A stretch of 64,000 nt of DNA from a virus, in the IMG/VR virus record IMGVR_UViG_3300028920_000005, positions 1-64,000 of that record; one strand, written 5' to 3'. Both the position numbers and the translations under genes were made by a program. This document shows positions 1 through 64,000 of the stretch, one piece after another. Numbering within the stretch: the first letter of the stretch is position 1; every line of letters begins with the position of its first letter. The notes under the pieces are model-generated. The model had not been told where the DNA came from. It was given only the letters and a program-made list of their open reading frames with translations, and searched no databases.

Positions 1-6
1 ATTCAA

Positions 7-600
7 TCACTCCACTATATGATAAACTCCAAGATTAGGATTCTTGTAGGCATACTTCGCCGGCTCCTCCACCTCCTCACCCCTGGCCACTCTCACAGCC
101 ACCTCAGCCCATATCTCAGCCAACGGCGGAGCTTGGGCAGTAATCACCTTACCGTCAATAACAACAGTCCTCATATCCAATATAGCGCCAGCCCTCTTCA
201 GCGGCCCCTTCACACTATGACTATCATAACACGTAACCCTCTTCCCCTCCACAATGTCCACTAATATCGGCACTGTTGCGCAAATAGCCGCCACCACCTT
301 CTCTACACCATACATCCCCTTAATAATGTCCCTAGCCCGACTATCCTCTGTCAATATTCTTTTCCTCTTGGGCTCACCAGACGTAGCAAAGACAATATCG
401 TACTTCTGCGTCCAATTACCCTCCTCCCACACATCACTTATCACCCCACTCAACTCAACAGCAACACTCATATCTTCGGCCCAGATCTCTTTCTTCAGGG
501 CTCTAATATCATAATCCACGCCCTCCCTCTTCAAGACCTTAGTCACGGCCCTTAACTCCACAACATTGAAAATATCAGTAGGCATTATCAAAGCTCTCAA
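7..600 (-). CDS. DJ-1/PfpI family (class I glutamine amidotransferase-like) protein
   Basis: 197 aa. Blocks YDIVFATSG, VVAAICATVPILV (nucleophile-elbow Cys), GKRVTCY and VVIDGKVITAQAP occur in the order typical of DJ-1/PfpI. TTG start shortly after GGGGTGA. Confidence 0.6.
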   Translation of the reverse strand: MRALIMPTDIFNVVELRAVTKVLKREGVDYDIRALKKEIWAEDMSVAVELSGVISDVWEEGNWTQKYDIVFATSGEPKRKRILTEDSRARDIIKGMYGVEKVVAAICATVPILVDIVEGKRVTCYDSHSVKGPLKRAGAILDMRTVVIDGKVITAQAPPLAEIWAEVAVRVARGEEVEEPAKYAYKNPNLGVYHIVE

Positions 601-617
601 TCATTCACCCCATTCAT

Positions 618-887
618 TTAAGCATAACCTTTCGGAAAGTCCTTACCATCACTCCACAACCCAACACTAGTCTCCCCAAACAAATCCTCCTCCTTTATCA
701 ACACACCACCATTAAATCTATACAGAACCTCACAGTTACTGCATTGGTACCTATCGCCCGGCGCCCTCCAAAACAGAGTGTGCCCACATTCAGGACAAGT
801 GCAATCATTCAAAACACCTATATCATCTCCAATAAGAAATCTCTTATGACCTCTTAACCAGTTCATTTTATCTTCAGGTATTGGCAT
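618..887 (-). CDS. zinc-ribbon protein
   Basis: 89 aa with CTCPECGH...CSNCEV (two CxxC pairs); purine-rich sense strand. Confidence 0.55.
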   Translation of the reverse strand: MPIPEDKMNWLRGHKRFLIGDDIGVLNDCTCPECGHTLFWRAPGDRYQCSNCEVLYRFNGGVLIKEEDLFGETSVGLWSDGKDFPKGYA

Positions 888-973
888 TTACTTATCCTCC
901 ATTGAGCACACTCTTACCCTATCGTCTTACTCCTATCGCCTTACTCCTATCGCCTTACTCCTTTCCCTTTTCT

Positions 974-1375
974 CTAAATCTCGCCCTCATCCACCTTCTT
1001 CTTGGGCTTCGAGGGGCCCCATGCCTCCTCTTCCCAATCAGGGATCTCCTTTCCATCTCTATCGATATCCAGTCTCTTAAAGTACAGAACATCATTCCTC
1101 ACGACCACCGCTACCGGCATTCTGTGCTTCTTTGCATAGCCCCTCACTGTCATGGCTAAGCTACTAGCGTCCCGGCTAAACTCCTTATTGAACTCCTCCT
1201 CCGGTATCTTAGCCATATACATATCCGTCTCTATGAACGCCTTCAACAGGGGATAACTAACCGTCCCCTGCATCTTTCGCTCAGTAGCGACGACTTCGTC
1301 TTCTTTTACCGCTTCAAACTTCACCATAGGTTCACTCCCATAGTTATCTCGCGTGAAATTCCCAAATATACTCAC
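974..1375 (-). CDS. hypothetical protein
   Basis: 133 aa; stop-start overlap with the upstream gene (1372-1375); purine-rich sense strand; no motif recognised. Confidence 0.5.
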   Translation of the reverse strand: MSIFGNFTRDNYGSEPMVKFEAVKEDEVVATERKMQGTVSYPLLKAFIETDMYMAKIPEEEFNKEFSRDASSLAMTVRGYAKKHRMPVAVVVRNDVLYFKRLDIDRDGKEIPDWEEEAWGPSKPKKKVDEGEI

Positions 1376-2148
1376 TGATACGCTTTCTTATATTCCTCAC
1401 TCTCCCCACCCTTCACCCTCTTATCCATCTTCACAACACCAACACTCATCCCAGTCAATTCTTCCAAACGTTTCTGAATCAAAGCCTCTTTCTCATCATC
1501 GCTAATGTCCATTTCACAAACATCTCTAACCACAACCCTAGCAGCTTGTTGCAACGCATCCTCATCCACACCCTCACACCCCTTACTCCCACACTCCTTA
1601 CTCTCACACTCACACTTCCCACTTAACTTATCCCATACCAATTTAATCGAATCCAACACCATAGGGATCTTCTCCACTGGCACAGCATCATCTTTCAATA
1701 CACCAATGACCTTCTCACAAGTTGTCATCAGTGCGTCAAACCTTGACTCCTCCATCTCAATCTGACACAATCTCAAACTTTCCCTCACCTCCACCAACTC
1801 ATCCACACTCTCCAACATCTTGTCTGGCTGCTCTGTATAAAATATTAACTGAGCTTCTAACCTCAGCTTCTCCACCTCCCCCAATAACACATCCAGCCAA
1901 ACCGACTTTTCATAACACCTCCTAACATGTGCCTCCACCTCCCCCATCCTCTCCATCAATAACTTGTAAGATTTCTTCGGGTCATCATCATCAATGTTTT
2001 GAACAACATCCCTTATACTCTCCCACAATCGCTCAATTTCCTCCTTCTCAACACCCCTATCCCTCAACTCCTTCATCATGCTCAATAACTTATTGAACCC
2101 TTTCAAATGTCTATCGCCCACGTTCATATGCATACGTTCATTCCTCAT
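1372..2148 (-). CDS. hypothetical helical protein with Cys-rich patch
   Basis: 258 aa; start overlaps the upstream stop by 1 nt at 2148; CECESKECGSKGCEG patch; no family recognised. Confidence 0.55.
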   Translation of the reverse strand: MRNERMHMNVGDRHLKGFNKLLSMMKELRDRGVEKEEIERLWESIRDVVQNIDDDDPKKSYKLLMERMGEVEAHVRRCYEKSVWLDVLLGEVEKLRLEAQLIFYTEQPDKMLESVDELVEVRESLRLCQIEMEESRFDALMTTCEKVIGVLKDDAVPVEKIPMVLDSIKLVWDKLSGKCECESKECGSKGCEGVDEDALQQAARVVVRDVCEMDISDDEKEALIQKRLEELTGMSVGVVKMDKRVKGGESEEYKKAYQ

Positions 2149-2702
2149 TATAACACCCTCATAGGCCCACGACCTTTTAGTTTCCTACCAACCTTCTTTT
2201 TCACAATCTCCAAATCTCTATCATCATACAACCCTATCATCACATTATATTCCGCCTGCACCACACTCCTTAACAACGCCCTATCCTTCTTATAATACCC
2301 CACATAACTCTTCGGCGCGCCCCTCTCCTCCATATGTCGTACCTTCATCTCAGTAACATTATCAAACGTAACTAACTCCCTCAACTTCTTCCTTCTTGCC
2401 CTCAACATCGGATCCACTTCACCATCCATAATGTAGGCACTCCACTTCTCCTTCATCCACCCCAACAGCTCCGTCTCCTCTCTACCCCTCCACTTAATAG
2501 TAACACTCTTAGTTACCTCCTTCCCATCCACCTCCTCTCTATCTGCATACAGCTCCACTCTCTGATCATTATCAAACCATGCCATGGCCGCGAAGCCTGC
2601 AAACTTTAAGTCCTTTTCCTTATTCCTCCGCTCCTTAAACTCCTCCTTCAGAGCGTGATACTCCTCACCAGTAAAGAACCAACTAATCATCAACCCTGCC
2701 AT
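2148..2702 (-). CDS. hypothetical protein
   Basis: 184 aa, operon-packed; no motif recognised. Confidence 0.5.
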   Translation of the reverse strand: MAGLMISWFFTGEEYHALKEEFKERRNKEKDLKFAGFAAMAWFDNDQRVELYADREEVDGKEVTKSVTIKWRGREETELLGWMKEKWSAYIMDGEVDPMLRARRKKLRELVTFDNVTEMKVRHMEERGAPKSYVGYYKKDRALLRSVVQAEYNVMIGLYDDRDLEIVKKKVGRKLKGRGPMRVL

Positions 2703-2862
2703 TAATCACACGCTCCAATACTTCACCTACATCCCTCACAATATAAATATCCAAACTCCCACACACAGGACACAACCTACTCTCTTCAGGCAACTCAATA
2801 TACACCCCACACTCCGGACACCTAAACCACATCACCCAGACAGGTGGAAATTCCTCCATCAT
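2683..2862 (-). CDS. zinc-ribbon mini-protein (59 aa, below the ORF-track cutoff)
   Basis: Hand translation gives MMEEFPPVWVMWFRCPECGVYIELPEESRLCPVCGSLDIYIV... with CPEC and CPVC pairs. The ATG overlaps the upstream stop (ATGA). Confidence 0.5.
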   Translation of the reverse strand: MMEEFPPVWVMWFRCPECGVYIELPEESRLCPVCGSLDIYIVRDVGEVLERVINGRVDD

Positions 2863-2990
2863 TCCACCTTTGATTTAAAAAAGGTTAACGTATTCCTACA
2901 TATCGGACAAAATCTACTGTTCATCTTCAACATGAAATTCACATTACATTTGTCACAATAAAAAGGCCCTATACTCATTGCTTCAATCAT
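2859..2990 (-). CDS. zinc-ribbon mini-protein (43 aa, below the ORF-track cutoff)
   Basis: Hand translation gives MIEAMSIGPFYCDKCNVNFMLKMNSRFCPICRNTLTFFKSKVE. GGAGGAG lies about 9 nt upstream. CDKC and CPIC pairs. Confidence 0.5.
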   Translation of the reverse strand: MIEAMSIGPFYCDKCNVNFMLKMNSRFCPICRNTLTFFKSKVE

Positions 2991-3053
2991 CCGAACAACT
3001 CCTCCAGCCCTGCATTCATTTGTTCCTCATTCACTTACATCCCTACCTTTATC

Positions 3054-3641
3054 TCACTCCCCAGTTTCCCTTTTCCTCAAATACTCTACCACCGCCTTCT
3101 CAGCCATCATTCCGCCAATCGTCATTACTCTGGGCGCCACCCCCCAATTGTTGACATTCGCCTCAGTCTCCATATCCCCAACTATCCACCCACACATAGT
3201 CCTCCTCACCTTTATCTCACTCCCCACCCCTCCAGTCCCATTACACCCAACCCACATAACTTCCCGCGCATCCAACATCTTCCAAATATCTCTCTTCATA
3301 CCAGCACCATCCACCGCCTCAATCACAACATCGGTCTCATCCCATCTTATCAAGGGAGCGACCTGCTGTATTTTCCTCGCAATCGCCACCCACTCAATCT
3401 CCTCATCAATCCCCTCAAGCAACACGCCAGTCGCTTCCACCTTACCCCAACCAATTTGATTCCTCATGAATGCCTGATTCCTCAGATTCTTCTTCTCCAC
3501 CTTATCGGGATCAATTAAGATAAACCTCTTCACTCCTATCCTCCCCAATGCCACAGTCACATGACTCCCAATACTCCCACACCCAATTACCACAACCTTC
3601 ATCTGTTTTACAGAGTCCTTATCCTCATAACTGAACTTCAA
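3054..3641 (-). CDS. ThiF/MoeB/E1-like adenylyltransferase (compact, 195 aa)
   Basis: VVVIGCGSIGSHVTVALGRIGVKRFILIDPDKVEKKNLRNQ matches the E1 Rossmann signature GxGxxG...D.D.V...NL.RQ. Later blocks DVVIEAVD and GVAPRVMTIGGMMAEKAVVEYL match the E1 adenylation-domain layout. Confidence 0.7.
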   Translation of the reverse strand: MKFSYEDKDSVKQMKVVVIGCGSIGSHVTVALGRIGVKRFILIDPDKVEKKNLRNQAFMRNQIGWGKVEATGVLLEGIDEEIEWVAIARKIQQVAPLIRWDETDVVIEAVDGAGMKRDIWKMLDAREVMWVGCNGTGGVGSEIKVRRTMCGWIVGDMETEANVNNWGVAPRVMTIGGMMAEKAVVEYLRKRETGE

Positions 3642-3645
3642 ACTC

Positions 3646-4917
3646 TTACCTCCTTAATCTTACCATCTCAGTCGATTTAAGTGGACCATTCGCTCTCGCA
3701 ACATCCATAACCTCGTTAACCAACTCTTCAAACGACGCCCCACACCCCGGACAATACTTCCAATTAATGGAATGCACGCCCTTCCTAAAACCGTGACATG
3801 TATTCCGCACATTAGTTAAATCCATGCCACATCTGCAAGACTCAATGTATGATGGCGTCAACCACCTATCAATCTCTTCAACATCCATCCTCAACAAGTT
3901 AAGTAAATTTAATGCCGCATCACTATTAACAAGCACATGATACGGCTCATAACTTCTGCCATCTACCGTCAAATCAAATTTATACAACTCTTCATCATTA
4001 TAAATACATATAAGCTTTATCAAACCATACCTACTCGACAACACTTCCCCCTTAACCTCACCCAACATCTTCTCCACCTTCTCCTTCACACTCCCCAACT
4101 TCTCACTCTCCATCCTCACCCTCTCCGCATTATACGACTTAGCATAAATCTTAACCTGTCGCCTAACCCCTCTCTTAATTTTTCTAATCTCATTAATTCC
4201 TCCCAACCACTCTGACTCCACTCTATAAAGCAATACCTTACTATGCCCCCAACTCCCACGACCATACCAACAAACATCATACACGCCCACCCTCGGCCGC
4301 TCAATACCAACCCTCGCCCCAATCCCCTTCAACACATTCCTCTCCAACCATTTAAACTCTCTCTTCATATGTCTTAAGAATTCACCTTCATTCCAAGTCC
4401 AATGCTTACGTTCATCCTTCAACCAATCTGCCGCAAGCTCCGTCAACTTAACTTCCACCTCACCCTCCCACTCCTCACTCTCCCTCCTCAACATCAATCC
4501 ACTAACCATTAACTTTGTCAAAACACTCTTACCACCCCTACTCCCAACACCCTGCAATTTCGACATCACTACCTTCTCCAATACCCATCTTTCCTCGCCC
4601 CCTAACCTATTCACAATCTCCAACACCTTCCAACCATTACTCCTCCACGAAGGCCCATGCGCATAACTATTAACTTTACCTAAACTCGTAACCTCCAATC
4701 CAACATCTAACATTCTCCAAACATCTTCGCAAAGACTTTCAACAATCTCTCTACGCTCTAAATTCTTCATCGCGGGCTTAATTGCCTTCACCCCACACCC
4801 ACTCATCCCCTTCAACTCTTCCAAAGTTCTAATGTACCCAATCCCAGTATCCGCATCCCCTTCTCTCATACAATCCAAAATCATCTTCTGACTACGCGAC
4901 ACCGTTTCCCGCATCAC
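3646..4917 (-). CDS. wHTH / C-terminal zinc-ribbon protein, paralogue A
   Basis: 423 aa. N-terminal winged-helix-like segments. C-terminal CRC...WKYCPGCGASFEEL shared with the neighbouring paralogue. Confidence 0.6.
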   Translation of the reverse strand: MMRETVSRSQKMILDCMREGDADTGIGYIRTLEELKGMSGCGVKAIKPAMKNLERREIVESLCEDVWRMLDVGLEVTSLGKVNSYAHGPSWRSNGWKVLEIVNRLGGEERWVLEKVVMSKLQGVGSRGGKSVLTKLMVSGLMLRRESEEWEGEVEVKLTELAADWLKDERKHWTWNEGEFLRHMKREFKWLERNVLKGIGARVGIERPRVGVYDVCWYGRGSWGHSKVLLYRVESEWLGGINEIRKIKRGVRRQVKIYAKSYNAERVRMESEKLGSVKEKVEKMLGEVKGEVLSSRYGLIKLICIYNDEELYKFDLTVDGRSYEPYHVLVNSDAALNLLNLLRMDVEEIDRWLTPSYIESCRCGMDLTNVRNTCHGFRKGVHSINWKYCPGCGASFEELVNEVMDVARANGPLKSTEMVRLRR

Positions 4918-6154
4918 TACTACCTCCCTTAATGATCCTAGCCTTCTCCAATACCTTATCCTCCATCTCTTTTATATTGGCCCCACACACTGGGCAATAC
5001 TTCCACTTCACGTTATCATATAACAATCCACCAAAGTTCGTCTTACAACTCATGCACTCTCTCAGTTGCGCCCTACTCAATAACCTCTCTACGTGATCGC
5101 CCTCTCTATTCAACCACATTAACTTCGACAACCAATTATCATACCGACTAACTCTCTGCGCCGGCACAATACAGATCCTCCTTCCATTTAATTCAAACCA
5201 TGCATTATCCACCCCACCCTTCAACTCCAACACCCCGAACACGGTCTTCATACTATTAACATAATTCGGATTATCCAAATAACTTTCAGCCATCATCGCG
5301 GCCTTCTTATACTCCTCTGACACATTCTCAGTGCGCCTCTCCGCCGCAAACCGATTGCCAGTCTCCTGCACAAACTTCCGCTTATAACTCTGCAACCGGC
5401 TCTGACTATTTAACTCATCCACCTTAATATCCATTTGCCTCGTGCCAACGCCCCTCGTATATCTTACCCTCAATACCTCCACCTCATCACCCATTGGCAC
5501 TATCTCATGCGATATGTACTCTTCAAACTTCTGAACGTAACTCACGAACCTCTCCACATAATCAATATTATCCTCAGCGCCTACCAACTTCTTCACCATC
5601 GCTTTGCCGAAATCAGTTATCTTAAACTCTTTCACCTGCAACTCTTCATTATCCCTCATATCAAGATACCCACTTGCCACCATCTTCGCTATAACTGAAT
5701 TGCTCTCTCTGCCACTGGGACACAACACTGGTCCAGGGATCCACCTCCCCTCTTCTTTAGCCTTCTTCAGTAACTCTGAACTCGAAGTATTAGGTCCAGG
5801 CCGACTCGTATACGCATTAACCATCGACCAAACAGATTCATTGTCACTCATCTTCGTAACAACAAACTTCAACTCTCCCTTCTTTACCATCTCCCTTGTT
5901 TCCTTAGTCACACGATAATAAGCCACCTCTCCGCCGTCGTTAAGGATACTCATGTTAACGTGACCCCTCTCTCTGAGGTTATTCATCTGACCATTAACTC
6001 TCTTCGTATAAGACGCCTGCCAACTTTCCCAACGCCTCTCCTCCTCTGTAGCAACCTCCAATGCCATCTCATGGGCATTATACGCAAGGTCAGAGTGCTC
6101 TATCAATAAATCTAATACGTTCTTCTGTATCCTTCCTACATATTCAGTCTTCAT
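4892..6154 (-). CDS. wHTH / C-terminal zinc-ribbon protein, paralogue B
   Basis: 420 aa. Same architecture as 3646..4917 with C-terminal CMSC...WKYCPVCGANIKEM. 26-nt overlap with paralogue A. Confidence 0.6.
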   Translation of the reverse strand: MKTEYVGRIQKNVLDLLIEHSDLAYNAHEMALEVATEEERRWESWQASYTKRVNGQMNNLRERGHVNMSILNDGGEVAYYRVTKETREMVKKGELKFVVTKMSDNESVWSMVNAYTSRPGPNTSSSELLKKAKEEGRWIPGPVLCPSGRESNSVIAKMVASGYLDMRDNEELQVKEFKITDFGKAMVKKLVGAEDNIDYVERFVSYVQKFEEYISHEIVPMGDEVEVLRVRYTRGVGTRQMDIKVDELNSQSRLQSYKRKFVQETGNRFAAERRTENVSEEYKKAAMMAESYLDNPNYVNSMKTVFGVLELKGGVDNAWFELNGRRICIVPAQRVSRYDNWLSKLMWLNREGDHVERLLSRAQLRECMSCKTNFGGLLYDNVKWKYCPVCGANIKEMEDKVLEKARIIKGGSSDAGNGVA

Positions 6155-6278
6155 TACAACTACCCCTTATACTACCTACAGTGAGCACACACTCATGTCA
6201 AAAATCAAAGGACGGTCGCTCAGGGGACAGAAGTCGCCCTTCATTACGACCGCCACAGGCAAGCCAACTTAAGCTCGC

Positions 6279-6494
6279 TCACCCGCCAGTCTGATCAGCG
6301 ATCAGGTCCAATGTCACGACTTCGGCCGCAAGTTTTCCACCCTGCTCATAGCTGGTTACGGGCACACCAGCAGCATCCAGCGCCACTAGGTAATACCCTT
6401 CCCTCTCCAGCTCTTGGGCCCTCTCTAAGGCCTGCAGGGGTTCCAACTCACACTCCGAATGTCCTGATTCATCTTGGACTCTCACAAGTGTCAT
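6279..6494 (-). CDS. small protein ending in Gly-Gly; candidate ThiS/MoaD/SAMP-like ubiquitin-like carrier
   Basis: 71 aa. Strong SD (AAAGGAGGTGAACC-ATG). Ends ...LIADQTGG-stop. Size and YYLVALDAAGVPV...VVTLDLI pattern resemble ThiS-type beta-grasp proteins. Visibly more GC-rich than the flanks. Confidence 0.4.
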   Translation of the reverse strand: MTLVRVQDESGHSECELEPLQALERAQELEREGYYLVALDAAGVPVTSYEQGGKLAAEVVTLDLIADQTGG

Positions 6495-6659
6495 GGTTCA
6501 CCTCCTTTGTGTTGTTGTTCTCTGTGTTAGTATTTAGCGTCATCATTCCTGCATCATAATCATTGAAACTTCACAAGAGTGCACAACTCAGATATCCTCG
6601 TATGTATATATAAAATGTTCGGACTGTTGGTTAGCACGCTCAGCCTCTCAGTTCTCTAT

Positions 6660-6980
6660 TCAATAATCACCATTCCTGTTCCCATTCTCCTCCACTTCGA
6701 TAGCAAATCGCTTATGCGACATCCTCACATACACGACCTTAACATCGAAGTCCGTCTCTTCGCATTCCGTCAAATCCGGCACAATTACGTTAACTAATTG
6801 CTGCACGTCCTTCTTCCTCCCCCTCAATATCAGTGCAACGTTGCAATACCAATCATCCGGTATCCTCGAATCATCACCATTGCGTTTCGCTGCTACCGCT
6901 GCTTCGTGCTCCCAATCAAATGCCGTAATTTCTTTCTCAACATCGTTCTCTGTTTCTTCAATACCAATTTCTTTATCCAT
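6660..6980 (-). CDS. hypothetical acidic protein
   Basis: 106 aa; GGAGGTG 7 nt upstream of the ATG at 6980. Confidence 0.55.
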   Translation of the reverse strand: MDKEIGIEETENDVEKEITAFDWEHEAAVAAKRNGDDSRIPDDWYCNVALILRGRKKDVQQLVNVIVPDLTECEETDFDVKVVYVRMSHKRFAIEVEENGNRNGDY

Positions 6981-7582
6981 TCTCTACACCTCCATTTCCA
7001 TTCCCAAACCATTTCATCCCATTCTCTATCAATCTTCAGTCGACGTATATCTCGATCCAACATAGGCACGCCAGTGTACCCCTCACACCACATGAATTCA
7101 AAGTCATGGTTCGCCGGTGGATTCATACTTCCTGTAACATGCCACTCCTTATTCTCCTCCGCCATGTAACAACTAATCATGTTCCTTCTTTGCAATATCG
7201 TTATATGAGCCTTCATCACATCCCACTGCTCGGCCGTATTAATCCTAAATATGTCAACTAACCTTATAACTGGGAACGTGGCCCAATCATAATCCCTCAA
7301 CATCCCCCACATCTTATTAATCTCATAATCAGTATGTACGAATGTCGCCCTAGTCATATCCACGGGCACAAGTTCTCCTCTCTTCATCTCATACTTATCT
7401 ACTCGGTCAACGTACGCTACATCATAACTCTCCCCATCACTCTCCAACCCCACCCCTTCAAAAATTTCCTCGATCACATCAGCCTTCGGCCTCATAGCTC
7501 CGGGCCCAGACTTCTTTTGCCTGGCGCTATGCCTAGCGGCGTAGAAAGCCGTCTCTGATGCATTCCTCGGATTATATCCCAT
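6893..7582 (-). CDS. hypothetical protein
   Basis: 229 aa, Trp-rich; the 3' end overlaps the next gene by 88 nt. Confidence 0.5.
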   Translation of the reverse strand: MGYNPRNASETAFYAARHSARQKKSGPGAMRPKADVIEEIFEGVGLESDGESYDVAYVDRVDKYEMKRGELVPVDMTRATFVHTDYEINKMWGMLRDYDWATFPVIRLVDIFRINTAEQWDVMKAHITILQRRNMISCYMAEENKEWHVTGSMNPPANHDFEFMWCEGYTGVPMLDRDIRRLKIDREWDEMVWEWKWRCREWIKKLVLKKQRTMLRKKLRHLIGSTKQR

Positions 7583-7613
7583 AGTGCTTACTCCTTCAGT
7601 GCTTCGTCCTTTA

Positions 7614-7826
7614 TCATTTCACCTCTAACAGTCTACCATTCCGCCTCCTCAGCGGCCTCCTATGTAGGCCGTTACCTTCAGTCTTACAAATATGACATCT
7701 GAAACTCTTCCCAGTGTAATACACACCACTGTCCCCTCTCTCTATCGATATCATTTCGTAATACACTGGTTCATAATCAGGGATATGTCTCCCACACGCC
7801 CCACAAGCTATCCCCTTCATAACCAT
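7614..7826 (-). CDS. zinc-ribbon protein
   Basis: 70 aa with CGACGRH...CHICKTEG. Confidence 0.5.
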   Translation of the reverse strand: MVMKGIACGACGRHIPDYEPVYYEMISIERGDSGVYYTGKSFRCHICKTEGNGLHRRPLRRRNGRLLEVK

Positions 7827-8089
7827 CCCAACACGTCAAGGATCCTACCTTCAATGTTCTCTAACTCATCGATCAACCAATTCCGATCCAAATACTGATC
7901 CTCCTCCGTCACCATCTTTCGAAGGTTACTCATATCTTTTTCTATTATCTTCTTCCAGACAACCTTGGTCTCATCCTCCGGTAACCTATCTCTCATTTCT
8001 TCAAAAGTACTCACACCGTAGTACTCCATCAGCCGATCCATTTGCCTCACATTCAATTCATTTATTTCCATAATCTTATCTCCTACCAT
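7817..8089 (-). CDS. hypothetical protein
   Basis: 90 aa, operon-packed, purine-rich sense strand. Confidence 0.45.
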   Translation of the reverse strand: MVGDKIMEINELNVRQMDRLMEYYGVSTFEEMRDRLPEDETKVVWKKIIEKDMSNLRKMVTEEDQYLDRNWLIDELENIEGRILDVLGWL

Positions 8090-8319
8090 ACTTTAACATA
8101 CTCTCCATGCTCCCCCGTAAAATCCGTTATCGTCCCCACCTCACAAATCCACCCATCGCCCACCGCTAAATCAATCACAATAACCACACCCACATACGGC
8201 GGCCATGCTACTCTCACAAACAAACAATCATCAATCTCAAGTACACCATCGCCCACACCCTCACACATCGGTCCTTCTGACCTCCCCCACATCCCCACAT
8301 CCGCACGTCGTTGTTTCAT
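8083..8319 (-). CDS. hypothetical protein
   Basis: 78 aa, operon-packed. Confidence 0.4.
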   Translation of the reverse strand: MKQRRADVGMWGRSEGPMCEGVGDGVLEIDDCLFVRVAWPPYVGVVIVIDLAVGDGWICEVGTITDFTGEHGEYVKVW

Positions 8320-8323
8320 AATT

Positions 8324-8524
8324 TCACTTCCTCAGTTCCTCAATCAACATTTCTTTGAACACTGACACAGTCGCTCTGATGAGCAACCCAATCTCCTTCT
8401 CCCATTCCACCTCCTCATCCCATTCCACCTCCCCCACATCCCAAACGATATCCTCCATATCCTCATCCCAGATTATTGCCCTTCTTAGTTCAGCAAAATT
8501 CACTCTCTCACCTTTAATTCCCAT
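8324..8524 (-). CDS. hypothetical acidic protein
   Basis: 66 aa, W/E-rich. Confidence 0.4.
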   Translation of the reverse strand: MGIKGERVNFAELRRAIIWDEDMEDIVWDVGEVEWDEEVEWEKEIGLLIRATVSVFKEMLIEELRK

Positions 8525-8732
8525 CTCCCAACATCTTCGTAAACGTCTCTTCCATCCCCATCATAAACTTTTCCAACTCATTCCGCCGTGCTATCCAAAT
8601 TCTTCTCTCCTCACTTCTTATCGCTTCGTTCTCCAGTATCTCAAACACCTTCTCTCTGAACTTCGCATTCAAATCCAAAAATCGGAATGAGTGCGGGTAA
8701 TCACTTTTCATTCCCAACATCATCTGATACAT
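8514..8732 (-). CDS. hypothetical protein
   Basis: 72 aa, operon-packed. Confidence 0.4.
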   Translation of the reverse strand: MYQMMLGMKSDYPHSFRFLDLNAKFREKVFEILENEAIRSEERRIWIARRNELEKFMMGMEETFTKMLGDGN

Positions 8733-8747
8733 CTTATCACTCCTTAA

Positions 8748-8876
8748 TTATATCGCCCTCGGTTCAAGATCATCTTCAGTAAGTCCAATCGGACAGTGCC
8801 CAGTATAGGGCGCACTGCAACGCTCACAGTACCTCGGGTAGTCTCTACACTTCTCACGTTTCTCCTTCTCATTCAT
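8748..8876 (-). CDS. Cys-rich mini-protein (42 aa, below the ORF-track cutoff)
   Basis: Hand translation gives MNEKEKREKCRDYPRYCERCSAPYTGHCPIGLTEDDLEPRAI. GGAGGTG lies 7 nt upstream of the ATG. Confidence 0.5.
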   Translation of the reverse strand: MNEKEKREKCRDYPRYCERCSAPYTGHCPIGLTEDDLEPRAI

Positions 8877-9122
8877 TCCAATCCACCTCCAATACAAATC
8901 ATTCTTAATCTTCACCCTTGGTAGGCGAGGGAACCCTTCAATTCAGATTCCCCCGCTCTACGGGTTCGGTCATTAAGTCGGCCGACAGACGTAAGGCTTT
9001 CCAGGTAGCCTCTCACCTTCAATACAGCATGTCGATCTCTGATCAACACACTTGCTTCCGTGCTGCTCACAGGCAGTCACTGGCAGTCACTTATCTGGTG
9101 CGTATGGTACACAGGCCCTATC

Positions 9123-9404
9123 TCATGCCATGCTGTACACGTTCTGACCGCGAAGAACCTTCTTCACTTCGCTCACCTTCGAATTCTTGACCAGGGTCTG
9201 AAGGCTGGAAAAGGTACTCTCGTGCCTCTTGATCCCAGCTCCCTTCTTGATCTCCTCGACGGTGAACCATGCGGGCTTCCCGGCCTTCTTCCGCTCAGCG
9301 GTTGCTTTGCGAAGGAAAGCCAGTATAGCCTCCTGGTTCGATCCTGCGGCCACCTCGTGCATCTCGCACAACTGAGACAGTTCCTCGTTAGACAAAGTCT
9401 TCAT
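9123..9404 (-). CDS. hypothetical protein, possibly DNA-binding
   Basis: 93 aa. SD TAGGAGGT upstream of the ATG. Sits in a GC-rich patch that differs in composition from its neighbours. Confidence 0.5.
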   Translation of the reverse strand: MKTLSNEELSQLCEMHEVAAGSNQEAILAFLRKATAERKKAGKPAWFTVEEIKKGAGIKRHESTFSSLQTLVKNSKVSEVKKVLRGQNVYSMA

Positions 9405-9618
9405 GTGTTCGATACCTCCTAGGTGTTCGACTTGTTGCGTTCACATGTCTAGCCCACAAACGATCAGTCCCTCGGACAATCCTTCAGATAATCCTTTAGA
9501 CCAACCTCCTCCTCCGCCACACCCCATACAGAAGAGGGAGGAAGCCACTAGTCCTCCCTCTCTCTGCGGGTGGGCGATCAGGATCTTCTTCCCAACCGCC
9601 AAACCATATCAGGCTTCC

Positions 9619-9813
9619 CTACTCTCCTTCCCCCGTTTCGCTTTCCAAATACTCAAGATGAGCAATCCACACATTGGCAGTCTCCTCTACCATATCCTCC
9701 ACAATACTCTCGATACCACCTTGCGGCTTTCCGATCCGCTTCTCAGCCTCCCCCCTCCAGTACTTGATCTTCTGCACTACCTCGTCTGACAGCTCAATAG
9801 TATATTTAGCCAT
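9619..9813 (-). CDS. hypothetical small protein
   Basis: 64 aa; overlaps the next gene start by 8 nt. Confidence 0.4.
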   Translation of the reverse strand: MAKYTIELSDEVVQKIKYWRGEAEKRIGKPQGGIESIVEDMVEETANVWIAHLEYLESETGEGE

Positions 9814-10276
9814 TCCAATTCACCTCGATCATCCAACGAACATATCTCAGGGCCGCAACCTTCGCCACATCCTCCAGATCACACCACTCCACGCACCCTG
9901 ATCCCACCCCTATGTATGCACCCTCTCTGATCTCGTCATACTCATTCTTCATCCACCCTATGTACTCCGTCAAGAGGGCAACCTCCTGATGCACACACAC
10001 ATCATCATCAGTAACCCCATACTCCTTCCCAACACAACTCACACATGCCACCACTCCACCACCAGCATAACATCCAATCATCTCAATGTCTTCAGCAAGC
10101 TGACGATCATCCTTCGGATTCCAAAACTGCTCATCTTCGCCGCTGGCCGCTACCCATGGCTCACACTCTTTTATGTGTCCGCTCTCTACTCGAGACTCAC
10201 ACACATGATCCATCAGTACGCCAACCAGCGTCTCATGCTCATTCATTTGTTTTCCACATACGTAACATTTCTTCAA
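9806..10276 (-). CDS. Cys-rich hypothetical protein
   Basis: 156 aa. TTG start 6 nt after GGAGGT. N-terminal CYVCGKQ plus further Cys clusters (CVSCVG). Confidence 0.5.
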   Translation of the reverse strand: MKKCYVCGKQMNEHETLVGVLMDHVCESRVESGHIKECEPWVAASGEDEQFWNPKDDRQLAEDIEMIGCYAGGGVVACVSCVGKEYGVTDDDVCVHQEVALLTEYIGWMKNEYDEIREGAYIGVGSGCVEWCDLEDVAKVAALRYVRWMIEVNWNG

Positions 10277-10417
10277 TCAATTACCTCCGTCTGTACTCTT
10301 TAATCTCTTCCTCCACCTCCACCCCCTCCCTATACAGACGAGGGAGGCTAAGTCGGCAGTCACCTGCACCTCATACTCTCAGCCTCCCCCGTCCTGCGGG
10401 ATGGGATCTGTTCATCC

Positions 10418-10849
10418 TTATTTCTTCAACACCATATCTACAACATACTCCAACATCGTCTTACCCGTTAAAACGGGTATTATATCATCTGTCCTGAAGT
10501 CGTTGTTATCTACCCAGTAACACAACACTCGGTAGACAATATTCTCCTGTGTGGCTGCCTCCTTCATCTCTCGATCTACATCCTGCACCGTTATGCTTAC
10601 GTCATACATCTTGACAAGTACCTTACCTGCCAACAAATGCATCTTCAGCTCATCCAACAACGACTTCCCTTCGCCACCCTCATCCCCATCCATCTCCTTC
10701 AACGTACAATATACGCTGTGCGCCATATACGTTAGAAGGCAATTCCCCTTCTGTTCGTTGGACAGGCTATCAAACTCACCCTCCAACCCATTCACCGCCA
10801 TCATCTTCCGCATAAGATCATTCGGTGATATGAATTCAAACCCCGCCAT
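10418..10849 (-). CDS. hypothetical protein
   Basis: 143 aa; the ATG overlaps the upstream mini-ORF. Confidence 0.5.
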   Translation of the reverse strand: MAGFEFISPNDLMRKMMAVNGLEGEFDSLSNEQKGNCLLTYMAHSVYCTLKEMDGDEGGEGKSLLDELKMHLLAGKVLVKMYDVSITVQDVDREMKEAATQENIVYRVLCYWVDNNDFRTDDIIPVLTGKTMLEYVVDMVLKK

Positions 10850-10949
10850 TCTTCTTCCTCCTTATCAGATACCCAGTCCCATTGCACTTCTCACAATCAC
10901 CACCTCTCCTCCCCTTACATTCAGGACACTTCACATATCCAACGCTCAT
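10836..10949 (-). CDS. DnaJ-type CxxCxGxG zinc-finger mini-protein (37 aa, below the ORF-track cutoff)
   Basis: Hand translation gives MSVGYVKCPECKGRRGGDCEKCNGTGYLIRRKKNGGV. ATGA overlap with the upstream stop. Confidence 0.45.
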   Translation of the reverse strand: MSVGYVKCPECKGRRGGDCEKCNGTGYLIRRKKNGGV

Positions 10950-11173
10950 TCCCTCACCACCTTAATCATTACGTACGCCCTCTTCACATCATCCGTCTTG
11001 CACCCAATAACCTTCCTCACCACTATATCCTTGTTCTGCCGAATGATACTTCTCACTGTTCCCTCCACCATCTCTAACTCCTCCGACAGTTCCTCATAGG
11101 TGTACGCCGTTCCTGCATTCTTCGTCAAGAAGTCAATTACCTTCTTTACATTTGTTTCATGTACTCCATTCAT
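10946..11173 (-). CDS. winged-helix DNA-binding protein
   Basis: 75 aa. KKVIDFLTKNAGTAYTYEELSEELEMVEGTVRSIIRQN resembles an HTH followed by a wing. Confidence 0.5.
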   Translation of the reverse strand: MNGVHETNVKKVIDFLTKNAGTAYTYEELSEELEMVEGTVRSIIRQNKDIVVRKVIGCKTDDVKRAYVMIKVVRE

Positions 11174-11243
11174 TTGTTATCACCTCCTCAACACTTCGTA
11201 AAGCGTCGAGCGTCATAAGTAACTATATTCGATTGTCTGATAA

Positions 11244-11819
11244 CTACTTTCGGAATTCTGTATCCCAGCAGTCTCTACTATAACTAAGTTCGTACAGACC
11301 TCCATCCTCGTGATGTTCGTCTGCTTCAACCTTCAGTACTTCAATCATCACACTATAAATATACATACACTCTTCACCGCACGCTAAAGGCCCTCTTCCC
11401 ATGTTATGTGCTTCAACCTTCAAAGTGTAAGTGTTCTTAAATTCTGATTCAAGTATGCTAATTGCTTTCAGCGTATCATCAAGCACATTCAGGTATACAT
11501 GCAACTTCATTCTGCCTCCTACCTTCAATACCCTCCACATCTCACGTATGGCGCTCTCATCAGTGTATACCATTACGCAACAACTCGAATGTACTTCTTC
11601 GAACGACTCATCCTTAAATGGCAACTGTTCTCCATCCGCTGCCACATAAAGTCCTTCATGTTTCGTTCCACGCCACCCGTACCTTCCTTCTGCACCGAGG
11701 TCTACGATAGCGCAGTCGTCAGTATACGGATCGCTACCTGCTCCAACGTCAAGCTTCATACAATCAACCTTCCAATCAACTTTCCTTCTTCGCAAATTAA
11801 TATTGTCGGTAGAAAGCAT
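11244..11819 (-). CDS. class I SAM-dependent methyltransferase
   Basis: 191 aa. Motif I LDVGAGS, acidic loop IVDL, LPFKDESFEEVHSS, and post-III REMWRVLKVGG, typical of Methyltransf_11-like enzymes. Substrate unknown. Confidence 0.6.
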   Translation of the reverse strand: MLSTDNINLRRRKVDWKVDCMKLDVGAGSDPYTDDCAIVDLGAEGRYGWRGTKHEGLYVAADGEQLPFKDESFEEVHSSCCVMVYTDESAIREMWRVLKVGGRMKLHVYLNVLDDTLKAISILESEFKNTYTLKVEAHNMGRGPLACGEECMYIYSVMIEVLKVEADEHHEDGGLYELSYSRDCWDTEFRK

Positions 11820-11852
11820 TCCTGATCGGTTCTTCTTCCGTACATAATTCTT

Positions 11853-12524
11853 TCACCAATCCATCTTTCCTAATGACTCCTTAACTTCTTCCTCCTCCCA
11901 CATATTCCACCTAGGCTCCTTAACAGCCAACAGTATCTCATCCCATCCGATATACATAAACAGTCTTACCATCACTGGCGCGAATTGCGTATACTGTTTA
12001 CGTTCACTCTTCAATTCCTTAATCTTGCCTTTTAACTTCTTCTTATCGTCATACGAACTAACTTTATTCACCTTCTGTTCAATATTCATTATCTTGTCAC
12101 TCAGTGCTGCGTGTTCTTCCTGTGCTCCTGCTTTCCTACTCGGTATTCTCATCCACTGCAGTTTAGTGTCGTTATTACTATCCAAGTCGAACATATGCTC
12201 TCTGAACACCTGCCTACTGTATGAGTACAAGTATTTAAAGTCAGGCTTACAGTATTCTTCATTGTCCAAATACTTCTGTCTGTGTGCATTGCAAACGTAG
12301 TGCAGTACTTTTCGCTTCAACTGCCATTCAGCAACCCTCTCAACTCCGTGCTCCTTACATTCGGCACAAAATCTTACCGGCTTACCTTCAGGCTTCATAA
12401 AGTACTCCCACGTTTGTCTAAGCTCCTCCAATTCGGCCGCATCCCGTATTCCAAGTAACAGCGATTTATATTCAGCGTAAGTCTTAAATCCGTTTGCCTT
12501 CATACTCCATCCGGCCTTCTTCAT
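11853..12524 (-). CDS. hypothetical protein (first gene of the leftward block)
   Basis: 223 aa. CAEC...CNAH Cys/His pairs. AT-rich TATA-like box (12541-12550) about 20 nt upstream of the ATG. Confidence 0.55.
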   Translation of the reverse strand: MKKAGWSMKANGFKTYAEYKSLLLGIRDAAELEELRQTWEYFMKPEGKPVRFCAECKEHGVERVAEWQLKRKVLHYVCNAHRQKYLDNEEYCKPDFKYLYSYSRQVFREHMFDLDSNNDTKLQWMRIPSRKAGAQEEHAALSDKIMNIEQKVNKVSSYDDKKKLKGKIKELKSERKQYTQFAPVMVRLFMYIGWDEILLAVKEPRWNMWEEEEVKESLGKMDW

Positions 12525-12689
12525 TAATTCTTTTATCTTTAATATATATTCCTTTGTACCTTCTTCCAGTATACCATCCTCCTTATTTCTTATTCCGTAT
12601 TCCTCATTAATATTGTATATAGTTACAGCTTCCTACTTCAGTTATATTGTGTTCTGTCCGTTCCGTTATTATATTTTAAAAATTTAATA

Positions 12690-12736
12690 ATTTAATAATA
12701 TATATAAATAGGACATATATATATAATTTGTGGGAA
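12690..12736. promoter_or_regulatory. AT-rich TATA-like element, copy 1 of 2 (TAATAATATATAT...CATATATATAATTT)
   Basis: Near-duplicate of 14750-14797. Both copies lie upstream of a leftward gene and at the start of a rightward non-coding stretch. Confidence 0.4.
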
Positions 12737-13037
12737 CTTTCCGTCCGGGCACGTCGGATGAACATAGGAAACCCTTTGTTGGAATATGACGAAGAACCAA
12801 TGAAGTTTGATCGAAGCACAAAGTTGCTGAACTGAGGAACTGAGAATTTTGAGAACGTCTCGTTCCGTCACAATGTCAGAGGCGGGCGCCAACAAGTGTC
12901 TTCCGATGTTTTCCGAGTTCATCGCTCCGGGCATATGAAGTGCAGGTATAAGGGCACGCTTCATTGATTTCGGCCATTCGGCTCTCAAACTACAGTCCCC
13001 TTTAATACTCTCAAAATTCGGGTGTTTTCGGTTATTC

Positions 13038-13107
13038 CCGTATATGTGTGTCCTTCGGTATATGATCATGATCCGGTTTATGTTCATGGTTCGGTATATG
13101 TGCGTGG
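13038..13107. repeat. four degenerate tandem units with core CGGTATATG
   Basis: ccgtatatgtg, tcggtatatgatcatg, ccggtttatgttcatgg and ttcggtatatgtgcgtgg start near 13038, 13055, 13073 and 13090, a period of about 17 nt. Confidence 0.5.
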
Positions 13108-13578
13108 TTTTGGGCAAGGACATTGGGGCCTTGGACCTTCTCAGGCGCTCATATTTACCCCTGGACCCATTTTGTAAATGGTTTGTCTTTATTCCTTTGT
13201 TTTTTCGCGATTCGGTATGACGTTCGGCTCGTTTCATACTAATATCACGTATATAGGTAACCCTCGTTTACGCCCAAAAACGTATTTCTTCGTGGTTTAC
13301 ACAGTATGACGATCATCGATTCTTTCTCGATCACTAACTGGCTGCCCATCCACAAAAATACGACCGTATTCGTGGTGCCGTCCTTGATATCTAGGCGTTG
13401 TGCGTCGATTCATACCTATTTCGGGGTTTAATTTTGTATCGGTCGGTCCCTAACATAGGTGGACGTCTCCCATATATGGTTGTTATTGTGCGGCTTCAGG
13501 TCTTGGGCCGTAAGGGTCTACCCCAATTTTCATATATTCGGTTACTGGTTTGTGCGTCTGGCTTCAGTGTCTTGTGCA

Positions 13579-13977
13579 TCAGACTTCGATGTCTTGTGCG
13601 TCAGTCTTACTGTCAAGCGCATCGTCTTCAGGCCAATAGTAGTAAATGAGATCCCTCCCAGTTACTCGTGGCATGAGCTTTCGCGCAACCAGTCCTTTCC
13701 GTTCCATGGCATATAAGCTGGCGAACACTGTCGTTACCGGTATGTCCAGTTTCTCCGACAGCTCTTTCGCAGTCCAGGCCGTCCCGGGGTCGTTCTCAAG
13801 CAGTTCCCTTATAGCTTCTTGCCTTCGGTTGTTTCCATTATATTCTTCCACATCTTTCAAGTCCTTCGTATTAATGGGCATTTCATATCCCTCCAGAGTG
13901 ATGCGCACTTCCTTTCGGCCCCTCTCTACGGCCGTTCCTCCCACGTTCCTCCTATCTTCCTCTACAGTCGGTCCCAA
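13579..13977 (-). CDS. winged-helix (MarR/TrmB-like) DNA-binding protein
   Basis: WTAKELSEKLDIPVTTVFASLYAMERKGLVARK resembles an HTH plus wing. The track start is TTG. A better start is the ATG at 13881 (MPINTK...), preceded by GGAGGG. Confidence 0.55.
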   Translation of the reverse strand: MGPTVEEDRRNVGGTAVERGRKEVRITLEGYEMPINTKDLKDVEEYNGNNRRQEAIRELLENDPGTAWTAKELSEKLDIPVTTVFASLYAMERKGLVARKLMPRVTGRDLIYYYWPEDDALDSKTDAQDIEV

Positions 13978-14025
13978 TCCGTGTCTACCAATAGAACCCC
14001 TGGGCAGTCTTATTCTGCTCAGGTA

Positions 14026-14664
14026 CTATACCGTGCTGTATCTTGCTTCCATCTTCTTACGGTAATGTTCTTCAATCTTCTGTTTAGTCTCCGGCTGTAC
14101 CCAGACGAACTCCCCTTTCCATTCTCCATCTTTCCGGTTCTGTACGTACACCATCACGCGACTATCTTCTTCCAGTTCGTCGTGGAGTCTTTCACGTTCG
14201 CGTTCTTCTTTTGACTTCGGTTTACGTGCTTCGTAGGTACTGCGTCCTGTTGCCTCAAACTTATACCACAGTTTTCCCTCAGACTCGACGGTTTCAACGA
14301 TTCCAAGTTCATACATCAGTTTGAGTACTTTCGTGATCGGTGATACTGACGGCTTCATTAGTATCATCTTTATTTCGTATTTCGTGTACCACAGATCTCG
14401 GTGTTCTCTCAACAGGCTAAGGACTCCCATGAACGTTCTGTGTTGATCTGGCTTCAGACGTGTTACGCGCCTCCGACGTACCACCTTATACAACCAACCT
14501 TCTTCTTCGTTGAGTCTTGTATACGGCACTACGTCATACCTCGCATACTCTCGGTATGTAAATCCACAGTCCGCGCAACTCTGTTTCATTAAGTCCTGCT
14601 TTCTTCCTACTAAACACCTTGGGCATACTTCAAATATTCTATCAGACCTCCATCCGTTGTTCAT
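14026..14664 (-). CDS. zinc-ribbon plus winged-helix DNA-binding protein
   Basis: 212 aa. N-terminal CPRC...CADCG. Central MGVLSLLREHRDLWYTKYEI...KVLKLMYELGIVETVESEGKLWYK is wHTH-like. Basic/acidic tail. Confidence 0.55.
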   Translation of the reverse strand: MNNGWRSDRIFEVCPRCLVGRKQDLMKQSCADCGFTYREYARYDVVPYTRLNEEEGWLYKVVRRRRVTRLKPDQHRTFMGVLSLLREHRDLWYTKYEIKMILMKPSVSPITKVLKLMYELGIVETVESEGKLWYKFEATGRSTYEARKPKSKEERERERLHDELEEDSRVMVYVQNRKDGEWKGEFVWVQPETKQKIEEHYRKKMEARYSTV

Positions 14665-14749
14665 TGTTCTTCTTCCTTATTATTATTATTATTTAGCCTT
14701 CCTACTTCTTACTTTTTAAGTTCGTTCCTGTTCCTACTATTTTTTTTAA

Positions 14750-14797
14750 TTTTATAATATAATAATATATGGGAACCATATATATAATTTTTGGTGA
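14750..14797. promoter_or_regulatory. AT-rich TATA-like element, copy 2 of 2
   Basis: The strings taataatatat and catatatataattt are shared with 12690-12736. Confidence 0.4.
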
Positions 14798-15020
14798 AGA
14801 AGGATGGATGCCCTTAAGGGAGGAAGGGAAGAGGTAATGAATACTTGACCGAAGAACTATGAAGCAGAACGGCATAACATTTGAACAAAGGTTCTTTCCC
14901 ATAACATCCTAAACTCAACGGTCGGGCCTCAGCATAGTTTCTCCGATTGATTCTCAAGATTTCATAGCATTCTGTCACGGCCGTCGAACGGCGCTTCCGG
15001 GTCCAGTTCAGTGCTGTTGA

Positions 15021-15680
15021 GATCATCGGATTTCATCGGTTTTCATCTGAGCTCAGGGACCGGTCCCGGGATTCTATAGGGAGGCAAGCGAAGGCCACGG
15101 CCGTATGGCGAGTGCTGCGCAATGGGACTGACCCGGGTTCTCTGGGGAAGGGAGTAAGTGGGAATACTTATGGAACATGTGGGAACACTTAAGGACCTTT
15201 TGGGGGAACACTTAAGGACCTTTTGGAGGAACTTTGGGGCGAAGCCCTGGAAGGGACCGACTTTGGCGGACCAGCGGAACGTTTGGCGGAAGACCAGGAC
15301 CAGGCAGGACGGGTTGACGGATAGGTTGCCAGACCTGTCTCTGGCAACCTAAGGGCAAGATAGGTTGCCAGCCCTGTCATAGGCAAGATAGGTTGCCAGC
15401 CCTGTTAAGGGCAGGATGGGACATTCCAAAGGACCATCACCGGGAACTATGCCGGACAGTGCTGCGCCCTGACTGATGCGCTACCCTCTACGGACGGGCC
15501 CTCTAATGAACGTCGCGGACCGGTCCCGGCGGGGGCGTGAGTAATGCGCAAGACCATTCGGGGAATACTCTGAGGACATAATCACAAAGTTCCTGGACCG
15601 GTCCCGGGATTCTATATGGGACATGACGGCCGAGTGATGCGCGCCTGAGTGTTGCGCGCGGCTCTACGGACCGAACTCTG
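15021..15680. repeat. GC-rich non-coding block with several unrelated direct and inverted repeat families
   Basis: GGACCGGTCCCGG occurs three times (15057, 15517, 15595), and two copies extend to GGACCGGTCCCGGGATTCTATA. A 23-nt tandem GGGAACACTTAAGGACCTTTTGG occurs twice (15181-15226). ATAGGTTGCCAGNCCTGT occurs three times (15321, 15360, 15388). TCATCGGWTT occurs twice (15021-15049). ACTCTGAGGACAT occurs twice. GGACC occurs 10 times on the plus strand. Confidence 0.8.
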
Positions 15681-15717
15681 AGGACATTTTAGGAATAAAA
15701 AAATAAAATATTACAAT

Positions 15718-15848
15718 GTTACACTGTTACATATATTGTAATACTTGGAGTTACACTGTTACAATATGTGTAATACTGTTCTATCGTGTTACGCTGTTAC
15801 ACATATTGTAATACTGTAAAATTATACTATTACATATATTGTAATATT
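15718..15848. repeat. four ~28-nt iteron-like repeats (GTTACACTGTTACATATATTGTAATACT)
   Basis: Copies start at 15718, 15750, 15788 and 15821 (period 32-38 nt). Each contains inverted arms TTACA-N5-TGTAA. A fifth partial copy lies at about 16979-16999, beyond the two wHTH genes. Confidence 0.8.
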
Positions 15849-15853
15849 AAATT

Positions 15854-15926
15854 AAGTTACTTTGAATAGTGACAAAAAAATGTTACTTTCAATAGTGACA
15901 AATTAAGTTACTTTCAATAGTAACAA
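15854..15926. promoter_or_regulatory. three palindromic operator-like sites WWGTTAC-N8-GTRACAA
   Basis: Sites at 15854-15875, 15880-15901 and 15905-15926, spaced 25-26 bp centre to centre, with a conserved spacer TTTSAATA. Confidence 0.65.
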
Positions 15927-15992
15927 AAAAATAGGAATCATAAATTGATTTTGTACCCCATATATATTTACTAAATAAACTAATTAAAAAAA

Positions 15993-16024
15993 TACATTAA
16001 TGTATAATAAGATACATTAATGTA
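15993..16024. repeat. two copies of the perfect palindrome TACATTAATGTA
   Basis: 15993-16004 and 16013-16024, 20 bp apart, in AT-rich DNA. GATAACTT occurs twice at 16035-16053. Confidence 0.7.
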
Positions 16025-16251
16025 GATAAGTAATGATAACTTCTCGATAACTTATATATACTTTGCATGTTTTACTTAATATTACAATTGCATGAGTCGG
16101 GTTGTCCGCACTTCTTTAAGTGTTAAATTCCCTATCGGTAAAAAAAAGGACCGACTCACAAACGCAAAAAATGGTTAAGCAATTGTCCGAAAAAGAAGGG
16201 AATTATCGGAGGACAAACCTTTCAATCTACTAAAACATCGGAGGTAAAAAT

Positions 16252-16542
16252 ATGCCAAAAACGGACGAAGAGATTTTCAATGGGATTGACAGTGAATATT
16301 CAAGGGCTGGAAACAGTGAAGGACGAAAGGATGAGATAATAAAATACCTCAAAAAAATGAGGTCAACAGATCATCCAATAGCAACCATAGACGAAGTACA
16401 TTTGAAAATGTCCTTCAGTCACACCAAACGGCAGAATACATATTCTGCAATAATGGAATTGATCCGTGAAGGTAGAATACTCGGAAGGAAAAACGGAAAT
16501 GGTCATTGGATGGTATTCTATCCCGAAGGAAGCAAAAAATAA
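16252..16542 (+). CDS. winged-helix DNA-binding protein
   Basis: 96 aa; GGAGGT 7 nt upstream; YSAIMELIREGRILGRKNGNGHWMVFY is wHTH-like. The gene sits in an AT-rich island. Confidence 0.55.
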   Translation: MPKTDEEIFNGIDSEYSRAGNSEGRKDEIIKYLKKMRSTDHPIATIDEVHLKMSFSHTKRQNTYSAIMELIREGRILGRKNGNGHWMVFYPEGSKK

Positions 16543-16599
16543 TTAGGTTTTTTGAAAGGTTCCTTAAACGATAATTCCCTTCAATAAAGAGGTGTTTAA

Positions 16600-16911
16600 A
16601 TGTGGGATATGAAACTAAATTCAATCAATGGGCCAAAACCAATAGATGAAACGATCATCCTGCAAAGATGTATTTGTAAGGGATTATTGAGAAAACAAGT
16701 CATGGATATTGCAATGATTTTCGTTGAAAGTCCTGATACTTGGATATCTCCAAATGAGATATTTCATTACCTAAACCTTATCGAAGATAGGGCAATGCAG
16801 ATAAACATTAATGCAATTACTGTAATACTTTGCTGGATGAAAGATAAAGAAGCAATTGAGGAAATAATCACTCCAACAGAAAAGAGTTATTATCGACTTG
16901 TCACCGAATAG
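16600..16911 (+). CDS. winged-helix DNA-binding protein
   Basis: 103 aa; AGAGGTG upstream; ...ITVILCWMKDKEAIEEIITPTEKSYYRL is wHTH-like. The stop codon is embedded in an operator-like palindrome. Confidence 0.5.
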   Translation: MWDMKLNSINGPKPIDETIILQRCICKGLLRKQVMDIAMIFVESPDTWISPNEIFHYLNLIEDRAMQININAITVILCWMKDKEAIEEIITPTEKSYYRLVTE

Positions 16912-16957
16912 AGTGACAAAAAAATAACTTGATATTTGTCACTTTAATAAGTGACAA
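16898..16957. promoter_or_regulatory. two palindromic operator-like sites TTGTCAC-N8-GTGACAA
   Basis: Perfect inverted arms at 16898-16919 and 16936-16957. Same family as the three sites at 15854-15926. Confidence 0.65.
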
Positions 16958-17391
16958 TTTTTTTTATTTCATTTATAATGTTACACATATTGTAATATTG
17001 TATATTATTAATTATATTTTTTTTTAATAAATTTCAATTTTTTTTTAATACCTACCGCAACGTATCTATACAATATAGCCTAGTTCAAAACCCTTGTCCC
17101 AAAATTCGGGTAACCAAAAGTTCCTGTGGACCCTGGCGTCGTTCCTATGGGCCGTGCCATTGTGTTAGGGCCGCGCCGCTTAAACCACCTATATAAGATA
17201 TTTGAATATATTAACATATGCGCGGAGGGCATTGCCGATTTGCTGCCGTCCTGCGATATCATATGTATATATATAAGAAGGGCGCTGCGCCGCTGTCCTG
17301 TTGCATTATAGTTTGGGGCCTTGTCTCTTTGTCCCTTTGCTTAAGACTTCCCCTCCCATCGGAGGAGGGGATTTATCGACAGTCCCATATC

Positions 17392-17400
17392 TTTATATAT
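17392..17400 (+). promoter_or_regulatory. TATA-like box TTTATATAT upstream of the rightward late block
   Basis: Lies 18-26 nt upstream of the in-frame GTG at 17418. A hairpin CCCCTCC-N-GGAGGGG at about 17351-17370 precedes it. An archaeal-type or bacterial -10 reading cannot be distinguished. Confidence 0.35.
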
Positions 17401-17417
17401 TCAAAACGCGGATTGTA

Positions 17418-18098
17418 GTGTGTCGAATATGCCCTGGGAGGGAAAAGACCATTCCGTTGGAAGGCAATGATCTGAGGAAAGCAGAAGAGGAGCAGCAGGT
17501 GGAGGGGGAGAGGGTTGTTGCGGAGGAGAATTGTGCGTTGTGCAATCACCCCGATAGGAAGCATATTGAAGATGGGTTGGCGACCGGAGAGTTGAGGCGG
17601 AAGGCCGTGGCCGAAGATTTGGATATGTCGATGCAGGAGATGCATGACCATATGATGCATCATTTTACGAGGTTTGGTGTGAGGGATGAGAAAGGGGATG
17701 TTATTGGGGATCAGGCGCATGTGCCTAATGAGATCAGGAAGTTGTATAATAAGAAGGATATTCTGTTTAATTTGATGGTGGATTTGAAGGAGAGGTTGGA
17801 TTTATATTTTGCGAAGGATGAGTTTGATCCGTCTGAGACGACTGAGATTGTGCGGATGGTGGATGCGGTTAGGAAGTTGATTGATTCGTTGCATACGTTG
17901 GAGAAGGATCTCAAGTCTGAGAATGATTTGGTGTTGAAGAATTATGAGGACTTGAAGATGATTATTTTGAGTAAGCTTTGTGGGCCCTGCAGAGGGGCTG
18001 TGATGGAGGCCTTGGAGAAGGCGGAAGAGAATAACGAAAAGAAAGTGATCGCTGAGATAAAGGATGATGGCAGTATACCGATGCCCCAATGGAAGTGA
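17418..18098 (+). CDS. terS: terminase small subunit-like protein (zinc ribbon + HTH + coiled coil)
   Basis: The track ORF starts at 17301, but the first 39 codons run through the TATA box and hairpin. From GTG 17418 it reads MCRICPG...CALCNHPDRKHIEDGLATGELRRKAVAEDLDMSMQEMHDHMMHH. This is the CxxCxH-x-R-x2-I-x5-G-x3-R-x-A...H pattern common in phage small terminase/HTH proteins. Confidence 0.5.
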   Translation: MCRICPGREKTIPLEGNDLRKAEEEQQVEGERVVAEENCALCNHPDRKHIEDGLATGELRRKAVAEDLDMSMQEMHDHMMHHFTRFGVRDEKGDVIGDQAHVPNEIRKLYNKKDILFNLMVDLKERLDLYFAKDEFDPSETTEIVRMVDAVRKLIDSLHTLEKDLKSENDLVLKNYEDLKMIILSKLCGPCRGAVMEALEKAEENNEKKVIAEIKDDGSIPMPQWK

Positions 18099-18535
18099 AT
18101 GAAATGGCTGAAAGCAGTTATATAAATAGCGGTGATGTGATTTTGTCCCTGAGTGGGGCTGGTGCCGAGGATGTGGGAACGATTAAGCTCCCGTATGTGA
18201 ATCGGGTGTTCATGATGAAGAATGTGAGGGTTGTGAGGAAGACGCAGGCCGGGACTCCATATACTCCGAGCAGTCTGAAGCTTGAGCTGTGGAATAGAGA
18301 TCCCGCTCATGTGGATGCCGATCTGACGAATCTAATTTTGAGGAGGACTGGACTGGAGCCCGATACGGAGGAACTTATAATGAGTGAGACCGAAAGCACG
18401 TTGGGGGCGGTGATTTTTGAAAGTAATGATGATCCTAAGAGCGGGTTGCTATATGTGAAGGCGGTTCGAGCTGGAGGAGATGGGACTTCTGTTGAGACGA
18501 TTAAATTTCATGTAGATGCTGAAAGGAGGCTTTAA
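18089..18535 (+). CDS. hypothetical protein
   Basis: 148 aa (the start could be the ATG at 18104); no motif recognised. Confidence 0.45.
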   Translation: MEVNEMAESSYINSGDVILSLSGAGAEDVGTIKLPYVNRVFMMKNVRVVRKTQAGTPYTPSSLKLELWNRDPAHVDADLTNLILRRTGLEPDTEELIMSETESTLGAVIFESNDDPKSGLLYVKAVRAGGDGTSVETIKFHVDAERRL

Positions 18536-18536
18536 G

Positions 18537-20729
18537 ATGGCTGCTTCGAGTATTCCGACACAAGTTGTAACGACTGAGTTATCATCGACTACTATGGAGA
18601 ACAAATCGAGTGTGACTGGGACCACAGTTACTGATGCATTGAATTGGATCCTGTCTAATATGGTGAGTGGTCTTACATGTAAAGGCACATGGGATGCCAA
18701 TGCCAATAATCCTGTGCTTTCGAATAATGGCGGGGGCGGTGTGCAGGGTGATTTTTATATTGTTGGGACTGCTGGTTCGACTACGATAGATGGGGAGTCG
18801 GATTGGAAGATTGGGGACTGGATTTTGCAGGCCACTAACCTGTGGCATAAGATCGATAATACTGATATGGCTCATGACCTAGGTGGGGCGATGCATATTG
18901 CCGATACCCTGGCCAATCTGAACTTAAAGATTAGTGATGCTACGTTAGATGATTCGGGCGATCCGCGGACGCCGACTGGGCACAAGGCATCACATGAAGA
19001 TGGGGGCACTGATGAGATTTCTGTTGCCAATCTGAGTGGGCTTCTTGCTGATCCTCAAACACCTGCTTCACATGGGAGTGACCATGGTGATGGGACTGAT
19101 GCGATTGCGGCTGCAGTGCCTTCTGGCAAGTTTCTGAAAGATGATGGGACTTGGGATACTCCTGCTGGAGGTGGAGGTTCAGCTTTCACGATCGTCGATG
19201 CTGGCGGTGGTGGTGATTACACTACCATAGAGGCGGCGGCGGCGGCAGTGACTCATGGGACAATTTACGTGAGAGCTGGATTATATTCTCCGATTGCCAC
19301 AATAGTTCTTCAGCCAGGTGTCATTCTCATGGGTGAGAACTATGGCCCTGGTATTGGGAACGGTGTTATCATTGATGACACGCTTACTGGACCAGGTGCC
19401 CCACTCGTAACATTCACAGGTGGAGCTCCACCTGTCGTTGGATCATATTTGGTAAAGTATTTCATCTTTTCACTGAGCAATGACGGCATTGGTGTGCTTA
19501 TCAATGACAGTTACGTTGAGGTTTCGAACTGTAGGTTCGCCAATGCCCTTGGTCCAGGCAATTCTTCAATAGGTATTCAGGTTGTTGGTGGGTCTTTGTC
19601 AATTGAAGGACTGGTATCACGTTGTACCTTCGACGCTGTTGAATTTGGAATTGAGGGTATTAATATTAGAGCCAGCGATGCAAGATTCAAAGTAGAGTTG
19701 TGTACTTTCGCTGGTTGCAATTCATACGGAATCACATGGACTGTATTTGGTCCTGATGTATATACAACAATTGATGTCACAAGTTCTGATTTCCTACAGT
19801 GTGTAACTGGTATATATACCGATGCACATTTGCAGGCAGATCAACTCACTTTTGATTTTTGTCAAACTGGCATTGAGGTGGATCACACAATTCATGCTTA
19901 TGCATATAACTGTCCGCCTTTGATATCAAATGTCAAACAGGTGAATTGTGATACTGTTGGGATACTCCTGACAAAGACTGATGGTGCAACTATTGATGGC
20001 CATTCGACAACACAGTGTAATGGCAATCCTTTGCATGTTGTGGAAAGTGAGCATTTCAGCATTGAAGGTTGTCATACGAACTTCAATCAGAGAGTCTGGA
20101 TTGATTTTTCTGGAGAAGGGTATCTCCAATTGTCACTTGACAAAGCAAACTGTGATGGTTTGTCATGTGATAACAGTTATTCTCTCACAGTTGATCTATA
20201 CGCCAAATGTTCAAGTAGTGGTGGTGTACCACTGGTACTTGAATCTACCATCTTGAGTGTATTCACAGGTCATGTGGTAGCTTATGCTACAGGTAAAGCC
20301 GCAATCGAGTTGGTTCAGGACTGTTCGAGGAATAGTTTTGACATGACTGCCGATTCAAAAGCTGGTATTTGTGTAGATATCGGAACATCTGACCCAGGGA
20401 ATTATAGCAACACATTCCGTGGTTTTTATACTGGCTCTGTCAAAGCATTCAATATACCAGTAAACAACGACAAGAACATCATAAGCGGTGCTACTGCGAA
20501 ATCATCTTCAACTCCAGCTATTGATTTGGATTCAGATAACAATGTGATAACCGGAGCATATGTTGAAGATGTTGCTGGAGTAACTGCTTTGGATGTCTCT
20601 GGAAACAACAATTCAATAGGCAGCAGTACATTTGATGCCGCTGCTTCTGGAACTGAAGTGGTTGATACTGGCGCAGGGAACGGACTCGGTGCTGGTGGGA
20701 ATATATCGACCCATAACAAGATACTGTGA
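18537..20729 (+). CDS. tail fibre / receptor-binding protein with right-handed parallel beta-helix
   Basis: The ATG at 18537 follows AAGGAGG. GTWDANANNPVLSNNGGGGVQGDFYIV...GDWIL...WHKID and HKASHEDGGTDEISVANLSGLL / SHGSDHGDGTDAI are motifs recurrent in phage fibres. They are followed by many Gly/Asn/Ile-rich beta-helix-like repeats. Confidence 0.65.
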   Translation: MAASSIPTQVVTTELSSTTMENKSSVTGTTVTDALNWILSNMVSGLTCKGTWDANANNPVLSNNGGGGVQGDFYIVGTAGSTTIDGESDWKIGDWILQATNLWHKIDNTDMAHDLGGAMHIADTLANLNLKISDATLDDSGDPRTPTGHKASHEDGGTDEISVANLSGLLADPQTPASHGSDHGDGTDAIAAAVPSGKFLKDDGTWDTPAGGGGSAFTIVDAGGGGDYTTIEAAAAAVTHGTIYVRAGLYSPIATIVLQPGVILMGENYGPGIGNGVIIDDTLTGPGAPLVTFTGGAPPVVGSYLVKYFIFSLSNDGIGVLINDSYVEVSNCRFANALGPGNSSIGIQVVGGSLSIEGLVSRCTFDAVEFGIEGINIRASDARFKVELCTFAGCNSYGITWTVFGPDVYTTIDVTSSDFLQCVTGIYTDAHLQADQLTFDFCQTGIEVDHTIHAYAYNCPPLISNVKQVNCDTVGILLTKTDGATIDGHSTTQCNGNPLHVVESEHFSIEGCHTNFNQRVWIDFSGEGYLQLSLDKANCDGLSCDNSYSLTVDLYAKCSSSGGVPLVLESTILSVFTGHVVAYATGKAAIELVQDCSRNSFDMTADSKAGICVDIGTSDPGNYSNTFRGFYTGSVKAFNIPVNNDKNIISGATAKSSSTPAIDLDSDNNVITGAYVEDVAGVTALDVSGNNNSIGSSTFDAAASGTEVVDTGAGNGLGAGGNISTHNKIL

Positions 20730-20739
20730 GGTGATCTGA

Positions 20740-21009
20740 ATGGCTAAAAAGAAGGATTCTGCGAAACCTGATCTCAAGGAGATTCAAAAGAAGATAGCTG
20801 ATAGTGATGCGAAGATCAGAAAGGATAGATCGGAGGCTTCAAAGAAGAGGCGTGTTGCTGCAGTTGAGTCTGGTATCAGTGAATATAATGCCATGCTTGA
20901 GATAGAGGAGAAAAGGCTCAAGAACGATAATCTCAGCGATCTTGACAAAAATGCTATTCAGAAGGATATAAATCGTATAAAGAAGAAACTTGAACGCCTG
21001 ACCAAGTGA
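20740..21009 (+). CDS. coiled-coil small protein
   Basis: 89 aa, K/E-rich heptad-like. Confidence 0.45.
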   Translation: MAKKKDSAKPDLKEIQKKIADSDAKIRKDRSEASKKRRVAAVESGISEYNAMLEIEEKRLKNDNLSDLDKNAIQKDINRIKKKLERLTK

Positions 21010-21022
21010 TGGGGTGGAATAG

Positions 21023-21220
21023 ATGAGTGACCGTGACACTGTGATGTCCGAGACATTAAAACAAAAGAATACAGAGGTTGCCGCTCTGAGATCACAGTGC
21101 ACGGGATACATACTTCGGGTGGGTGATTTGGAGGGTGGGGTTACTCAGGCAATTGAGTTAATTGATGAGGGGGAGTATGCTGAGGCGAAGGCGACGTTAG
21201 AAGCTCTTCTGGGGGAGTGA
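21023..21220 (+). CDS. hypothetical small protein
   Basis: 65 aa, tightly packed. Confidence 0.4.
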   Translation: MSDRDTVMSETLKQKNTEVAALRSQCTGYILRVGDLEGGVTQAIELIDEGEYAEAKATLEALLGE

Positions 21221-21221
21221 G

Positions 21222-22670
21222 ATGGCAACTTATACGTCAGCAGTCGTTGATGGACTGTGGAGTAATTCTAATAGTTGGAGTCCAGTGGCGCCTGCCGGTG
21301 GGCCGTCGAAATTTGATGATGTGATTCTGACCGGTGGGAATCATATTATTGTGGATGTTGACATTGAGATTGGGCCCGATAATGGGGATCCGGCAATTCA
21401 GATTCAGGCCAATACTATATTGAAGCAGAACTCTGGTACGACCATCGAGTTATATGGTGCCATGATATTGGAACAGAGCGGCAGGTTCCAAGGGTATGGC
21501 GGAGTTGGTGCGCCTTGTGTTGTTGATCAGAAAACTTTAGGAGCTTATATTTTTCATTATAAGCTCGTTGGTGGAAGTGTTAGTGCGGGTGTTCATTTTA
21601 AGGGCGCAAGCACTTTGGCGGGTGATAGGAATATTATCCGTGGCGATGATGTTGGTATGGTATTTTATAGTCAGCAGGCGCGGTATGCGTATGCCGAGAT
21701 GGAGTATGTTGATGTGGAGCCGACGGCACTTACGCAATCTATAGGGCATTATTCGACTACTAACTCAAGGATTCATACCAAGTTCACTGATGTTGATTTT
21801 AAGACTACGCCCAGTGGAAGCGGTTATGTTGATAGTGCTAATGTTAAAAGTTTCAATGTGTTTGAATGGGAGGATGTGATTTTTCCTAGCACGAACTCAG
21901 CTCTATATATTGCGTTAGGTGTAAAGACAACATCAGGGACGATTGTTAATAGTGAATTTACGAATAATCATGCAACGTCAAGTACTTTATATTTGTCACA
22001 GAATGCCAATACTTTGATAATGAGAGATTGTATCATTCGGAATTTGGGTATTGGTCCTGCGTTTACTCCATCGACAGATGGTGGTGTTAGCCAAGATACT
22101 ATTCAGAAGTTTTATGGTTGTGAATATTATAGTGGTGGGCCGTATCTTTGGGATTTGGATAAGGCGTCTGTTATACTTCACGATTATGGTAGTGTGTTGA
22201 AGTTATCTGATATTAATCAAGGAACTATGTCCAATTGTATGTATAGTTTGTTTAAGAAGAAGGCCCCCACGATCCTAGACGCTGGCGGTGCGCCGGTTGA
22301 GAATGTGAGTTTGTTTTTGAGATCAGGTAACGTTGATCCTGCGACAAGTCAGCCATATTCTTCGACGTCGGATGTAAGTGACAGTAATGGGGAGCCCAAT
22401 GATGATATGTATGTTGGTTGGGTTCAGTTGACGGGTGCTGGTGAAGTGTATATGAGTGATGGGGTTAATAAGCCGCAATTGGTTTTAAGTAGGGATCCTT
22501 ATGATCAGTGGTCGTTGAATAATGTCGATTACAGTTCGATGGGGTCGCCGATATTGTTAGAGCCTGATGAGGATGAGACTTTTTTTGTTTATCTCAAAGA
22601 TGTGGCACAGCCGGTACCCGTGCAGCCGAGATTCATAACGCCGTTTAGGGTGCGTACGGAGGTAAGGTGA
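21222..22670 (+). CDS. beta-helix-like fibre/depolymerase-like protein
   Basis: 482 aa. N-terminal GLWSNSNSWSP...DDVILTGGNHIIVDVD resembles the start of parallel beta-helix proteins. Confidence 0.45.
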   Translation: MATYTSAVVDGLWSNSNSWSPVAPAGGPSKFDDVILTGGNHIIVDVDIEIGPDNGDPAIQIQANTILKQNSGTTIELYGAMILEQSGRFQGYGGVGAPCVVDQKTLGAYIFHYKLVGGSVSAGVHFKGASTLAGDRNIIRGDDVGMVFYSQQARYAYAEMEYVDVEPTALTQSIGHYSTTNSRIHTKFTDVDFKTTPSGSGYVDSANVKSFNVFEWEDVIFPSTNSALYIALGVKTTSGTIVNSEFTNNHATSSTLYLSQNANTLIMRDCIIRNLGIGPAFTPSTDGGVSQDTIQKFYGCEYYSGGPYLWDLDKASVILHDYGSVLKLSDINQGTMSNCMYSLFKKKAPTILDAGGAPVENVSLFLRSGNVDPATSQPYSSTSDVSDSNGEPNDDMYVGWVQLTGAGEVYMSDGVNKPQLVLSRDPYDQWSLNNVDYSSMGSPILLEPDEDETFFVYLKDVAQPVPVQPRFITPFRVRTEVR

Positions 22671-23270
22671 ATGGACAGAATTGTTGTGGTGCAGGGTGAT
22701 ACGCCTGTATTTGAATTTACGATCCTTGACGCAAACGATAAGCCACTGGACTTGGGCCTCGTGTCCACGATAATTTTTAAGATGGCGAGGGTGGGAGAAG
22801 AGGATGGGCATGTGGCGGAAGTCTGTAGTATTTCTAATGTGCCCGGGACTGATGGAAAGTGTTACATAGGTCTGACGGCGGCGCAAACTGAAGATGATGG
22901 GGAGTATTTGGCCGAGGTAGAAATTCATATGAATACGGGCGAGATCCTTAGTCCGTTGCAGTTTACCGTTGGCATTGTGAATGAGGTCGATGAACCTAAA
23001 CTTGATACACCTGTTGTTGTGGATTTGGTTACGCCTAATGTGACTGGCGATTATCAGGTGGCATGGTCTACTGTTGATGATGCAACGAGTTATGTGTTGG
23101 AAGAAGATGATGGTACGGGGTGGTCGACAGTGTACAGCGGCCCCAACACATATTATGATGTGACTGGGAATACTGATGGCAGTTATTTTTATAGGGTTAC
23201 TGCGACAGCATCATATCATAAGAATTCGGACGTAAGCGATGTTGTAGGAATAACGGTGGATATTCCGTGA
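22671..23270 (+). CDS. Ig-like / fibronectin type III-like domain protein
   Basis: 199 aa. The N-terminal domain resembles 35072..35482. The C-terminal YQVAWSTVDDATSYVLEEDDGTGWSTVYSGPNTYYDVTGNTDGSYFYRVTA is FN3-like. Confidence 0.5.
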   Translation: MDRIVVVQGDTPVFEFTILDANDKPLDLGLVSTIIFKMARVGEEDGHVAEVCSISNVPGTDGKCYIGLTAAQTEDDGEYLAEVEIHMNTGEILSPLQFTVGIVNEVDEPKLDTPVVVDLVTPNVTGDYQVAWSTVDDATSYVLEEDDGTGWSTVYSGPNTYYDVTGNTDGSYFYRVTATASYHKNSDVSDVVGITVDIP

Positions 23271-24799
23271 ACTTGATTGGGCAATTAAGGAATGAATTAG
23301 AAGCAATGGAAGATGTTGTAGTATATACTCGGCAGATTTTGGGCATCGATTGGTTGTTTGAAAGACAGTGGAAAGTGCTTAAAGAGTTTTATAATAAGAG
23401 TCCAGATACAGGCCGAATGATTTTTAAAGATATGGTTTTATGTTGGGGGATGCGTAGTGGTAAGACAACGGAAGCTTCGATTATCGCCACATATGAGGGA
23501 TTTAAGCTTATACAAATGGGCACACCTTGTGCACATTATGGGTTACCGGCAGGGACAGAGATTTTCATCATCAATGTGGCTACTTCTGACAGGCAGGCGA
23601 AAGACACTGTGTTTGCACATATTAAAGCGAGATTCGAATATTCCAGATGGTGGAAGAACCAGAAAAAGATTGAAAGACATAACGAAATTGTCTTTCCCGT
23701 TCAGGATGGGAAGATTATATTTAGAAGTGAACATTCAAACTCTGCGTCGTTAGCGGGGAAGAATGTGATTTGTAGCGTTTTCGATGAGATGGCAAGATTC
23801 AAGCAAACTGGTGGAGTGGCTAGCGCCGAGATGGTGTATGATACCTTATCTCGTGGTGCGAAGACATTTAAGAAGGATGGTAAGCGGATTGCGATAAGTA
23901 GTCCTGTGTTGGTGGATGATTTCTTTTATGGCGAATTATATATGAAGGGCAAGAATGAACCTCAAGTTTATGTTGATCATGGTGCAACGTGGGAAGTTAA
24001 TGATACAATTGGAATGGAGGATCTTGAAGATGAATTCAGAAGGAACCCTGAGACAGCTATGCGAGACTATGGTGCAATCCCAAGTCATGCCATTGAGCGG
24101 TACTTTAGAGAATTTAATCGTATAGAGTTGTTGGAGAGAGGTACTCCGAATCCTAGAGTGACATTTGCGGAGCACAAGTTAGAGGATAATAGTATTGAGA
24201 TGTTGTGTGATATTAAGAATGTTGATGGGACGGATTGGAAAGGACAGCAAGGCATAATATATCATTCGGCCGGAGATCCTGCTGTGAAGAATGATGTATT
24301 TGGCTTTGCGTTAGGGCATAAGAGTCCAACTGGTATGCTCATGTGTGATTTGATATTTACGTTTGGGCATGATGATATGGGTAAGGATAACGATGGTAAG
24401 CAGATTAAAGAAGTTGATGCGAGGAAGGTTAAGGCCCTGGTGTTGGAGCTGAGGAAGAGATGTTTGTTGGCATGTTTTGTTACAGATATCTGGAACTTTC
24501 CTGAGACACTCCAGGAGATTAGGCGAAACGGAATTGAGGTAAGGCAAAATACTGTTGGCAAAAGGGAGTATGACCATTTCAAGGAGAAAGGGTATTTGGG
24601 AGAAGTGGATTTGCCGACTAATGCTTTGGTCTTGCATGAATTTGAGAATTTGGAAGTAATCAATCAGACGAAGGTCGAGCATCCGAGGACTGGGAGCAAG
24701 GACACTTCAGATGCGGTCGTGAACATGTTTTATAGCTTCCAGGAAAAGAGTAAGGCAATACGTGAGGAACCCGTAGCAGTATCTGTAGTGGTGGTATAA
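23267..24799 (+). CDS. terL: terminase large subunit
   Basis: 510 aa. Walker A CWGMRSGKTTEAS, Walker B VICSVFDEMARF, and a C-terminal nuclease-like block HSAGDPAVKNDVFGFALGH. Confidence 0.85.
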   Translation: MNLIGQLRNELEAMEDVVVYTRQILGIDWLFERQWKVLKEFYNKSPDTGRMIFKDMVLCWGMRSGKTTEASIIATYEGFKLIQMGTPCAHYGLPAGTEIFIINVATSDRQAKDTVFAHIKARFEYSRWWKNQKKIERHNEIVFPVQDGKIIFRSEHSNSASLAGKNVICSVFDEMARFKQTGGVASAEMVYDTLSRGAKTFKKDGKRIAISSPVLVDDFFYGELYMKGKNEPQVYVDHGATWEVNDTIGMEDLEDEFRRNPETAMRDYGAIPSHAIERYFREFNRIELLERGTPNPRVTFAEHKLEDNSIEMLCDIKNVDGTDWKGQQGIIYHSAGDPAVKNDVFGFALGHKSPTGMLMCDLIFTFGHDDMGKDNDGKQIKEVDARKVKALVLELRKRCLLACFVTDIWNFPETLQEIRRNGIEVRQNTVGKREYDHFKEKGYLGEVDLPTNALVLHEFENLEVINQTKVEHPRTGSKDTSDAVVNMFYSFQEKSKAIREEPVAVSVVVV

Positions 24800-26188
24800 A
24801 TGGGCATGTTTTCGAGAAAAGAGAAAGGCACAGAGGACAGCGAAATAATGCCTATGGGTAAGGCAATTAAAGAGGTGGGGCTTAGCGCAGGTGGGTCTGT
24901 GAATTGGGATTTCGAATCAATGTTCACGGACGGCGCTGGATGGCCACATGGTATTCACGATGAGATGGATGCGTACAAGAAGGTGGGGTTGGTAAGGACA
25001 TGTATTAATGTGAGAAGTTATTATACTCGCCGAGATGGGTATGAGGTGAAGGTTGAGCCTTATGATGCAGAGTTGAAGTCGTTTATAGATGATATGAATT
25101 TTAAGGTGAATTTGGGTAGGACGTCTGACGTATCTTTGACTAAGCGGCAGATCTTTGGCCGATGCGGTTGGGAGATTGTTTGGGGTGAGGTGGTTGTTGA
25201 TGGGCAGACGGTTAGGGGCATCGATTCGTTGTTGCAGTTGAAGAGTAAGGCGATTAAGCCGAAGTTCGATGATAATGAGCCCCAGAAGTTACTTTATTAT
25301 GATTATGCTGAAGCGACAAATGGAAGGTTGGATCCGAGGCAGGCTTTATACTTTGAGTTAGATTCACTGGATAGGGACAAAGTGGGTATATCAGGGGTGG
25401 ATAGCGTTAAGGATAGTGTGAATGCGAGGGTGAATTTGAATAGGGACCTGTTGGAAAGTTCTAAGAGGCTTTGGGCGCCGTTCGGGATGTTTAAGATGAA
25501 TACGGAGCAGTGGTTGGATCCTGCTGTGAAGAAGACAAAGATGGAGGAGTTTGCCAGGAGTATAATTCCTGGGAGGACTATTGTTTATAATACGGCAATT
25601 GAGGATAGCAAAGTTGTGGATCTTCAGCCGAATTTGATAAACTTGATTAGGTCGCTTGAGAAGGTGGATGAGGACATTATGGGCTTTTGGATGATACCAA
25701 AGGAGATACTTGCTAGGGGCAAAACTGTTAATAAAGCGACATTGACTGATGCCATGGAGGCCCTGTATGTTGGTCCCGTGAATGCGGATCAGTCGTACAT
25801 GAAGGAAGAGTTGGAGAAGCAGTGGTATCCTAAATTGGTTGCTATCTGGAAGCAAGCACACCCTGATAAGGCCAATAAGGTTTACAAGGTTCAGCATATA
25901 TGGAAGACGCAGAGATTCTTGGATCCGGCGCTAGTGAGGGCGTTTGCCTATGCGGTCAGAAATAAGGTCATGACGAGTAAGGCCTTTTTCGAGATTCTCC
26001 ATATCCCGATTGAAGAGGGATATATCCCTGAGACTGCGGCAGCACCAACTAAGGCGCAGCAGGCTAAGGGCGAATTGGAGGCGTTGATAGAGGAGGCTGT
26101 GGAGTTGGAATGGGGGGATTTGGCCGCGGCACAAAACAATACGCCTTCGTTGGGTGTGGAGGATGGAGCTAATGTGGAGGAAATTTAG
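24800..26188 (+). CDS. portal protein
   Basis: 462 aa, immediately downstream of TerL (stop/start abut). Size and position are typical. No specific motif verified. Confidence 0.6.
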   Translation: MGMFSRKEKGTEDSEIMPMGKAIKEVGLSAGGSVNWDFESMFTDGAGWPHGIHDEMDAYKKVGLVRTCINVRSYYTRRDGYEVKVEPYDAELKSFIDDMNFKVNLGRTSDVSLTKRQIFGRCGWEIVWGEVVVDGQTVRGIDSLLQLKSKAIKPKFDDNEPQKLLYYDYAEATNGRLDPRQALYFELDSLDRDKVGISGVDSVKDSVNARVNLNRDLLESSKRLWAPFGMFKMNTEQWLDPAVKKTKMEEFARSIIPGRTIVYNTAIEDSKVVDLQPNLINLIRSLEKVDEDIMGFWMIPKEILARGKTVNKATLTDAMEALYVGPVNADQSYMKEELEKQWYPKLVAIWKQAHPDKANKVYKVQHIWKTQRFLDPALVRAFAYAVRNKVMTSKAFFEILHIPIEEGYIPETAAAPTKAQQAKGELEALIEEAVELEWGDLAAAQNNTPSLGVEDGANVEEI

Positions 26189-26253
26189 TGAATTTGCTTA
26201 GCCATGGGGTTGGTGTAAACTTAACTGTATTGGAAGTTATGGAGGAATAAGAT

Positions 26254-28185
26254 ATGCCATTTTATAAAGGTGCACAGAAGTTATTCCCTGATATGAGTTT
26301 AAAGAGCCTTGCGCCACTGTGCAGGGAATTGCATATGGCCTGGGGGATTTGGCGTAGGCACGAGAAGTATACAGATAGTAAAGGTAATTCTTGGAGTAAG
26401 GAAGATTTCTATAACTTTTGGCGAAGTTTAAATTACAATCTCAAACAGAAAGGCGGCACAGGGTGTGTGATGTTGAAAGGGATGCCTACCAGTTTGACTT
26501 GTGTGAGTTGTTCGGAGCAAGAGCAGAAGGACCTTGAGAGTTTGTATAAGGGCATAGAGAGAGACTTCCCGTCTATGTCCTTGGAAAGATTGGCAAGGTT
26601 CTGTTTGGTGTTGCATATGGGATGGGGCACGTATCGTCAGTTTAAGAATTTTACTGATGTTAAAGGCAATGAATGGAAGGTAGAAGATTTCAGGAGAGTG
26701 CATAAAGTGCTTGATGAACAGATGAAGAAGAAAGGGGGAAAAGGTTGTAAGCCTTTTAACCCATTCGATGAACCAGCGACTAAAAGAGAGACGCCGTCAT
26801 ATCCTAGAGCGTCAAGCATGTCACGTTCGGGCAAATGTCAGGCACTTGTACTAAAGAATGGAAGATTAGCAACAATGGAGGATTATGATGAGATCTGTTT
26901 CTGCGACGGAACCTGTGTTGATATGGACAGTCGAAATTTCGAGGCAACCAGGCTCGAGTTGGATGGTCACGGGGCGAATCGCCTGTTGACGAGGGATGCG
27001 ACACCTGAGTTGAAGAAGGCGTGGCTTAGTGAGGGCGTGGATGTTAGATATGTGGATGAGGAACTTGAGCAGATGAATGCGTTAGATGATAGTGAGATGC
27101 CGATTAAGTTCTTTTTGGTTGGCGCCGAGAGGAGGGAGATTTCGAAGCTCGCCGATGGAGTGATGCTGAATGCCGTTCAAATCAAACAGGCAAAACAACT
27201 TGAGCCATGGAGGTCTGAGTTTAGAGGACAGATTATGTTGGATAATGGTATCTTTGGGGATACCTTACTTAATGTGGATGAGCTTGTCGGTAGGGTTCAC
27301 TCCGTTATGCCTGATATTGCTGTCGGCCCCGATGTGTTGTATGATCGCGATATCCATATTAAGTCGCTCAAACGACAGAAGGAGTTTCTCAGTAAGAAGT
27401 TGCCCAAAGAAGTAAGTGTGATGCTTGTGCCTCAGGGCAATACCTGTTTGGAGTTTGAGTGGTGTACGAAGCAGATACTGAAGATGAAGCCCGAGGTGAT
27501 AGGGTTAGGGAGAATGAGCATGAAGGTTGCTGGTTACCCTGGAAGGGGGCATAAGCAGCGGATTTATGCACTTAAGCGGTTGCAGGATTTGGGGATATTG
27601 GACGAGATTAAGAGTGAGGGGATCAGGATGCATGCCCTTGGGCTAAGCAAGCCGTGGGAGTTGCCTTACTTGAATAAGTTTGGATTTTATAGCATTGACT
27701 CCATGAGTTATATTTATAGCTCACTGTACAATCAGCTTGCGATGCCGGGTGATCCGACAGAGATGAGTTTCTCTGTGGTGAATGGACAGGTGAAGCAGAC
27801 CAGGAATATCGAAGATGATGTACATAGTAGAAGGGCGCAGTTTGTAAAGGAGTATCCACATAGTGGGAGTCTTGATGCGAGGCAATGGTGGATTGTGCAG
27901 AATGTGTGGAAGCCTATGAGTAAGATGAAGGCAACTGATTATCACATTATGAATTCGGTCAGGGACCTAAAGTTCGAAGACCGTGATGATAAGCCTATGT
28001 TGGAGAAGCCCACGAAAGAGGGCCTGTCGCATAAGGTATATCAGACGTTGCAAAATGACCAAGCCAGTGTGGGAGTTCCTGATGTGGATGCGATGGATGT
28101 TGCAAAGTTGAGTGACCGAGAGCTCCATCATTTACATCATTTGATGCATGTGGCCTGGAAACAGAAGGGCGCTGGAGGTGAGTAG
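26254..28185 (+). CDS. dpdA: DpdA/TGT-like transglycosylase fused to a duplicated N-terminal domain
   Basis: 643 aa. Residues about 290-560 carry, in TGT order, IMLDNGIFGD, VGPDVLYD, LVPQGNT, IGLGRMS, MHALGLSKP and YSIDSMSY. The N-terminus has two ~70-aa repeats (FPDMSLKSLAPLCRELHMAWGIW...KGNSWSKEDF...KQKGGTGC and FPSMSLERLARFCLVLHMGWGTY...KGNEWKVEDF...KKKGGKGC). Confidence 0.6.
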   Translation: MPFYKGAQKLFPDMSLKSLAPLCRELHMAWGIWRRHEKYTDSKGNSWSKEDFYNFWRSLNYNLKQKGGTGCVMLKGMPTSLTCVSCSEQEQKDLESLYKGIERDFPSMSLERLARFCLVLHMGWGTYRQFKNFTDVKGNEWKVEDFRRVHKVLDEQMKKKGGKGCKPFNPFDEPATKRETPSYPRASSMSRSGKCQALVLKNGRLATMEDYDEICFCDGTCVDMDSRNFEATRLELDGHGANRLLTRDATPELKKAWLSEGVDVRYVDEELEQMNALDDSEMPIKFFLVGAERREISKLADGVMLNAVQIKQAKQLEPWRSEFRGQIMLDNGIFGDTLLNVDELVGRVHSVMPDIAVGPDVLYDRDIHIKSLKRQKEFLSKKLPKEVSVMLVPQGNTCLEFEWCTKQILKMKPEVIGLGRMSMKVAGYPGRGHKQRIYALKRLQDLGILDEIKSEGIRMHALGLSKPWELPYLNKFGFYSIDSMSYIYSSLYNQLAMPGDPTEMSFSVVNGQVKQTRNIEDDVHSRRAQFVKEYPHSGSLDARQWWIVQNVWKPMSKMKATDYHIMNSVRDLKFEDRDDKPMLEKPTKEGLSHKVYQTLQNDQASVGVPDVDAMDVAKLSDRELHHLHHLMHVAWKQKGAGGE

Positions 28186-31100
28186 ATGAAAGTATTGCTG
28201 ATGTGGGAACATGCAAAAGCCCTTGCGAAAGAATTCAAGAGGGCCGGGCACGACGTCACCTTGATAAAGGACGAGAGCAGCTTTGGCCCTGATGAGAGGT
28301 TCGATGTTGTGTGGATCAGTCCACCTTGTTCTGGGCTGTCGAAGGCCGGGGCCTGGAAGCATTGGGACATTGAGGAGGATGTAAGGTATACTCCGATGAC
28401 GGCCGAAGCGAAGAGGACTACGAAGTTGCTTAAGGATGCCGTTGACTTTGTGAAGAAGTGTGGTGCCAAAGTTTGGTATATTGAGTTGCCTATGGGGTTG
28501 GCTAGGAAGTTTAGTTTTATGAAGGCGTTGCCTAGGAAGAATACGACGTTGTGTCAGTATGGGTTGGAGTTTCGCAAGGAGACTGACATTTGGACAAATG
28601 CCAAAGGTGAATTTTTGGAGTCTTGTGATCCTGGTGATGGGTGCCATAAGCCGCAGCCACGTGGGGTCAAGAAGAGTGGCAAAAACGCTGGGATCAATAC
28701 CAAATGGGCAGATAAGAGGGCGGTGCTGCCTTTGGAATTTTGCAAGGCGGTCGTTACCATGAGTGAGAAGACAATAGGTCGCGGCGAACTGATGAGTGTG
28801 AACTTGAGCCCTGATGAGGTCGTTAGGTGGCATGAGAGTATTGTTAGTGAGTTGGCGCGCCGGGGGCTAAGTGACCATGATACGCCGTTAGGGAATGATA
28901 ATAAGAGTAACTATCAGCAGCCTGCGCAGTCTGGTGTGGTTAGTGGGCCTGAGGTGACTTTGCAAGAAGTGCTTGGGTATTTTGGTGAGGCGAAGATAGG
29001 TAAGGGCCTTGTGATGTTAACCGGTGGGATCGTGAATAATGGCAAAAGTGTAAATGATATTGACATTCTTATTCGTATGGAAAAGGATGATCCGTTGTCT
29101 GTGCCTATACAGTTTAGGATCCTGAGAATGTTTCCCGAGCATTTGAGAGATAGGATACAGTTTATATTCAGTGATAGTGGCGGACAGCCCTTTACTTCTC
29201 ATATCCCGCTGTATGATGTGGATATGAAGTTGCAGAGCCCGTTGAAGAAAGTGGAGATGAGTAGGAAGGAATTGGAGGAGAGCGTCCAGAGGAGGAGTTT
29301 GCCTCCGAGTCGCGACGGGAAGTGTCCACCTGGGTATAAGTTAAAGGATGGCAAGTGTGTGTGGATGGAGGAAGCGAGTGAAGGGGGAGAGGTGGAAGAG
29401 TTAGAGAATAAGGAGGTTGATCTACAGAGTGTGCGGTGGCCTAAAGAAGAAGAGGCCCATCCTTTCGTGATGCAGATACATTTTAGGGGTGAGAGCGCGC
29501 ACCATGACTTTAGGGCCAAAACCAATGGGGAGTTGGAAGGGTGGAGTGTGTTTAGTCAGCCTGCAGGTCAGGTCAACGAGGATGTGAGTAATGAGGCCCA
29601 GGCGCAAGCGATAATTGCGAAGGTCGATTGGAAATGGCCTAAAGAAGAAGTACATGCTGAGGCGAGGCCTAAGACAGTGCAGCCTGCTGAATGGTTAAAA
29701 GTGTCTGGACACTTTGACCCTGGCCAGATTGGCGCGGGAAAGGACGTGGCTGGATTTATGCAGATAGTGGATCAGGGCAATGTTGAGTTTGGTGCTAGGA
29801 AGACTTGGTTTTATGAGTATTTTCTGCATGGGGCGAAGACTAAGGGCCGATTGGTGTTTAGGTATATTCCTAGGCAGAGGTCCACTAGTATTGCAGCGGC
29901 CGAGGAGTTGGCTCTTTGGGATTGGAACTGGGTTAAGTTCACAAGGGATATGTCCGAGAAGAAAGAGTTGAGTGAGGTGCCCAAGACACTTATGGAGTAT
30001 TATAATAAGCATAAGGGTGTGAATTCTGCCTACCAGGTAATGAGATATGCGAAGAAGAATGGGCTGACTGAGTTGGCAGAGACCTTTGAACAGCGCTTCA
30101 TGGAACATCAAAAGAGGGGGCAATCTTTTACCTACTCTGAAGAGTTACTGGAAGAACAGATTTCTGAGGCCGACACTAGTGACCTCCGAGACGTCTATAT
30201 GCGCATCTTTGATGTTATGGATAATAAAGGCCAAAAAGTGCTTCAAGACGACCTAGCGGTCTTTATTGACGTCCTCGAAGATGAATTGCTCGGGAGAGGG
30301 GCCTTACAGGATAGGAGGAGTGCAGGGTATTGGACCACGTGGTTGGCCAAGAGTGAGACTCCGTATGTGTTGACTCGAGCTGCAGTTAATGAGGAATGGA
30401 TACCGCCTTATGGGGTTAGTGCCTTGCCCAAAGAGGTAAGAGATAAGGTCCCTGAGAAGTATCAGTATTGGAAATTTAGCTCTAGGCAGCAGAGGCTAAA
30501 GGTAAGGGATGAGTTGCGAAAGGCAAAGGATGTTAAGCTTCATATTCGTAACTCTTATGATGAGAATCATCATGTAGTGGAGCATGAGGGCACAACATAT
30601 TTGGCCACTACTCTTTCGAAACCGGAATCTGAGGACATTACCTTCGCCGACGTTGAAGTGATGTGTAAGGTGGATTTGTCAGAACATGAGTATGTGTTGT
30701 TGCATCATTTTTGGAAAGGGCAACAGGTCGTGAGGGTTGGGCCAACTACGCAGCACTGGGATTTATTTATAGGCGATAATATGTGGGTCTTGGACACTGA
30801 TCCTTTGAAAAGTGCCTCGAATGCAAGTAGGCGTAGGCCTTATTCGAAGGGGTTTCAGGAGAGGGGTGCTAGTGGGCCTGAGTTCATTGAGCCCGGCACA
30901 CCTGGAAACCCGACCAAGAGTACGGCCGCATGGGTAACTAGAGTTGATAAGGGCAGTGTGCATATGCTCGAGGACGATGCACATTTTAAGAAGTTTAATT
31001 TGTCTGGCGGGAAGTTGAAAGGAACCTTTGTCCTGAAGCAAGAAGAACCGACTGTTAATTTGTGGAGGTTTGGCAAAGATCATGGGAGTAAGGCCCTATC

Positions 31101-31548
31101 GAAGGGAAATGTGGTGAAGCAGTATATTACGATGAGTACTGGCAAATCATATGAGAGGGATGGAAAGTTGTATGTTCCCGGCGATGCGCTGAGCTATGGC
31201 GTTTGGAACGGGGATTTCTATCCACCGGAGGTTATTGCAGATAGGCCTGAAAGGTTGAAGAGTAAAGCCACTAGTATTGTTTCACATAGGAACCGGAACA
31301 ACTATGGGAGTGTCGTTGAATTGAACTTTGACGAAAGCACTTCGACCATACACATAGTGGGCGAATTCGAGGGGGAGGAAGCCATAGAGAGGATCAAACA
31401 GGGCGACCTAATCGGCTATTCGGTCGAAGTCACTGTTGAAGTGGATGAGGACAGGCACATTGTGAAAAAGATATTGGACTACGACCGTGTTGTTCTGGTT
31501 CCTGACCCAGCCTGTGAGGTGTGCACAGTTGACGGTGTCTGCAATTAG
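28186..31548 (+). CDS. multi-domain polyprotein: C5-MTase-like + minimal nucleotidyltransferase + two LigD 3'-phosphoesterase-like domains + HK97-family prohead protease
   Basis: 1120 aa. Residues 1-195: DVVWISPPCSGLSKAG (motif IV PC), WYIELPMG, CQYGLEFRKETDIWTN, with no FxGxG motif I. Residues 270-345: LTGGIVNNGKSVNDIDILIR...IQFIFSD. Residues 425-565: FVMQIHFRGESAHHDFRAKTNGELEGWSV...GQIGAGKD...FLHGAKTKGRLVF. Residues 835-960: LLHHFWKG...QHWDLFIG...LSGGKLKGTFVL. Residues 985-1120: SHRNRNNYG...LIGYSVEV...VVLVPDPACEV. Confidence 0.65.
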   Translation: MKVLLMWEHAKALAKEFKRAGHDVTLIKDESSFGPDERFDVVWISPPCSGLSKAGAWKHWDIEEDVRYTPMTAEAKRTTKLLKDAVDFVKKCGAKVWYIELPMGLARKFSFMKALPRKNTTLCQYGLEFRKETDIWTNAKGEFLESCDPGDGCHKPQPRGVKKSGKNAGINTKWADKRAVLPLEFCKAVVTMSEKTIGRGELMSVNLSPDEVVRWHESIVSELARRGLSDHDTPLGNDNKSNYQQPAQSGVVSGPEVTLQEVLGYFGEAKIGKGLVMLTGGIVNNGKSVNDIDILIRMEKDDPLSVPIQFRILRMFPEHLRDRIQFIFSDSGGQPFTSHIPLYDVDMKLQSPLKKVEMSRKELEESVQRRSLPPSRDGKCPPGYKLKDGKCVWMEEASEGGEVEELENKEVDLQSVRWPKEEEAHPFVMQIHFRGESAHHDFRAKTNGELEGWSVFSQPAGQVNEDVSNEAQAQAIIAKVDWKWPKEEVHAEARPKTVQPAEWLKVSGHFDPGQIGAGKDVAGFMQIVDQGNVEFGARKTWFYEYFLHGAKTKGRLVFRYIPRQRSTSIAAAEELALWDWNWVKFTRDMSEKKELSEVPKTLMEYYNKHKGVNSAYQVMRYAKKNGLTELAETFEQRFMEHQKRGQSFTYSEELLEEQISEADTSDLRDVYMRIFDVMDNKGQKVLQDDLAVFIDVLEDELLGRGALQDRRSAGYWTTWLAKSETPYVLTRAAVNEEWIPPYGVSALPKEVRDKVPEKYQYWKFSSRQQRLKVRDELRKAKDVKLHIRNSYDENHHVVEHEGTTYLATTLSKPESEDITFADVEVMCKVDLSEHEYVLLHHFWKGQQVVRVGPTTQHWDLFIGDNMWVLDTDPLKSASNASRRRPYSKGFQERGASGPEFIEPGTPGNPTKSTAAWVTRVDKGSVHMLEDDAHFKKFNLSGGKLKGTFVLKQEEPTVNLWRFGKDHGSKALSKGNVVKQYITMSTGKSYERDGKLYVPGDALSYGVWNGDFYPPEVIADRPERLKSKATSIVSHRNRNNYGSVVELNFDESTSTIHIVGEFEGEEAIERIKQGDLIGYSVEVTVEVDEDRHIVKKILDYDRVVLVPDPACEVCTVDGVCN

Positions 31549-32095
31549 TTTGGAACTGCTTGAAGGCATGGTTTGCGGCATTACGGTGTCACAACGGGCA
31601 AAGGCCCAATTGGGCATACGCGCACACCCTTGGGCCGAGGTGCGGTGCGAAAGACCGGACCTTTTAGAGACCCTACAAGTTGAGTTGCTGGCGTTATCGA
31701 TTGGTTCCACAACATTGGGAACGCCAACCGATAAGCTTCGCATCCAGGGCATCAACAACTGTTCTTTGCTCACGCCCTACGTCCCAGAGAAATATGCCTG
31801 GTGGAATGAAGCAATGACCTTATTCGATGCAGGTGAGCATCGGACAAAAAACGGCCTATTAAAAATCCTACAGCTTCGCCCTGGCGAGCGGCTGCCTAAG
31901 AATCTGTGTTTCCTAAATGATTGAGAGACACAAACCCCAGGTCTGTGCCTCTCGTGGTTTTGGGTAAGACACTCAAACGCAGTATCATTATATAAAGAGA
32001 TTGGACTGTCGAACATTCCTCATACTACAGTCCACCTCCAGATTTTTCCCTCCCATTGGACTTTATATAGTCATAATGGATTCTTATGAATAGGT

Positions 32096-32794
32096 GTGAA
32101 ACCTATGCCTGAAGGAACAGAATTGGAGGAGAACGTCGAATTAGAAGACGTGTACCCTCCCGAAGGCGATAAAGCCGCACCTAAGGACAAAGCTCCTGAA
32201 CCACCTAAGCCGAAGGAGAAAAAGCAGGAAGACATGCCGGCTGACAAGCCCATGAAAGTTCCTGCCGCGAAGCTGGAAACTGTGATTCTGATTCCCAAGG
32301 GATATCAGGGTCAGTATCCTGTTGCACAGGCAGCCAATGAGCAGATGTTGTCACAGCAGGAAGAGATTTCCAAGCTTAAGGAACAGGTTCAGGCGTTGAG
32401 TAAGGCGGTGGAGGAGAAGGATAACAAGATCAGCGAGTTGTCCAAAAACATCAGTGAAAGGGAGACCGCAGACAGGACCGAGGTCGCGTCTGAGGTTGTT
32501 GAACTGAAACTGTCATCTGGGATAATGGCCCTTGACGAGAACGAGGAGAAAGCCAAAACCCAGAAGGACGCAGCTGTGAAAGAACTTTCCAAGCTCCCCA
32601 TCGAACAGCTCAAGACCCTGAGGACTGAGGTCAAGACACTGAGCAAAAAGCCAGAAGGATCTTCAGCATCGTCTGCTGAGGTTTTCACCCCTGGCATTGC
32701 CCAGCATAAAGACCTTAGTAACTCTGAGGTAAGGAAGGCAGAACTCCGTAAAAAGATGTTCGGCCATTCCAAGCCCTTAGGTGAGGAGGAGTGA
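32096..32794 (+). CDS. scaffolding protein
   Basis: 232 aa, acidic, K/E/A-rich coiled coil, lying between the protease and capsid genes. Confidence 0.55.
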   Translation: MKPMPEGTELEENVELEDVYPPEGDKAAPKDKAPEPPKPKEKKQEDMPADKPMKVPAAKLETVILIPKGYQGQYPVAQAANEQMLSQQEEISKLKEQVQALSKAVEEKDNKISELSKNISERETADRTEVASEVVELKLSSGIMALDENEEKAKTQKDAAVKELSKLPIEQLKTLRTEVKTLSKKPEGSSASSAEVFTPGIAQHKDLSNSEVRKAELRKKMFGHSKPLGEEE

Positions 32795-32798
32795 TAAA

Positions 32799-33203
32799 AT
32801 GGCAGCTGGAGATATAATCAGATCTGTCGAGACCGTCGTAGAGCAGCAGCTGGGGAAAACCACGACTGCAATCACGAAGGGTTTAGTGTTAGTGTATGAC
32901 ACTGACGGTTTGAATACCGCCGGTGCCGATGCACCTGGGCCGCACTATATGGCTTACGAAGACCATGCCGCACCTACGGCTGGTCAGACTGAGTTTAGTG
33001 CAGTGAAGAGGGGATGGGTGGTATTTGCAAAAGCTGCAGGTGCCGCTGTGACCCCGAACGCGTATGTCAAGTCTGACGCGAACGGCAAAATAGTCGATTT
33101 CATCCCTGGAACCGACCTTGCCGAGGAGATCGTTGGATACTCTGACAAGGACGGGGCCGCGTCCGCAGCCACAGAAGTGAAAGTGTTCCTTGGAGGACGG
33201 TGA
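32799..33203 (+). CDS. head decoration / capsid-associated protein
   Basis: The ATG at 32799 follows GAGGAGGAG. 134 aa, Ala/Gly-rich, immediately upstream of the major capsid gene. Confidence 0.4.
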   Translation: MAAGDIIRSVETVVEQQLGKTTTAITKGLVLVYDTDGLNTAGADAPGPHYMAYEDHAAPTAGQTEFSAVKRGWVVFAKAAGAAVTPNAYVKSDANGKIVDFIPGTDLAEEIVGYSDKDGAASAATEVKVFLGGR

Positions 33204-33208
33204 GTTAA

Positions 33209-34033
33209 ATGGGTAAGATTCTCGTTGACTCTGATATTCCGGATGCACTGCTCGCTGAGACTGTCGTCGAGGAAATGCTGGGCTTAGCCCGCCAGAAGTA
33301 TACCCTGAGGCAATTCTGCCGTGTGATCAACTTTGGTCAGACGATCACCGGTAAGATACCCATTGGGACAACGCTGACTGGTCAGGAAAAGGTCAAGCCC
33401 CTCGTCGAAGCAGAGCTAGCCGCTGAGGCATACACTGAACTGGACTTCAATCTGTGGAAGAATGTCGTACACATCCTGGTACCGAAGGAGACGCAGCTCA
33501 AATCCAACATTGATCTCATGAAGATGAATGTTGAGGATGGATCCAAGGATTTGGCTCGCATGGAGAACAAGCAGATCTCTGAGGAGATTGCTACGTTCAC
33601 CGGTATTGGGGCAACTGCAACCTGGGATAATACCACTGGTGGGAATCCACTGGAGGATATAGCCGCTGCACAGAATGCTGTGGCAAACCTGGGTTATCTG
33701 CCCAAGGATGTGGTCATGCAGACAGACGTTTACCGATACTTCTCGGTGAACGACTACGTTGTAGCTGCCTATGAGCGTGGGGCCACCGTGAAAACGGGGC
33801 ACATACCCGCGGTCATGGGTCTGAATATCAGCGTAGAATATGCACTGGCTGCAAAGACAGCTTTCGTGGTGGATAAGGCAGCGCCTGCAATGGTTCTTGC
33901 CGATGGTCCTAACCTTGTGGAGCGGTACAAGAAGCCCGCCGTGTTCGCCGATGGATATGTTTCGGCCCAGTTTCTGGAGCCGAAGAAGGCCCTCGACGAT
34001 GCTGCAAGGCAGTTGACTGCGTGCATACCATAA
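33209..34033 (+). CDS. major capsid protein (HK97 fold)
   Basis: 274 aa. Position after protease, scaffold and decoration genes. Sequence style typical of small HK97-like capsid proteins (..LWKNVVHILVPKE..., ...GYVSAQFLEP...). Confidence 0.7.
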   Translation: MGKILVDSDIPDALLAETVVEEMLGLARQKYTLRQFCRVINFGQTITGKIPIGTTLTGQEKVKPLVEAELAAEAYTELDFNLWKNVVHILVPKETQLKSNIDLMKMNVEDGSKDLARMENKQISEEIATFTGIGATATWDNTTGGNPLEDIAAAQNAVANLGYLPKDVVMQTDVYRYFSVNDYVVAAYERGATVKTGHIPAVMGLNISVEYALAAKTAFVVDKAAPAMVLADGPNLVERYKKPAVFADGYVSAQFLEPKKALDDAARQLTACIP

Positions 34034-34518
34034 TCAAGGTACGTTGTTCACCTCTGTGTTGGTGTGAGACCGCGATCGTCAGGTTGTGTGTTCCTTTGGC
34101 TGTTGAAGTTGAAGACGTTCGCACTGCTTTGGGTGAAATGTCGGAGGGAGAAATCCCTTCGACTACCATCCAGCAGAAAATACGCGATGCAGAACGTTTA
34201 TCCAATTCGATTGGGCTGGCCACGACGCCAGTGTTACAATTGGAAAAGACTGAGACATTCATACGGGACTATGCAGCCTGGCGATCTTTTATTCTTTCGA
34301 GAACGTACGAACATTTAGAGATCGGCGCTGTGGAACTTCATCAGAAAGAGATGATAAAGTTACGGGCCGCGGAATTGAAGAAGCAAGCTCAACAGTCGTT
34401 GGATGAAGCATATGGGGGTGTGGGTATAGCTATCGTTACCGCGATGTGGGACGATAGACCTGAAGATCCATATTATTATTGTAAGGATGAAGATGATACA
34501 ATAGTCATACGCTCGTGA
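34021..34518 (+). CDS. head-tail adaptor/connector protein (start uncertain: 34096 TTG or 34138 ATG)
   Basis: VEDVRTALGEMSEGEIPSTTIQQKIRDAE resembles the N-terminus of gp6-like head-tail connectors. The track start overlaps the capsid gene and is probably too early. Confidence 0.5.
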   Translation: MHTIIKVRCSPLCWCETAIVRLCVPLAVEVEDVRTALGEMSEGEIPSTTIQQKIRDAERLSNSIGLATTPVLQLEKTETFIRDYAAWRSFILSRTYEHLEIGAVELHQKEMIKLRAAELKKQAQQSLDEAYGGVGIAIVTAMWDDRPEDPYYYCKDEDDTIVIRS

Positions 34519-34550
34519 ACTACTACTAGTGAAAACCACTGGTGGGTAAT

Positions 34551-35075
34551 ATGTCGGTCGAACCAACTGTAATATATCAGGTCAACGTTGACCTTAATGT
34601 AGTAGCTAGTTTGCTCGACGACGCATTGGAGGAGTATAAGAGGAAGATGGCCGAGCGTGGTGCGAGTCTTGTTCGTCAAGAAGTTATTCAGGGGCAACCT
34701 GTAGTGGGTACGTGGCCTAGGATTGCAGGCGGTACCCAAGATTTAAAGAAGAGTAAACAGACTTACGGTATCGTATCAGGGAAGCTTTACAAAGGTGTTT
34801 ATTGTCGTAAAGCTAGGGATACCTGGGAGTATGGGGTGGAGCATCCTGGTGCGAAGATGTTTGAGTTTGGCCACAAATATTGGCGAAGTGGAAAACAGAC
34901 ACGTTATATCTTTGCCAAATTGGGCAATTACAATTCAGCTTTTTATTGGACGGCCAATCAACAGGTCACAGTGCCTGAGAGGCCTCTTATTATGCCAGCA
35001 TCACAACAGTTGATACGCGAAGAGCCCAGTATCTGGGAATCTACTGTTGGGAATATTTGGAGGTTAGCAACATGA
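34551..35075 (+). CDS. head closure / neck protein
   Basis: The ATG at 34551 follows GGTGGG. About 174 aa. Call is by position in the head-tail joining block. Confidence 0.45.
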   Translation: MSVEPTVIYQVNVDLNVVASLLDDALEEYKRKMAERGASLVRQEVIQGQPVVGTWPRIAGGTQDLKKSKQTYGIVSGKLYKGVYCRKARDTWEYGVEHPGAKMFEFGHKYWRSGKQTRYIFAKLGNYNSAFYWTANQQVTVPERPLIMPASQQLIREEPSIWESTVGNIWRLAT

Positions 35076-35482
35076 GTGAGTATGATGTTATTTTGAGAGC
35101 TGAGGAACGTTTTGTTGTTGAGATTGCTCAACCTGATAGGGATATTAGAATTATGAGAGGTGATTCGCTTAGCATGAAAGTGAGAGTCTCTACTGATGAA
35201 GGGGCCTATCTTAATATGGTTGGTGCCTCAGTAGATATGACAGTGAAAAAGGAACTAAGTGATGATGATTTGGATGCTGTGATATCTAAATCTGTTGGTT
35301 CCGGAATTACACTTCTTGAATCGGCTAACGGTTATTTTGAAGTTGTTCTTACGGGTGATGATACTAAGGATCTCGATGATGGGGTTTATTATTATGATGT
35401 GCAGGTTACACTTGATAGTACAGAAGTGTATACTGTGATGGTTGGTAAGCTTTATCTTAAGCCGGATGTGACAATTGGATGA
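35072..35482 (+). CDS. Ig-like (BppU N-terminal-like) domain virion protein
   Basis: The ATG at 35072 follows GGAGGT (ATGA overlap). Pattern ...GDSLSMKVRV...DLDDGVYYYDVQV...GKLYLKPDVT. Similar to the N-terminus of 22671..23270. Confidence 0.45.
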   Translation: MSEYDVILRAEERFVVEIAQPDRDIRIMRGDSLSMKVRVSTDEGAYLNMVGASVDMTVKKELSDDDLDAVISKSVGSGITLLESANGYFEVVLTGDDTKDLDDGVYYYDVQVTLDSTEVYTVMVGKLYLKPDVTIG

Positions 35483-35847
35483 ATGCAAATCTTGAACGTC
35501 CGACCATGGGCGATGTTGGTGCGGCATTGAAGCCGTTTGAGAAGACCCTTAAGGTTGCACATGAGACGCAGCAGCAAGTGGTAGACGGTTATGTGGAGCC
35601 TATTAGAGAGAATCTTGAAACGTTTTTTGGTATTGTGGCACCGGCAAAGTTCTTCAGGTTCAGCAGCCTTGGCGTACACACAGAAGAGAGTACGTTTTTG
35701 TATGTGAGATTAGAGCAGGAGGATTTGCCTGAGATTATGACTAATGATATAATCTATGAGGGTGGTAAGCGTTGGCGTGTAACTGAAGAGATGGATTATG
35801 AACATCAGGCCTGGGCTAAAATCTTTACAGTTCAGAAGGTAACATAA
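35479..35847 (+). CDS. neck / tail completion protein
   Basis: 122 aa, overlapping starts and stops in the structural operon. Confidence 0.4.
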   Translation: MNANLERPTMGDVGAALKPFEKTLKVAHETQQQVVDGYVEPIRENLETFFGIVAPAKFFRFSSLGVHTEESTFLYVRLEQEDLPEIMTNDIIYEGGKRWRVTEEMDYEHQAWAKIFTVQKVT

Positions 35848-36641
35848 TGTTGACAGAAACACAGAAGGCATGGATCATTAGACGGATCCCTAACGAAGTC
35901 ACTGTTGATAATGTTGCCTTTAAGGCTGGCAAGCGTTATGGTAATCAGTTCGAGTTTGATATGTTTCCTGCGATTGTTCTTACGTATGCGGAACAAAGCA
36001 ACTTCATGGGACATTGGCCTATACTTAATAATAAAAGACGATGGACGAATCAGACGAAGGAGAATGTGCGATATCGCAATGGAGTGTTGGTTTATATACT
36101 TACGGTCGATCAGCCTGATATGTTGGTGAGTGTTACAGGCACTGTTGCAGGTAGTGCGTATTCATTTGGTATCGGTGATACACGCGATGTGTATGTGAAT
36201 AGTAGTCGTGAGTTGGAATTTACTGGTGCTACGTTGCCTGATGCAGATACATTGGTCCTTGTTGAATATACTCATCGCACGGTTCGATTGGAGAAGGGGA
36301 ACGAGGTTAATGATAGGTTGACTGTTGACATATGGGCTGAGGATTATGATGACAGGGCCGATGGTGCTGGTCCATATGTTAATGGAGTTAAGATTGTAAA
36401 TGCATTGACTAAGGTTGTTCACGAGTGGTTTAGATATGTTGAGGATATTTATGATGATGCGGGCGATCGCGTTGATGTGACGTTTAAAACAGAAGCTATC
36501 AGGAATTTGGACGATGTGGTCGAAAGTAATATTCGGCGGCTAAGACAATTTGAAGTATACATCGCACACATAGAAGGACTTACTGAGCAGATCCCATCAG
36601 TTGAGACTGTTGAGTGGGAATTCGGTAATGTGTACCCGTGA
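35847..36641 (+). CDS. virion structural protein (neck/tail terminator region)
   Basis: 264 aa; call is positional. Confidence 0.4.
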   Translation: MLTETQKAWIIRRIPNEVTVDNVAFKAGKRYGNQFEFDMFPAIVLTYAEQSNFMGHWPILNNKRRWTNQTKENVRYRNGVLVYILTVDQPDMLVSVTGTVAGSAYSFGIGDTRDVYVNSSRELEFTGATLPDADTLVLVEYTHRTVRLEKGNEVNDRLTVDIWAEDYDDRADGAGPYVNGVKIVNALTKVVHEWFRYVEDIYDDAGDRVDVTFKTEAIRNLDDVVESNIRRLRQFEVYIAHIEGLTEQIPSVETVEWEFGNVYP

Positions 36642-36651
36642 GGGAATAACC

Positions 36652-36987
36652 ATGGCAAAAAGCTATGAAATAAAGGCCAAATCTGGCACGCAGCTGATCA
36701 GTCTGCCTGGGGCACCTGTATTGGGCCCTGGAAAGACGATTGTGGTTGAGTTGCCGGATGGGCCAACAGCCGAGATGAAGCGGTGCCAAGATATTGGTAT
36801 GATTAAGTACCATGAGTATAAGGCACCCGCCAAGTCGAAGGCTCCAACAAAGAAGGAGGAGACTCCGAAAGAGGAGACTGAGCCCGAACCTGAGCCAGAG
36901 CCAGAGCCAGAACCCGAACCCGAGCCAGAACCTAAGGAGACGAAGTCCAAAGGTAAGGGAAAAGGGAGAGGAAAGGGGAAAAAGTGA
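36652..36987 (+). CDS. small protein with (Glu-Pro)n and Lys/Gly-rich tail
   Basis: The ATG at 36652 follows GAGGGA. Sequence MAKSYEIK...TEPEPEPEPEPEPEPEPEPKETKSKGKGKGRGKGKK. Confidence 0.5.
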   Translation: MAKSYEIKAKSGTQLISLPGAPVLGPGKTIVVELPDGPTAEMKRCQDIGMIKYHEYKAPAKSKAPTKKEETPKEETEPEPEPEPEPEPEPEPEPKETKSKGKGKGRGKGKK

Positions 36988-36999
36988 TCGGTGGTATAA

Positions 37000-38271
37000 A
37001 TGCCAGTGAACCCGATTGTAATAGACACCACAATCCAAGCCTATGCTGAGCCTACTGTTACGTACGGTAATATTCTTATCATAGGCCGCGAATCAGGTGG
37101 TAGTGCAAGCGACGATGAGGTTAAACAGTGTGATAGCCTCAATGATGTCGCAACATATTTCGGCAGCACAACGGATATCTACTATGCCGCAGTACAGGCA
37201 TTCAATCAAGGGATAGCCCGTGTGTGGGGCATCAGAGTAAGTCAGACTGCCGTAGCTGTAGAGAGCACACCCGGTGCCGCACTTCATGTGTTGGATAACT
37301 TCCCGGTGAGTGCGACGCCTGCGCCGGCGATAGCTGGTTATACGTTTGAGTATACTTTTGGTGTGCCGACAGATCCAGGTGCATTGAAGGCTATGCTGAA
37401 TCCGTTGACTGGGCAGATATATATCAATAGCGCTGGTCCACATAATGTGGCTTATAGCTACACTGACTGGACTGCAATAGAGGCTATCATCGCTGAGGAA
37501 GCGATAGATATCGTCTGTCTTGCTGGTGCTGAGGGTGATGCACAGTGGTATGGTGAAGTGGATTCCGTTCTGGATATCTGTGACACCAACAAGTGGATTC
37601 TGCCCATGAAGTCTGATCCTGCTGCAGATGCTGCTGATATCGTGACTGATTTCGGAAATTATTCCAGTAGGAATATGCTTGCAGTAGCCTGCAAAGCGCT
37701 GGGATCCAATGAGGATCTCAACGGCGCTTTGGCTGGACTCATAGCACAAATCGAGCCCTGGGACAAACTCATGTGGAAGAGGATTAATGACATAACTGTG
37801 TCTGCCTACTTCACAACGTCCGAGGTAGAGAGTACGCTGGAAGCCGGAAATGTGAACGCAATAATCCTAAAGCAGGCCGCACCACGACTGAGCGATGGCT
37901 TGACGATGGCTGGCGGTGACTATAAGTACATGGACACCACCAGAACCCAGTATTGGCTTGAGGAACAGATCATCGATGATTTGTCTCTGCTGATGCAGAA
38001 CTCGAGAGTTCCATTCACGCAGACCGGTATAGATATCGTGCAGGACACGATTGAAGGTACCTGTGATCTTGCAGTTGCGAATGGGGCCCTACGGAGTCCG
38101 TGGGTTGATAACACGGGCCAAGGCCGGATCGGTTATACCGTTCAGGTGCCCGATTTCAGTGATGTGGCTGATGCTGACAGGTTGGATCGAATCCTGAAGA
38201 ATGTGTATGTGACTGTGTGGTTTGCGGGCCATATCCAGTCGATTACACTGAATTTGGCCATACAGCTGTGA
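37000..38271 (+). CDS. contractile tail sheath protein
   Basis: 423 aa, directly upstream of a tube-like gene. N-terminal ...VTYGNILIIGRESGG... is typical of sheath proteins. Confidence 0.65.
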   Translation: MPVNPIVIDTTIQAYAEPTVTYGNILIIGRESGGSASDDEVKQCDSLNDVATYFGSTTDIYYAAVQAFNQGIARVWGIRVSQTAVAVESTPGAALHVLDNFPVSATPAPAIAGYTFEYTFGVPTDPGALKAMLNPLTGQIYINSAGPHNVAYSYTDWTAIEAIIAEEAIDIVCLAGAEGDAQWYGEVDSVLDICDTNKWILPMKSDPAADAADIVTDFGNYSSRNMLAVACKALGSNEDLNGALAGLIAQIEPWDKLMWKRINDITVSAYFTTSEVESTLEAGNVNAIILKQAAPRLSDGLTMAGGDYKYMDTTRTQYWLEEQIIDDLSLLMQNSRVPFTQTGIDIVQDTIEGTCDLAVANGALRSPWVDNTGQGRIGYTVQVPDFSDVADADRLDRILKNVYVTVWFAGHIQSITLNLAIQL

Positions 38272-38281
38272 GGTGATATGA

Positions 38282-38773
38282 ATGCCTGACGAAGAAGGAA
38301 TAATCCAGGAACCTGAGGTGTACGATGTACGCAAAGTAGACCTTATCATTGCCGGACAGATCATAACAGGAATAGGGGAGGATGGATTCGGCATAACTCC
38401 TGCAGAGGAGAATATGCTGATTAAAGGTCTGAAAGGTGAGGGTGGGTTTAGTATGGATCCGTCTACTGCAGCTGAGGCCACTGTCTCACTGCTATCGACG
38501 AGTCCGAGTAATCAGTACCTCAGACAACTGTGGAAGAGACAGAACCCAGGAATGAATGCCGCTGCGCCAAGGCCCTTTACCTTTTTGGTACGGGTGAAAA
38601 CGACGTATGCGGAAGCCTTTGGGTTCATGAAAAAATATATCAGGTACACCATGATACAGGGTCCTCCTGAGTTGGTGACTGAGAAAGAAGCACCGCAGTA
38701 TGAGTGGAAGTTCATTGGGTATGGGTACGAGGAAACTCCGCCCGTATTCCTGAACGATGTTCCACTAGCCTGA
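38282..38773 (+). CDS. tail tube protein
   Basis: 163 aa. VDLIIAGQIITGIGEDGFGITPAEE...GEGGFSMDPSTAAEATVSLLSTSPSNQYL resembles XkdM/FII-type tube proteins. Confidence 0.6.
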   Translation: MPDEEGIIQEPEVYDVRKVDLIIAGQIITGIGEDGFGITPAEENMLIKGLKGEGGFSMDPSTAAEATVSLLSTSPSNQYLRQLWKRQNPGMNAAAPRPFTFLVRVKTTYAEAFGFMKKYIRYTMIQGPPELVTEKEAPQYEWKFIGYGYEETPPVFLNDVPLA

Positions 38774-38860
38774 TAGTGCCGGAAAACGAAAGACAAGAAA
38801 ATATGAGGTGATTGCATAGGAGAGAAAAACTCTCAGTCGCGACCACCCAGAGTGAGGGTC

Positions 38861-38886
38861 GGAGAGGGGGCGAAAGCCTCTTCTCC
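38861..38886 (+). promoter_or_regulatory. GAAA-tetraloop hairpin between the tube and chaperone genes
   Basis: GGAGAGGGGGC-GAAA-GCCTCTTCTCC gives about 11 bp including G-U pairs. No U-tract follows. Confidence 0.35.
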
Positions 38887-38950
38887 ACCTTCACCGACCA
38901 AACAGAACATCGATCATCTCCTGGTCGACGATGTGCCAAAGGAGATAACA

Positions 38951-39232
38951 GTGAAGGGTGTGACGTTTCAGGTCCGCGAAGCCGATGGTGAGTATGTAAT
39001 GAAGCTCATCGATAAGTGCACTCGTGGCGACCCGATGCGGCCAGAAACTCTGAGACTGGATCGCGGAGAATACCTCAGCGCATTGATCGAGCACTGTGTG
39101 GTTAGCCCCAAACTGCCTCGAGGAAGGATTAAGCCCGGTGTATACACTGAGCTTGGTACTGAGATCGAGAAGTTTTTAGGTCTGGGAGAGGTGGCGCAAA
39201 AAAACTTAAGCGAGATGTCGAACGAGAAATAG
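38951..39232 (+). CDS. tail assembly chaperone (G-like, zero-frame product)
   Basis: The track ORF begins at GTG 38852 but runs through the hairpin. GTG 38951 follows AAGGAG by 6 nt. Position between tube and tape measure. Confidence 0.6.
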   Translation: MKGVTFQVREADGEYVMKLIDKCTRGDPMRPETLRLDRGEYLSALIEHCVVSPKLPRGRIKPGVYTELGTEIEKFLGLGEVAQKNLSEMSNEK

Positions 39233-39417
39233 AACTCTGGTTAATAGCCAAAGAGTTTTCGATCGACATCGAAGTGGTGGAGAAGTGGCCTATAAGAAAG
39301 ATCAAAAGGTATGGTGCCTTTCTGATGTGGTATTATGAAAACCAAAACGATGCAATGAAAGGCAAAGCACCTAGATCTAAGGGCAAGAAAAAACTGCATA
39401 AGTTTCACTTCAAGTGA
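38951..39417 (+). CDS. tail assembly chaperone, -1 frameshift-extended product (GT-like)
   Basis: The slippery heptamer A AAA AAC at 39199-39205 is in the zero frame (CAA AAA AAC). The -1 frame is then open for 71 codons (KLKRDVEREIELWLIAKEFSIDIEVVEKWPIRK...) to TGA 39415-39417, 13 nt before the tape measure ATG. Confidence 0.65.
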
Positions 39418-39429
39418 GACCACGGAGGT

Positions 39430-42195
39430 ATGAAGATGGTTGCTGGGACACAATCCCTTGTTGTTAGCAGAACAATCGCTGTAGTGGCTACTCAAAATGC
39501 CGCACAGGCACAGCGACAGCTTCAACAAGTACAGGAGGCGTCTAATAGCACATCGGAATCATTCCAACGTCTTCGTACCTCTCTTTTATATTTGTCGTTT
39601 GGATACCTTGCGTTAGGGGGAATATTAGGGCAGTTTGCCAGATCACTGACAACTGTAAAAGATACGATGCTTAATACGTATGCTGGCATTGAATATTCTG
39701 CGACGCAGGTAAGTACAATTTTAGTTGGGACCGCGGCCGAGACCGGGAGAGTTTATGAAACGATGATGCAGCTTGGTCGTGAGACCGAGTATACTGCTAC
39801 CCAGGTTGGGGAAGCATTAACTAAGCTTGCTATGGCAGGTTTGAATGCAGATGAGGCATTAGATTCCGTTGGCGGAACTCTAATGTTAGCTACTATCGGA
39901 ATGATGGATATTGATAGAGCTACTGATATAGCTGTAGGTGCTCTTAACAGCTTTAATTTGGTTAGTAGGTACGGTGGGGATGCGGCAGCGGCTTTGACAC
40001 AGTCCGTTGCGATGTTGGCACATTCGGCAACGAATTCGGCAGCTACTGTTGAAATGATGGGTGAGGCCATCAAGTATGCTGGTGCGATTGCCGAGATGGT
40101 CAATGTCTCAATGGCAGAAACGATTGGATTTTTGATGATTGCAGCAGATAATATGCAGCGAGCTGGGATAGCTGGTCGGTCGTTGCGTATGTCTATATTG
40201 CGGTTGTCCCAAGCTATTGGACTTCAGACCAATGGGGTTCGAATGGCGCAAGAAGTTATTGATAAGTATAATGTGCAATTGACTAATACCGATGGATCTA
40301 TGAAAGGATTGGCTGATACTGTTGATGAGTTGGATGATAAATTTGGTGATATGCAGGATGCACAGCAGTTAGCTATTATGACACAGCTCATGGGTGCCAG
40401 AGCTTCAACCTCTTGGGCTGCGAACCTTAGAGAAGGCAGAGATGCAATGGAGGCGGAAAGAGAGGAGTGGTTAAAGTCACATGATACTTTGGAAGGGTTC
40501 ATTCCTACATATCGATCAGCTGGAGATATGATTAGGAAGAATGAGATAGCCTTAGAGGCAGCTACGGCAAAAGAAATGTTATATAGAGCTGGTGTGAAGG
40601 ATACAACTAAGGTTATGAAGGCTTGGAGATCTGAGATTGATCGCACAGGCGCAGTTAGTGCTGAGTTCTTTGATGATATGGGAATGAGCGCTGAGGAACA
40701 GCAGAAGATTATTGATGTTTTGTTAATGTCGAGAGAGAACACTCAGTTGTGGACTGATGCTGTTGAGGATGCGTCAGATGCTTCTAAGATTTGGGAAGAT
40801 AGGTTGGCGACATTGGAAGGGAGTACTAAAATTTTAGAGAGCAGTATAGAGACTCTCTATGCGGCATTAGCGGAAGATTTGGCGCCGTTTATGATGAAGT
40901 TTAATAAGGCCATGACGGATTTGGCTAATATCTTGTCCAGTATGCCGAAGCCATTGAAAATGGTAGTAGGATTCATGGTACTATTCGGTAGTGTGATTTT
41001 TACTGCTGCCAGTAAAGTAATGCTGTTGCTTGGTTCAGTGGTAATGTTATCGGCCGCATTGGTGTATATGCAAAGGAACACTGCGGGAGCTACGAAGGCT
41101 ACGCAAACATATACTTGGTCACAGGTAAAGGCCCTCTGGGTAGAAAGAAAGAGAACTCAGCAAGCCGGTCTCACTGTCACGGGCCTTAGAATTGTTGTCA
41201 GAGAAATGAAGATTGCCGCTTACAGCACATACATGTGGGTGAGGGCAAATGTGAAGTTGTTAGCATCCATGGGTATTTTGGCAGTGCTTGCATATAAGTT
41301 GACACAGTATTATAAAGATGGTAATCAAGTGATGGTCTTTATTACGGGGACCATTGCAGGATTGGTATTCTGGTTCGGTGTATTGAACCAGCAGCAGAGA
41401 AATAATGTCGCTACGGCACTTAAAAACATTGCCGTTAAGTGGAGAGAGATACAAGCTGAAGGAGGATTAATTGCTGCTATTAAGCGCAAGAATATTGCAC
41501 TTCAGCAATCGCAAGTAAATTATTGGGCAGCATCTATGGCCGCGCAAGGATACACGGTTACGATGCATTATTCGACTGCAATGAATAAGAATTTCTTTGT
41601 TGCGACTAAGGTCACATCCACTGGATTGAAAACACAAGAAATGGCAACATGGCAAGGGACTGCTGCCAATTGGGCATATTCCACGTCTCTATGGGCAATT
41701 TTAGCGCCGCTAATGTTAATAGCGGCAGTAATGTTTGCCGTTGCCTTTTCAATGAAGAAAACTGAACATGGGGCCCAGAAGGTTGAAAACTCAATGGAGA
41801 GGTTGAGTAAGTCAGCATTAATGACACAGCGCGTGTTCCAACAACAAGATAAAGATTTTGATAGTATGTATGGACATAGCACTGTGCCTGAGTACTTTAG
41901 ACGTGGTACTGGTGAAGTGATTGGTTCCTTGCAGACTATGCAGAAGGCCGCAGTTACGACGCCCGAAGGCATCAGAAAAGATATCAAGTCACCTTTGGTA
42001 GATAGATTTAGGCGTGCGAGATCTGCCGCAGGTAAGAAAGTCATTAGTCCTAAAATTGATATCAATATGTCGAATATGAAGGTTGGCAGCGTTAAGGATG
42101 CCAGAGAGATACGCGACATGGTTAAGTTATCTGTTCAACAAGCAACAGATGATCTCTTAGCTTCAATAGAGTATGAGTCAGGTGGTGAGGTATAA
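39430..42195 (+). CDS. tail tape measure protein
   Basis: 921 aa, Ala/Met-rich helical N-terminal half, hydrophobic segments at about residues 500-760, located after the chaperone pair. Confidence 0.8.
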   Translation: MKMVAGTQSLVVSRTIAVVATQNAAQAQRQLQQVQEASNSTSESFQRLRTSLLYLSFGYLALGGILGQFARSLTTVKDTMLNTYAGIEYSATQVSTILVGTAAETGRVYETMMQLGRETEYTATQVGEALTKLAMAGLNADEALDSVGGTLMLATIGMMDIDRATDIAVGALNSFNLVSRYGGDAAAALTQSVAMLAHSATNSAATVEMMGEAIKYAGAIAEMVNVSMAETIGFLMIAADNMQRAGIAGRSLRMSILRLSQAIGLQTNGVRMAQEVIDKYNVQLTNTDGSMKGLADTVDELDDKFGDMQDAQQLAIMTQLMGARASTSWAANLREGRDAMEAEREEWLKSHDTLEGFIPTYRSAGDMIRKNEIALEAATAKEMLYRAGVKDTTKVMKAWRSEIDRTGAVSAEFFDDMGMSAEEQQKIIDVLLMSRENTQLWTDAVEDASDASKIWEDRLATLEGSTKILESSIETLYAALAEDLAPFMMKFNKAMTDLANILSSMPKPLKMVVGFMVLFGSVIFTAASKVMLLLGSVVMLSAALVYMQRNTAGATKATQTYTWSQVKALWVERKRTQQAGLTVTGLRIVVREMKIAAYSTYMWVRANVKLLASMGILAVLAYKLTQYYKDGNQVMVFITGTIAGLVFWFGVLNQQQRNNVATALKNIAVKWREIQAEGGLIAAIKRKNIALQQSQVNYWAASMAAQGYTVTMHYSTAMNKNFFVATKVTSTGLKTQEMATWQGTAANWAYSTSLWAILAPLMLIAAVMFAVAFSMKKTEHGAQKVENSMERLSKSALMTQRVFQQQDKDFDSMYGHSTVPEYFRRGTGEVIGSLQTMQKAAVTTPEGIRKDIKSPLVDRFRRARSAAGKKVISPKIDINMSNMKVGSVKDAREIRDMVKLSVQQATDDLLASIEYESGGEV

Positions 42196-42806
42196 TGGTT
42201 ACTAGGTTTAATGAAAACCCCGCACTTAACTTCCGCGATTGTGTCGTTAAGGAACAGGAGACTGGCAACACATTTAAGTTCCATACTGTGACCAATCTTC
42301 AGTTTGCCAAGTCTGCCGAACTTACGGATTCTGCAATCGATGCAGGGCAAGAAGCTTTGGTCCCAATATCGTGGCACATGGCCGTAGACAACCCTGAATT
42401 TACAATGTCTTTGGATGCTTGGGAATGGGGCCCTGGATACAGAGATTCTCTGTTTGAGCATTTAAAGTTTTGGATGAATGGAAGAAAGTTATTGACCTTT
42501 ACTAATGAGTTCGGTTCATACACTGATTGTGTGATACTTGATATTAATTTAGATGCTACTAAGGATTCATATAATGTGTGGAAGGCAGAGATAAAGATTA
42601 AACAGATTGCAGTTGTTACGCGTAAAGTCACATATTTTTATGCCATATATGATGATGAAGGTAAGCCGTATTCCGCATCACCGCAAACAAGTGGTGGTTT
42701 GACAATTGTTCTTCCATCGCCGGAGCAAATTGAAGAGGGTGATACTGAAGCGTTAGAGATCAAGTATACTACGATTGAACCAGCCGTAGTGGGGTTAGAG
42801 TCATGA
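42195..42806 (+). CDS. tail/baseplate protein
   Basis: 203 aa; ATGA overlap with the tape measure stop; call is positional. Confidence 0.4.
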   Translation: MVTRFNENPALNFRDCVVKEQETGNTFKFHTVTNLQFAKSAELTDSAIDAGQEALVPISWHMAVDNPEFTMSLDAWEWGPGYRDSLFEHLKFWMNGRKLLTFTNEFGSYTDCVILDINLDATKDSYNVWKAEIKIKQIAVVTRKVTYFYAIYDDEGKPYSASPQTSGGLTIVLPSPEQIEEGDTEALEIKYTTIEPAVVGLES

Positions 42807-43165
42807 CATTGTATGTGAATTGGGTTAAAGTCCCTATAAATTATAGTATAGGTTACCCGCAAAAGAACAGTGTCCAACTCGGTGGGTATGGATTCGATTT
42901 TATTTGGAAGTTGAACTATACACAGTTGTTCAATGATGAAGATCGTGAGTATACGGTGCATGTGAAAGTGATCTTGCAACAAGATAAAACCGTTGTGTAT
43001 AATGGAAAGTTGTGCCAAGGTTCCACATATCCTGTTTTGAGTCCATGGAGTGGCAGACTGTGGTTTTGGCTCAAAGTGTTTAATCTTGATGTTGCAGATA
43101 TGGATGTTAGGGCTTTGCCGGCGAATTGGATTCGCACTGGCAATTGGTTAATTGAGACGGATTAA
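42803..43165 (+). CDS. tail/baseplate protein
   Basis: 120 aa; call is positional. Confidence 0.35.
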   Translation: MTLYVNWVKVPINYSIGYPQKNSVQLGGYGFDFIWKLNYTQLFNDEDREYTVHVKVILQQDKTVVYNGKLCQGSTYPVLSPWSGRLWFWLKVFNLDVADMDVRALPANWIRTGNWLIETD

Positions 43166-43166
43166 A

Positions 43167-44816
43167 ATGTCGAGTTCACAGACTGGATCCGGGATGCGTA
43201 TCGCAGGTAAAATAGTCGAGTTTATGGCGCCACCGGTTAATTATGCTTTAAAGGGTGTCGAGAGAGTTAAGAGTAGTCAGAAGCCGCCTGCCGGTAGTGG
43301 AAGCTTATATAATTTTGTGAATGAGCCAGATTTGACTTGGTTAAAGTATGTGCAGGTTACAACGGCGCCTGGCCCAGATAATATGAAAAAATACCGTGGT
43401 CTTGACCTAGGTGCCTGGTCGTTTAGCTTTAAATTCGAAAAGTTATATGAGCGAGATGAAAGGATAGTAAGTCAAGTATTTCACTCTGGTAGACCGGGAA
43501 CTGAATTTGATCATGTGCAGCGACCTCAAACGGAAAAGTCAACACAAAGTAATGCGTTTACTAAAACTGTTGCAGATCTGGTGAATAAAGCTGCAAGTCT
43601 TAAAAGAGATATAGTTGGACCCTCACCAACAAGAGATAATCTCTATTGGGAAGAAGGCTATGAGATTGAGTTAGAGATTCAGAAAAATGATACTGAGAGT
43701 GAGAATCAGGCCGTAATAAAAATACATAATGTGCACCCTGATTTGCATTCTGAGTTTGAAATTGGCAGAATGATTAGAGTTGAAGCAGGTTGGATAAATG
43801 ATTATGATTTGATTTTTACTGGTAAGATCAATCTCTTTCATGTTGAGCGTGATGGCACTGATACGGTGTGTATTATTAAGGCTGAGACTTGGGAGAATTA
43901 TTATCTCGATGCACAATTGACTTTTAATAAAGATCAATTGGGATTATTAAAGAATATGCATGGATCGGATGTGATTAAGAGAATTTGTGAGATGTACAAT
44001 TTTCCTATTGGTTATATTGAAGTGACTCCATATTATAGATTCACGGGCGATCTGTCAATGAATGCTTATTCTATGGCAGAGATACTTGAAATAGTCACTG
44101 ATTGGATTAATATGGAGTATAATTTGTATGAAGATGGTGTTGGTAATTTTGGTGGGAATCAGATAAAACCTAAAGTAGGCAACAATGAAACAACTACTGA
44201 TGATTACAGTTATGGTAGGCGCGAAGGTGGTAAGACACATATCAGGGGTCGTGTTGGTGGTACCTTTTATCATACGCCGAAGAGTTTTTCTTGGATGATA
44301 TATTATGGTAGATTATATTGGATGCGGAATGAAAAGATGTTGCCAAATGGTATGATTTTGAGTCCTTATACTGGGTTACTGAGTTATAAGTTTGAGACAA
44401 CAGATGAGGGCGATGTACAGTATAAGGCAAATCATCTATTTTTGCCTCATATTACAGAGGGCATGACTGTGCGTATTGTTTGGTCATGGATTTTAGAGGG
44501 AATGGGCTTTTTCGAAGTGCTCGGTGTTAAACATGTGTCAGATGATTCAACACATGAGACACAGCTATTATTGCAGCCTATTGATATGACTGGCGAATCT
44601 AAGATTGCGTTTTATGACTATGGTGGTTGGAATTCACGTCGATTTGTGGGTGAAAATTTAGTTGATAGGGGCGAGATACCATTATGGATGGACTTGGATG
44701 ACTATGATGATATTGGTCCGATTTCATCAGAAAGTACAGAGAGGCCAGTGCCTACATATGCGACAGTTCCTGATGATGAGGCTGATTATTATCAGGGTGA
44801 GGAGATAGTGGAGTGA
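43167..44816 (+). CDS. baseplate hub / late-control-D-like protein
   Basis: About 549 aa from the ATG at 43167. Size and position upstream of a spike-like gene. Confidence 0.45.
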   Translation: MSSSQTGSGMRIAGKIVEFMAPPVNYALKGVERVKSSQKPPAGSGSLYNFVNEPDLTWLKYVQVTTAPGPDNMKKYRGLDLGAWSFSFKFEKLYERDERIVSQVFHSGRPGTEFDHVQRPQTEKSTQSNAFTKTVADLVNKAASLKRDIVGPSPTRDNLYWEEGYEIELEIQKNDTESENQAVIKIHNVHPDLHSEFEIGRMIRVEAGWINDYDLIFTGKINLFHVERDGTDTVCIIKAETWENYYLDAQLTFNKDQLGLLKNMHGSDVIKRICEMYNFPIGYIEVTPYYRFTGDLSMNAYSMAEILEIVTDWINMEYNLYEDGVGNFGGNQIKPKVGNNETTTDDYSYGRREGGKTHIRGRVGGTFYHTPKSFSWMIYYGRLYWMRNEKMLPNGMILSPYTGLLSYKFETTDEGDVQYKANHLFLPHITEGMTVRIVWSWILEGMGFFEVLGVKHVSDDSTHETQLLLQPIDMTGESKIAFYDYGGWNSRRFVGENLVDRGEIPLWMDLDDYDDIGPISSESTERPVPTYATVPDDEADYYQGEEIVE

Positions 44817-44823
44817 GGTTAAT

Positions 44824-45849
44824 ATGCCAGTGAGACGAGCCACTAGACGTGATCCACCTGGTAAGATATTCAAACGTTTCGTACGAGATATGTTGAATAA
44901 GTCTTGGACTTTGTGCCCAGTGAAGATTGTTGGATTGTATGCGGATGAGATGAGGGCTGATATTGTTATTAAATTCAAGGCCAAGAACATTGAGCCCATG
45001 GTCGTGAGAAAAGTCCCAATTGTGGTTCCACGTGGCGGCAATGCGGCCCTAATAATGCCGTTCAAGGTCAATGATATATGTTTAGCCGGCTTCTCGAAAT
45101 ACGCACTACATCACCTTCTAGATAATCGTGAAGTTACAGATCGTACATTCACGAAGTATTCGAAATTGTTCAATGTCTCTGAAGCCATGATCCTTGGTGG
45201 GTTTGTCCTTAATTCTGAAGTCGGTGAGGCAATTGATCTTGCCTCCGGGCCAAATTGGTCGATACCCACTGATGGGCCTGTGTTGGCCTCAGACGAGAAC
45301 TTCCTACTACATTCCCGTAAGTTTATTAAGCTGGGCGGCGATTCATTATACAAATGGTCTGTTGTGCAGCCGGGTAGTATCATTGTGCCTGGTCAAACAA
45401 TTGAGCCATTAGATGGAAGTCGAGGTGTAGGGGTTCCGATGGGAGCCTCGGACGAATGTTCCTTTTCTTGGTTAGTGCCTGATGATTGGGACCGAAGTGT
45501 AACGTCGCCGCCGTCTGTGTTCATTGATTGTCTTGTTGGGGCCAGTGCGAGTGGGACGTTGGGTTTCGATGGATTGTTTTACTGTTCTAAGGAAGATCAA
45601 CAACATGATTCGAATCCCGGAGTTATGGACTGGAATCCGCAGATACTTCTTTCTATGCCGCAGCCGTACACACATAGGGTTGAACATGATTATTGTGAAG
45701 ATTGGCCGCCACCGGATAAATGGTATGGGGTTGATTTCCATTTCACCAGAACAGGAACATATGCAAATGATATATGGATCCGAAGGATTATCTTCCAGTA
45801 TAAGCGCGATCAATTAGGTTATGCACTGAATTATGAGACTATAGTATGA
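44824..45849 (+). CDS. baseplate central spike (gpV / Mu gp45-like OB fold)
   Basis: VKIVGLYADEMRADIVIKF...VRKVPIVVPRGGNAALIMPFKVNDICLAGF resembles the Phage_base_V N-terminal domain. Confidence 0.5.
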   Translation: MPVRRATRRDPPGKIFKRFVRDMLNKSWTLCPVKIVGLYADEMRADIVIKFKAKNIEPMVVRKVPIVVPRGGNAALIMPFKVNDICLAGFSKYALHHLLDNREVTDRTFTKYSKLFNVSEAMILGGFVLNSEVGEAIDLASGPNWSIPTDGPVLASDENFLLHSRKFIKLGGDSLYKWSVVQPGSIIVPGQTIEPLDGSRGVGVPMGASDECSFSWLVPDDWDRSVTSPPSVFIDCLVGASASGTLGFDGLFYCSKEDQQHDSNPGVMDWNPQILLSMPQPYTHRVEHDYCEDWPPPDKWYGVDFHFTRTGTYANDIWIRRIIFQYKRDQLGYALNYETIV

Positions 45850-46286
45850 CATCATATGTTGGGCAACTTGAGCAAAATCCAGATTATGGATGGACACTTA
45901 AGTTGGACTCTGATGGTGATTTGTCTTTTAATTCTGATAACACGCTCGAGGTAATCGGTGGCAAGCAGATTATAAATGGGGTGGAGGTAGATACCCTCCG
46001 TGATAAGATATCGCAGGATTTGCGCATCTTATTTAGAACAATGCTGGGGGATAATCTTTTTCATACGTCGATGGGTTTGGACTTCGTCTCTATTATCGGT
46101 GGTGATTATCAGGATCATATTGTGAAGCCGATTTTAGAGAGGACATTTTTGGGTTATGCGTTTGCGAACCAAATCAAAGAAATAAAAATTGAGAGAACAT
46201 GGGTTAGCGGCGGGGAGGATTTAGTTTGGACGATCACAGTATACATTGGTGTGTTAGGACCGATTAAATTTGAGGTGGGCTTCTAA
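45846..46286 (+). CDS. baseplate wedge protein, gp25/GpW-like
   Basis: 146 aa. ISQDLRILFRTMLGDNLFHTSMGLDF matches the gp25-like core i..l..iL.T..G.r...p.fG. Confidence 0.6.
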   Translation: MTSYVGQLEQNPDYGWTLKLDSDGDLSFNSDNTLEVIGGKQIINGVEVDTLRDKISQDLRILFRTMLGDNLFHTSMGLDFVSIIGGDYQDHIVKPILERTFLGYAFANQIKEIKIERTWVSGGEDLVWTITVYIGVLGPIKFEVGF

Positions 46287-47377
46287 TGGCTTATGGCGTT
46301 ACGATTACAGGCTTCAACAAAAAGACAATTGATGCCATTCTTCAGGATTTAGAAACTGAGGCACAGGCACAATTTGGCACGACTGTGGACCTCACATCTA
46401 CTTCGCCGTTGAAAATGATGTTGGAGGCCGTTGCCGTTGAGATTGCCCGTATTTGGGACATGGCAGAGAATATTTATGATAATGGCTTCGTGGATTATGC
46501 CGGTGGGATAAATCTCGATAGACTTGGCGCCATTGTAGATGTGTTGAGGCAAAGTGCGACTCAGAGTACGGGCACTGTGACATTTACCGGTGTTGCAGCA
46601 ACAGTTATTCCTGTAGGTAGTCGTGTGTCTACTAATGAGGGGTTGGAGTATCAGACCACGGCGGCAGGGATCGTAGGTGGGGGCGGCACTGTTGATATTG
46701 CTGTTGAGTCGTTAGGTTATGGGGAAGAGTATAATGCCGGTGCAGGATTGATTGTGAATCTGGTTACGCCTATCGTGGGCATTACTTCTGTGGTTAATGC
46801 GGCGGCGACAGTTGGCGGGAGCGATAAGGAAAGTGATGCATCGTATAGGGACAGGGTGAAGGGTGCCTTAACTGGTTTTGGTAAAGGGACCCTTGAAGCT
46901 ATTATTTTGGCTGTGAGAGCTGTTAGTGGAGTAACAGGTTGTTCAGGAACTGAGGATTTGAACAATCATACTGTGCAGTTGTATGTGAGTGGTAGTCCAA
47001 GTGCATCTGATGTTGATGATGCGATTGAAGATTCTAAGCCTGCTGGCATTGAAGTGAGTTGGTCACCTGTTACAGGCGATACGGTGAATATAACGTTGAA
47101 TATTACTACAGATACAGCCGCGAGACCTGGTGATTGGGATACCAGGATTGAGGACAGTATTACTGCGTATATTCAGTCACTTGGTGCCGGGGAAGATGTG
47201 ATATGGTCTAGTCTCATGGATGCTGTGTATGATGCAGAGGAGGTTGATGGTGTGAGTCAGGGGTGGATTGAGACTGTTCCCAGAGATGAGTTGAAGATTA
47301 ATGGAACAGCGGCAGATTATGTGATTGCCGCGGATAAGGAAGCAGTGGTAGGGACCATTGTTATAAGTGAGGTGTGA
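46286..47377 (+). CDS. baseplate J-like protein
   Basis: 363 aa. The N-terminal TIDAILQDLETEAQAQFG...TSPLKMMLEAVAVEIARIW...LDRLGAIVDVLRQSATQSTGTVTFTG pattern is typical of Baseplate_J. Confidence 0.7.
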   Translation: MAYGVTITGFNKKTIDAILQDLETEAQAQFGTTVDLTSTSPLKMMLEAVAVEIARIWDMAENIYDNGFVDYAGGINLDRLGAIVDVLRQSATQSTGTVTFTGVAATVIPVGSRVSTNEGLEYQTTAAGIVGGGGTVDIAVESLGYGEEYNAGAGLIVNLVTPIVGITSVVNAAATVGGSDKESDASYRDRVKGALTGFGKGTLEAIILAVRAVSGVTGCSGTEDLNNHTVQLYVSGSPSASDVDDAIEDSKPAGIEVSWSPVTGDTVNITLNITTDTAARPGDWDTRIEDSITAYIQSLGAGEDVIWSSLMDAVYDAEEVDGVSQGWIETVPRDELKINGTAADYVIAADKEAVVGTIVISEV

Positions 47378-47378
47378 G

Positions 47379-48116
47379 ATGGCCACTAAAGAAGAAATAG
47401 CGCAAAGCCTTTTGCGACTTCTTACAGATGCCTACTGGAAGGAAAACAATTCCAATTGGGCGAAATACTTTAGGGTCTTGTCCGAAGAGTTCCAGTTCTT
47501 TGCTGATGAGGATCAAGTACTTGGGGACATATTGAAAGTACATGGCGGACTGTCGACGCCCACACTTGGTGGTAATACTGGGGTAAATTTGGATTATCTT
47601 GGGTCGCTGTTAGGTATTGGGAGATTTCCTGGTGAGTCGGACACTGATTATCGTGCAAGGATCTTTGATGCTGTTGATTCGTTCTCTGGTGGAGGTACTA
47701 AGCAATCGATAATTGAGCGATTGTATAATGTTTTGATTTATCTTGGATGGGTAGGGACCAAAGCAGATATTGCCGTGGTTGATGGATGGGATGATCCGCC
47801 AGGGAGTGGAGAGTATGGTCATATTTATATTGTGGTTAGTGGCGATTGGACAGGGTTAACTGAGGATATCACTGATCCTAGTAGTAAGTTTCTCTATGAA
47901 GCCAATAGAGTTAGAGCCGCTGGTATTAAGATTGAGGACGTTGGACCAGCTGTTATAGAAGAATGGGGGGCGGAGTTCGTTGAGACGTTGTATTATAATT
48001 TGGATCATTATCATTTGCCTGAAGAACGTTGGGGTTCCCAATGGACTGATGAAAATCATAGATGGCACTGGACCGGAATAACAAGCACTGAGAGTTTAAA
48101 TGTAACAAAACCCTGA
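47379..48116 (+). CDS. baseplate/tail protein, gpI / Mu gp48-like
   Basis: The ATG at 47379 follows GAGGTG. Call is by position after the J-like gene. About 245 aa. Confidence 0.45.
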   Translation: MATKEEIAQSLLRLLTDAYWKENNSNWAKYFRVLSEEFQFFADEDQVLGDILKVHGGLSTPTLGGNTGVNLDYLGSLLGIGRFPGESDTDYRARIFDAVDSFSGGGTKQSIIERLYNVLIYLGWVGTKADIAVVDGWDDPPGSGEYGHIYIVVSGDWTGLTEDITDPSSKFLYEANRVRAAGIKIEDVGPAVIEEWGAEFVETLYYNLDHYHLPEERWGSQWTDENHRWHWTGITSTESLNVTKP

Positions 48117-48125
48117 GGGATTTGA

Positions 48126-48614
48126 ATGGGTAGAATTATAGAGGGAATAACCTGGAAGGCAAAGCTGTGGGCTGAAATATGTAGAGCCGATGGCACGAAG
48201 GAACATATCGAAGGCGGAGGAAATTTGCTACTGAATGATGGCTGTGAGCTATTGTCCGATATCTTTAATCAGACGGTTGGGGCATTTACACCGCAGTGCA
48301 TTGCCATTGGTTCAGGAACAACGGCACCAACAGTTAATGATACTGATTTGGAGACACTGTTTGCGCCTGAGAGCGAGTCCTATGCAACAGTGAACAAGCA
48401 GGTGGTTGGGGTCGGAAGGACAATCCTAATTAATTCGAGCTTCGGGACAGTAAGCGCACCGCCCTGGGCCGTTAGTGAGTGTGTCTTGGCGGATACTAAT
48501 GCCGCGAGAGGGGCCAGGAAGTGTTTTGCAAGGAGTACGTCACTGTCCTTTACTCTCGGGGCCGGTGACACGGTCACTATATTCTGGCAAATTGAATTTG
48601 TGCCTAACCTGTGA
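48126..48614 (+). CDS. tail fibre-associated protein
   Basis: 162 aa; call is positional. Confidence 0.4.
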   Translation: MGRIIEGITWKAKLWAEICRADGTKEHIEGGGNLLLNDGCELLSDIFNQTVGAFTPQCIAIGSGTTAPTVNDTDLETLFAPESESYATVNKQVVGVGRTILINSSFGTVSAPPWAVSECVLADTNAARGARKCFARSTSLSFTLGAGDTVTIFWQIEFVPNL

Positions 48615-48624
48615 GGTGATTGGA

Positions 48625-50352
48625 ATGGTTTTATATACACCTAAGGCTTGGAGCAACGAAGTCATTCTTGATAATGATATGAATCGAATGGAGGCAGGAC
48701 TGCAGGGCAGGGCCGCTAACATTGTGGTGACTGTTTCTGGGAGTAAGGGTGATTCGAATAATTTGAAGACGGCAATCGAATCATATACTGGTACTGATGA
48801 TGCTGTGGTGTATATACAGGGCACTGAGAATGCGACAATCATTGATGTTACGGCCGGAATCTTTGTGCCTGGAAATGTGAGCATCGTCTGTGATGCTGGT
48901 GTGTTTTTGAGGGCAGCACCTGGGATCACTGGACCTATATTTAGTTTCGGTGCCAGTGGCTCAGAGTCAACTACGAGGCAGTTTCTGCGTGGTGCCAAGT
49001 TTATTGCCAATACATCGCAGGGCGCCCAGCCTATGATAAGTGTTGGATATGGTGCGACCAATCAGGCTTATAATCTGACCATTGAACAGTGCATGTTTGA
49101 CCCCTCGGGTCAGAACTGGGCCAGCATGATTGCAATAAGATATGGAAGTAAGAACATACGAATTCGCGATTGTTACATGACTGGCGCACAGCAGCGCTTT
49201 GTGGATATTGGTGGGTTGGATACAGTTGTTCCTGTGCAGAATGTTTATATTGAGAATAATGTGTTTGACACTTGTGCACTGCATGGGATTTATATCGATG
49301 ATGAGTGTGCGAATGTTAATGTGGTGAGGAATAAGTTTGTTAATGTTGCCACTACAGTTGCTTATCGTACAATACTTATAGATGCATCAGTGAACCCGAT
49401 GCGTGACATAAGAGTGCAGCAGAATAGTTTTGAAGGCGGCAGAATTGCTATTCAAGCAAGTAGAACCGGTGGTGTGTCACTCAGTGATATCTGGATTACT
49501 GATAATCAGATATTAAGTTGTATTGATGCTGGTATCCACGTTGAAGGTGACAATATCAATATACGTGGAAATGTGATAGATACCACTGTGAATGGGATCC
49601 AGATAAAAGGCGATAGGATAACGATCAAAGATAACTTTATGACTGGCCTCACTGGCATAGGTGTATATATTTATGATGTGTTGGTGCCCACAGATTTAGT
49701 TGTTGAGGATAACTATATAGATTGCTTTGATAATGGTGTTGAGGCCTTAAGTGGTGCTGGTAAGCTTGAAGTTACTGGCAACACGATATTAAGTTCAGGG
49801 AATCATGGCATATTACTTGATGGCTGTGCATTCCTGACATATATCATTGACAACAGCATCACGCCAAGCGGATTGGCCGGTAAACGCGGCATACTTGTAT
49901 TAAATGATTCAATTGCAAATGGAAGTCATATAAATGGGAATAGGATCTTCTGCAATAATAATGGTGCAGGTGGAATAGATCTCGCGTTGTCAGCTGCTGA
50001 AGATTTGGATATAACAGGTAATATGATCGATCGGCCCGGTGGTGTAGGCATACAGGTACTTCAGGGAGGTGGTGCGGGAAGATCACACACATATGTGAGG
50101 AATCATATAAGGGGCGGAACACTTGCAATAAACGCTGCGATCTACATAGATACAATCAGTGGTATTGTGTCTCACAACATATATAGACGATTCGTTGGAA
50201 CCAATATTGGGCTTAATGAAATAGCACCTGGCAATTATAATTCCGTTACCCTGAACGTGGTTCATCACCAGAGTGCAACAGGAGCACGAATTGCAATTGT
50301 AGGTGCACAGAGCGTTAACCTTGCAAATATAACATCAATCGTAATACCATGA
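48625..50352 (+). CDS. tail fibre with parallel beta-helix repeats (second beta-helix locus)
   Basis: The ATG at 48625 follows TGAGGTGA. MVLYTPKAWSNEVILDNDMNRMEAGLQ is a common fibre N-terminus. Repeated NIxIxxNxI-type beta-helix turns follow. Confidence 0.65.
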   Translation: MVLYTPKAWSNEVILDNDMNRMEAGLQGRAANIVVTVSGSKGDSNNLKTAIESYTGTDDAVVYIQGTENATIIDVTAGIFVPGNVSIVCDAGVFLRAAPGITGPIFSFGASGSESTTRQFLRGAKFIANTSQGAQPMISVGYGATNQAYNLTIEQCMFDPSGQNWASMIAIRYGSKNIRIRDCYMTGAQQRFVDIGGLDTVVPVQNVYIENNVFDTCALHGIYIDDECANVNVVRNKFVNVATTVAYRTILIDASVNPMRDIRVQQNSFEGGRIAIQASRTGGVSLSDIWITDNQILSCIDAGIHVEGDNINIRGNVIDTTVNGIQIKGDRITIKDNFMTGLTGIGVYIYDVLVPTDLVVEDNYIDCFDNGVEALSGAGKLEVTGNTILSSGNHGILLDGCAFLTYIIDNSITPSGLAGKRGILVLNDSIANGSHINGNRIFCNNNGAGGIDLALSAAEDLDITGNMIDRPGGVGIQVLQGGGAGRSHTYVRNHIRGGTLAINAAIYIDTISGIVSHNIYRRFVGTNIGLNEIAPGNYNSVTLNVVHHQSATGARIAIVGAQSVNLANITSIVIP

Positions 50353-50362
50353 GGTGATACAA

Positions 50363-50719
50363 ATGGGCAAAAAGACTGATACAGGGACAGCCGAAGTGTC
50401 AACTGAAGTTGGTAAAGCTGTCGAGCAGAAGATTGACGACACACTCATATCAGAACATGAACAGCAGATCAAGGACCTGAGCGCCAAAAAAGATAAGACT
50501 GATGAAGAAAAGGCCCATCTCAATGAACTGAAACGGGTGAAGAAGATTAGGGACAACCCTAAAGAGGTGGAGCGCAGAATCGATCAGTTAACTGCTCTAT
50601 TGAACATAAGAACATTGCTCTCTGAAACAATACAAGAAGTCAGATTCGCCAGCCAGTATAGAGGCAATAAGGCCGATGAACTGGTGAAACAGATCAAGGA
50701 CTGCGCCGACAAACTCTGA
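50363..50719 (+). CDS. hypothetical coiled-coil protein
   Basis: The ATG at 50363 follows GAGGTGA. K/E-rich. Confidence 0.45.
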   Translation: MGKKTDTGTAEVSTEVGKAVEQKIDDTLISEHEQQIKDLSAKKDKTDEEKAHLNELKRVKKIRDNPKEVERRIDQLTALLNIRTLLSETIQEVRFASQYRGNKADELVKQIKDCADKL

Positions 50720-50728
50720 GGTGTCTCT

Positions 50729-51004
50729 ATGGTCCACGAATTCAATTTTGATGAGGAGACTGAAACTTTCAAGTCCAGTAATCCGATTCGTTGGAGATTG
50801 CTCTGTGATGTTTGCGAAGATTATGTGTCTGATTTGGCGGAAAGTGAACCTGTTGTATGTCCGATATGTTCAAGTGAAAGTATATCTGAACAAACGCAAC
50901 AGAGGCCATATCTGAGCGATGTGTCACCTGATGGTACGGTATGGGACCACTTCACCGAAGACGATGGAACAATAATAGTTGCAAGGAGGCCTTCAAGTGC
51001 CTAA
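50729..51004 (+). CDS. zinc-ribbon protein
   Basis: 91 aa with CDVCED...CPICSSE. Confidence 0.45.
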   Translation: MVHEFNFDEETETFKSSNPIRWRLLCDVCEDYVSDLAESEPVVCPICSSESISEQTQQRPYLSDVSPDGTVWDHFTEDDGTIIVARRPSSA

Positions 51005-51266
51005 GTTAGCGCCCATGAGTGCAGTGCTGAAAAAAGAGTATGAGAGCAAGATCGAGAGTGAGATCCCCGCCGGGGAGGACGTGACCATTTTATTTGATAC
51101 CACGTTCCCGTTAAAGCCTGACATTGATTCTTGGGAAACAGACCAAGATGGATTGACCGTGCAATCTATTCAGAAATTTAAGGACAGGGTGAAGGTCCGG
51201 TTTAATCAGAACTTTCAGGTCGGAAAGCGACTCAAATTGAAGGTGAAGCCCAAGAGGTTGATTTAA
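50997..51266 (+). CDS. hypothetical protein
   Basis: GTG 50997 lies 7 nt after AAGGAGG; about 89 aa. Confidence 0.4.
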   Translation: MPKLAPMSAVLKKEYESKIESEIPAGEDVTILFDTTFPLKPDIDSWETDQDGLTVQSIQKFKDRVKVRFNQNFQVGKRLKLKVKPKRLI

Positions 51267-51479
51267 ATGGTCGAAATAGAAGTGGGAACATTGGAATACT
51301 CCGTGATTGGAGAAATCATAACAGTATATAAACAAACGAATGGGGACAATATTCCGTGCTACGCGAGAACGGCAACGCAGCACATTGAATGGCAGGCAAT
51401 GATGTCAGCCGAATCGACCAATCAAGAGATACTCGATGCTTGTGACGGATACCTCAGGAATGAGAAGGGTTGGTGTTAG
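51267..51479 (+). CDS. hypothetical protein
   Basis: 70 aa, tightly packed. Confidence 0.4.
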   Translation: MVEIEVGTLEYSVIGEIITVYKQTNGDNIPCYARTATQHIEWQAMMSAESTNQEILDACDGYLRNEKGWC

Positions 51480-51572
51480 GTGTCAAAAAGTCAGAATCTT
51501 GTAACTTGTCCTCACTGCGGGCAAGTTCAGAAAGTGCGTAAGGTATGCTTTCGATGTGCGAAGGCAATGTGA
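51480..51572 (+). CDS. zinc-ribbon mini-protein (30 aa, below the ORF-track cutoff)
   Basis: Hand translation from the GTG gives VSKSQNLVTCPHCGQVQKVRKVCFRCAKAM. No clear SD. Confidence 0.3.
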   Translation: MSKSQNLVTCPHCGQVQKVRKVCFRCAKAM

Positions 51573-51581
51573 GGTGTGCAA

Positions 51582-51935
51582 ATGAGCAACGGCAAAAATA
51601 ATGGGCCTATGTCAAAAGAACTGGCACGTGCGGAATTCGTGGGTGTAAAGGAGTGTAATAAAACGCAGAGATCAGTGAGAAGTGAGATTTTAGATTTAGA
51701 GCGTAGGTTCAACGAAAAAGTGAACACATTAACAGATAACTTGAATCGTGCCGTTACTCTGCAAGAACAGATGATATTAGAAAGGAATACGGAAGCCGAA
51801 GCCGAAGCAATGTCGAAAACACAAGAGAGAACTGAAATTAGAAAAGAACAACGCCGCGATATGATGTTGTTTGGCGGTGCTGTTGCTGTTACTGTCGCTG
51901 TTATACAGATTTTGCCTTTTATCTGGCCGAATTGA
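51582..51935 (+). CDS. tail-anchored membrane protein (coiled coil + C-terminal TM)
   Basis: The ATG at 51582 follows TGAGGTG. C-terminal MMLFGGAVAVTVAVIQILPFIW hydrophobic segment. Possible lysis accessory protein. Confidence 0.45.
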   Translation: MSNGKNNGPMSKELARAEFVGVKECNKTQRSVRSEILDLERRFNEKVNTLTDNLNRAVTLQEQMILERNTEAEAEAMSKTQERTEIRKEQRRDMMLFGGAVAVTVAVIQILPFIWPN

Positions 51936-51936
51936 T

Positions 51937-52116
51937 ATGAAGAGTGTGTATATTGTTTTGAAGAAGAGAAACAATATCATAGAAAAGATCCATAGCGTAT
52001 GGGAGGGAGAGGATAAGAAATTAGCCCAGATGTTATGTGACGAGTTAAATTCCGAGAAGGATGAACTTTATATCGAATATGTGGTACATGAGAAAGTGAT
52101 TGCAAATTCTAGGTGA
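51937..52116 (+). CDS. hypothetical small protein
   Basis: 59 aa from the ATG at 51937 (MKSVYIVLKK...), directly after the upstream stop. Confidence 0.4.
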   Translation: MKSVYIVLKKRNNIIEKIHSVWEGEDKKLAQMLCDELNSEKDELYIEYVVHEKVIANSR

Positions 52117-52117
52117 T

Positions 52118-52660
52118 ATGATGTCGAGGCATTTGTATAAAATTGCAGGAACAATATATGGGTATCTGTTCTTCAGAAAGAGACTCACATTTGAGGAGGC
52201 TCTAGTGAAGTTGGATACGCCTTTTAAGATACATGCGTATCAGTGTAAGTGGTTTCGGTATAGGGCCAATGAGGATGTGCAATATAATAAGTTGCAAGCC
52301 GAAGAGGTCTGGTCCGACGAGATGTTGGACGAGAATGGAAAGCACTGGGACGATTGCGATGGCTATGCGGTCGTGGCTGCGAGGATCCTGAATGGGATTA
52401 ATAATGAGGATCCGTGTAGATTGGTTAGTATGTTTACTGACGACTCTGGGCACGCAACATGTTTGGTGCAAGAACTGATGGATACTAAGACTATCGGGAC
52501 ATTTGGTCTTTGGTCCCATGGTTTGGCCGATTCTCTGCCGGATATATGCCAGAAGTTTTATAAGGAACCGATAAAAAGAATCAGAATCTATGACGATCGA
52601 TGGAATCTCATTAGCTACGGCGAAGAAGTCAATGGCAAATGGGAATTCGTTGAGGTGTGA
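52118..52660 (+). CDS. papain-like (NlpC/P60 or transglutaminase-like) cysteine peptidase; candidate endolysin
   Basis: WDDCDGYAVVAARIL (candidate nucleophile Cys) followed by DDSGHATCLV (candidate His). Located next to a holin-like gene at the end of the late operon. Confidence 0.45.
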   Translation: MMSRHLYKIAGTIYGYLFFRKRLTFEEALVKLDTPFKIHAYQCKWFRYRANEDVQYNKLQAEEVWSDEMLDENGKHWDDCDGYAVVAARILNGINNEDPCRLVSMFTDDSGHATCLVQELMDTKTIGTFGLWSHGLADSLPDICQKFYKEPIKRIRIYDDRWNLISYGEEVNGKWEFVEV

Positions 52661-52663
52661 GAT

Positions 52664-53026
52664 ATGTTTGGCTTAGAAAGCAGAGAACTATGGATGCTGG
52701 TGGGTATGGTAGTGGTAGCTGCATTCTTTGCCTGTCTCAATTACGGGTTGACAAAGGTAGGTCTGGATAAGAGCTTGAAGGATGTGCCTTTGTATAAGTG
52801 GAAGAAACCTGTGATGATTGGTGGGGCGCTAGGGTTCTTGACCTGGCTCTCTACAGCGAGTGGTGCATTGCCACATGAGACAGGTTTGTTTATGGCGGCC
52901 AATGCCGGTTGGATAGGGGAGAAGGGGCTGGCCCTATATCTGAATAATAAGGAAAGGAATAGTGGGCCAAAGGTACCAGACGAGAAAGCATTCCGGCTGT
53001 TCAGAAAAAACAATGAACAAAAGTAA
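52664..53026 (+). CDS. holin-like membrane protein
   Basis: 120 aa with about three hydrophobic segments (LWMLVGMVVVAAFFACL, VMIGGALGFLTWL, LFMAANAGWI) and a charged C-terminus. Confidence 0.5.
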   Translation: MFGLESRELWMLVGMVVVAAFFACLNYGLTKVGLDKSLKDVPLYKWKKPVMIGGALGFLTWLSTASGALPHETGLFMAANAGWIGEKGLALYLNNKERNSGPKVPDEKAFRLFRKNNEQK

Positions 53027-53141
53027 ACAAGGTCCATTACTAACCGACGCGGGGCCACAACTGGTGTGTCCGCTGACGTTGGTATATGTGTCAGACAGTA
53101 ACGATACATTACTTGGGGCTAATGGACCTTGTATTTTTTTT
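53027..53141 (+). terminator. long stem-loop followed by a T8 run at the end of the rightward block
   Basis: ACAAGGTCCATTA (53027-53039) pairs perfectly with TAATGGACCTTGT (53120-53132). T8 lies at 53134-53141, one nt after the holin-like stop. Confidence 0.55.
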
Positions 53142-53352
53142 CGATGGCAGTAGCTCGAAGCGCAAGACTTTTGCCGTACAAAAATGATGGAAGACGCAAG
53201 AGAAACTCTCACGCCTTCCGGGTTGTGGGCTAAAGTAAACAAACGCTGTCGTACTACTTAAACTTTACTGACTGTTGCTCAGACCCTCACAAACACAAAT
53301 CTTCTATCATCGTTCTGTTCACCAGTGCATTTGAGTTTGAGATCTTTTCCCT

Positions 53353-54159
53353 TCATGGGATCTTTACATTATTAGTTATGGCTCTTGCAACACCTTTCCA
53401 GTACTCAATGCTCGGATCACTCCTCCCCAGGGCCTTAAACCCATTGTTCCTCAGAACACAGGCATCACACTCTCCACACGGCAGCACCTCACCCTTATAA
53501 CAGCTCCAGGTAAACGCATAAGGGACCTTAACCTTAAAGCCCTCGCCAAACTGCACAATATCCTTCTTACCCATATACTGCAATGGGGCAATCACCTTAA
53601 TCGGCTTCCCCTCTACCGCTCGCTGTGAGCTAAGCAACGCCAACTCATTCCATCGGGCAATATACTCAGGCCTACAATCAGGATATCCTGAAAAGTCCAC
53701 ATGGTTAACGCCCACGGCCACAGCGTCAGCATCCATAACTTCAGCTACACTTAGCCCACAGGCAATAAACATAGTATTCCTGCCCGGAACATACGTCACA
53801 GGGATATCGCTCATCTCCTCTTCGGCCCTTCCTACCGGCACATCAATTCTCTCGTCCAGGAGTGCACTGCCTCCGATCCGCCTCATGAACCCAACATTAA
53901 GGATCATAGATCGGATAATCAAGTGGCCTTTATCACTCTCTTTAAAGTACTCTTTCACGCTCGCCATGGCCTTCAACTCCTTATCATGGACCTGGCCATA
54001 ATCAAACGCTACCAAAACCACCTCGATATCATTCTCAAGCAGCCACCCCAGAACGGTCGGAGAATCCAACCCCCCTGATATTGCGACTACCGCCCTCTTT
54101 ACCCCATCAACACACAACTTTGCATGTCCAATAGGATCCACTTCATTTATGCTTTCCAT
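53353..54159 (-). CDS. queC: 7-cyano-7-deazaguanine (preQ0) synthase QueC
   Basis: 268 aa. PP-loop AISGGLDSPT, FDYGQVH, YVPGRNTMF, DFSGYPDCRPEY, and C-terminal zinc motif SCY...CGECDACVLR. Collinear with QueC as I recall it. Confidence 0.9.
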   Translation of the reverse strand: MESINEVDPIGHAKLCVDGVKRAVVAISGGLDSPTVLGWLLENDIEVVLVAFDYGQVHDKELKAMASVKEYFKESDKGHLIIRSMILNVGFMRRIGGSALLDERIDVPVGRAEEEMSDIPVTYVPGRNTMFIACGLSVAEVMDADAVAVGVNHVDFSGYPDCRPEYIARWNELALLSSQRAVEGKPIKVIAPLQYMGKKDIVQFGEGFKVKVPYAFTWSCYKGEVLPCGECDACVLRNNGFKALGRSDPSIEYWKGVARAITNNVKIP

Positions 54160-54182
54160 TTTATCACCTGTTCTTTACTCAG

Positions 54183-54575
54183 TTAATCGGTTACACCTCT
54201 CAATAGCTCCTGCATCCTTTCCCGTTTCACAGGAGCGCCACCCTTCTCAAATAGGATCTGCCTCTGCTTCCCATAAGTAGAGGTCTCTACCTTCTCCACT
54301 TCAATCACAATCTTAAACGTAAACCTCATATCACTACCTTTCCTCATATACGTTACCTTCTCGCCCAACATCTCTGAGGCAAAGTCCAAGAGCCGCTGCC
54401 GTATTATATATTCCGCTGCAGGTTCAAACTTATCAACAATATGGCATGTTCCTATTTCAACTATCGCACGGCCATCCTTCCAGTTCTTTTGTATCTGGTC
54501 GTAATGCTTATCTTTCCATTCACGATACAATCTCATTTCTTTGTTCGCCTGTGTTATTCCATCAGTCATACTCAC
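54183..54575 (-). CDS. hypothetical protein
   Basis: 130 aa; no motif recognised. Confidence 0.45.
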   Translation of the reverse strand: MSMTDGITQANKEMRLYREWKDKHYDQIQKNWKDGRAIVEIGTCHIVDKFEPAAEYIIRQRLLDFASEMLGEKVTYMRKGSDMRFTFKIVIEVEKVETSTYGKQRQILFEKGGAPVKRERMQELLRGVTD

Positions 54576-54728
54576 ACAACCTTATCGCCGACTATAATAA
54601 TCTTTAATCATGGACTTATCTCCTTAAGAGGTCTTATGGCGGTCTTCACTTAAGTTTATCCTATATAGGACATACGGGGGTTTGACGTCAAAGAGAGGTC
54701 TTCAGCTATCATATAGCTATCCTCAAAT

Positions 54729-54983
54729 TTAGTCATTACCAGCCCCCTCTAAATGTAAAAACATCACCGTTATAAACCCCCCACCACGCGGTATACTATT
54801 CTGCAATACCTCAATTCCTTGCTTCCTTCGTAACATATATCCGTGATCTTTTGTGCCCAACGTCGGCCACCCCGCATTCACACAATATATTTCCACTTGG
54901 TAGTGTGCCTCATAGCCATTGTGCACATCACTTAAAGCTTTCAATTGTTGTTTGATTGTCTGGTCTAACATTTTGCTTCCCAT
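54729..54983 (-). CDS. hypothetical protein
   Basis: 84 aa; start uncertain (54983 or 54971); overlaps the UDG 3' end. Confidence 0.35.
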   Translation of the reverse strand: MGSKMLDQTIKQQLKALSDVHNGYEAHYQVEIYCVNAGWPTLGTKDHGYMLRRKQGIEVLQNSIPRGGGFITVMFLHLEGAGND

Positions 54984-55527
54984 CCTTCCAGTTACGGCCG
55001 AATTCCTTCCACATTGCGATCATGGTTTCCGTTCTAAGATGTCCTCTAACGTTAAAACTGGGGTGAAACATCGGGATAACATAGCACCCAAATTCCTCGC
55101 TCCAATGCCATTGGCCGCAAGCATCCGTAAGGCTTCCTTTAACTGGCCGCAATATACTCCAGGGCACACCGCCCAATGCAACAATAACTCTAGGTCGTAT
55201 GCGTTCAATCTCTCCCCTAAGGTGTAGCCGCATACACGTTCTTCTCCACGTCATCTTCGGAGTTTCATTTCCATCTGGTCTACATTTACAGACATTTGTA
55301 ATATAGAACTCCGATTCACTGATCCCCGACTCCGGGATACACGTCCCACGCAGTTTCCTGCCAGATTTCCCCATAAAGGGTCGCCCTTTTTCATCTTCCA
55401 CTGCTCCTGGCGCTTCACCAACTAACATAATGCGAGGACGTCCCTCACTTAGTTTTTCTCCCTTCACCATTCCTTTGTTCGAGCACAACCCCAAAGGGCA
55501 TTCCGCGCATTTCTCCCGGAATATCAT
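54928..55527 (-). CDS. uracil-DNA glycosylase, family 4
   Basis: The track start is 55575, but the ATG at 55527 follows GGAGGTG by 7 nt. CAECPL, MLVGEAPGAVEDEKGRPFMGKSGRKL and IPMFHPSF are UDG family 4 signatures. Confidence 0.75.
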   Translation of the reverse strand: MIFREKCAECPLGLCSNKGMVKGEKLSEGRPRIMLVGEAPGAVEDEKGRPFMGKSGRKLRGTCIPESGISESEFYITNVCKCRPDGNETPKMTWRRTCMRLHLRGEIERIRPRVIVALGGVPWSILRPVKGSLTDACGQWHWSEEFGCYVIPMFHPSFNVRGHLRTETMIAMWKEFGRNWKDGKQNVRPDNQTTIESFK

Positions 55528-56371
55528 CACTGAACACCTCCGCAAAAGCATTATGCACATGTATACTTTCCTCATTCTCTACCCTAATCCTATACCAGCC
55601 CAATCTCCTCTCCTCTTGATGCACAATCAATTTCTTCTTCACATCTCTTGCCACATCTTCCACGAACTTGGGATTATTATACGCGATATCAACGACCGCC
55701 GCTTCATCCACTCTCTTCAGTAACGGTACAATCGGCGCACTACCCGACAATATACACAGATGTGCCATGTCCTCGATCCACATAAAGTCGTACATTACCG
55801 CATCGACTGTGACCCAACTCCTCTGATTATGGGTATTTCCCGTTGTGCTTATCTCCTTTGAACAAGGACAACAGGTATGTACCGGCACCTTTACACTTAA
55901 CACCGGGTCATGGTAATCAGAGACAATAAATCTACACTGCAACGGCAACCATGATATTCTCTCTGTGGCTGGGCTTATAGTCCTGACCAAGTACTTAAAA
56001 CTCACTTCCATGTGCGCTTTCCTGGCTTCCATTACTTCTCTCAAATGTGGCTTCATATGGAGATTCATAACCTCTAATGTTATAGCCTCACTCTGGTACT
56101 CTTGCAATATCTCTATGAACCTACTCATGTGAGTCCCTTTGGTACCCGCCTCCACTTCAACATAAAGGTTCCAAGTACCATGCACCACATAACTATCCTC
56201 TTCCATTCTCCTAATCAACATCGGCCACTCCACGCCCTTAACCCCTACCTTATCGAGGGAAATCCCTGAATCTTCATTCCGCCGCTGAACATCCGGCAAT
56301 TCCTCTTTGCCTTTTTCGCTGATCGCTATTCTTTTTTTAACTGTTTTGATCATGTTTCCGTCTCCTTGCAT
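55445..56371 (-). CDS. folE2: GTP cyclohydrolase I type 2 (FolE2/MptA family)
   Basis: 308 aa. HTCCPCSKEISTTGNTHNQRSWV and C-terminal VENEESIHVHNAFA are FolE2 signatures. A ~30-aa tail extends beyond the usual end into the UDG gene. Confidence 0.8.
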   Translation of the reverse strand: MQGDGNMIKTVKKRIAISEKGKEELPDVQRRNEDSGISLDKVGVKGVEWPMLIRRMEEDSYVVHGTWNLYVEVEAGTKGTHMSRFIEILQEYQSEAITLEVMNLHMKPHLREVMEARKAHMEVSFKYLVRTISPATERISWLPLQCRFIVSDYHDPVLSVKVPVHTCCPCSKEISTTGNTHNQRSWVTVDAVMYDFMWIEDMAHLCILSGSAPIVPLLKRVDEAAVVDIAYNNPKFVEDVARDVKKKLIVHQEERRLGWYRIRVENEESIHVHNAFAEVFSDDIPGEMRGMPFGVVLEQRNGEGRKTK

Positions 56372-56603
56372 ACTGACATTCTTTCGCTATGTAATTAAAC
56401 TTTCCAACTAATTCCTTATCTGGAATCATCTCCCATCCATCTACCCACACAAATGTGGCCGTGTCCCTGTCCAAACCGGCTAAATCCTTATACCCCACAA
56501 CATACACAGCCTTAAACCTCTTACCCTCCTCCTCGTGCTCGTGCCTTACTATATCACACCAATATTTAAAGGCCCGATGTGTAGGTGCCAATACATAATA
56601 CAT
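56337..56603 (-). CDS. hypothetical protein
   Basis: The ATG at 56603 (MYYVLAPTH...) overlaps the QueE stop (TAATG) and follows AGAGGTG. 88 aa. Confidence 0.45.
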   Translation of the reverse strand: MYYVLAPTHRAFKYWCDIVRHEHEEEGKRFKAVYVVGYKDLAGLDRDTATFVWVDGWEMIPDKELVGKFNYIAKECQYARRRKHDQNS

Positions 56604-57271
56604 TACACACCTCTCTTCTTCGGGTCCCATATTATCTTATGCAACTGCAACTGCAGCCTTGCGCCTGGCACTGTATTCTTTACCCATTCGGCCAACTCAG
56701 GCAACTTCCAATCATTCCACTGTGGGCTTATGATCATACGGTCTCTAATCCTTCTGTTCTGGTACATCATTAAAACATCACTAAGATCAGACTTCTTAAC
56801 CACGAACTTTACTTCGTCATTATCGCCGATTACAGGCATTATCTTCTTGACAAAGTTCGCCTGATAGTCTCGAAAGTCTTTTATATCAATGAACGCACTC
56901 GGCAACTTAAAGTCATAAACTACTTTAACTAGTTTCCGAAGTTTCTCGCTAGGAACGATAGTGCCATTAGTCTCGATGCTATAATACTTTCCTGGCAGCA
57001 TCTCGACGATCTTTAACACATCATCCTGTTGTAGTAACGGCTCTCCGCCCGTGAAACATACATAATAGGCGTTATATTCCGCTATCTGGTGTGCAACATC
57101 TTCTGGATTGAAGTCAAATCCTTGCTGATCCCTTCTCCATCCTCCTTGCGCATAAGCCGTATCACAATACGTACACTTAAGATTACACCCCTGCAACCTC
57201 ACAAACACAGTCGGATACCCAACATATGTACTCTCACCCTGTATCGAGCAGAATATCTCATTCACATTCAT
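56603..57271 (-). CDS. queE: 7-carboxy-7-deazaguanine synthase QueE (radical SAM)
   Basis: 222 aa. IFCSIQGESTYVGYPTVFVRLQGCNLKCTYCDT is the QueE N-terminal CxxxCxxC cluster region. Confidence 0.85.
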   Translation of the reverse strand: MNVNEIFCSIQGESTYVGYPTVFVRLQGCNLKCTYCDTAYAQGGWRRDQQGFDFNPEDVAHQIAEYNAYYVCFTGGEPLLQQDDVLKIVEMLPGKYYSIETNGTIVPSEKLRKLVKVVYDFKLPSAFIDIKDFRDYQANFVKKIMPVIGDNDEVKFVVKKSDLSDVLMMYQNRRIRDRMIISPQWNDWKLPELAEWVKNTVPGARLQLQLHKIIWDPKKRGV

Positions 57272-57813
57272 TACACCACTTCCTCAAACGTTGAACTATG
57301 TAACTCAAACGATGCAAAACTCTTTGGGCCCTCCCACACATCCACATGCACCCAATATTCATACTCACTTCTCTGTGCAAGTAATCGTGCAAACCTCATG
57401 ACAAAATACCTTGCTATATTCTCACTCGTCACTGCGCCAAAGGCCATTGGGAATACAAATAGATCCTCTGTCGGAATCTCATAGTACTTGAACCCCTTAT
57501 CGGCAATCGTCATTATTGCCGTTGTATCATGTTCAGTCTCATGCAACTTAACATCACCTGTCTCTGGCCACACCTTTGCTTTCCCCTCATTATTCAGCAA
57601 CCCCGCAGCAACCACTATCTTGTGATCTAGCTCATTAATGACAGCCTTCAAATCAGAAAAATCCACCACCATACCATCATCACATATCTCACCCCTCATA
57701 ACCACCTTCACCGTCCAGGTATGTCCATGTAGTCTAAAGCACTTACTCTTCGGATCAGTATGTACGAAATGCGCCATACTAATGCTCTGCTCAGTTTCAA
57801 TCTTACTTTGCAT
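57271..57813 (-). CDS. queD: 6-carboxy-5,6,7,8-tetrahydropterin synthase QueD (PTPS family), long form
   Basis: 180 aa. MAHFVH...KCFRLHGHTWTVKV...GMVVDFSDLK...LDHK matches PTPS/QueD catalytic motifs. Confidence 0.8.
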   Translation of the reverse strand: MQSKIETEQSISMAHFVHTDPKSKCFRLHGHTWTVKVVMRGEICDDGMVVDFSDLKAVINELDHKIVVAAGLLNNEGKAKVWPETGDVKLHETEHDTTAIMTIADKGFKYYEIPTEDLFVFPMAFGAVTSENIARYFVMRFARLLAQRSEYEYWVHVDVWEGPKSFASFELHSSTFEEVV

Positions 57814-58656
57814 TTACTCAGGCTCCTTCCATTTATCTTCAGCTTCTAGCATACATTCCTTAACATACGAACACCAATCACACAGCGGCGTATGCTTCTT
57901 AGGAAAGAATCTAAACTTGATACCCTTCCTCGTCTTCTCCAACTTCTTATAAAACGCCTTCTCCGTTGCACTCTTAAACGGCTCCGAGATCACTTGCGGC
58001 TGAATCGCCGTATCTACCCCACCAAGAAAGATCTGCCCCCAATGTGTTACCTCACCTTTCACAATCCCATTGGCCTCAACCAGATGCTTATACCCAAACA
58101 TCTCATTCCTCATCTTACTTAAATTATACTCTCTATACTTCCCAGTCTTATAATCCAGCAATATATACTTCCCCTTCCGCCACTTATCCAAACGATCCAA
58201 AGTCCCATAATACTTAATCTCATCATCCTCTAAAAACATCTCCTTCTTCTTGGGCCAGAACCTATTAGGATACTTCAAATTCCTCATACCCCAACGTTGC
58301 TCTTCAACAGTTATAAACTTATTGAGCAAAATTCCCAAATTATTGCCCAACTGCGCATCCTCTTTTCTGATATCGTCAAGTCTCTTAGCAAAGAAATCCC
58401 AATACTCACGCCTCAAATCACTTGAACTATCAATCTTTTCCCTATCAATATTATCATAAACCTCAAAGATTAAGTCGTGCGCAATATTCCCCTGAAACAT
58501 CTCTATGCTCTTTACAAAGGGCGTCCCAAGTACTACCTGATGGTAAAAGCGAAATGGACACTGGTTATAGGCATGGACACCTGATTTGCTTAGCCAAATG
58601 TCCTTGTAATTAAATTCTTTACGCTGCCTAACTGCAGCATCCACACGCTCAACCAT
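57814..58656 (-). CDS. Cas4/RecB-like PD-(D/E)xK nuclease with Fe-S cysteines
   Basis: 280 aa. N-terminal YNQCPFRFY, core GTLDRLD...YILLDYKTGK, and C-terminal CDWCSYVKEC give the four-Cys pattern of Cas4/AddB-type nucleases. Confidence 0.65.
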   Translation of the reverse strand: MVERVDAAVRQRKEFNYKDIWLSKSGVHAYNQCPFRFYHQVVLGTPFVKSIEMFQGNIAHDLIFEVYDNIDREKIDSSSDLRREYWDFFAKRLDDIRKEDAQLGNNLGILLNKFITVEEQRWGMRNLKYPNRFWPKKKEMFLEDDEIKYYGTLDRLDKWRKGKYILLDYKTGKYREYNLSKMRNEMFGYKHLVEANGIVKGEVTHWGQIFLGGVDTAIQPQVISEPFKSATEKAFYKKLEKTRKGIKFRFFPKKHTPLCDWCSYVKECMLEAEDKWKEPE

Positions 58657-58660
58657 CTTA

Positions 58661-59323
58661 TCACCCCTTGATATTAACCTTCACACCTGCAATTGGCTCA
58701 ACACTCACCGTTAACACAATCTCCGGCTTCCCATTCACTTCCATCAGATATCTTACCCCGCCAATATGTATCTCCTTCTGACTTGCCAAATAATCGGCAT
58801 AAGCGACAATAACTTGGCCCCTAGTCTCGGCCACATACTTCTTTGTCCAGTTATGCATGTGATTCTGGGCCATCAGTCGGATCTTCTTATCGAAACCATG
58901 AGGCTTCAGATACGGATGCACATACACCCCGTGCCCAATGTGCGGCACTTTCATTTTGCCAAAGTCATGCACCGCCATCGCCGCTAACCTGTTATTCTTT
59001 AGCCTCTGAAATTTGGCCTCACTCTTCTTATCACTCTTCTTTCGCGTAAACCCAGCTTCTTCGATACTGAGATGTTCGCAGAAATACATTCCCCTTATCA
59101 CATGATTCAACAGTCCATAAGGTACTGTTTGCTCAGTCCAATGGTGGTATTTCCCAGAGCTACTTGCCTGCATCTGACTAATCTTCGGCCAATGCTCCTT
59201 ATACACGGCCGAAACCTTATCCAACAGTTCTTGATCCGTTAGATAGTCACTCAGTATCTCGATAAACATTGCATGATCATCTGCAACGTATCCTTTGTCT
59301 CCATTTTCAAAGTCCCATGACAT
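58661..59323 (-). CDS. HD-domain phosphohydrolase-like protein
   Basis: 220 aa. ...KYHHW..., AMAVHDFGK (HD dyad) and further His residues. Confidence 0.5.
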   Translation of the reverse strand: MSWDFENGDKGYVADDHAMFIEILSDYLTDQELLDKVSAVYKEHWPKISQMQASSSGKYHHWTEQTVPYGLLNHVIRGMYFCEHLSIEEAGFTRKKSDKKSEAKFQRLKNNRLAAMAVHDFGKMKVPHIGHGVYVHPYLKPHGFDKKIRLMAQNHMHNWTKKYVAETRGQVIVAYADYLASQKEIHIGGVRYLMEVNGKPEIVLTVSVEPIAGVKVNIKG

Positions 59324-59355
59324 TTTGACATCTCCTGGTAGTCTTGACAGTAATC

Positions 59356-59880
59356 TTATAGATATATTGGTTCGAGTTCTTTGACGTCTTCTTTTATACG
59401 CGAGACGTCTACAGGACCTCTAGGAGGTCTTCCTTGCTTCCATACTAAATACTCACTCCACAATGAAGTCCAAGCCAGTGCAGTTATCTGATTTGCAACT
59501 GCCGACATATCATATGACACGGCCTTCAGTTTATTGCCAAAGTCCTTGGCCGCTGTCCCAGCCTCCTCTAATCTACTCGACAACACTTCATCTTCAGTGT
59601 ACTTTCGAGGTATATCTTCCTCATTTGCGTGTAACGCCTCTACATGCCGTTGCAGTTCTTTGATCTCTTGCTCAACGTCAACTTTTATATGTTCATCCTT
59701 TGAGAAGCTCCGAGATGCCTCAGCTTCCGCCGCTTCCGCCTCCCCATCATATTGTGCCATTTCCGCCTCAGCTTCCGCCATTTCCGCCTCCGCTGCTGCA
59801 TCCGCCTCCGCTTGCATCATTGCTTCAGCTTCCGCCGCTGCATCCGCTTCATCATATGTATTAAAACCCCAGTCATTCAT
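59356..59880 (-). CDS. protein with highly acidic Ala/Glu-repeat N-terminus
   Basis: 174 aa. EADAAAEAEAMMQAEADAAAEAEMAEAEAEMAQYDGEAEAAEAEA, followed by a helical domain. Confidence 0.5.
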   Translation of the reverse strand: MNDWGFNTYDEADAAAEAEAMMQAEADAAAEAEMAEAEAEMAQYDGEAEAAEAEASRSFSKDEHIKVDVEQEIKELQRHVEALHANEEDIPRKYTEDEVLSSRLEEAGTAAKDFGNKLKAVSYDMSAVANQITALAWTSLWSEYLVWKQGRPPRGPVDVSRIKEDVKELEPIYL

Positions 59881-60053
59881 GCTACTCGCCTCGCTCCGAA
59901 GTGTAAAGTATCAGTCTTACCCCTCCTCTCTACCACTTGATCCTTCCCACAGAATGTACAAGTCACATTCACCATAGCACTATCCTCAAAGGTGACAGTG
60001 TTATTCACATATCTACATCCTGGATTCGAACATCTCCATTTCAGTAAGCCCAT
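59877..60053 (-). CDS. zinc-ribbon mini-protein
   Basis: The likely start is the ATG at 60053 (MGLLKWRCSNPGCRY...CTFCGKD), abutting the MazG-like stop. The track start at 60152 would overlap the MazG-like gene by 98 nt. Confidence 0.45.
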   Translation of the reverse strand: MGLLKWRCSNPGCRYVNNTVTFEDSAMVNVTCTFCGKDQVVERRGKTDTLHFGARRVA

Positions 60054-60054
60054 T

Positions 60055-60330
60055 CTATTCCTCCTGTAATATATTTTGCAATCTTTCAAGTTTTCGCTTA
60101 AACCACATCTCATACTCTTCTTGTAACCCCATCTGATAACGTATCTGTGCAATCATCAGTGCCACATCGGCCAACTCCTCAGCTATATTCATCCTATCCC
60201 CCTCCCCAATAAGATCCTTACATAACTCCTTCTGCAATTCACTCATTTCCTCAATAGCCTTAACCTGCTGCAATTCCGCACCCCACTTATCCACACAGGC
60301 TTGAAACAACTTATTTAACTCTCCATTCAT
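60055..60330 (-). CDS. MazG-like nucleotide pyrophosphohydrolase
   Basis: 91 aa. KAIEEMSELQKEL...IAEELADVALMIAQI carries the EExxE...ExxD helices of the all-alpha NTP-PPase fold. Confidence 0.6.
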   Translation of the reverse strand: MNGELNKLFQACVDKWGAELQQVKAIEEMSELQKELCKDLIGEGDRMNIAEELADVALMIAQIRYQMGLQEEYEMWFKRKLERLQNILQEE

Positions 60331-60338
60331 CCTTTCAC

Positions 60339-60494
60339 CTATACCTTAGTCATGCACTTCTTACATACACGAACCCTATTATCACCATCCTTAATAGTGA
60401 TAAACTCCTTAGATTGACACTTCGAACAGATTATCAACTTTCTTTTTCCTATCTTTCTTCTCCTCGGTTTTGACTTCCTCTCATACATCATCAT
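60339..60494 (-). CDS. zinc-ribbon mini-protein (about 50 aa, below the ORF-track cutoff)
   Basis: Hand translation gives (M)nYERKSKPRRRKIGKRKLIICSKCQSKEFITIKDGDNRVRVCKKCMTKV. Five consecutive in-frame ATGs span 60486-60500, so the exact start is uncertain. Confidence 0.45.
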   Translation of the reverse strand: MMMYERKSKPRRRKIGKRKLIICSKCQSKEFITIKDGDNRVRVCKKCMTKV

Positions 60495-60569
60495 CATCAT
60501 CTCCCCAAAATTTCTTTAATTCACTTTCCAGAAAAAAGAAGGGGCCGATCTATCGACCCCCAAACCCAC

Positions 60570-60737
60570 CTACACTCTTATCATCGATCCCCCACATTCA
60601 GGACACTTTGTCTGATTGCATGGTTTTCCAGTGCTATGGTCCATGGCATGTCCGCATCTTTCACACTTACAAACGCCACCGGGTCCTTCTCCGGTGCCAC
60701 CAGGTTGTCTTGCTCTTGGTTCTCCTTGCATATTCAT
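60570..60737 (-). CDS. Cys/His-rich metal-binding mini-protein (55 aa, below the ORF-track cutoff)
   Basis: Hand translation gives MNMQGEPRARQPGGTGEGPGGVCKCERCGHAMDHSTGKPCNQTKCPECGGSMIRV. ATGA overlap with the upstream stop. Confidence 0.5.
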   Translation of the reverse strand: MNMQGEPRARQPGGTGEGPGGVCKCERCGHAMDHSTGKPCNQTKCPECGGSMIRV

Positions 60738-60865
60738 ACGTCCTTCTGTTCATCTTTGGGCACCTCTAAAACATCACAAAGTGCATCTCTATACCCTTTG
60801 TAATAGCCGCCCTTTAACTCTTTAACACTTACAAGTAACTTTTGCACTTGATCCCTATCCAACAT
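60734..60865 (-). CDS. hypothetical mini-protein (43 aa, below the ORF-track cutoff)
   Basis: Hand translation gives MLDRDQVQKLLVSVKELKGGYYKGYRDALCDVLEVPKDEQKDV. The ATG immediately follows the RNR stop (TGAATG). Confidence 0.4.
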   Translation of the reverse strand: MLDRDQVQKLLVSVKELKGGYYKGYRDALCDVLEVPKDEQKDV

Positions 60866-62989
60866 TCAACCACCACACTGCTCCATACCACACTTCAAAC
60901 ACATGAAACACCCCATACTAAATACCACCTCACCCCCACACGTACATGTATTTCGCTTCTTTCCAGGTTCCGCCGCCCCAGCTTTACCTTTCATTTCTTC
61001 CTCAATCTTCTGCCCTATCACATCAGGACAACTTAACTTCGGCACCTGCGCTGGCAACGCACTAGGACATCTAATCCCTCTTAACTGTGCCACGATCTCT
61101 TCAGCCGGCGTATTATACCTCAACGCAACACTCACCACCCTACATAACGCCTCAGCGAACGCATTCTCACACCCACCAGCCTTACCTATATGAGTCTTAA
61201 CCTCATACGGCCGCTTCCCAATCATTGCCACATCCACAAAGATATTGCCACAACCGGTTTTATCCTTATGGCTCGCCGCTATCAACCTAGCAGGTCTCTC
61301 TATTGGCCACTCTGTCCTCGTATCCAACACCTGCACCTGTCTGCTGCCATCCCGATACACAGTTACACCCTTACACCCTTTCTCATATATCTGCAACACC
61401 ACATCAGCAATCTCCTCCCTGGTCGCCTCATTCGGCATATTAATCGTCTTGCTGACCGCCGCATCGGTATGCTTTTGGAATGCCGCTTGCATATTCACAT
61501 GTGCCTGAGGATCGATCTCTGTGGCAGTCTTAAACAACTTCTTCAGCTGAATACTCACATTCATATCAGCCAACGTGCCTCCATGCTCCATTACCTGTTC
61601 CCAAGTAATATCATACTGGTCCAAATACTCATCTAACAGATAATTGGTTACAAAGAACTTGCTATCCAAGATATGCCTATTATAACACAACTTAAAGTAC
61701 GGCTCAATGCCACCAGAGCAGTTCGCTATCGAAGCGATTGTCCCCGTCGGTGCGAGAGTTATCCTCTCTGCATTCCTCGGCGGTGTCTTCCATTCCTTAT
61801 AACTTGATTCCTTCCACGCTGGAAAGGGGCCTTTCTCCTGGCCCAACTCTACAGATGTCTCTAATGCTGTAGTATGCACCAACTCCATAACCATATCGGC
61901 CCATTCCAATGCCTGTGGACTATCATAAGCCACACCGATCTTTACAAGAAAGTCACTCCACCCCATTACGCCCAATCCCACTTTCCTGGTCCTCAACGTC
62001 TTTTCCTCGATCTTTTTGAGCGGGAACTTCGTTGCATCGACAACATTATCTAAGAATCTCACAGCTATCTCCACAGTCTCCTGCAACTTATCCTCGTCAA
62101 ATTGTCCATCTGCCGTAATCATATTGGCCAGATTTATACTACCTAAGTTACAAGATTCATATGGCAACAACGGCTCCTCTCCACATGGATTAGTGCTCTC
62201 TATCACTTCCTCCATGACATGTTTCTCATTTATCCTATCAATAAAGACTATCCCTGGCTCACCGTTCTGCCACGCGCCCTCTATTATAGCATCGAATATC
62301 TCTTTCGCGGGCAACGTCTCCACCACCGTCTTCTCTGCAGGATCAATCAAATTGAACAATGCACCCTTCTCCAACGCCGACATAAACTCATCAGTCAACG
62401 CAACACTGATATTAAAGTTCGCAAGCTCACCCTCCTTGGACTTACACTTACAGAACTTCATTATATCCGGATGGTCCACCCTCAATATCCCCATGTTAGC
62501 GCCCCGCCTCATACCACCTTGCTTGACCGTATCCGTGACCGCATTATACATCTTCATAAAACTAATCGGCCCTGAGCTTGTGCCATGAGTACTATTTACT
62601 ATGGCACCCTCTCTCCTCAACTTAGAGAAACTCATTCCGGTGCCGCCACCACTCTTCTGTATCAAAGCCATATCAGTCATAGTATTCATGATACTGTCCA
62701 TCGTATCATCTACTTTTAGCACGAAGCAACCGGCCAACTGACCTGTCGCGCGCCCCGCATTTGCCAAAGTCGGAGAGTTGGGCAAAAAGTCCAAGTTCGC
62801 CATCACGTCGAAAAACTTCTTATACCATAACTCCTTTAACTTCTTATTCTTCTCAACGTTCGAGACCACCATTGCAACTCTCTTAAACATCTGCTCAGGA
62901 GTCTCATGGTCCGACAAATAACGCTCGTGCAATATTTCTATTGCCATTGGTGTAAGTTCTTTCATGCCAGTCCACCTCTTCTTTTTCAC
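60866..62989 (-). CDS. nrdJ: class II (adenosylcobalamin-dependent) ribonucleotide reductase
   Basis: 707 aa. TNPCGEEPLLPYESCNLGSINL, SNPTLANAGR..GQLAGCFVL, LAPTGTIS-like block, and a C-terminal Cys-rich tail CTCGGEVVFSMGCFMCLKCG. Confidence 0.9.
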   Translation of the reverse strand: MKKKRWTGMKELTPMAIEILHERYLSDHETPEQMFKRVAMVVSNVEKNKKLKELWYKKFFDVMANLDFLPNSPTLANAGRATGQLAGCFVLKVDDTMDSIMNTMTDMALIQKSGGGTGMSFSKLRREGAIVNSTHGTSSGPISFMKMYNAVTDTVKQGGMRRGANMGILRVDHPDIMKFCKCKSKEGELANFNISVALTDEFMSALEKGALFNLIDPAEKTVVETLPAKEIFDAIIEGAWQNGEPGIVFIDRINEKHVMEEVIESTNPCGEEPLLPYESCNLGSINLANMITADGQFDEDKLQETVEIAVRFLDNVVDATKFPLKKIEEKTLRTRKVGLGVMGWSDFLVKIGVAYDSPQALEWADMVMELVHTTALETSVELGQEKGPFPAWKESSYKEWKTPPRNAERITLAPTGTIASIANCSGGIEPYFKLCYNRHILDSKFFVTNYLLDEYLDQYDITWEQVMEHGGTLADMNVSIQLKKLFKTATEIDPQAHVNMQAAFQKHTDAAVSKTINMPNEATREEIADVVLQIYEKGCKGVTVYRDGSRQVQVLDTRTEWPIERPARLIAASHKDKTGCGNIFVDVAMIGKRPYEVKTHIGKAGGCENAFAEALCRVVSVALRYNTPAEEIVAQLRGIRCPSALPAQVPKLSCPDVIGQKIEEEMKGKAGAAEPGKKRNTCTCGGEVVFSMGCFMCLKCGMEQCGG

Positions 62990-63002
62990 CTATACCGCCA
63001 CT

Positions 63003-63746
63003 TCACACTTGATTCTCCTCATTATTCTTATCCCACCCCTTCTGTTCCTTGAACCGATTCCAATTCTCATCGTTCTTCTCACAATACGCCCGATATATAT
63101 CCGTACTATCCGCCCCAATGCACCTACAGAACTCTATCCAAAAGTGCAACAAATCAATCGCCTCCTCGAGCGCCTTCTGCTTCCTCTCAGGAGTTAACTC
63201 CCAGACCCCTCTCCCCCACCACTTCCAAGGGATATTATCCGTCATCTCCCCAACCTCTCTGAACAGCGCAATCGACAACCTACACATGAATACCTCCGTA
63301 CTCATGTCCACCCTCCGCGGATTATTCTCCTTTGCATAGTCCGTAAATTGGTTGTTCCGCTGAACAATGTCATCGAACTTATCTTCGAAGTATCTCTTCT
63401 CCTGATGAAGGAAAGCCTCATCCGGCCGATTCAGATCCACCTTCACACTGTAGTGCTCTCTGATGAATCTAATGAAATCATCATTCTGGAGAAGCTGTTG
63501 CAAAATACTATCAGCTCTTCCTTCCATTCCAGTATCTAAAGCTCCCTCTAACTGCTTCCTCAACAGTATCCTCGTTGAGCTATCCAACGGTTCGTCTTTC
63601 ACTTCACCCATGTTACTCACCTCTGCGGCTTTTTTATTTTGTATCTTATTCCTTTTATCTTGAACTTCACAGTTTCCCTTATACGGGCAATTCTGACAAG
63701 GACCTTCACCATACGGACAATATGTCATCTTGTGTTGATGATTCAC
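63003..63746 (-). CDS. dimeric (all-alpha) dUTPase / dCTPase-like protein with N-terminal Cys-rich extension
   Basis: 247 aa. REVGEMTDNIPWKWWG...ALEEAIDLLHFWIEF...YCEKNDENWNRF matches the dUTPase_2 pattern (E..E...WKWW...E..D.lHF...Y..KN..N..R). N-terminal CPYGEGPCQNCPYKGNC. Confidence 0.6.
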   Translation of the reverse strand: MNHQHKMTYCPYGEGPCQNCPYKGNCEVQDKRNKIQNKKAAEVSNMGEVKDEPLDSSTRILLRKQLEGALDTGMEGRADSILQQLLQNDDFIRFIREHYSVKVDLNRPDEAFLHQEKRYFEDKFDDIVQRNNQFTDYAKENNPRRVDMSTEVFMCRLSIALFREVGEMTDNIPWKWWGRGVWELTPERKQKALEEAIDLLHFWIEFCRCIGADSTDIYRAYCEKNDENWNRFKEQKGWDKNNEENQV

Positions 63747-63994
63747 ATAAATGCCTCCAAGCTCACTTGCTCAGTTCCAGTGATTATCTCTCGGAAATTC
63801 ATTCCGAATGCATCAAGTATCGGTTCCAACTTATTCTCCAACACTTTCTGCGTCTGCACTTCCCAATCAATATACCTTCTCCACTCTTCGAACTGATCCT
63901 CATCCAAAGCAACCCTATTCACAGACTTCATAACGCCGAACACATCGACATGGCCCGGGAGCCCGTCTGGAAATCTCTTAACATAAAAGACCAT
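63743..63994 (-). CDS. hypothetical protein
   Basis: 83 aa; 4-nt overlap with the downstream gene start. Confidence 0.4.
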   Translation of the reverse strand: MVFYVKRFPDGLPGHVDVFGVMKSVNRVALDEDQFEEWRRYIDWEVQTQKVLENKLEPILDAFGMNFREIITGTEQVSLEAFM

Positions 63995-64000
63995 GCACCT

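Follow-up and report, generated by a model that had tools for sequence, protein, structure and literature searches.

A viral head-module polyprotein that joins enzyme-like domains to a prohead-type protease and probably carries them into the virus head

Introduction

The T4 internal proteins and Alt, MuF-fused toxins, and the N4 virion RNA polymerase are made late in infection, loaded into the head, and ejected with the DNA, so they are the first to act in the next host; the T4 internal proteins and Alt carry a capsid-targeting sequence (CTS), are trimmed by the gp21 prohead protease, and are injected. In herpesviruses, the protease itself enters the procapsid in a longer precursor, from which it is released by autoproteolysis.

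Polyvalent proteins with a C-terminal assemblin-like peptidase have been described in phages and conjugative elements (Iyer, Burroughs, Anand, de Souza, Aravind 2017, J Bacteriol; PMC5512222); they are reported there to be scarce in archaea, and almost all of those longer than 1000 aa to be from bacteria. The term 'DNA ligase' never occurs in that text and 'phosphoesterase' is used there for other domains, chiefly 2H, so a module of ATP-dependent DNA ligase and LigD-type phosphoesterase (PE) domains is absent from it. An earlier note on the DNA described here did not recognize its combination of domains; the general polyvalent design is published, but the ligase/LigD-PE module is missing from that description. 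We here analyze the polyprotein, ORF1120, in a 64,000-nt window (the whole stretch of DNA under study) from a tailed virus that is probably archaeal.

Results

A single open frame with collinear relatives

28186..31548, + strand: ORF1120, the whole polyprotein (1120 codons; stop codon included)
28174..28181, + strand: Shine-Dalgarno-like GGAGGTGA, read directly, 4 nt upstream of the ORF1120 ATG

ORF1120 extends from an ATG at 28186 to a stop that ends at 31548, with 0 internal stops over 1120 codons; because GGAGGTGA precedes the ATG, the frame is expected to be translated independently. A public contig of 89,216 bp encodes an identical 1120-aa protein, and a relative from another assembly is 65% identical with a like domain layout, which makes a frameshift or misassembly unlikely. 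That the long frame is an assembly or sequencing artefact fusing separate genes is extremely improbable: exactly this protein is found on one contig only, as an artefact might be, but the frame is open throughout, collinear fused proteins occur in independent assemblies at 30-65% identity, and dozens more are present in a representative library. The open frame and the collinear relatives thus bear out the earlier reading of one uninterrupted ORF, and all of the motifs quoted with that reading were located in the translation: PPC (residues 46-48), LTGG..NDIDILI (278-296), FIFSD (326-330), FVMQIHFRGESAHHDFR (427-443), HHFWKG..HWDLFI (840-862), SH (1033-1034), GYSVE (1077-1081), and PACEVC (1108-1113).

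The segment borders were set by BLAST and HMM comparison with the relatives:

28186..28800, + strand: C5-cytosine-methyltransferase-like (MTase-like) domain, residues 1-205 (PHROG, tblastn, alignment)
28948..29274, + strand: nucleotidyltransferase-like (NTase-like) domain, residues 255-363 (alignments; G280-G281, D291-I-D293)
29275..29442, + strand: unique 56-aa linker, residues 364-419, in the place of the relatives' ~350-aa ATP-dependent DNA ligase domain
29443..29895, + strand: PE1, LigD 3'-phosphoesterase-like domain, residues 420-570 (profile matches, alignment)
29896..30282, + strand: lineage-specific insert of ~130 aa, residues 571-699, common only to the closest relative
30283..30555, + strand: conserved linker, residues 700-790 (WIPPxGxSALPxxxRxKxPxxYxYW), in all relatives between PE1 and PE2
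30667..31089, + strand: PE2, second PE-fold domain, residues 828-968 (profile matches, hhalign)
31108..31545, + strand: predicted capsid-maturation (prohead) serine protease domain, residues 975-1120 (AF2, Foldseek, HMM)

A ligase-less member of a larger family

Family members typically consist of NTase, ATP-dependent DNA ligase, PE1, PE2, and protease, in that order, and are encoded at the same place in the head module. ORF1120 is a member of this family that has lost the ligase and gained the MTase-like domain; the relatives carry PF01068 (ATP-dependent DNA ligase) where ORF1120 has the 56-aa linker, for which BLAST found no match in any relative. The earlier reading of the domains, which is partly supported, had missed this family context. 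Of the best 152 representative clusters, ~50 have a PE-type domain on the N-terminal side of the protease, in most cases right next to it.

Compared with the nearest relative (P0002), the domains are 54-84% identical (BLAST) and the variable segments (the 200-262 linker and the 565-700 insert) 26-43% identical, a difference that we count in favor of selection on the putative cargo. Identity to the nearest relative is 65% in the conserved 700-790 linker, and the 365-425 linker is without a counterpart in the relatives.

As the earlier note had proposed to check, some relatives encode the domains as separate genes. In one locus (L005), the gene for an NTase-ligase-PE-PE protein is followed directly by a stand-alone protease gene and the major capsid protein (MCP) gene; in another (L011), the genes are all separate, with portal and NTase followed by four other ORFs, ligase-PE1-PE2, and Peptidase_S78, and the stand-alone NTase-like gene adjoins the portal gene. 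Both loci also place the repair-like module in a head module. Physical linkage is thus not obligatory, and a DpdA-like part fused in one relative is also a separate gene in this window (see below). The polyprotein might then be a co-expression device that is cleaved in cis in the cytoplasm, with the enzymes acting late on replicating DNA and only the protease entering the capsid. We regard this as rather improbable: prohead proteases of the HK97 and T4 types become active only once they are assembled into the procapsid, the fusion is retained in dozens of 50%-identity clusters, which suggests that linkage itself is selected, and the protease is always C-terminal, as published for head-targeted polyvalent proteins (PMC5512222).

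The head module

23267..24799, + strand: terminase large subunit, TerL (PHROG terminase large subunit, E=3e-16)
24800..26188, + strand: portal protein (Pfam Phage_portal, E=5.9e-5, below cutoff)
26254..28185, + strand: 643-aa ORF, weakly DpdA/TGT-like (PADLOC DpdA, E=0.009, far below any cutoff)
31487..31924, + strand: conserved 145-aa ORF, overlapping the polyprotein 3' end
32096..32794, + strand: 232-aa ORF, candidate scaffolding protein (synteny; weak phrog_3671 match)
32781..33203, + strand: 140-aa ORF, positional counterpart of the relatives' Phage_cement_2 decoration protein
33209..34033, + strand: MCP, HK97 fold, 274 aa (PHROG 1650 'major head protein', E=5e-10)

The gene order (all +) is TerL, portal, the weakly DpdA-like ORF, ORF1120, and then MCP; in the relatives it is TerL, portal, a DpdA-like or small ORF, polyprotein, two ORFs (138+239, 228+167, or 133+232 aa), an ORF at the cement position, and MCP. 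Positional counterparts of the portal in the relatives carry PF04860, and the MCP ORF has weak matches to Pfam Phage_capsid and Phage_cap_E. The overlapping position of the 145-aa ORF is taken by a 133-138-aa ORF in L002 and L010 and by a 228-aa ORF in L004; the cement-position ORF matches Phage_cement_2 in L002 and L004; and phrog_3671 is also found after the protease domain in a fused relative (P0061). The terminal TAG of the 643-aa ORF shares the frame of ORF1120. Residues 98-634 of this ORF are 45% identical to residues 4-510 of P0003, in which the DpdA-like region (DpdA match, E=0.0027) is fused to the NTase-ligase-PE-PE-protease chain.

No second protease domain was detected elsewhere within the 64,000-nt window. 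ORF1120 lies where a prohead protease was expected, between portal and MCP, and its C-terminal 146 residues are the only capsid-maturation protease detected in the head module.

The C-terminal protease

The AlphaFold (AF2) model of residues 975-1120 (pLDDT 92, pTM 0.84) has T4 gp21 as its best Foldseek match in the PDB (5jbl, E=3.6e-5, TM 0.67, probability 1.0), followed by the HCMV, PRV, HSV-1, and VZV proteases; in BFVD, 78 matches at E<=1e-3 are named mostly prohead, HK97-family, or COG3740 protease. His1034 and Ser1079 do not vary in either of two family sets, of 56 and of 90 sequences. The domain alone reached no threshold against Pfam; the family HMM matches a Pfam Peptidase_S78 protein with E=9e-9, with the His and Ser aligned and the NH, S, and E.SLV..PA motifs in correspondence. 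The PHROG 'head maturation protease' matches family members over the same region, and a PAC..C tail is specific to the clade. The assignment as a prohead serine protease, first made from the letters of the DNA, is thus firmly supported by the predicted structure and by these alignments.

The enzyme-like domains

The MTase-like domain matches PHROG 757 'DNA methyltransferase' (E=4e-12) and, by tblastn, phage 'C-5 cytosine methylase I' genes (E down to ~1e-21), and scores 12.8 bits with Pfam DNA_methylase against a cutoff of 22. In the alignment, Cys48 of PPC and Glu100 are retained, but the motif I loop and the motif II region are missing and ENV is replaced by ELP; these losses make methyl transfer doubtful. 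A degenerate C5-MTase-like domain is thus supported; the absence of motif I had been recognized earlier, but the ENV-like block then described is ELP and the motif II region is also gone.

The NTase-like domain is conserved in all relatives, and stand-alone gene homologues exist; we found no relevant match among Pfam profiles or PDB sequences, so the Pol-beta-type assignment made earlier gained no profile support and the putative NTase is a motif-only call.

Two LigD-PE-like domains are supported at the sub-threshold level. PE1 matches Pfam LigD_N (E=0.005) and TIGR02777 (E=0.0012), and the best matches of its profile in the PDB are 3p43, 3p4h, and 3n9b; it retains the H..HxDxR motif (H432, H439, D441, and R443), with the third His replaced by Gln499 and Tyr by Trp503. 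The best PDB match of the PE2 profile is 3p43 (E=7.8e-4 over 114 residues), and hhalign relates PE2 to PE1 with a probability of 79%. Both copies named earlier are thus found, but PE2, which retains H840/H841, H857, and D859, has Phe861 at the position of the active-site Arg; H..HxD is present in 38/45 protease-adjacent PE2 domains, and Arg or Lys in 3/45. The sole family match of the ~130-aa insert is HEPN_AbiV (E=0.053, chance level).

The cargo may be enzymatically inactive in part or in whole, as the ligase is gone, the SAM-binding motifs are lost, PE1 has the Gln and Trp substitutions, and PE2 is without Arg. The enzyme-like domains could even be decaying remnants, that is, non-catalytic, core- or scaffold-like filler on the protease, as might be argued from the loss of the ligase both here and in P0016, from the one or two canonical LigD-PE active-site residues missing from each PE domain, from the decay of the SAM-binding motifs, and from the NTase-like domain that matches no known enzyme profile. 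This seems quite unlikely, since the NTase-like GG..DxD, Cys48/Glu100, and the putative metal ligands of both PE domains are conserved among relatives at 30-65% identity, and a separate 232-aa scaffold candidate exists.

Discussion

Proposed role in the head

On balance, and with modest confidence, we favor a polyvalent protein in which the maturation protease serves as head anchor and processing enzyme and the enzymes are delivered with the genome. A prohead protease can act only once it is incorporated in the procapsid, so the domains fused to it would enter as well, co-assembled as cargo; the fusion design thus probably carries enzymes into the virus head. We infer the steps of packaging, self-cleavage, and delivery as follows: the Ser1079/His1034 protease would cut the chain as the scaffold is cut, which would set the enzymes loose within the head; some of them, at least, would be retained in the mature particle until they exit with the DNA at infection; and there they would heal damaged DNA ends (PE1, and in relatives the ligase) or shield the entering genome in some other way. 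Against this reading, the linkers of the polyprotein contain no convincing conserved cleavage motif, and a 125-kDa precursor present in the customary number of copies would take up a large part of the procapsid and might need removal before DNA entry.

Alternatively, the fused domains might act at or within the procapsid while it is assembled and filled with DNA, for example, in nick healing or genome-end processing as the DNA enters, and then be degraded or expelled with nothing delivered. Prohead proteases normally self-digest and leave the head; the genes are embedded in a head-morphogenesis module and fused to the one enzyme known to reside in procapsids; and the DpdA-like domain in the P0003 chain suits progeny DNA better than incoming DNA. 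However, it is hard to see how a closed procapsid would be supplied with ATP, SAM, or preQ0, and nick sealing before packaging is normally cytoplasmic; we consider this alternative unlikely and retain delivery with the genome as the preferred reading.

Comparison with known systems

From T4 internal proteins/Alt, MuF-fused toxins, and N4 virion RNA polymerase, which are targeted via a short CTS peptide or a MuF/portal-associated fusion, ORF1120 differs by covalent fusion to the protease itself. The herpesvirus pUL26-type protease-scaffold (assemblin) shares the protease fold; in pUL26, however, the protease is N-terminal and its partner is scaffold, whereas in ORF1120 it is C-terminal and its partners are enzyme-like domains. 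HK97 gp4 (Peptidase_S78) and T4 gp21 (S80; 5jbl) share with ORF1120 the predicted fold (TM 0.67 to 5jbl), the invariant His and Ser, an E.SLV..PA-type C-terminal strand, and a gene located between portal and MCP; unlike them, the ORF1120 protease is sub-threshold in Pfam alone and has the clade-specific PAC..C tail. Prohead proteases of the HK97/T4 types are 150-250 aa, or are protease-scaffold or protease-MCP fusions, whereas ORF1120 has ~970 enzyme-like residues in front.

As for bacterial LigD (PE-LIG-POL) and the stand-alone archaeal PE proteins (3n9b, 3p43, 3p4h), the resemblance lies in the relatives of ORF1120, which join an ATP-dependent ligase to an H..HxDxR PE fold, and in matches of LigD-type ligase and PE models to family members. 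Among the differences, every PE score falls well short of its family cutoff; PE1 has Gln/Glu and Trp at the positions of LigD His84 and Tyr88, and PE2 is without Arg; no AEP polymerase domain is present, with the small NTase-like domain in its place; and the family sits in a virus head module, with ORF1120 itself without any ligase.

ORF1120 shares with the polyvalent proteins (PMC5512222) several unrelated nucleic-acid-modifying domains in one chain, including a DNA methylase-like domain, a gene that adjoins head-morphogenesis genes, and an assemblin-like peptidase at the extreme C terminus, with chain processing predicted during virion assembly. It differs from them in that its family looks archaeal-viral and its peptidase doubles as the sole maturation protease detected in the head module; ORF1120 is an undescribed variant of this known phage polyvalent-protein theme.

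Gene context of the polyprotein

As the earlier note had read it, ORF1120 runs from an ATG at 28186 to a stop codon ending at 31548 (1120 codons) and contains no internal stop; all of the motifs quoted in that note are found in it, and a strong ribosome-binding site of its own precedes the gene (GGAGGTGA, 28174-28181). A public contig of 89,216 bp encodes an identical 1120-aa protein, and collinear relatives (30-65% identity) are found in independent assemblies; an assembly or frameshift artefact is therefore excluded. The surroundings of the gene are those of a tailed-virus head module.

Genes of the head module, in order
23267-24799, TerL (PHROG, E = 3e-16)
24800-26188, portal
26254-28185, DpdA-like ORF of 643 aa
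28186-31548, ORF1120
next after ORF1120, ORF of 145 aa that overlaps it
between the 145-aa and 140-aa ORFs, ORF of 232 aa
between the 232-aa ORF and the major capsid protein, ORF of 140 aa
33209-34033, major capsid protein (MCP; PHROG, E = 5e-10)

The operon is otherwise tightly packed, and a gap between genes at 31925-32095 holds TATATAAAG (~31991) and TTTATATA (~32064). Both resemble archaeal TATA boxes and lie close ahead of the 232-aa ORF; this suggests that the scaffold, cement and MCP genes have a promoter of their own within the operon. Across the window, long ORFs at 1-14.7 kb and 53-64 kb read along the minus strand, and those at 17-50 kb, with few exceptions, along the plus strand. 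The two strands differ extremely in composition, with a GC skew of -0.58 to -0.45 over 1-12 kb, +0.17 to +0.37 over 16-52 kb and -0.37 to -0.41 over 56-64 kb; the sign of the skew tracks gene orientation, that is, G is about twice as frequent as C on the coding strand. No tRNA genes were found in the window.

Segments of ORF1120 (residues)
1-205, methyltransferase (MTase)-like domain
255-363, nucleotidyltransferase (NTase)-like domain
420-570, PE1, first LigD 3'-phosphoesterase-like domain
571-699, lineage-specific insert (absent from the earlier note)
700-790, family-wide conserved linker (absent from the earlier note)
828-968, PE2, second LigD 3'-phosphoesterase-like domain
975-1120, protease domain

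The C-terminal domain is a capsid-maturation protease

The C-terminal domain had been proposed to be an HK97-type prohead serine protease, and its fold, the alignment of its His and Ser, the PHROG matches of its family and the position of its gene all bear this out; we regard the identity as established. Among 1.84 billion representative proteins, a profile search identified 321 relatives of the domain at E≤1e-3, of which 56 formed the alignment for an AlphaFold (AF2) model with a pLDDT of 92 and a pTM of 0.84; a first model, from 7 sequences, had a pLDDT of 62 and gave only noise in Foldseek. The top Foldseek match in the PDB is gp21, the prohead protease of T4 (5jbl; E=3.6e-5, probability 1.0, TM 0.67 (TMq)), and herpesvirus proteases (HCMV, pseudorabies virus, HSV-1 and VZV) rank after it. 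The predicted viral structures in BFVD give 78 matches at E≤1e-3, mostly with prohead, HK97-family or COG3740 protease names; one of them belongs to a haloarchaeal tailed virus. Alignments of 6, 56 and 90 sequences keep His1034 and Ser1079 without exception, and the two residues align with the NH, S and E.SLV..PA (EISLV..PA) motifs of a Pfam Peptidase_S78 protein in a neighboring clade; in the same region, members of the family match PHROG 'head maturation protease' and 'major head and protease protein'.

Compared directly with Pfam and with PDB sequences, as single sequences and as 6- and 56-sequence profiles, the domain gave no match: it falls below the Pfam gathering score and matches no curated profile, neither it nor its five closest relatives match Peptidase_S78 or S80, and one family member matches Peptidase_S21 (E=0.28). 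The link in sequence to the curated protease families is transitive, running through the PHROG-matching members and the S78-annotated neighbor. The gene lies in the head module between those for the portal and the major capsid protein, and the window showed no second protease domain. As a candidate internal start for a stand-alone protease, the Met codon at 31143 has little more than a weakly purine-rich stretch ahead of it, and no claim is made for it.

At the extreme C terminus of the protease is a PAC..C motif that is nearly invariant in the family alignment A7 (the Pro and first Cys are invariant, and the Ala and second Cys are at least 90% conserved), to which the window adds a third Cys (PACEVCTVDGVCN; 31507-31545, aa 1108-1120). 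The motif is missing from the Peptidase_S78 protein of contig L011 (vide infra), and the AF2 model is disordered at this tail, which may be a metal-binding, disulfide or capsid-targeting element.

Two LigD phosphoesterase-like domains

The assignment of two LigD phosphoesterase (PE) domains stands in part: PE structures of the same family head the PDB lists of both domains, but the scores of PE1 against curated profiles are far below cutoff. For PE1 these are Pfam LigD_N PF13298 (E=0.005; 17.4 bits vs a cutoff of 31.1) and TIGR02777 (E=0.0012; 18.6 vs 144), and two relatives have similarly weak LigD-PE matches at the same position. The best PDB matches of a nine-sequence PE1 profile are 3p43 (E=0.026) and then 3p4h and 3n9b, with marginal E-values; PE2 gives the better match of the two domains, also marginal, to 3p43 (E=7.8e-4 over 114 residues), followed by 3p4h. 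In a profile-profile comparison, PE2 aligns with PE1 at 79% probability.

We take the LigD PE active site to consist of His42, His48, Asp50, Arg52, His84 and Tyr88 (P. aeruginosa numbering). PE1 has an invariant motif, Q-x-H432-x-R-G-x3-H439-x-D441-x-R443, and at the positions of LigD His84 and Tyr88 it has Gln499 (Glu in other relatives) and Trp503. PE2 keeps H840/H841, H857 and D859, and the Arg position is Phe861. Because protease-adjacent PE2 domains keep H..HxD in 38 of 45 clusters and have Arg or Lys in only 3 of the 45, PE2 is a conserved, distinct branch of the LigD-PE fold and not simply a dead copy. In the PE2-protease proteins the motif is strikingly conserved (HHWWKG...EH[WY]DL[FY]I). 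This uncharacterized branch, with His/His/Asp and no Arg in dozens of clusters, is an enzymological lead.

The NTase-like and MTase-like domains

The Pol-beta-type assignment of the NTase-like domain survives at the level of its GG..DID signature; Pfam and PDB profiles do not link the domain to a known nucleotidyltransferase. Among 15 sequences the signature hG[GS]-x9-13-Dh[DE]h is present, with G280, D291 and I292 invariant and G281 and D293 nearly so; the third carboxylate, D330, is not conserved. PDB sequence profiles of 11 and 15 sequences gave no match, and neither Pfam on 11 members nor a third homologue search linked the domain to a known NTase; the sole Pfam hint is DNA_pol_B_palm (E=0.014, one member). 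The domain is found in every relative and also exists as a stand-alone gene, and we regard its NTase identity as a motif-level lead.

A short helical module (..H..W......W..ED....H..h..E...RG..H..P.) opens the DpdA-like ORF in two copies (26254-26760, aa 1-165) and also precedes the NTase-like domain in ORF1120 (28800-28950) and most relatives, perhaps as an adaptor or linker that is used repeatedly. A HEPN_AbiV match in the lineage-specific insert (E=0.053) was treated as chance.

The earlier note described the N-terminal domain as C5-cytosine-methyltransferase-like. Its homologues in PHROG and phages, the Cys of its motif IV PPC and the loss of its motif I agree with that description, but the block described as ENV-like is now read as ELP. 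The domain matches PHROG 757 'DNA methyltransferase' (E=4e-12), and it also matches phage proteins of ~210-220 aa that carry the annotation C-5 methylase I (best E ~1e-21); its PF00145 score is 12.8 bits vs a cutoff of 22, a PDB profile search with it found nothing significant, and the top PDB matches of one such phage homologue, Bcp1 gp133, are C5-MTases (E=0.3-0.7). The Cys of the PPC at residues 46-48 is retained, and the motif VI Glu100 is retained within IELP, in which Leu replaces the Asn of the ENV/ENP of phage homologues. The FxGxG SAM loop of motif I and the acidic residue of motif II are absent: LMWEHAK replaces the LFAGTRS of phage homologues, a 12-aa gap spans their SVEWD segment, and a further 6-aa gap follows downstream. 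The domain stops at ~205, after a motif VIII-like block, and the target-recognition domain and motifs IX-X are absent; a short length (~210 aa) is common to the homologous phage proteins. Judged by these residues, SAM-dependent methylation is doubtful.

A missing ligase, and fused and unfused relatives

In the nearest relatives, an ATP-dependent DNA ligase domain (PF01068) lies between the NTase-like domain and PE1, with matches that include LigD-type NHEJ ligase models; the ligase is present in relatives P0002-P0012 and in most of the larger fused relatives. In ORF1120 this domain of ~350 residues is replaced by a unique 56-residue linker, and a ligase HMM built from the relatives matched neither ORF1120 nor any other ORF of the 64-kb window. 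With no adenylation domain, ORF1120 is not a full LigD-type end-joining enzyme. We used local HMMs to take a census of architectures among the 152 best representatives of the protease family; one other cluster (P0016) also has no ligase.

Architectures in the census, with number of clusters
Protease only (many resembling protease-scaffold or protease-MCP fusions), 86
PE2-protease, 23
NTase-ligase-PE1-PE2-protease, 10
PE1-protease, 7
MTase-NTase-PE1-PE2-protease (window), 1
Remaining clusters, many variants

The commonest fused architecture, PE2-protease (among P0018-P0068), usually carries 170-380 uncharacterized N-terminal residues. N-terminal additions in relatives include a DpdA-like region, a pyrimidine-dimer glycosylase, PAPS-reductase-like domains, DUF6884 and a second ligase. 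The domains of ORF1120 are 54-84% identical to those of P0002, the nearest relative, vs 26-43% in two variable segments; each domain is therefore under selection.

Three independent contigs share one gene order: TerL, portal, a small or DpdA-like ORF, polyprotein, two ORFs, an ORF in the cement position, MCP and tail genes. Relatives also encode the domains as separate genes, as the earlier note had suggested checking. In contig L005 a separate gene for a 398-aa protease sits between those for an NTase-ligase-PE-PE protein and the MCP, downstream of the former; in L011 (8001-16489), a 60-kb JGI 3300033156 contig labeled Candidatus Helarchaeota, separate genes encode the portal, a stand-alone NTase-like protein, four ORFs, a 1034-aa ligase-PE1-PE2 protein and a Peptidase_S78 protein, in that order. 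From these unfused states it follows that the repair-like module belongs to the head module, fused or not.

In two protease-less relatives, L001 (ANMV-1; 5868-9368) and L006 (3612-7097), an uncharacterized ~1160-aa protein follows the NTase-ligase-PE-PE protein; no protease-family match was found in it. L005 also has a stand-alone MTase-like ORF (5823-6470) of the same small family (E=4.7e-9 to the model of the MTase-like alignment A8), so the MTase-like module moves between fused and free states.

The DpdA-like ORF and ORF1120 as possible parts of one split chain

The DpdA-like ORF aligns with residues 4-510 of P0003, a 1652-aa relative (45% identity), and residues 523-575 of P0003 align with residues 208-263 of ORF1120, that is, both parts are found in one protein. 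In the window the two genes share a frame and are separated by a TAG (28183-28185), with GGAGGTGA just upstream of the ATG; the MTase-like domain, which comes after the TAG, SD and ATG, sits exactly at the P0003-type junction. Because the two genes align to consecutive parts of P0003 with the MTase-like domain at the junction, the window looks like a P0003-type chain (DpdA-like-NTase-ligase-PE1-PE2-protease) that was split by an MTase-like cassette; alternatively, P0003 may have lost the cassette and fused. Readthrough of the TAG is unnecessary because a strong SD and ATG follow it. In another contig, L010, the two genes overlap instead. The DpdA label is weak (PADLOC E=0.009 for the window ORF and E=0.0027 for the P0003 region); PADLOC alone matched the ORF, and Pfam, PDB and NCBIfam gave no match.

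Proposed function

The prohead proteases of HK97, T4 and the herpesviruses co-assemble into the procapsid and are active there, so domains N-terminal to a C-terminal protease would be expected to enter the procapsid with it. Cleavage of the precursor and the scaffold by the protease would follow, and some of the freed modules might stay in the head, leave with the DNA and act before viral gene expression; a plausible job would be 3' end healing (PE) and sealing (by the ligase in relatives), or other protection of the genome. What is observed is which protease this is and where it lies, how the domains are laid out, that the putative catalytic residues are conserved, and that relatives exist in fused and unfused form; head loading, cleavage and delivery of the enzyme modules are what we infer by analogy as the most likely working.

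In a more far-reaching form of the proposal, which we judge rather unlikely, a group of probably archaeal tailed viruses would load a LigD-like end-repair kit into the procapsid by fusion to the protease and eject it with the genome. The kit would comprise the ligase, two PE-fold domains, the NTase-like domain and lineage-specific DpdA-, methyltransferase- or glycosylase-like modules, with PE2-protease as the conserved loading core; it would heal, seal or circularize the incoming DNA as a first-minute counter-defense against host nucleases.

Counting against delivery, the window copy has no ligase and no SAM pocket, and its PE sites are non-canonical; these same features are compatible with the rival explanation that the enzyme domains are structural and non-catalytic, against which may be set the putative catalytic residues conserved between relatives. 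A 125-kDa precursor at the normal copy number of the protease would also crowd the procapsid, and no recognizable cleavage motif was found in the linkers. (An 'LS..E'-like string occurs at or near several domain boundaries and precedes the protease in many relatives; it was rejected as a cleavage motif, having low information, not being conserved between P0001 and P0002, and reading LSKGN in the window.) As a second rival, the domains could act in the cytoplasm after cis-cleavage; as a third, they could act during packaging only, with which the place of the genes in the head module is compatible. All three rivals are judged less likely than delivery but agree with the present data.

Several hints in sequence point to an archaeal virus: a match to ANMV-1, a virus of uncultured archaea; the Helarchaeota-labeled relative; the TerL of relatives, which matches the MJ0330_N family; and the TTTATATA box ahead of the 232-aa ORF. 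Outside the MTase-like domain, ANMV-1 is the only match in the phage collection; a megablast of 12 kb against the collection found no match, and tblastn of PE2 and the protease found ANMV-1 only, so that collection holds no cultured relative with proteomics.

Comparison with known systems

A search of a literature library found nothing on LigD-PE or DNA ligase domains fused to or packaged with capsid proteases and no paper that combines LigD, phosphoesterase, phage and capsid. In the ANME-1 virome paper there is no mention of a ligase, and 'protease' appears twice, for ordinary capsid-maturation protease genes. The closest parallel is the polyvalent proteins (Iyer et al., 2017; PMC5512222), which likewise join several unrelated enzyme domains in one polypeptide beside head genes, end in a C-terminal assemblin-like peptidase and occur in phages of the terminase-portal class; the proposed working of ORF1120 would be the logic of these proteins. 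Iyer et al. (2017) do not mention LigD-PE or ligase domains and describe a paucity of polyvalent proteins in archaea, where they are nearly absent. Published work covers the design principle but not the LigD-like cargo, a core of PE2 plus protease, a setting in archaeal viruses or service as the only maturation protease detected. If the domains do enter the head, they would be the first example found of virion-carried DNA-repair enzymes (ligase and 3'-phosphoesterase), the polyvalent-protein concept would extend to archaeal viruses, and the maturation protease would be a natural cargo-loading tag, a property that could be put to use for filling HK97-fold shells with enzymes.
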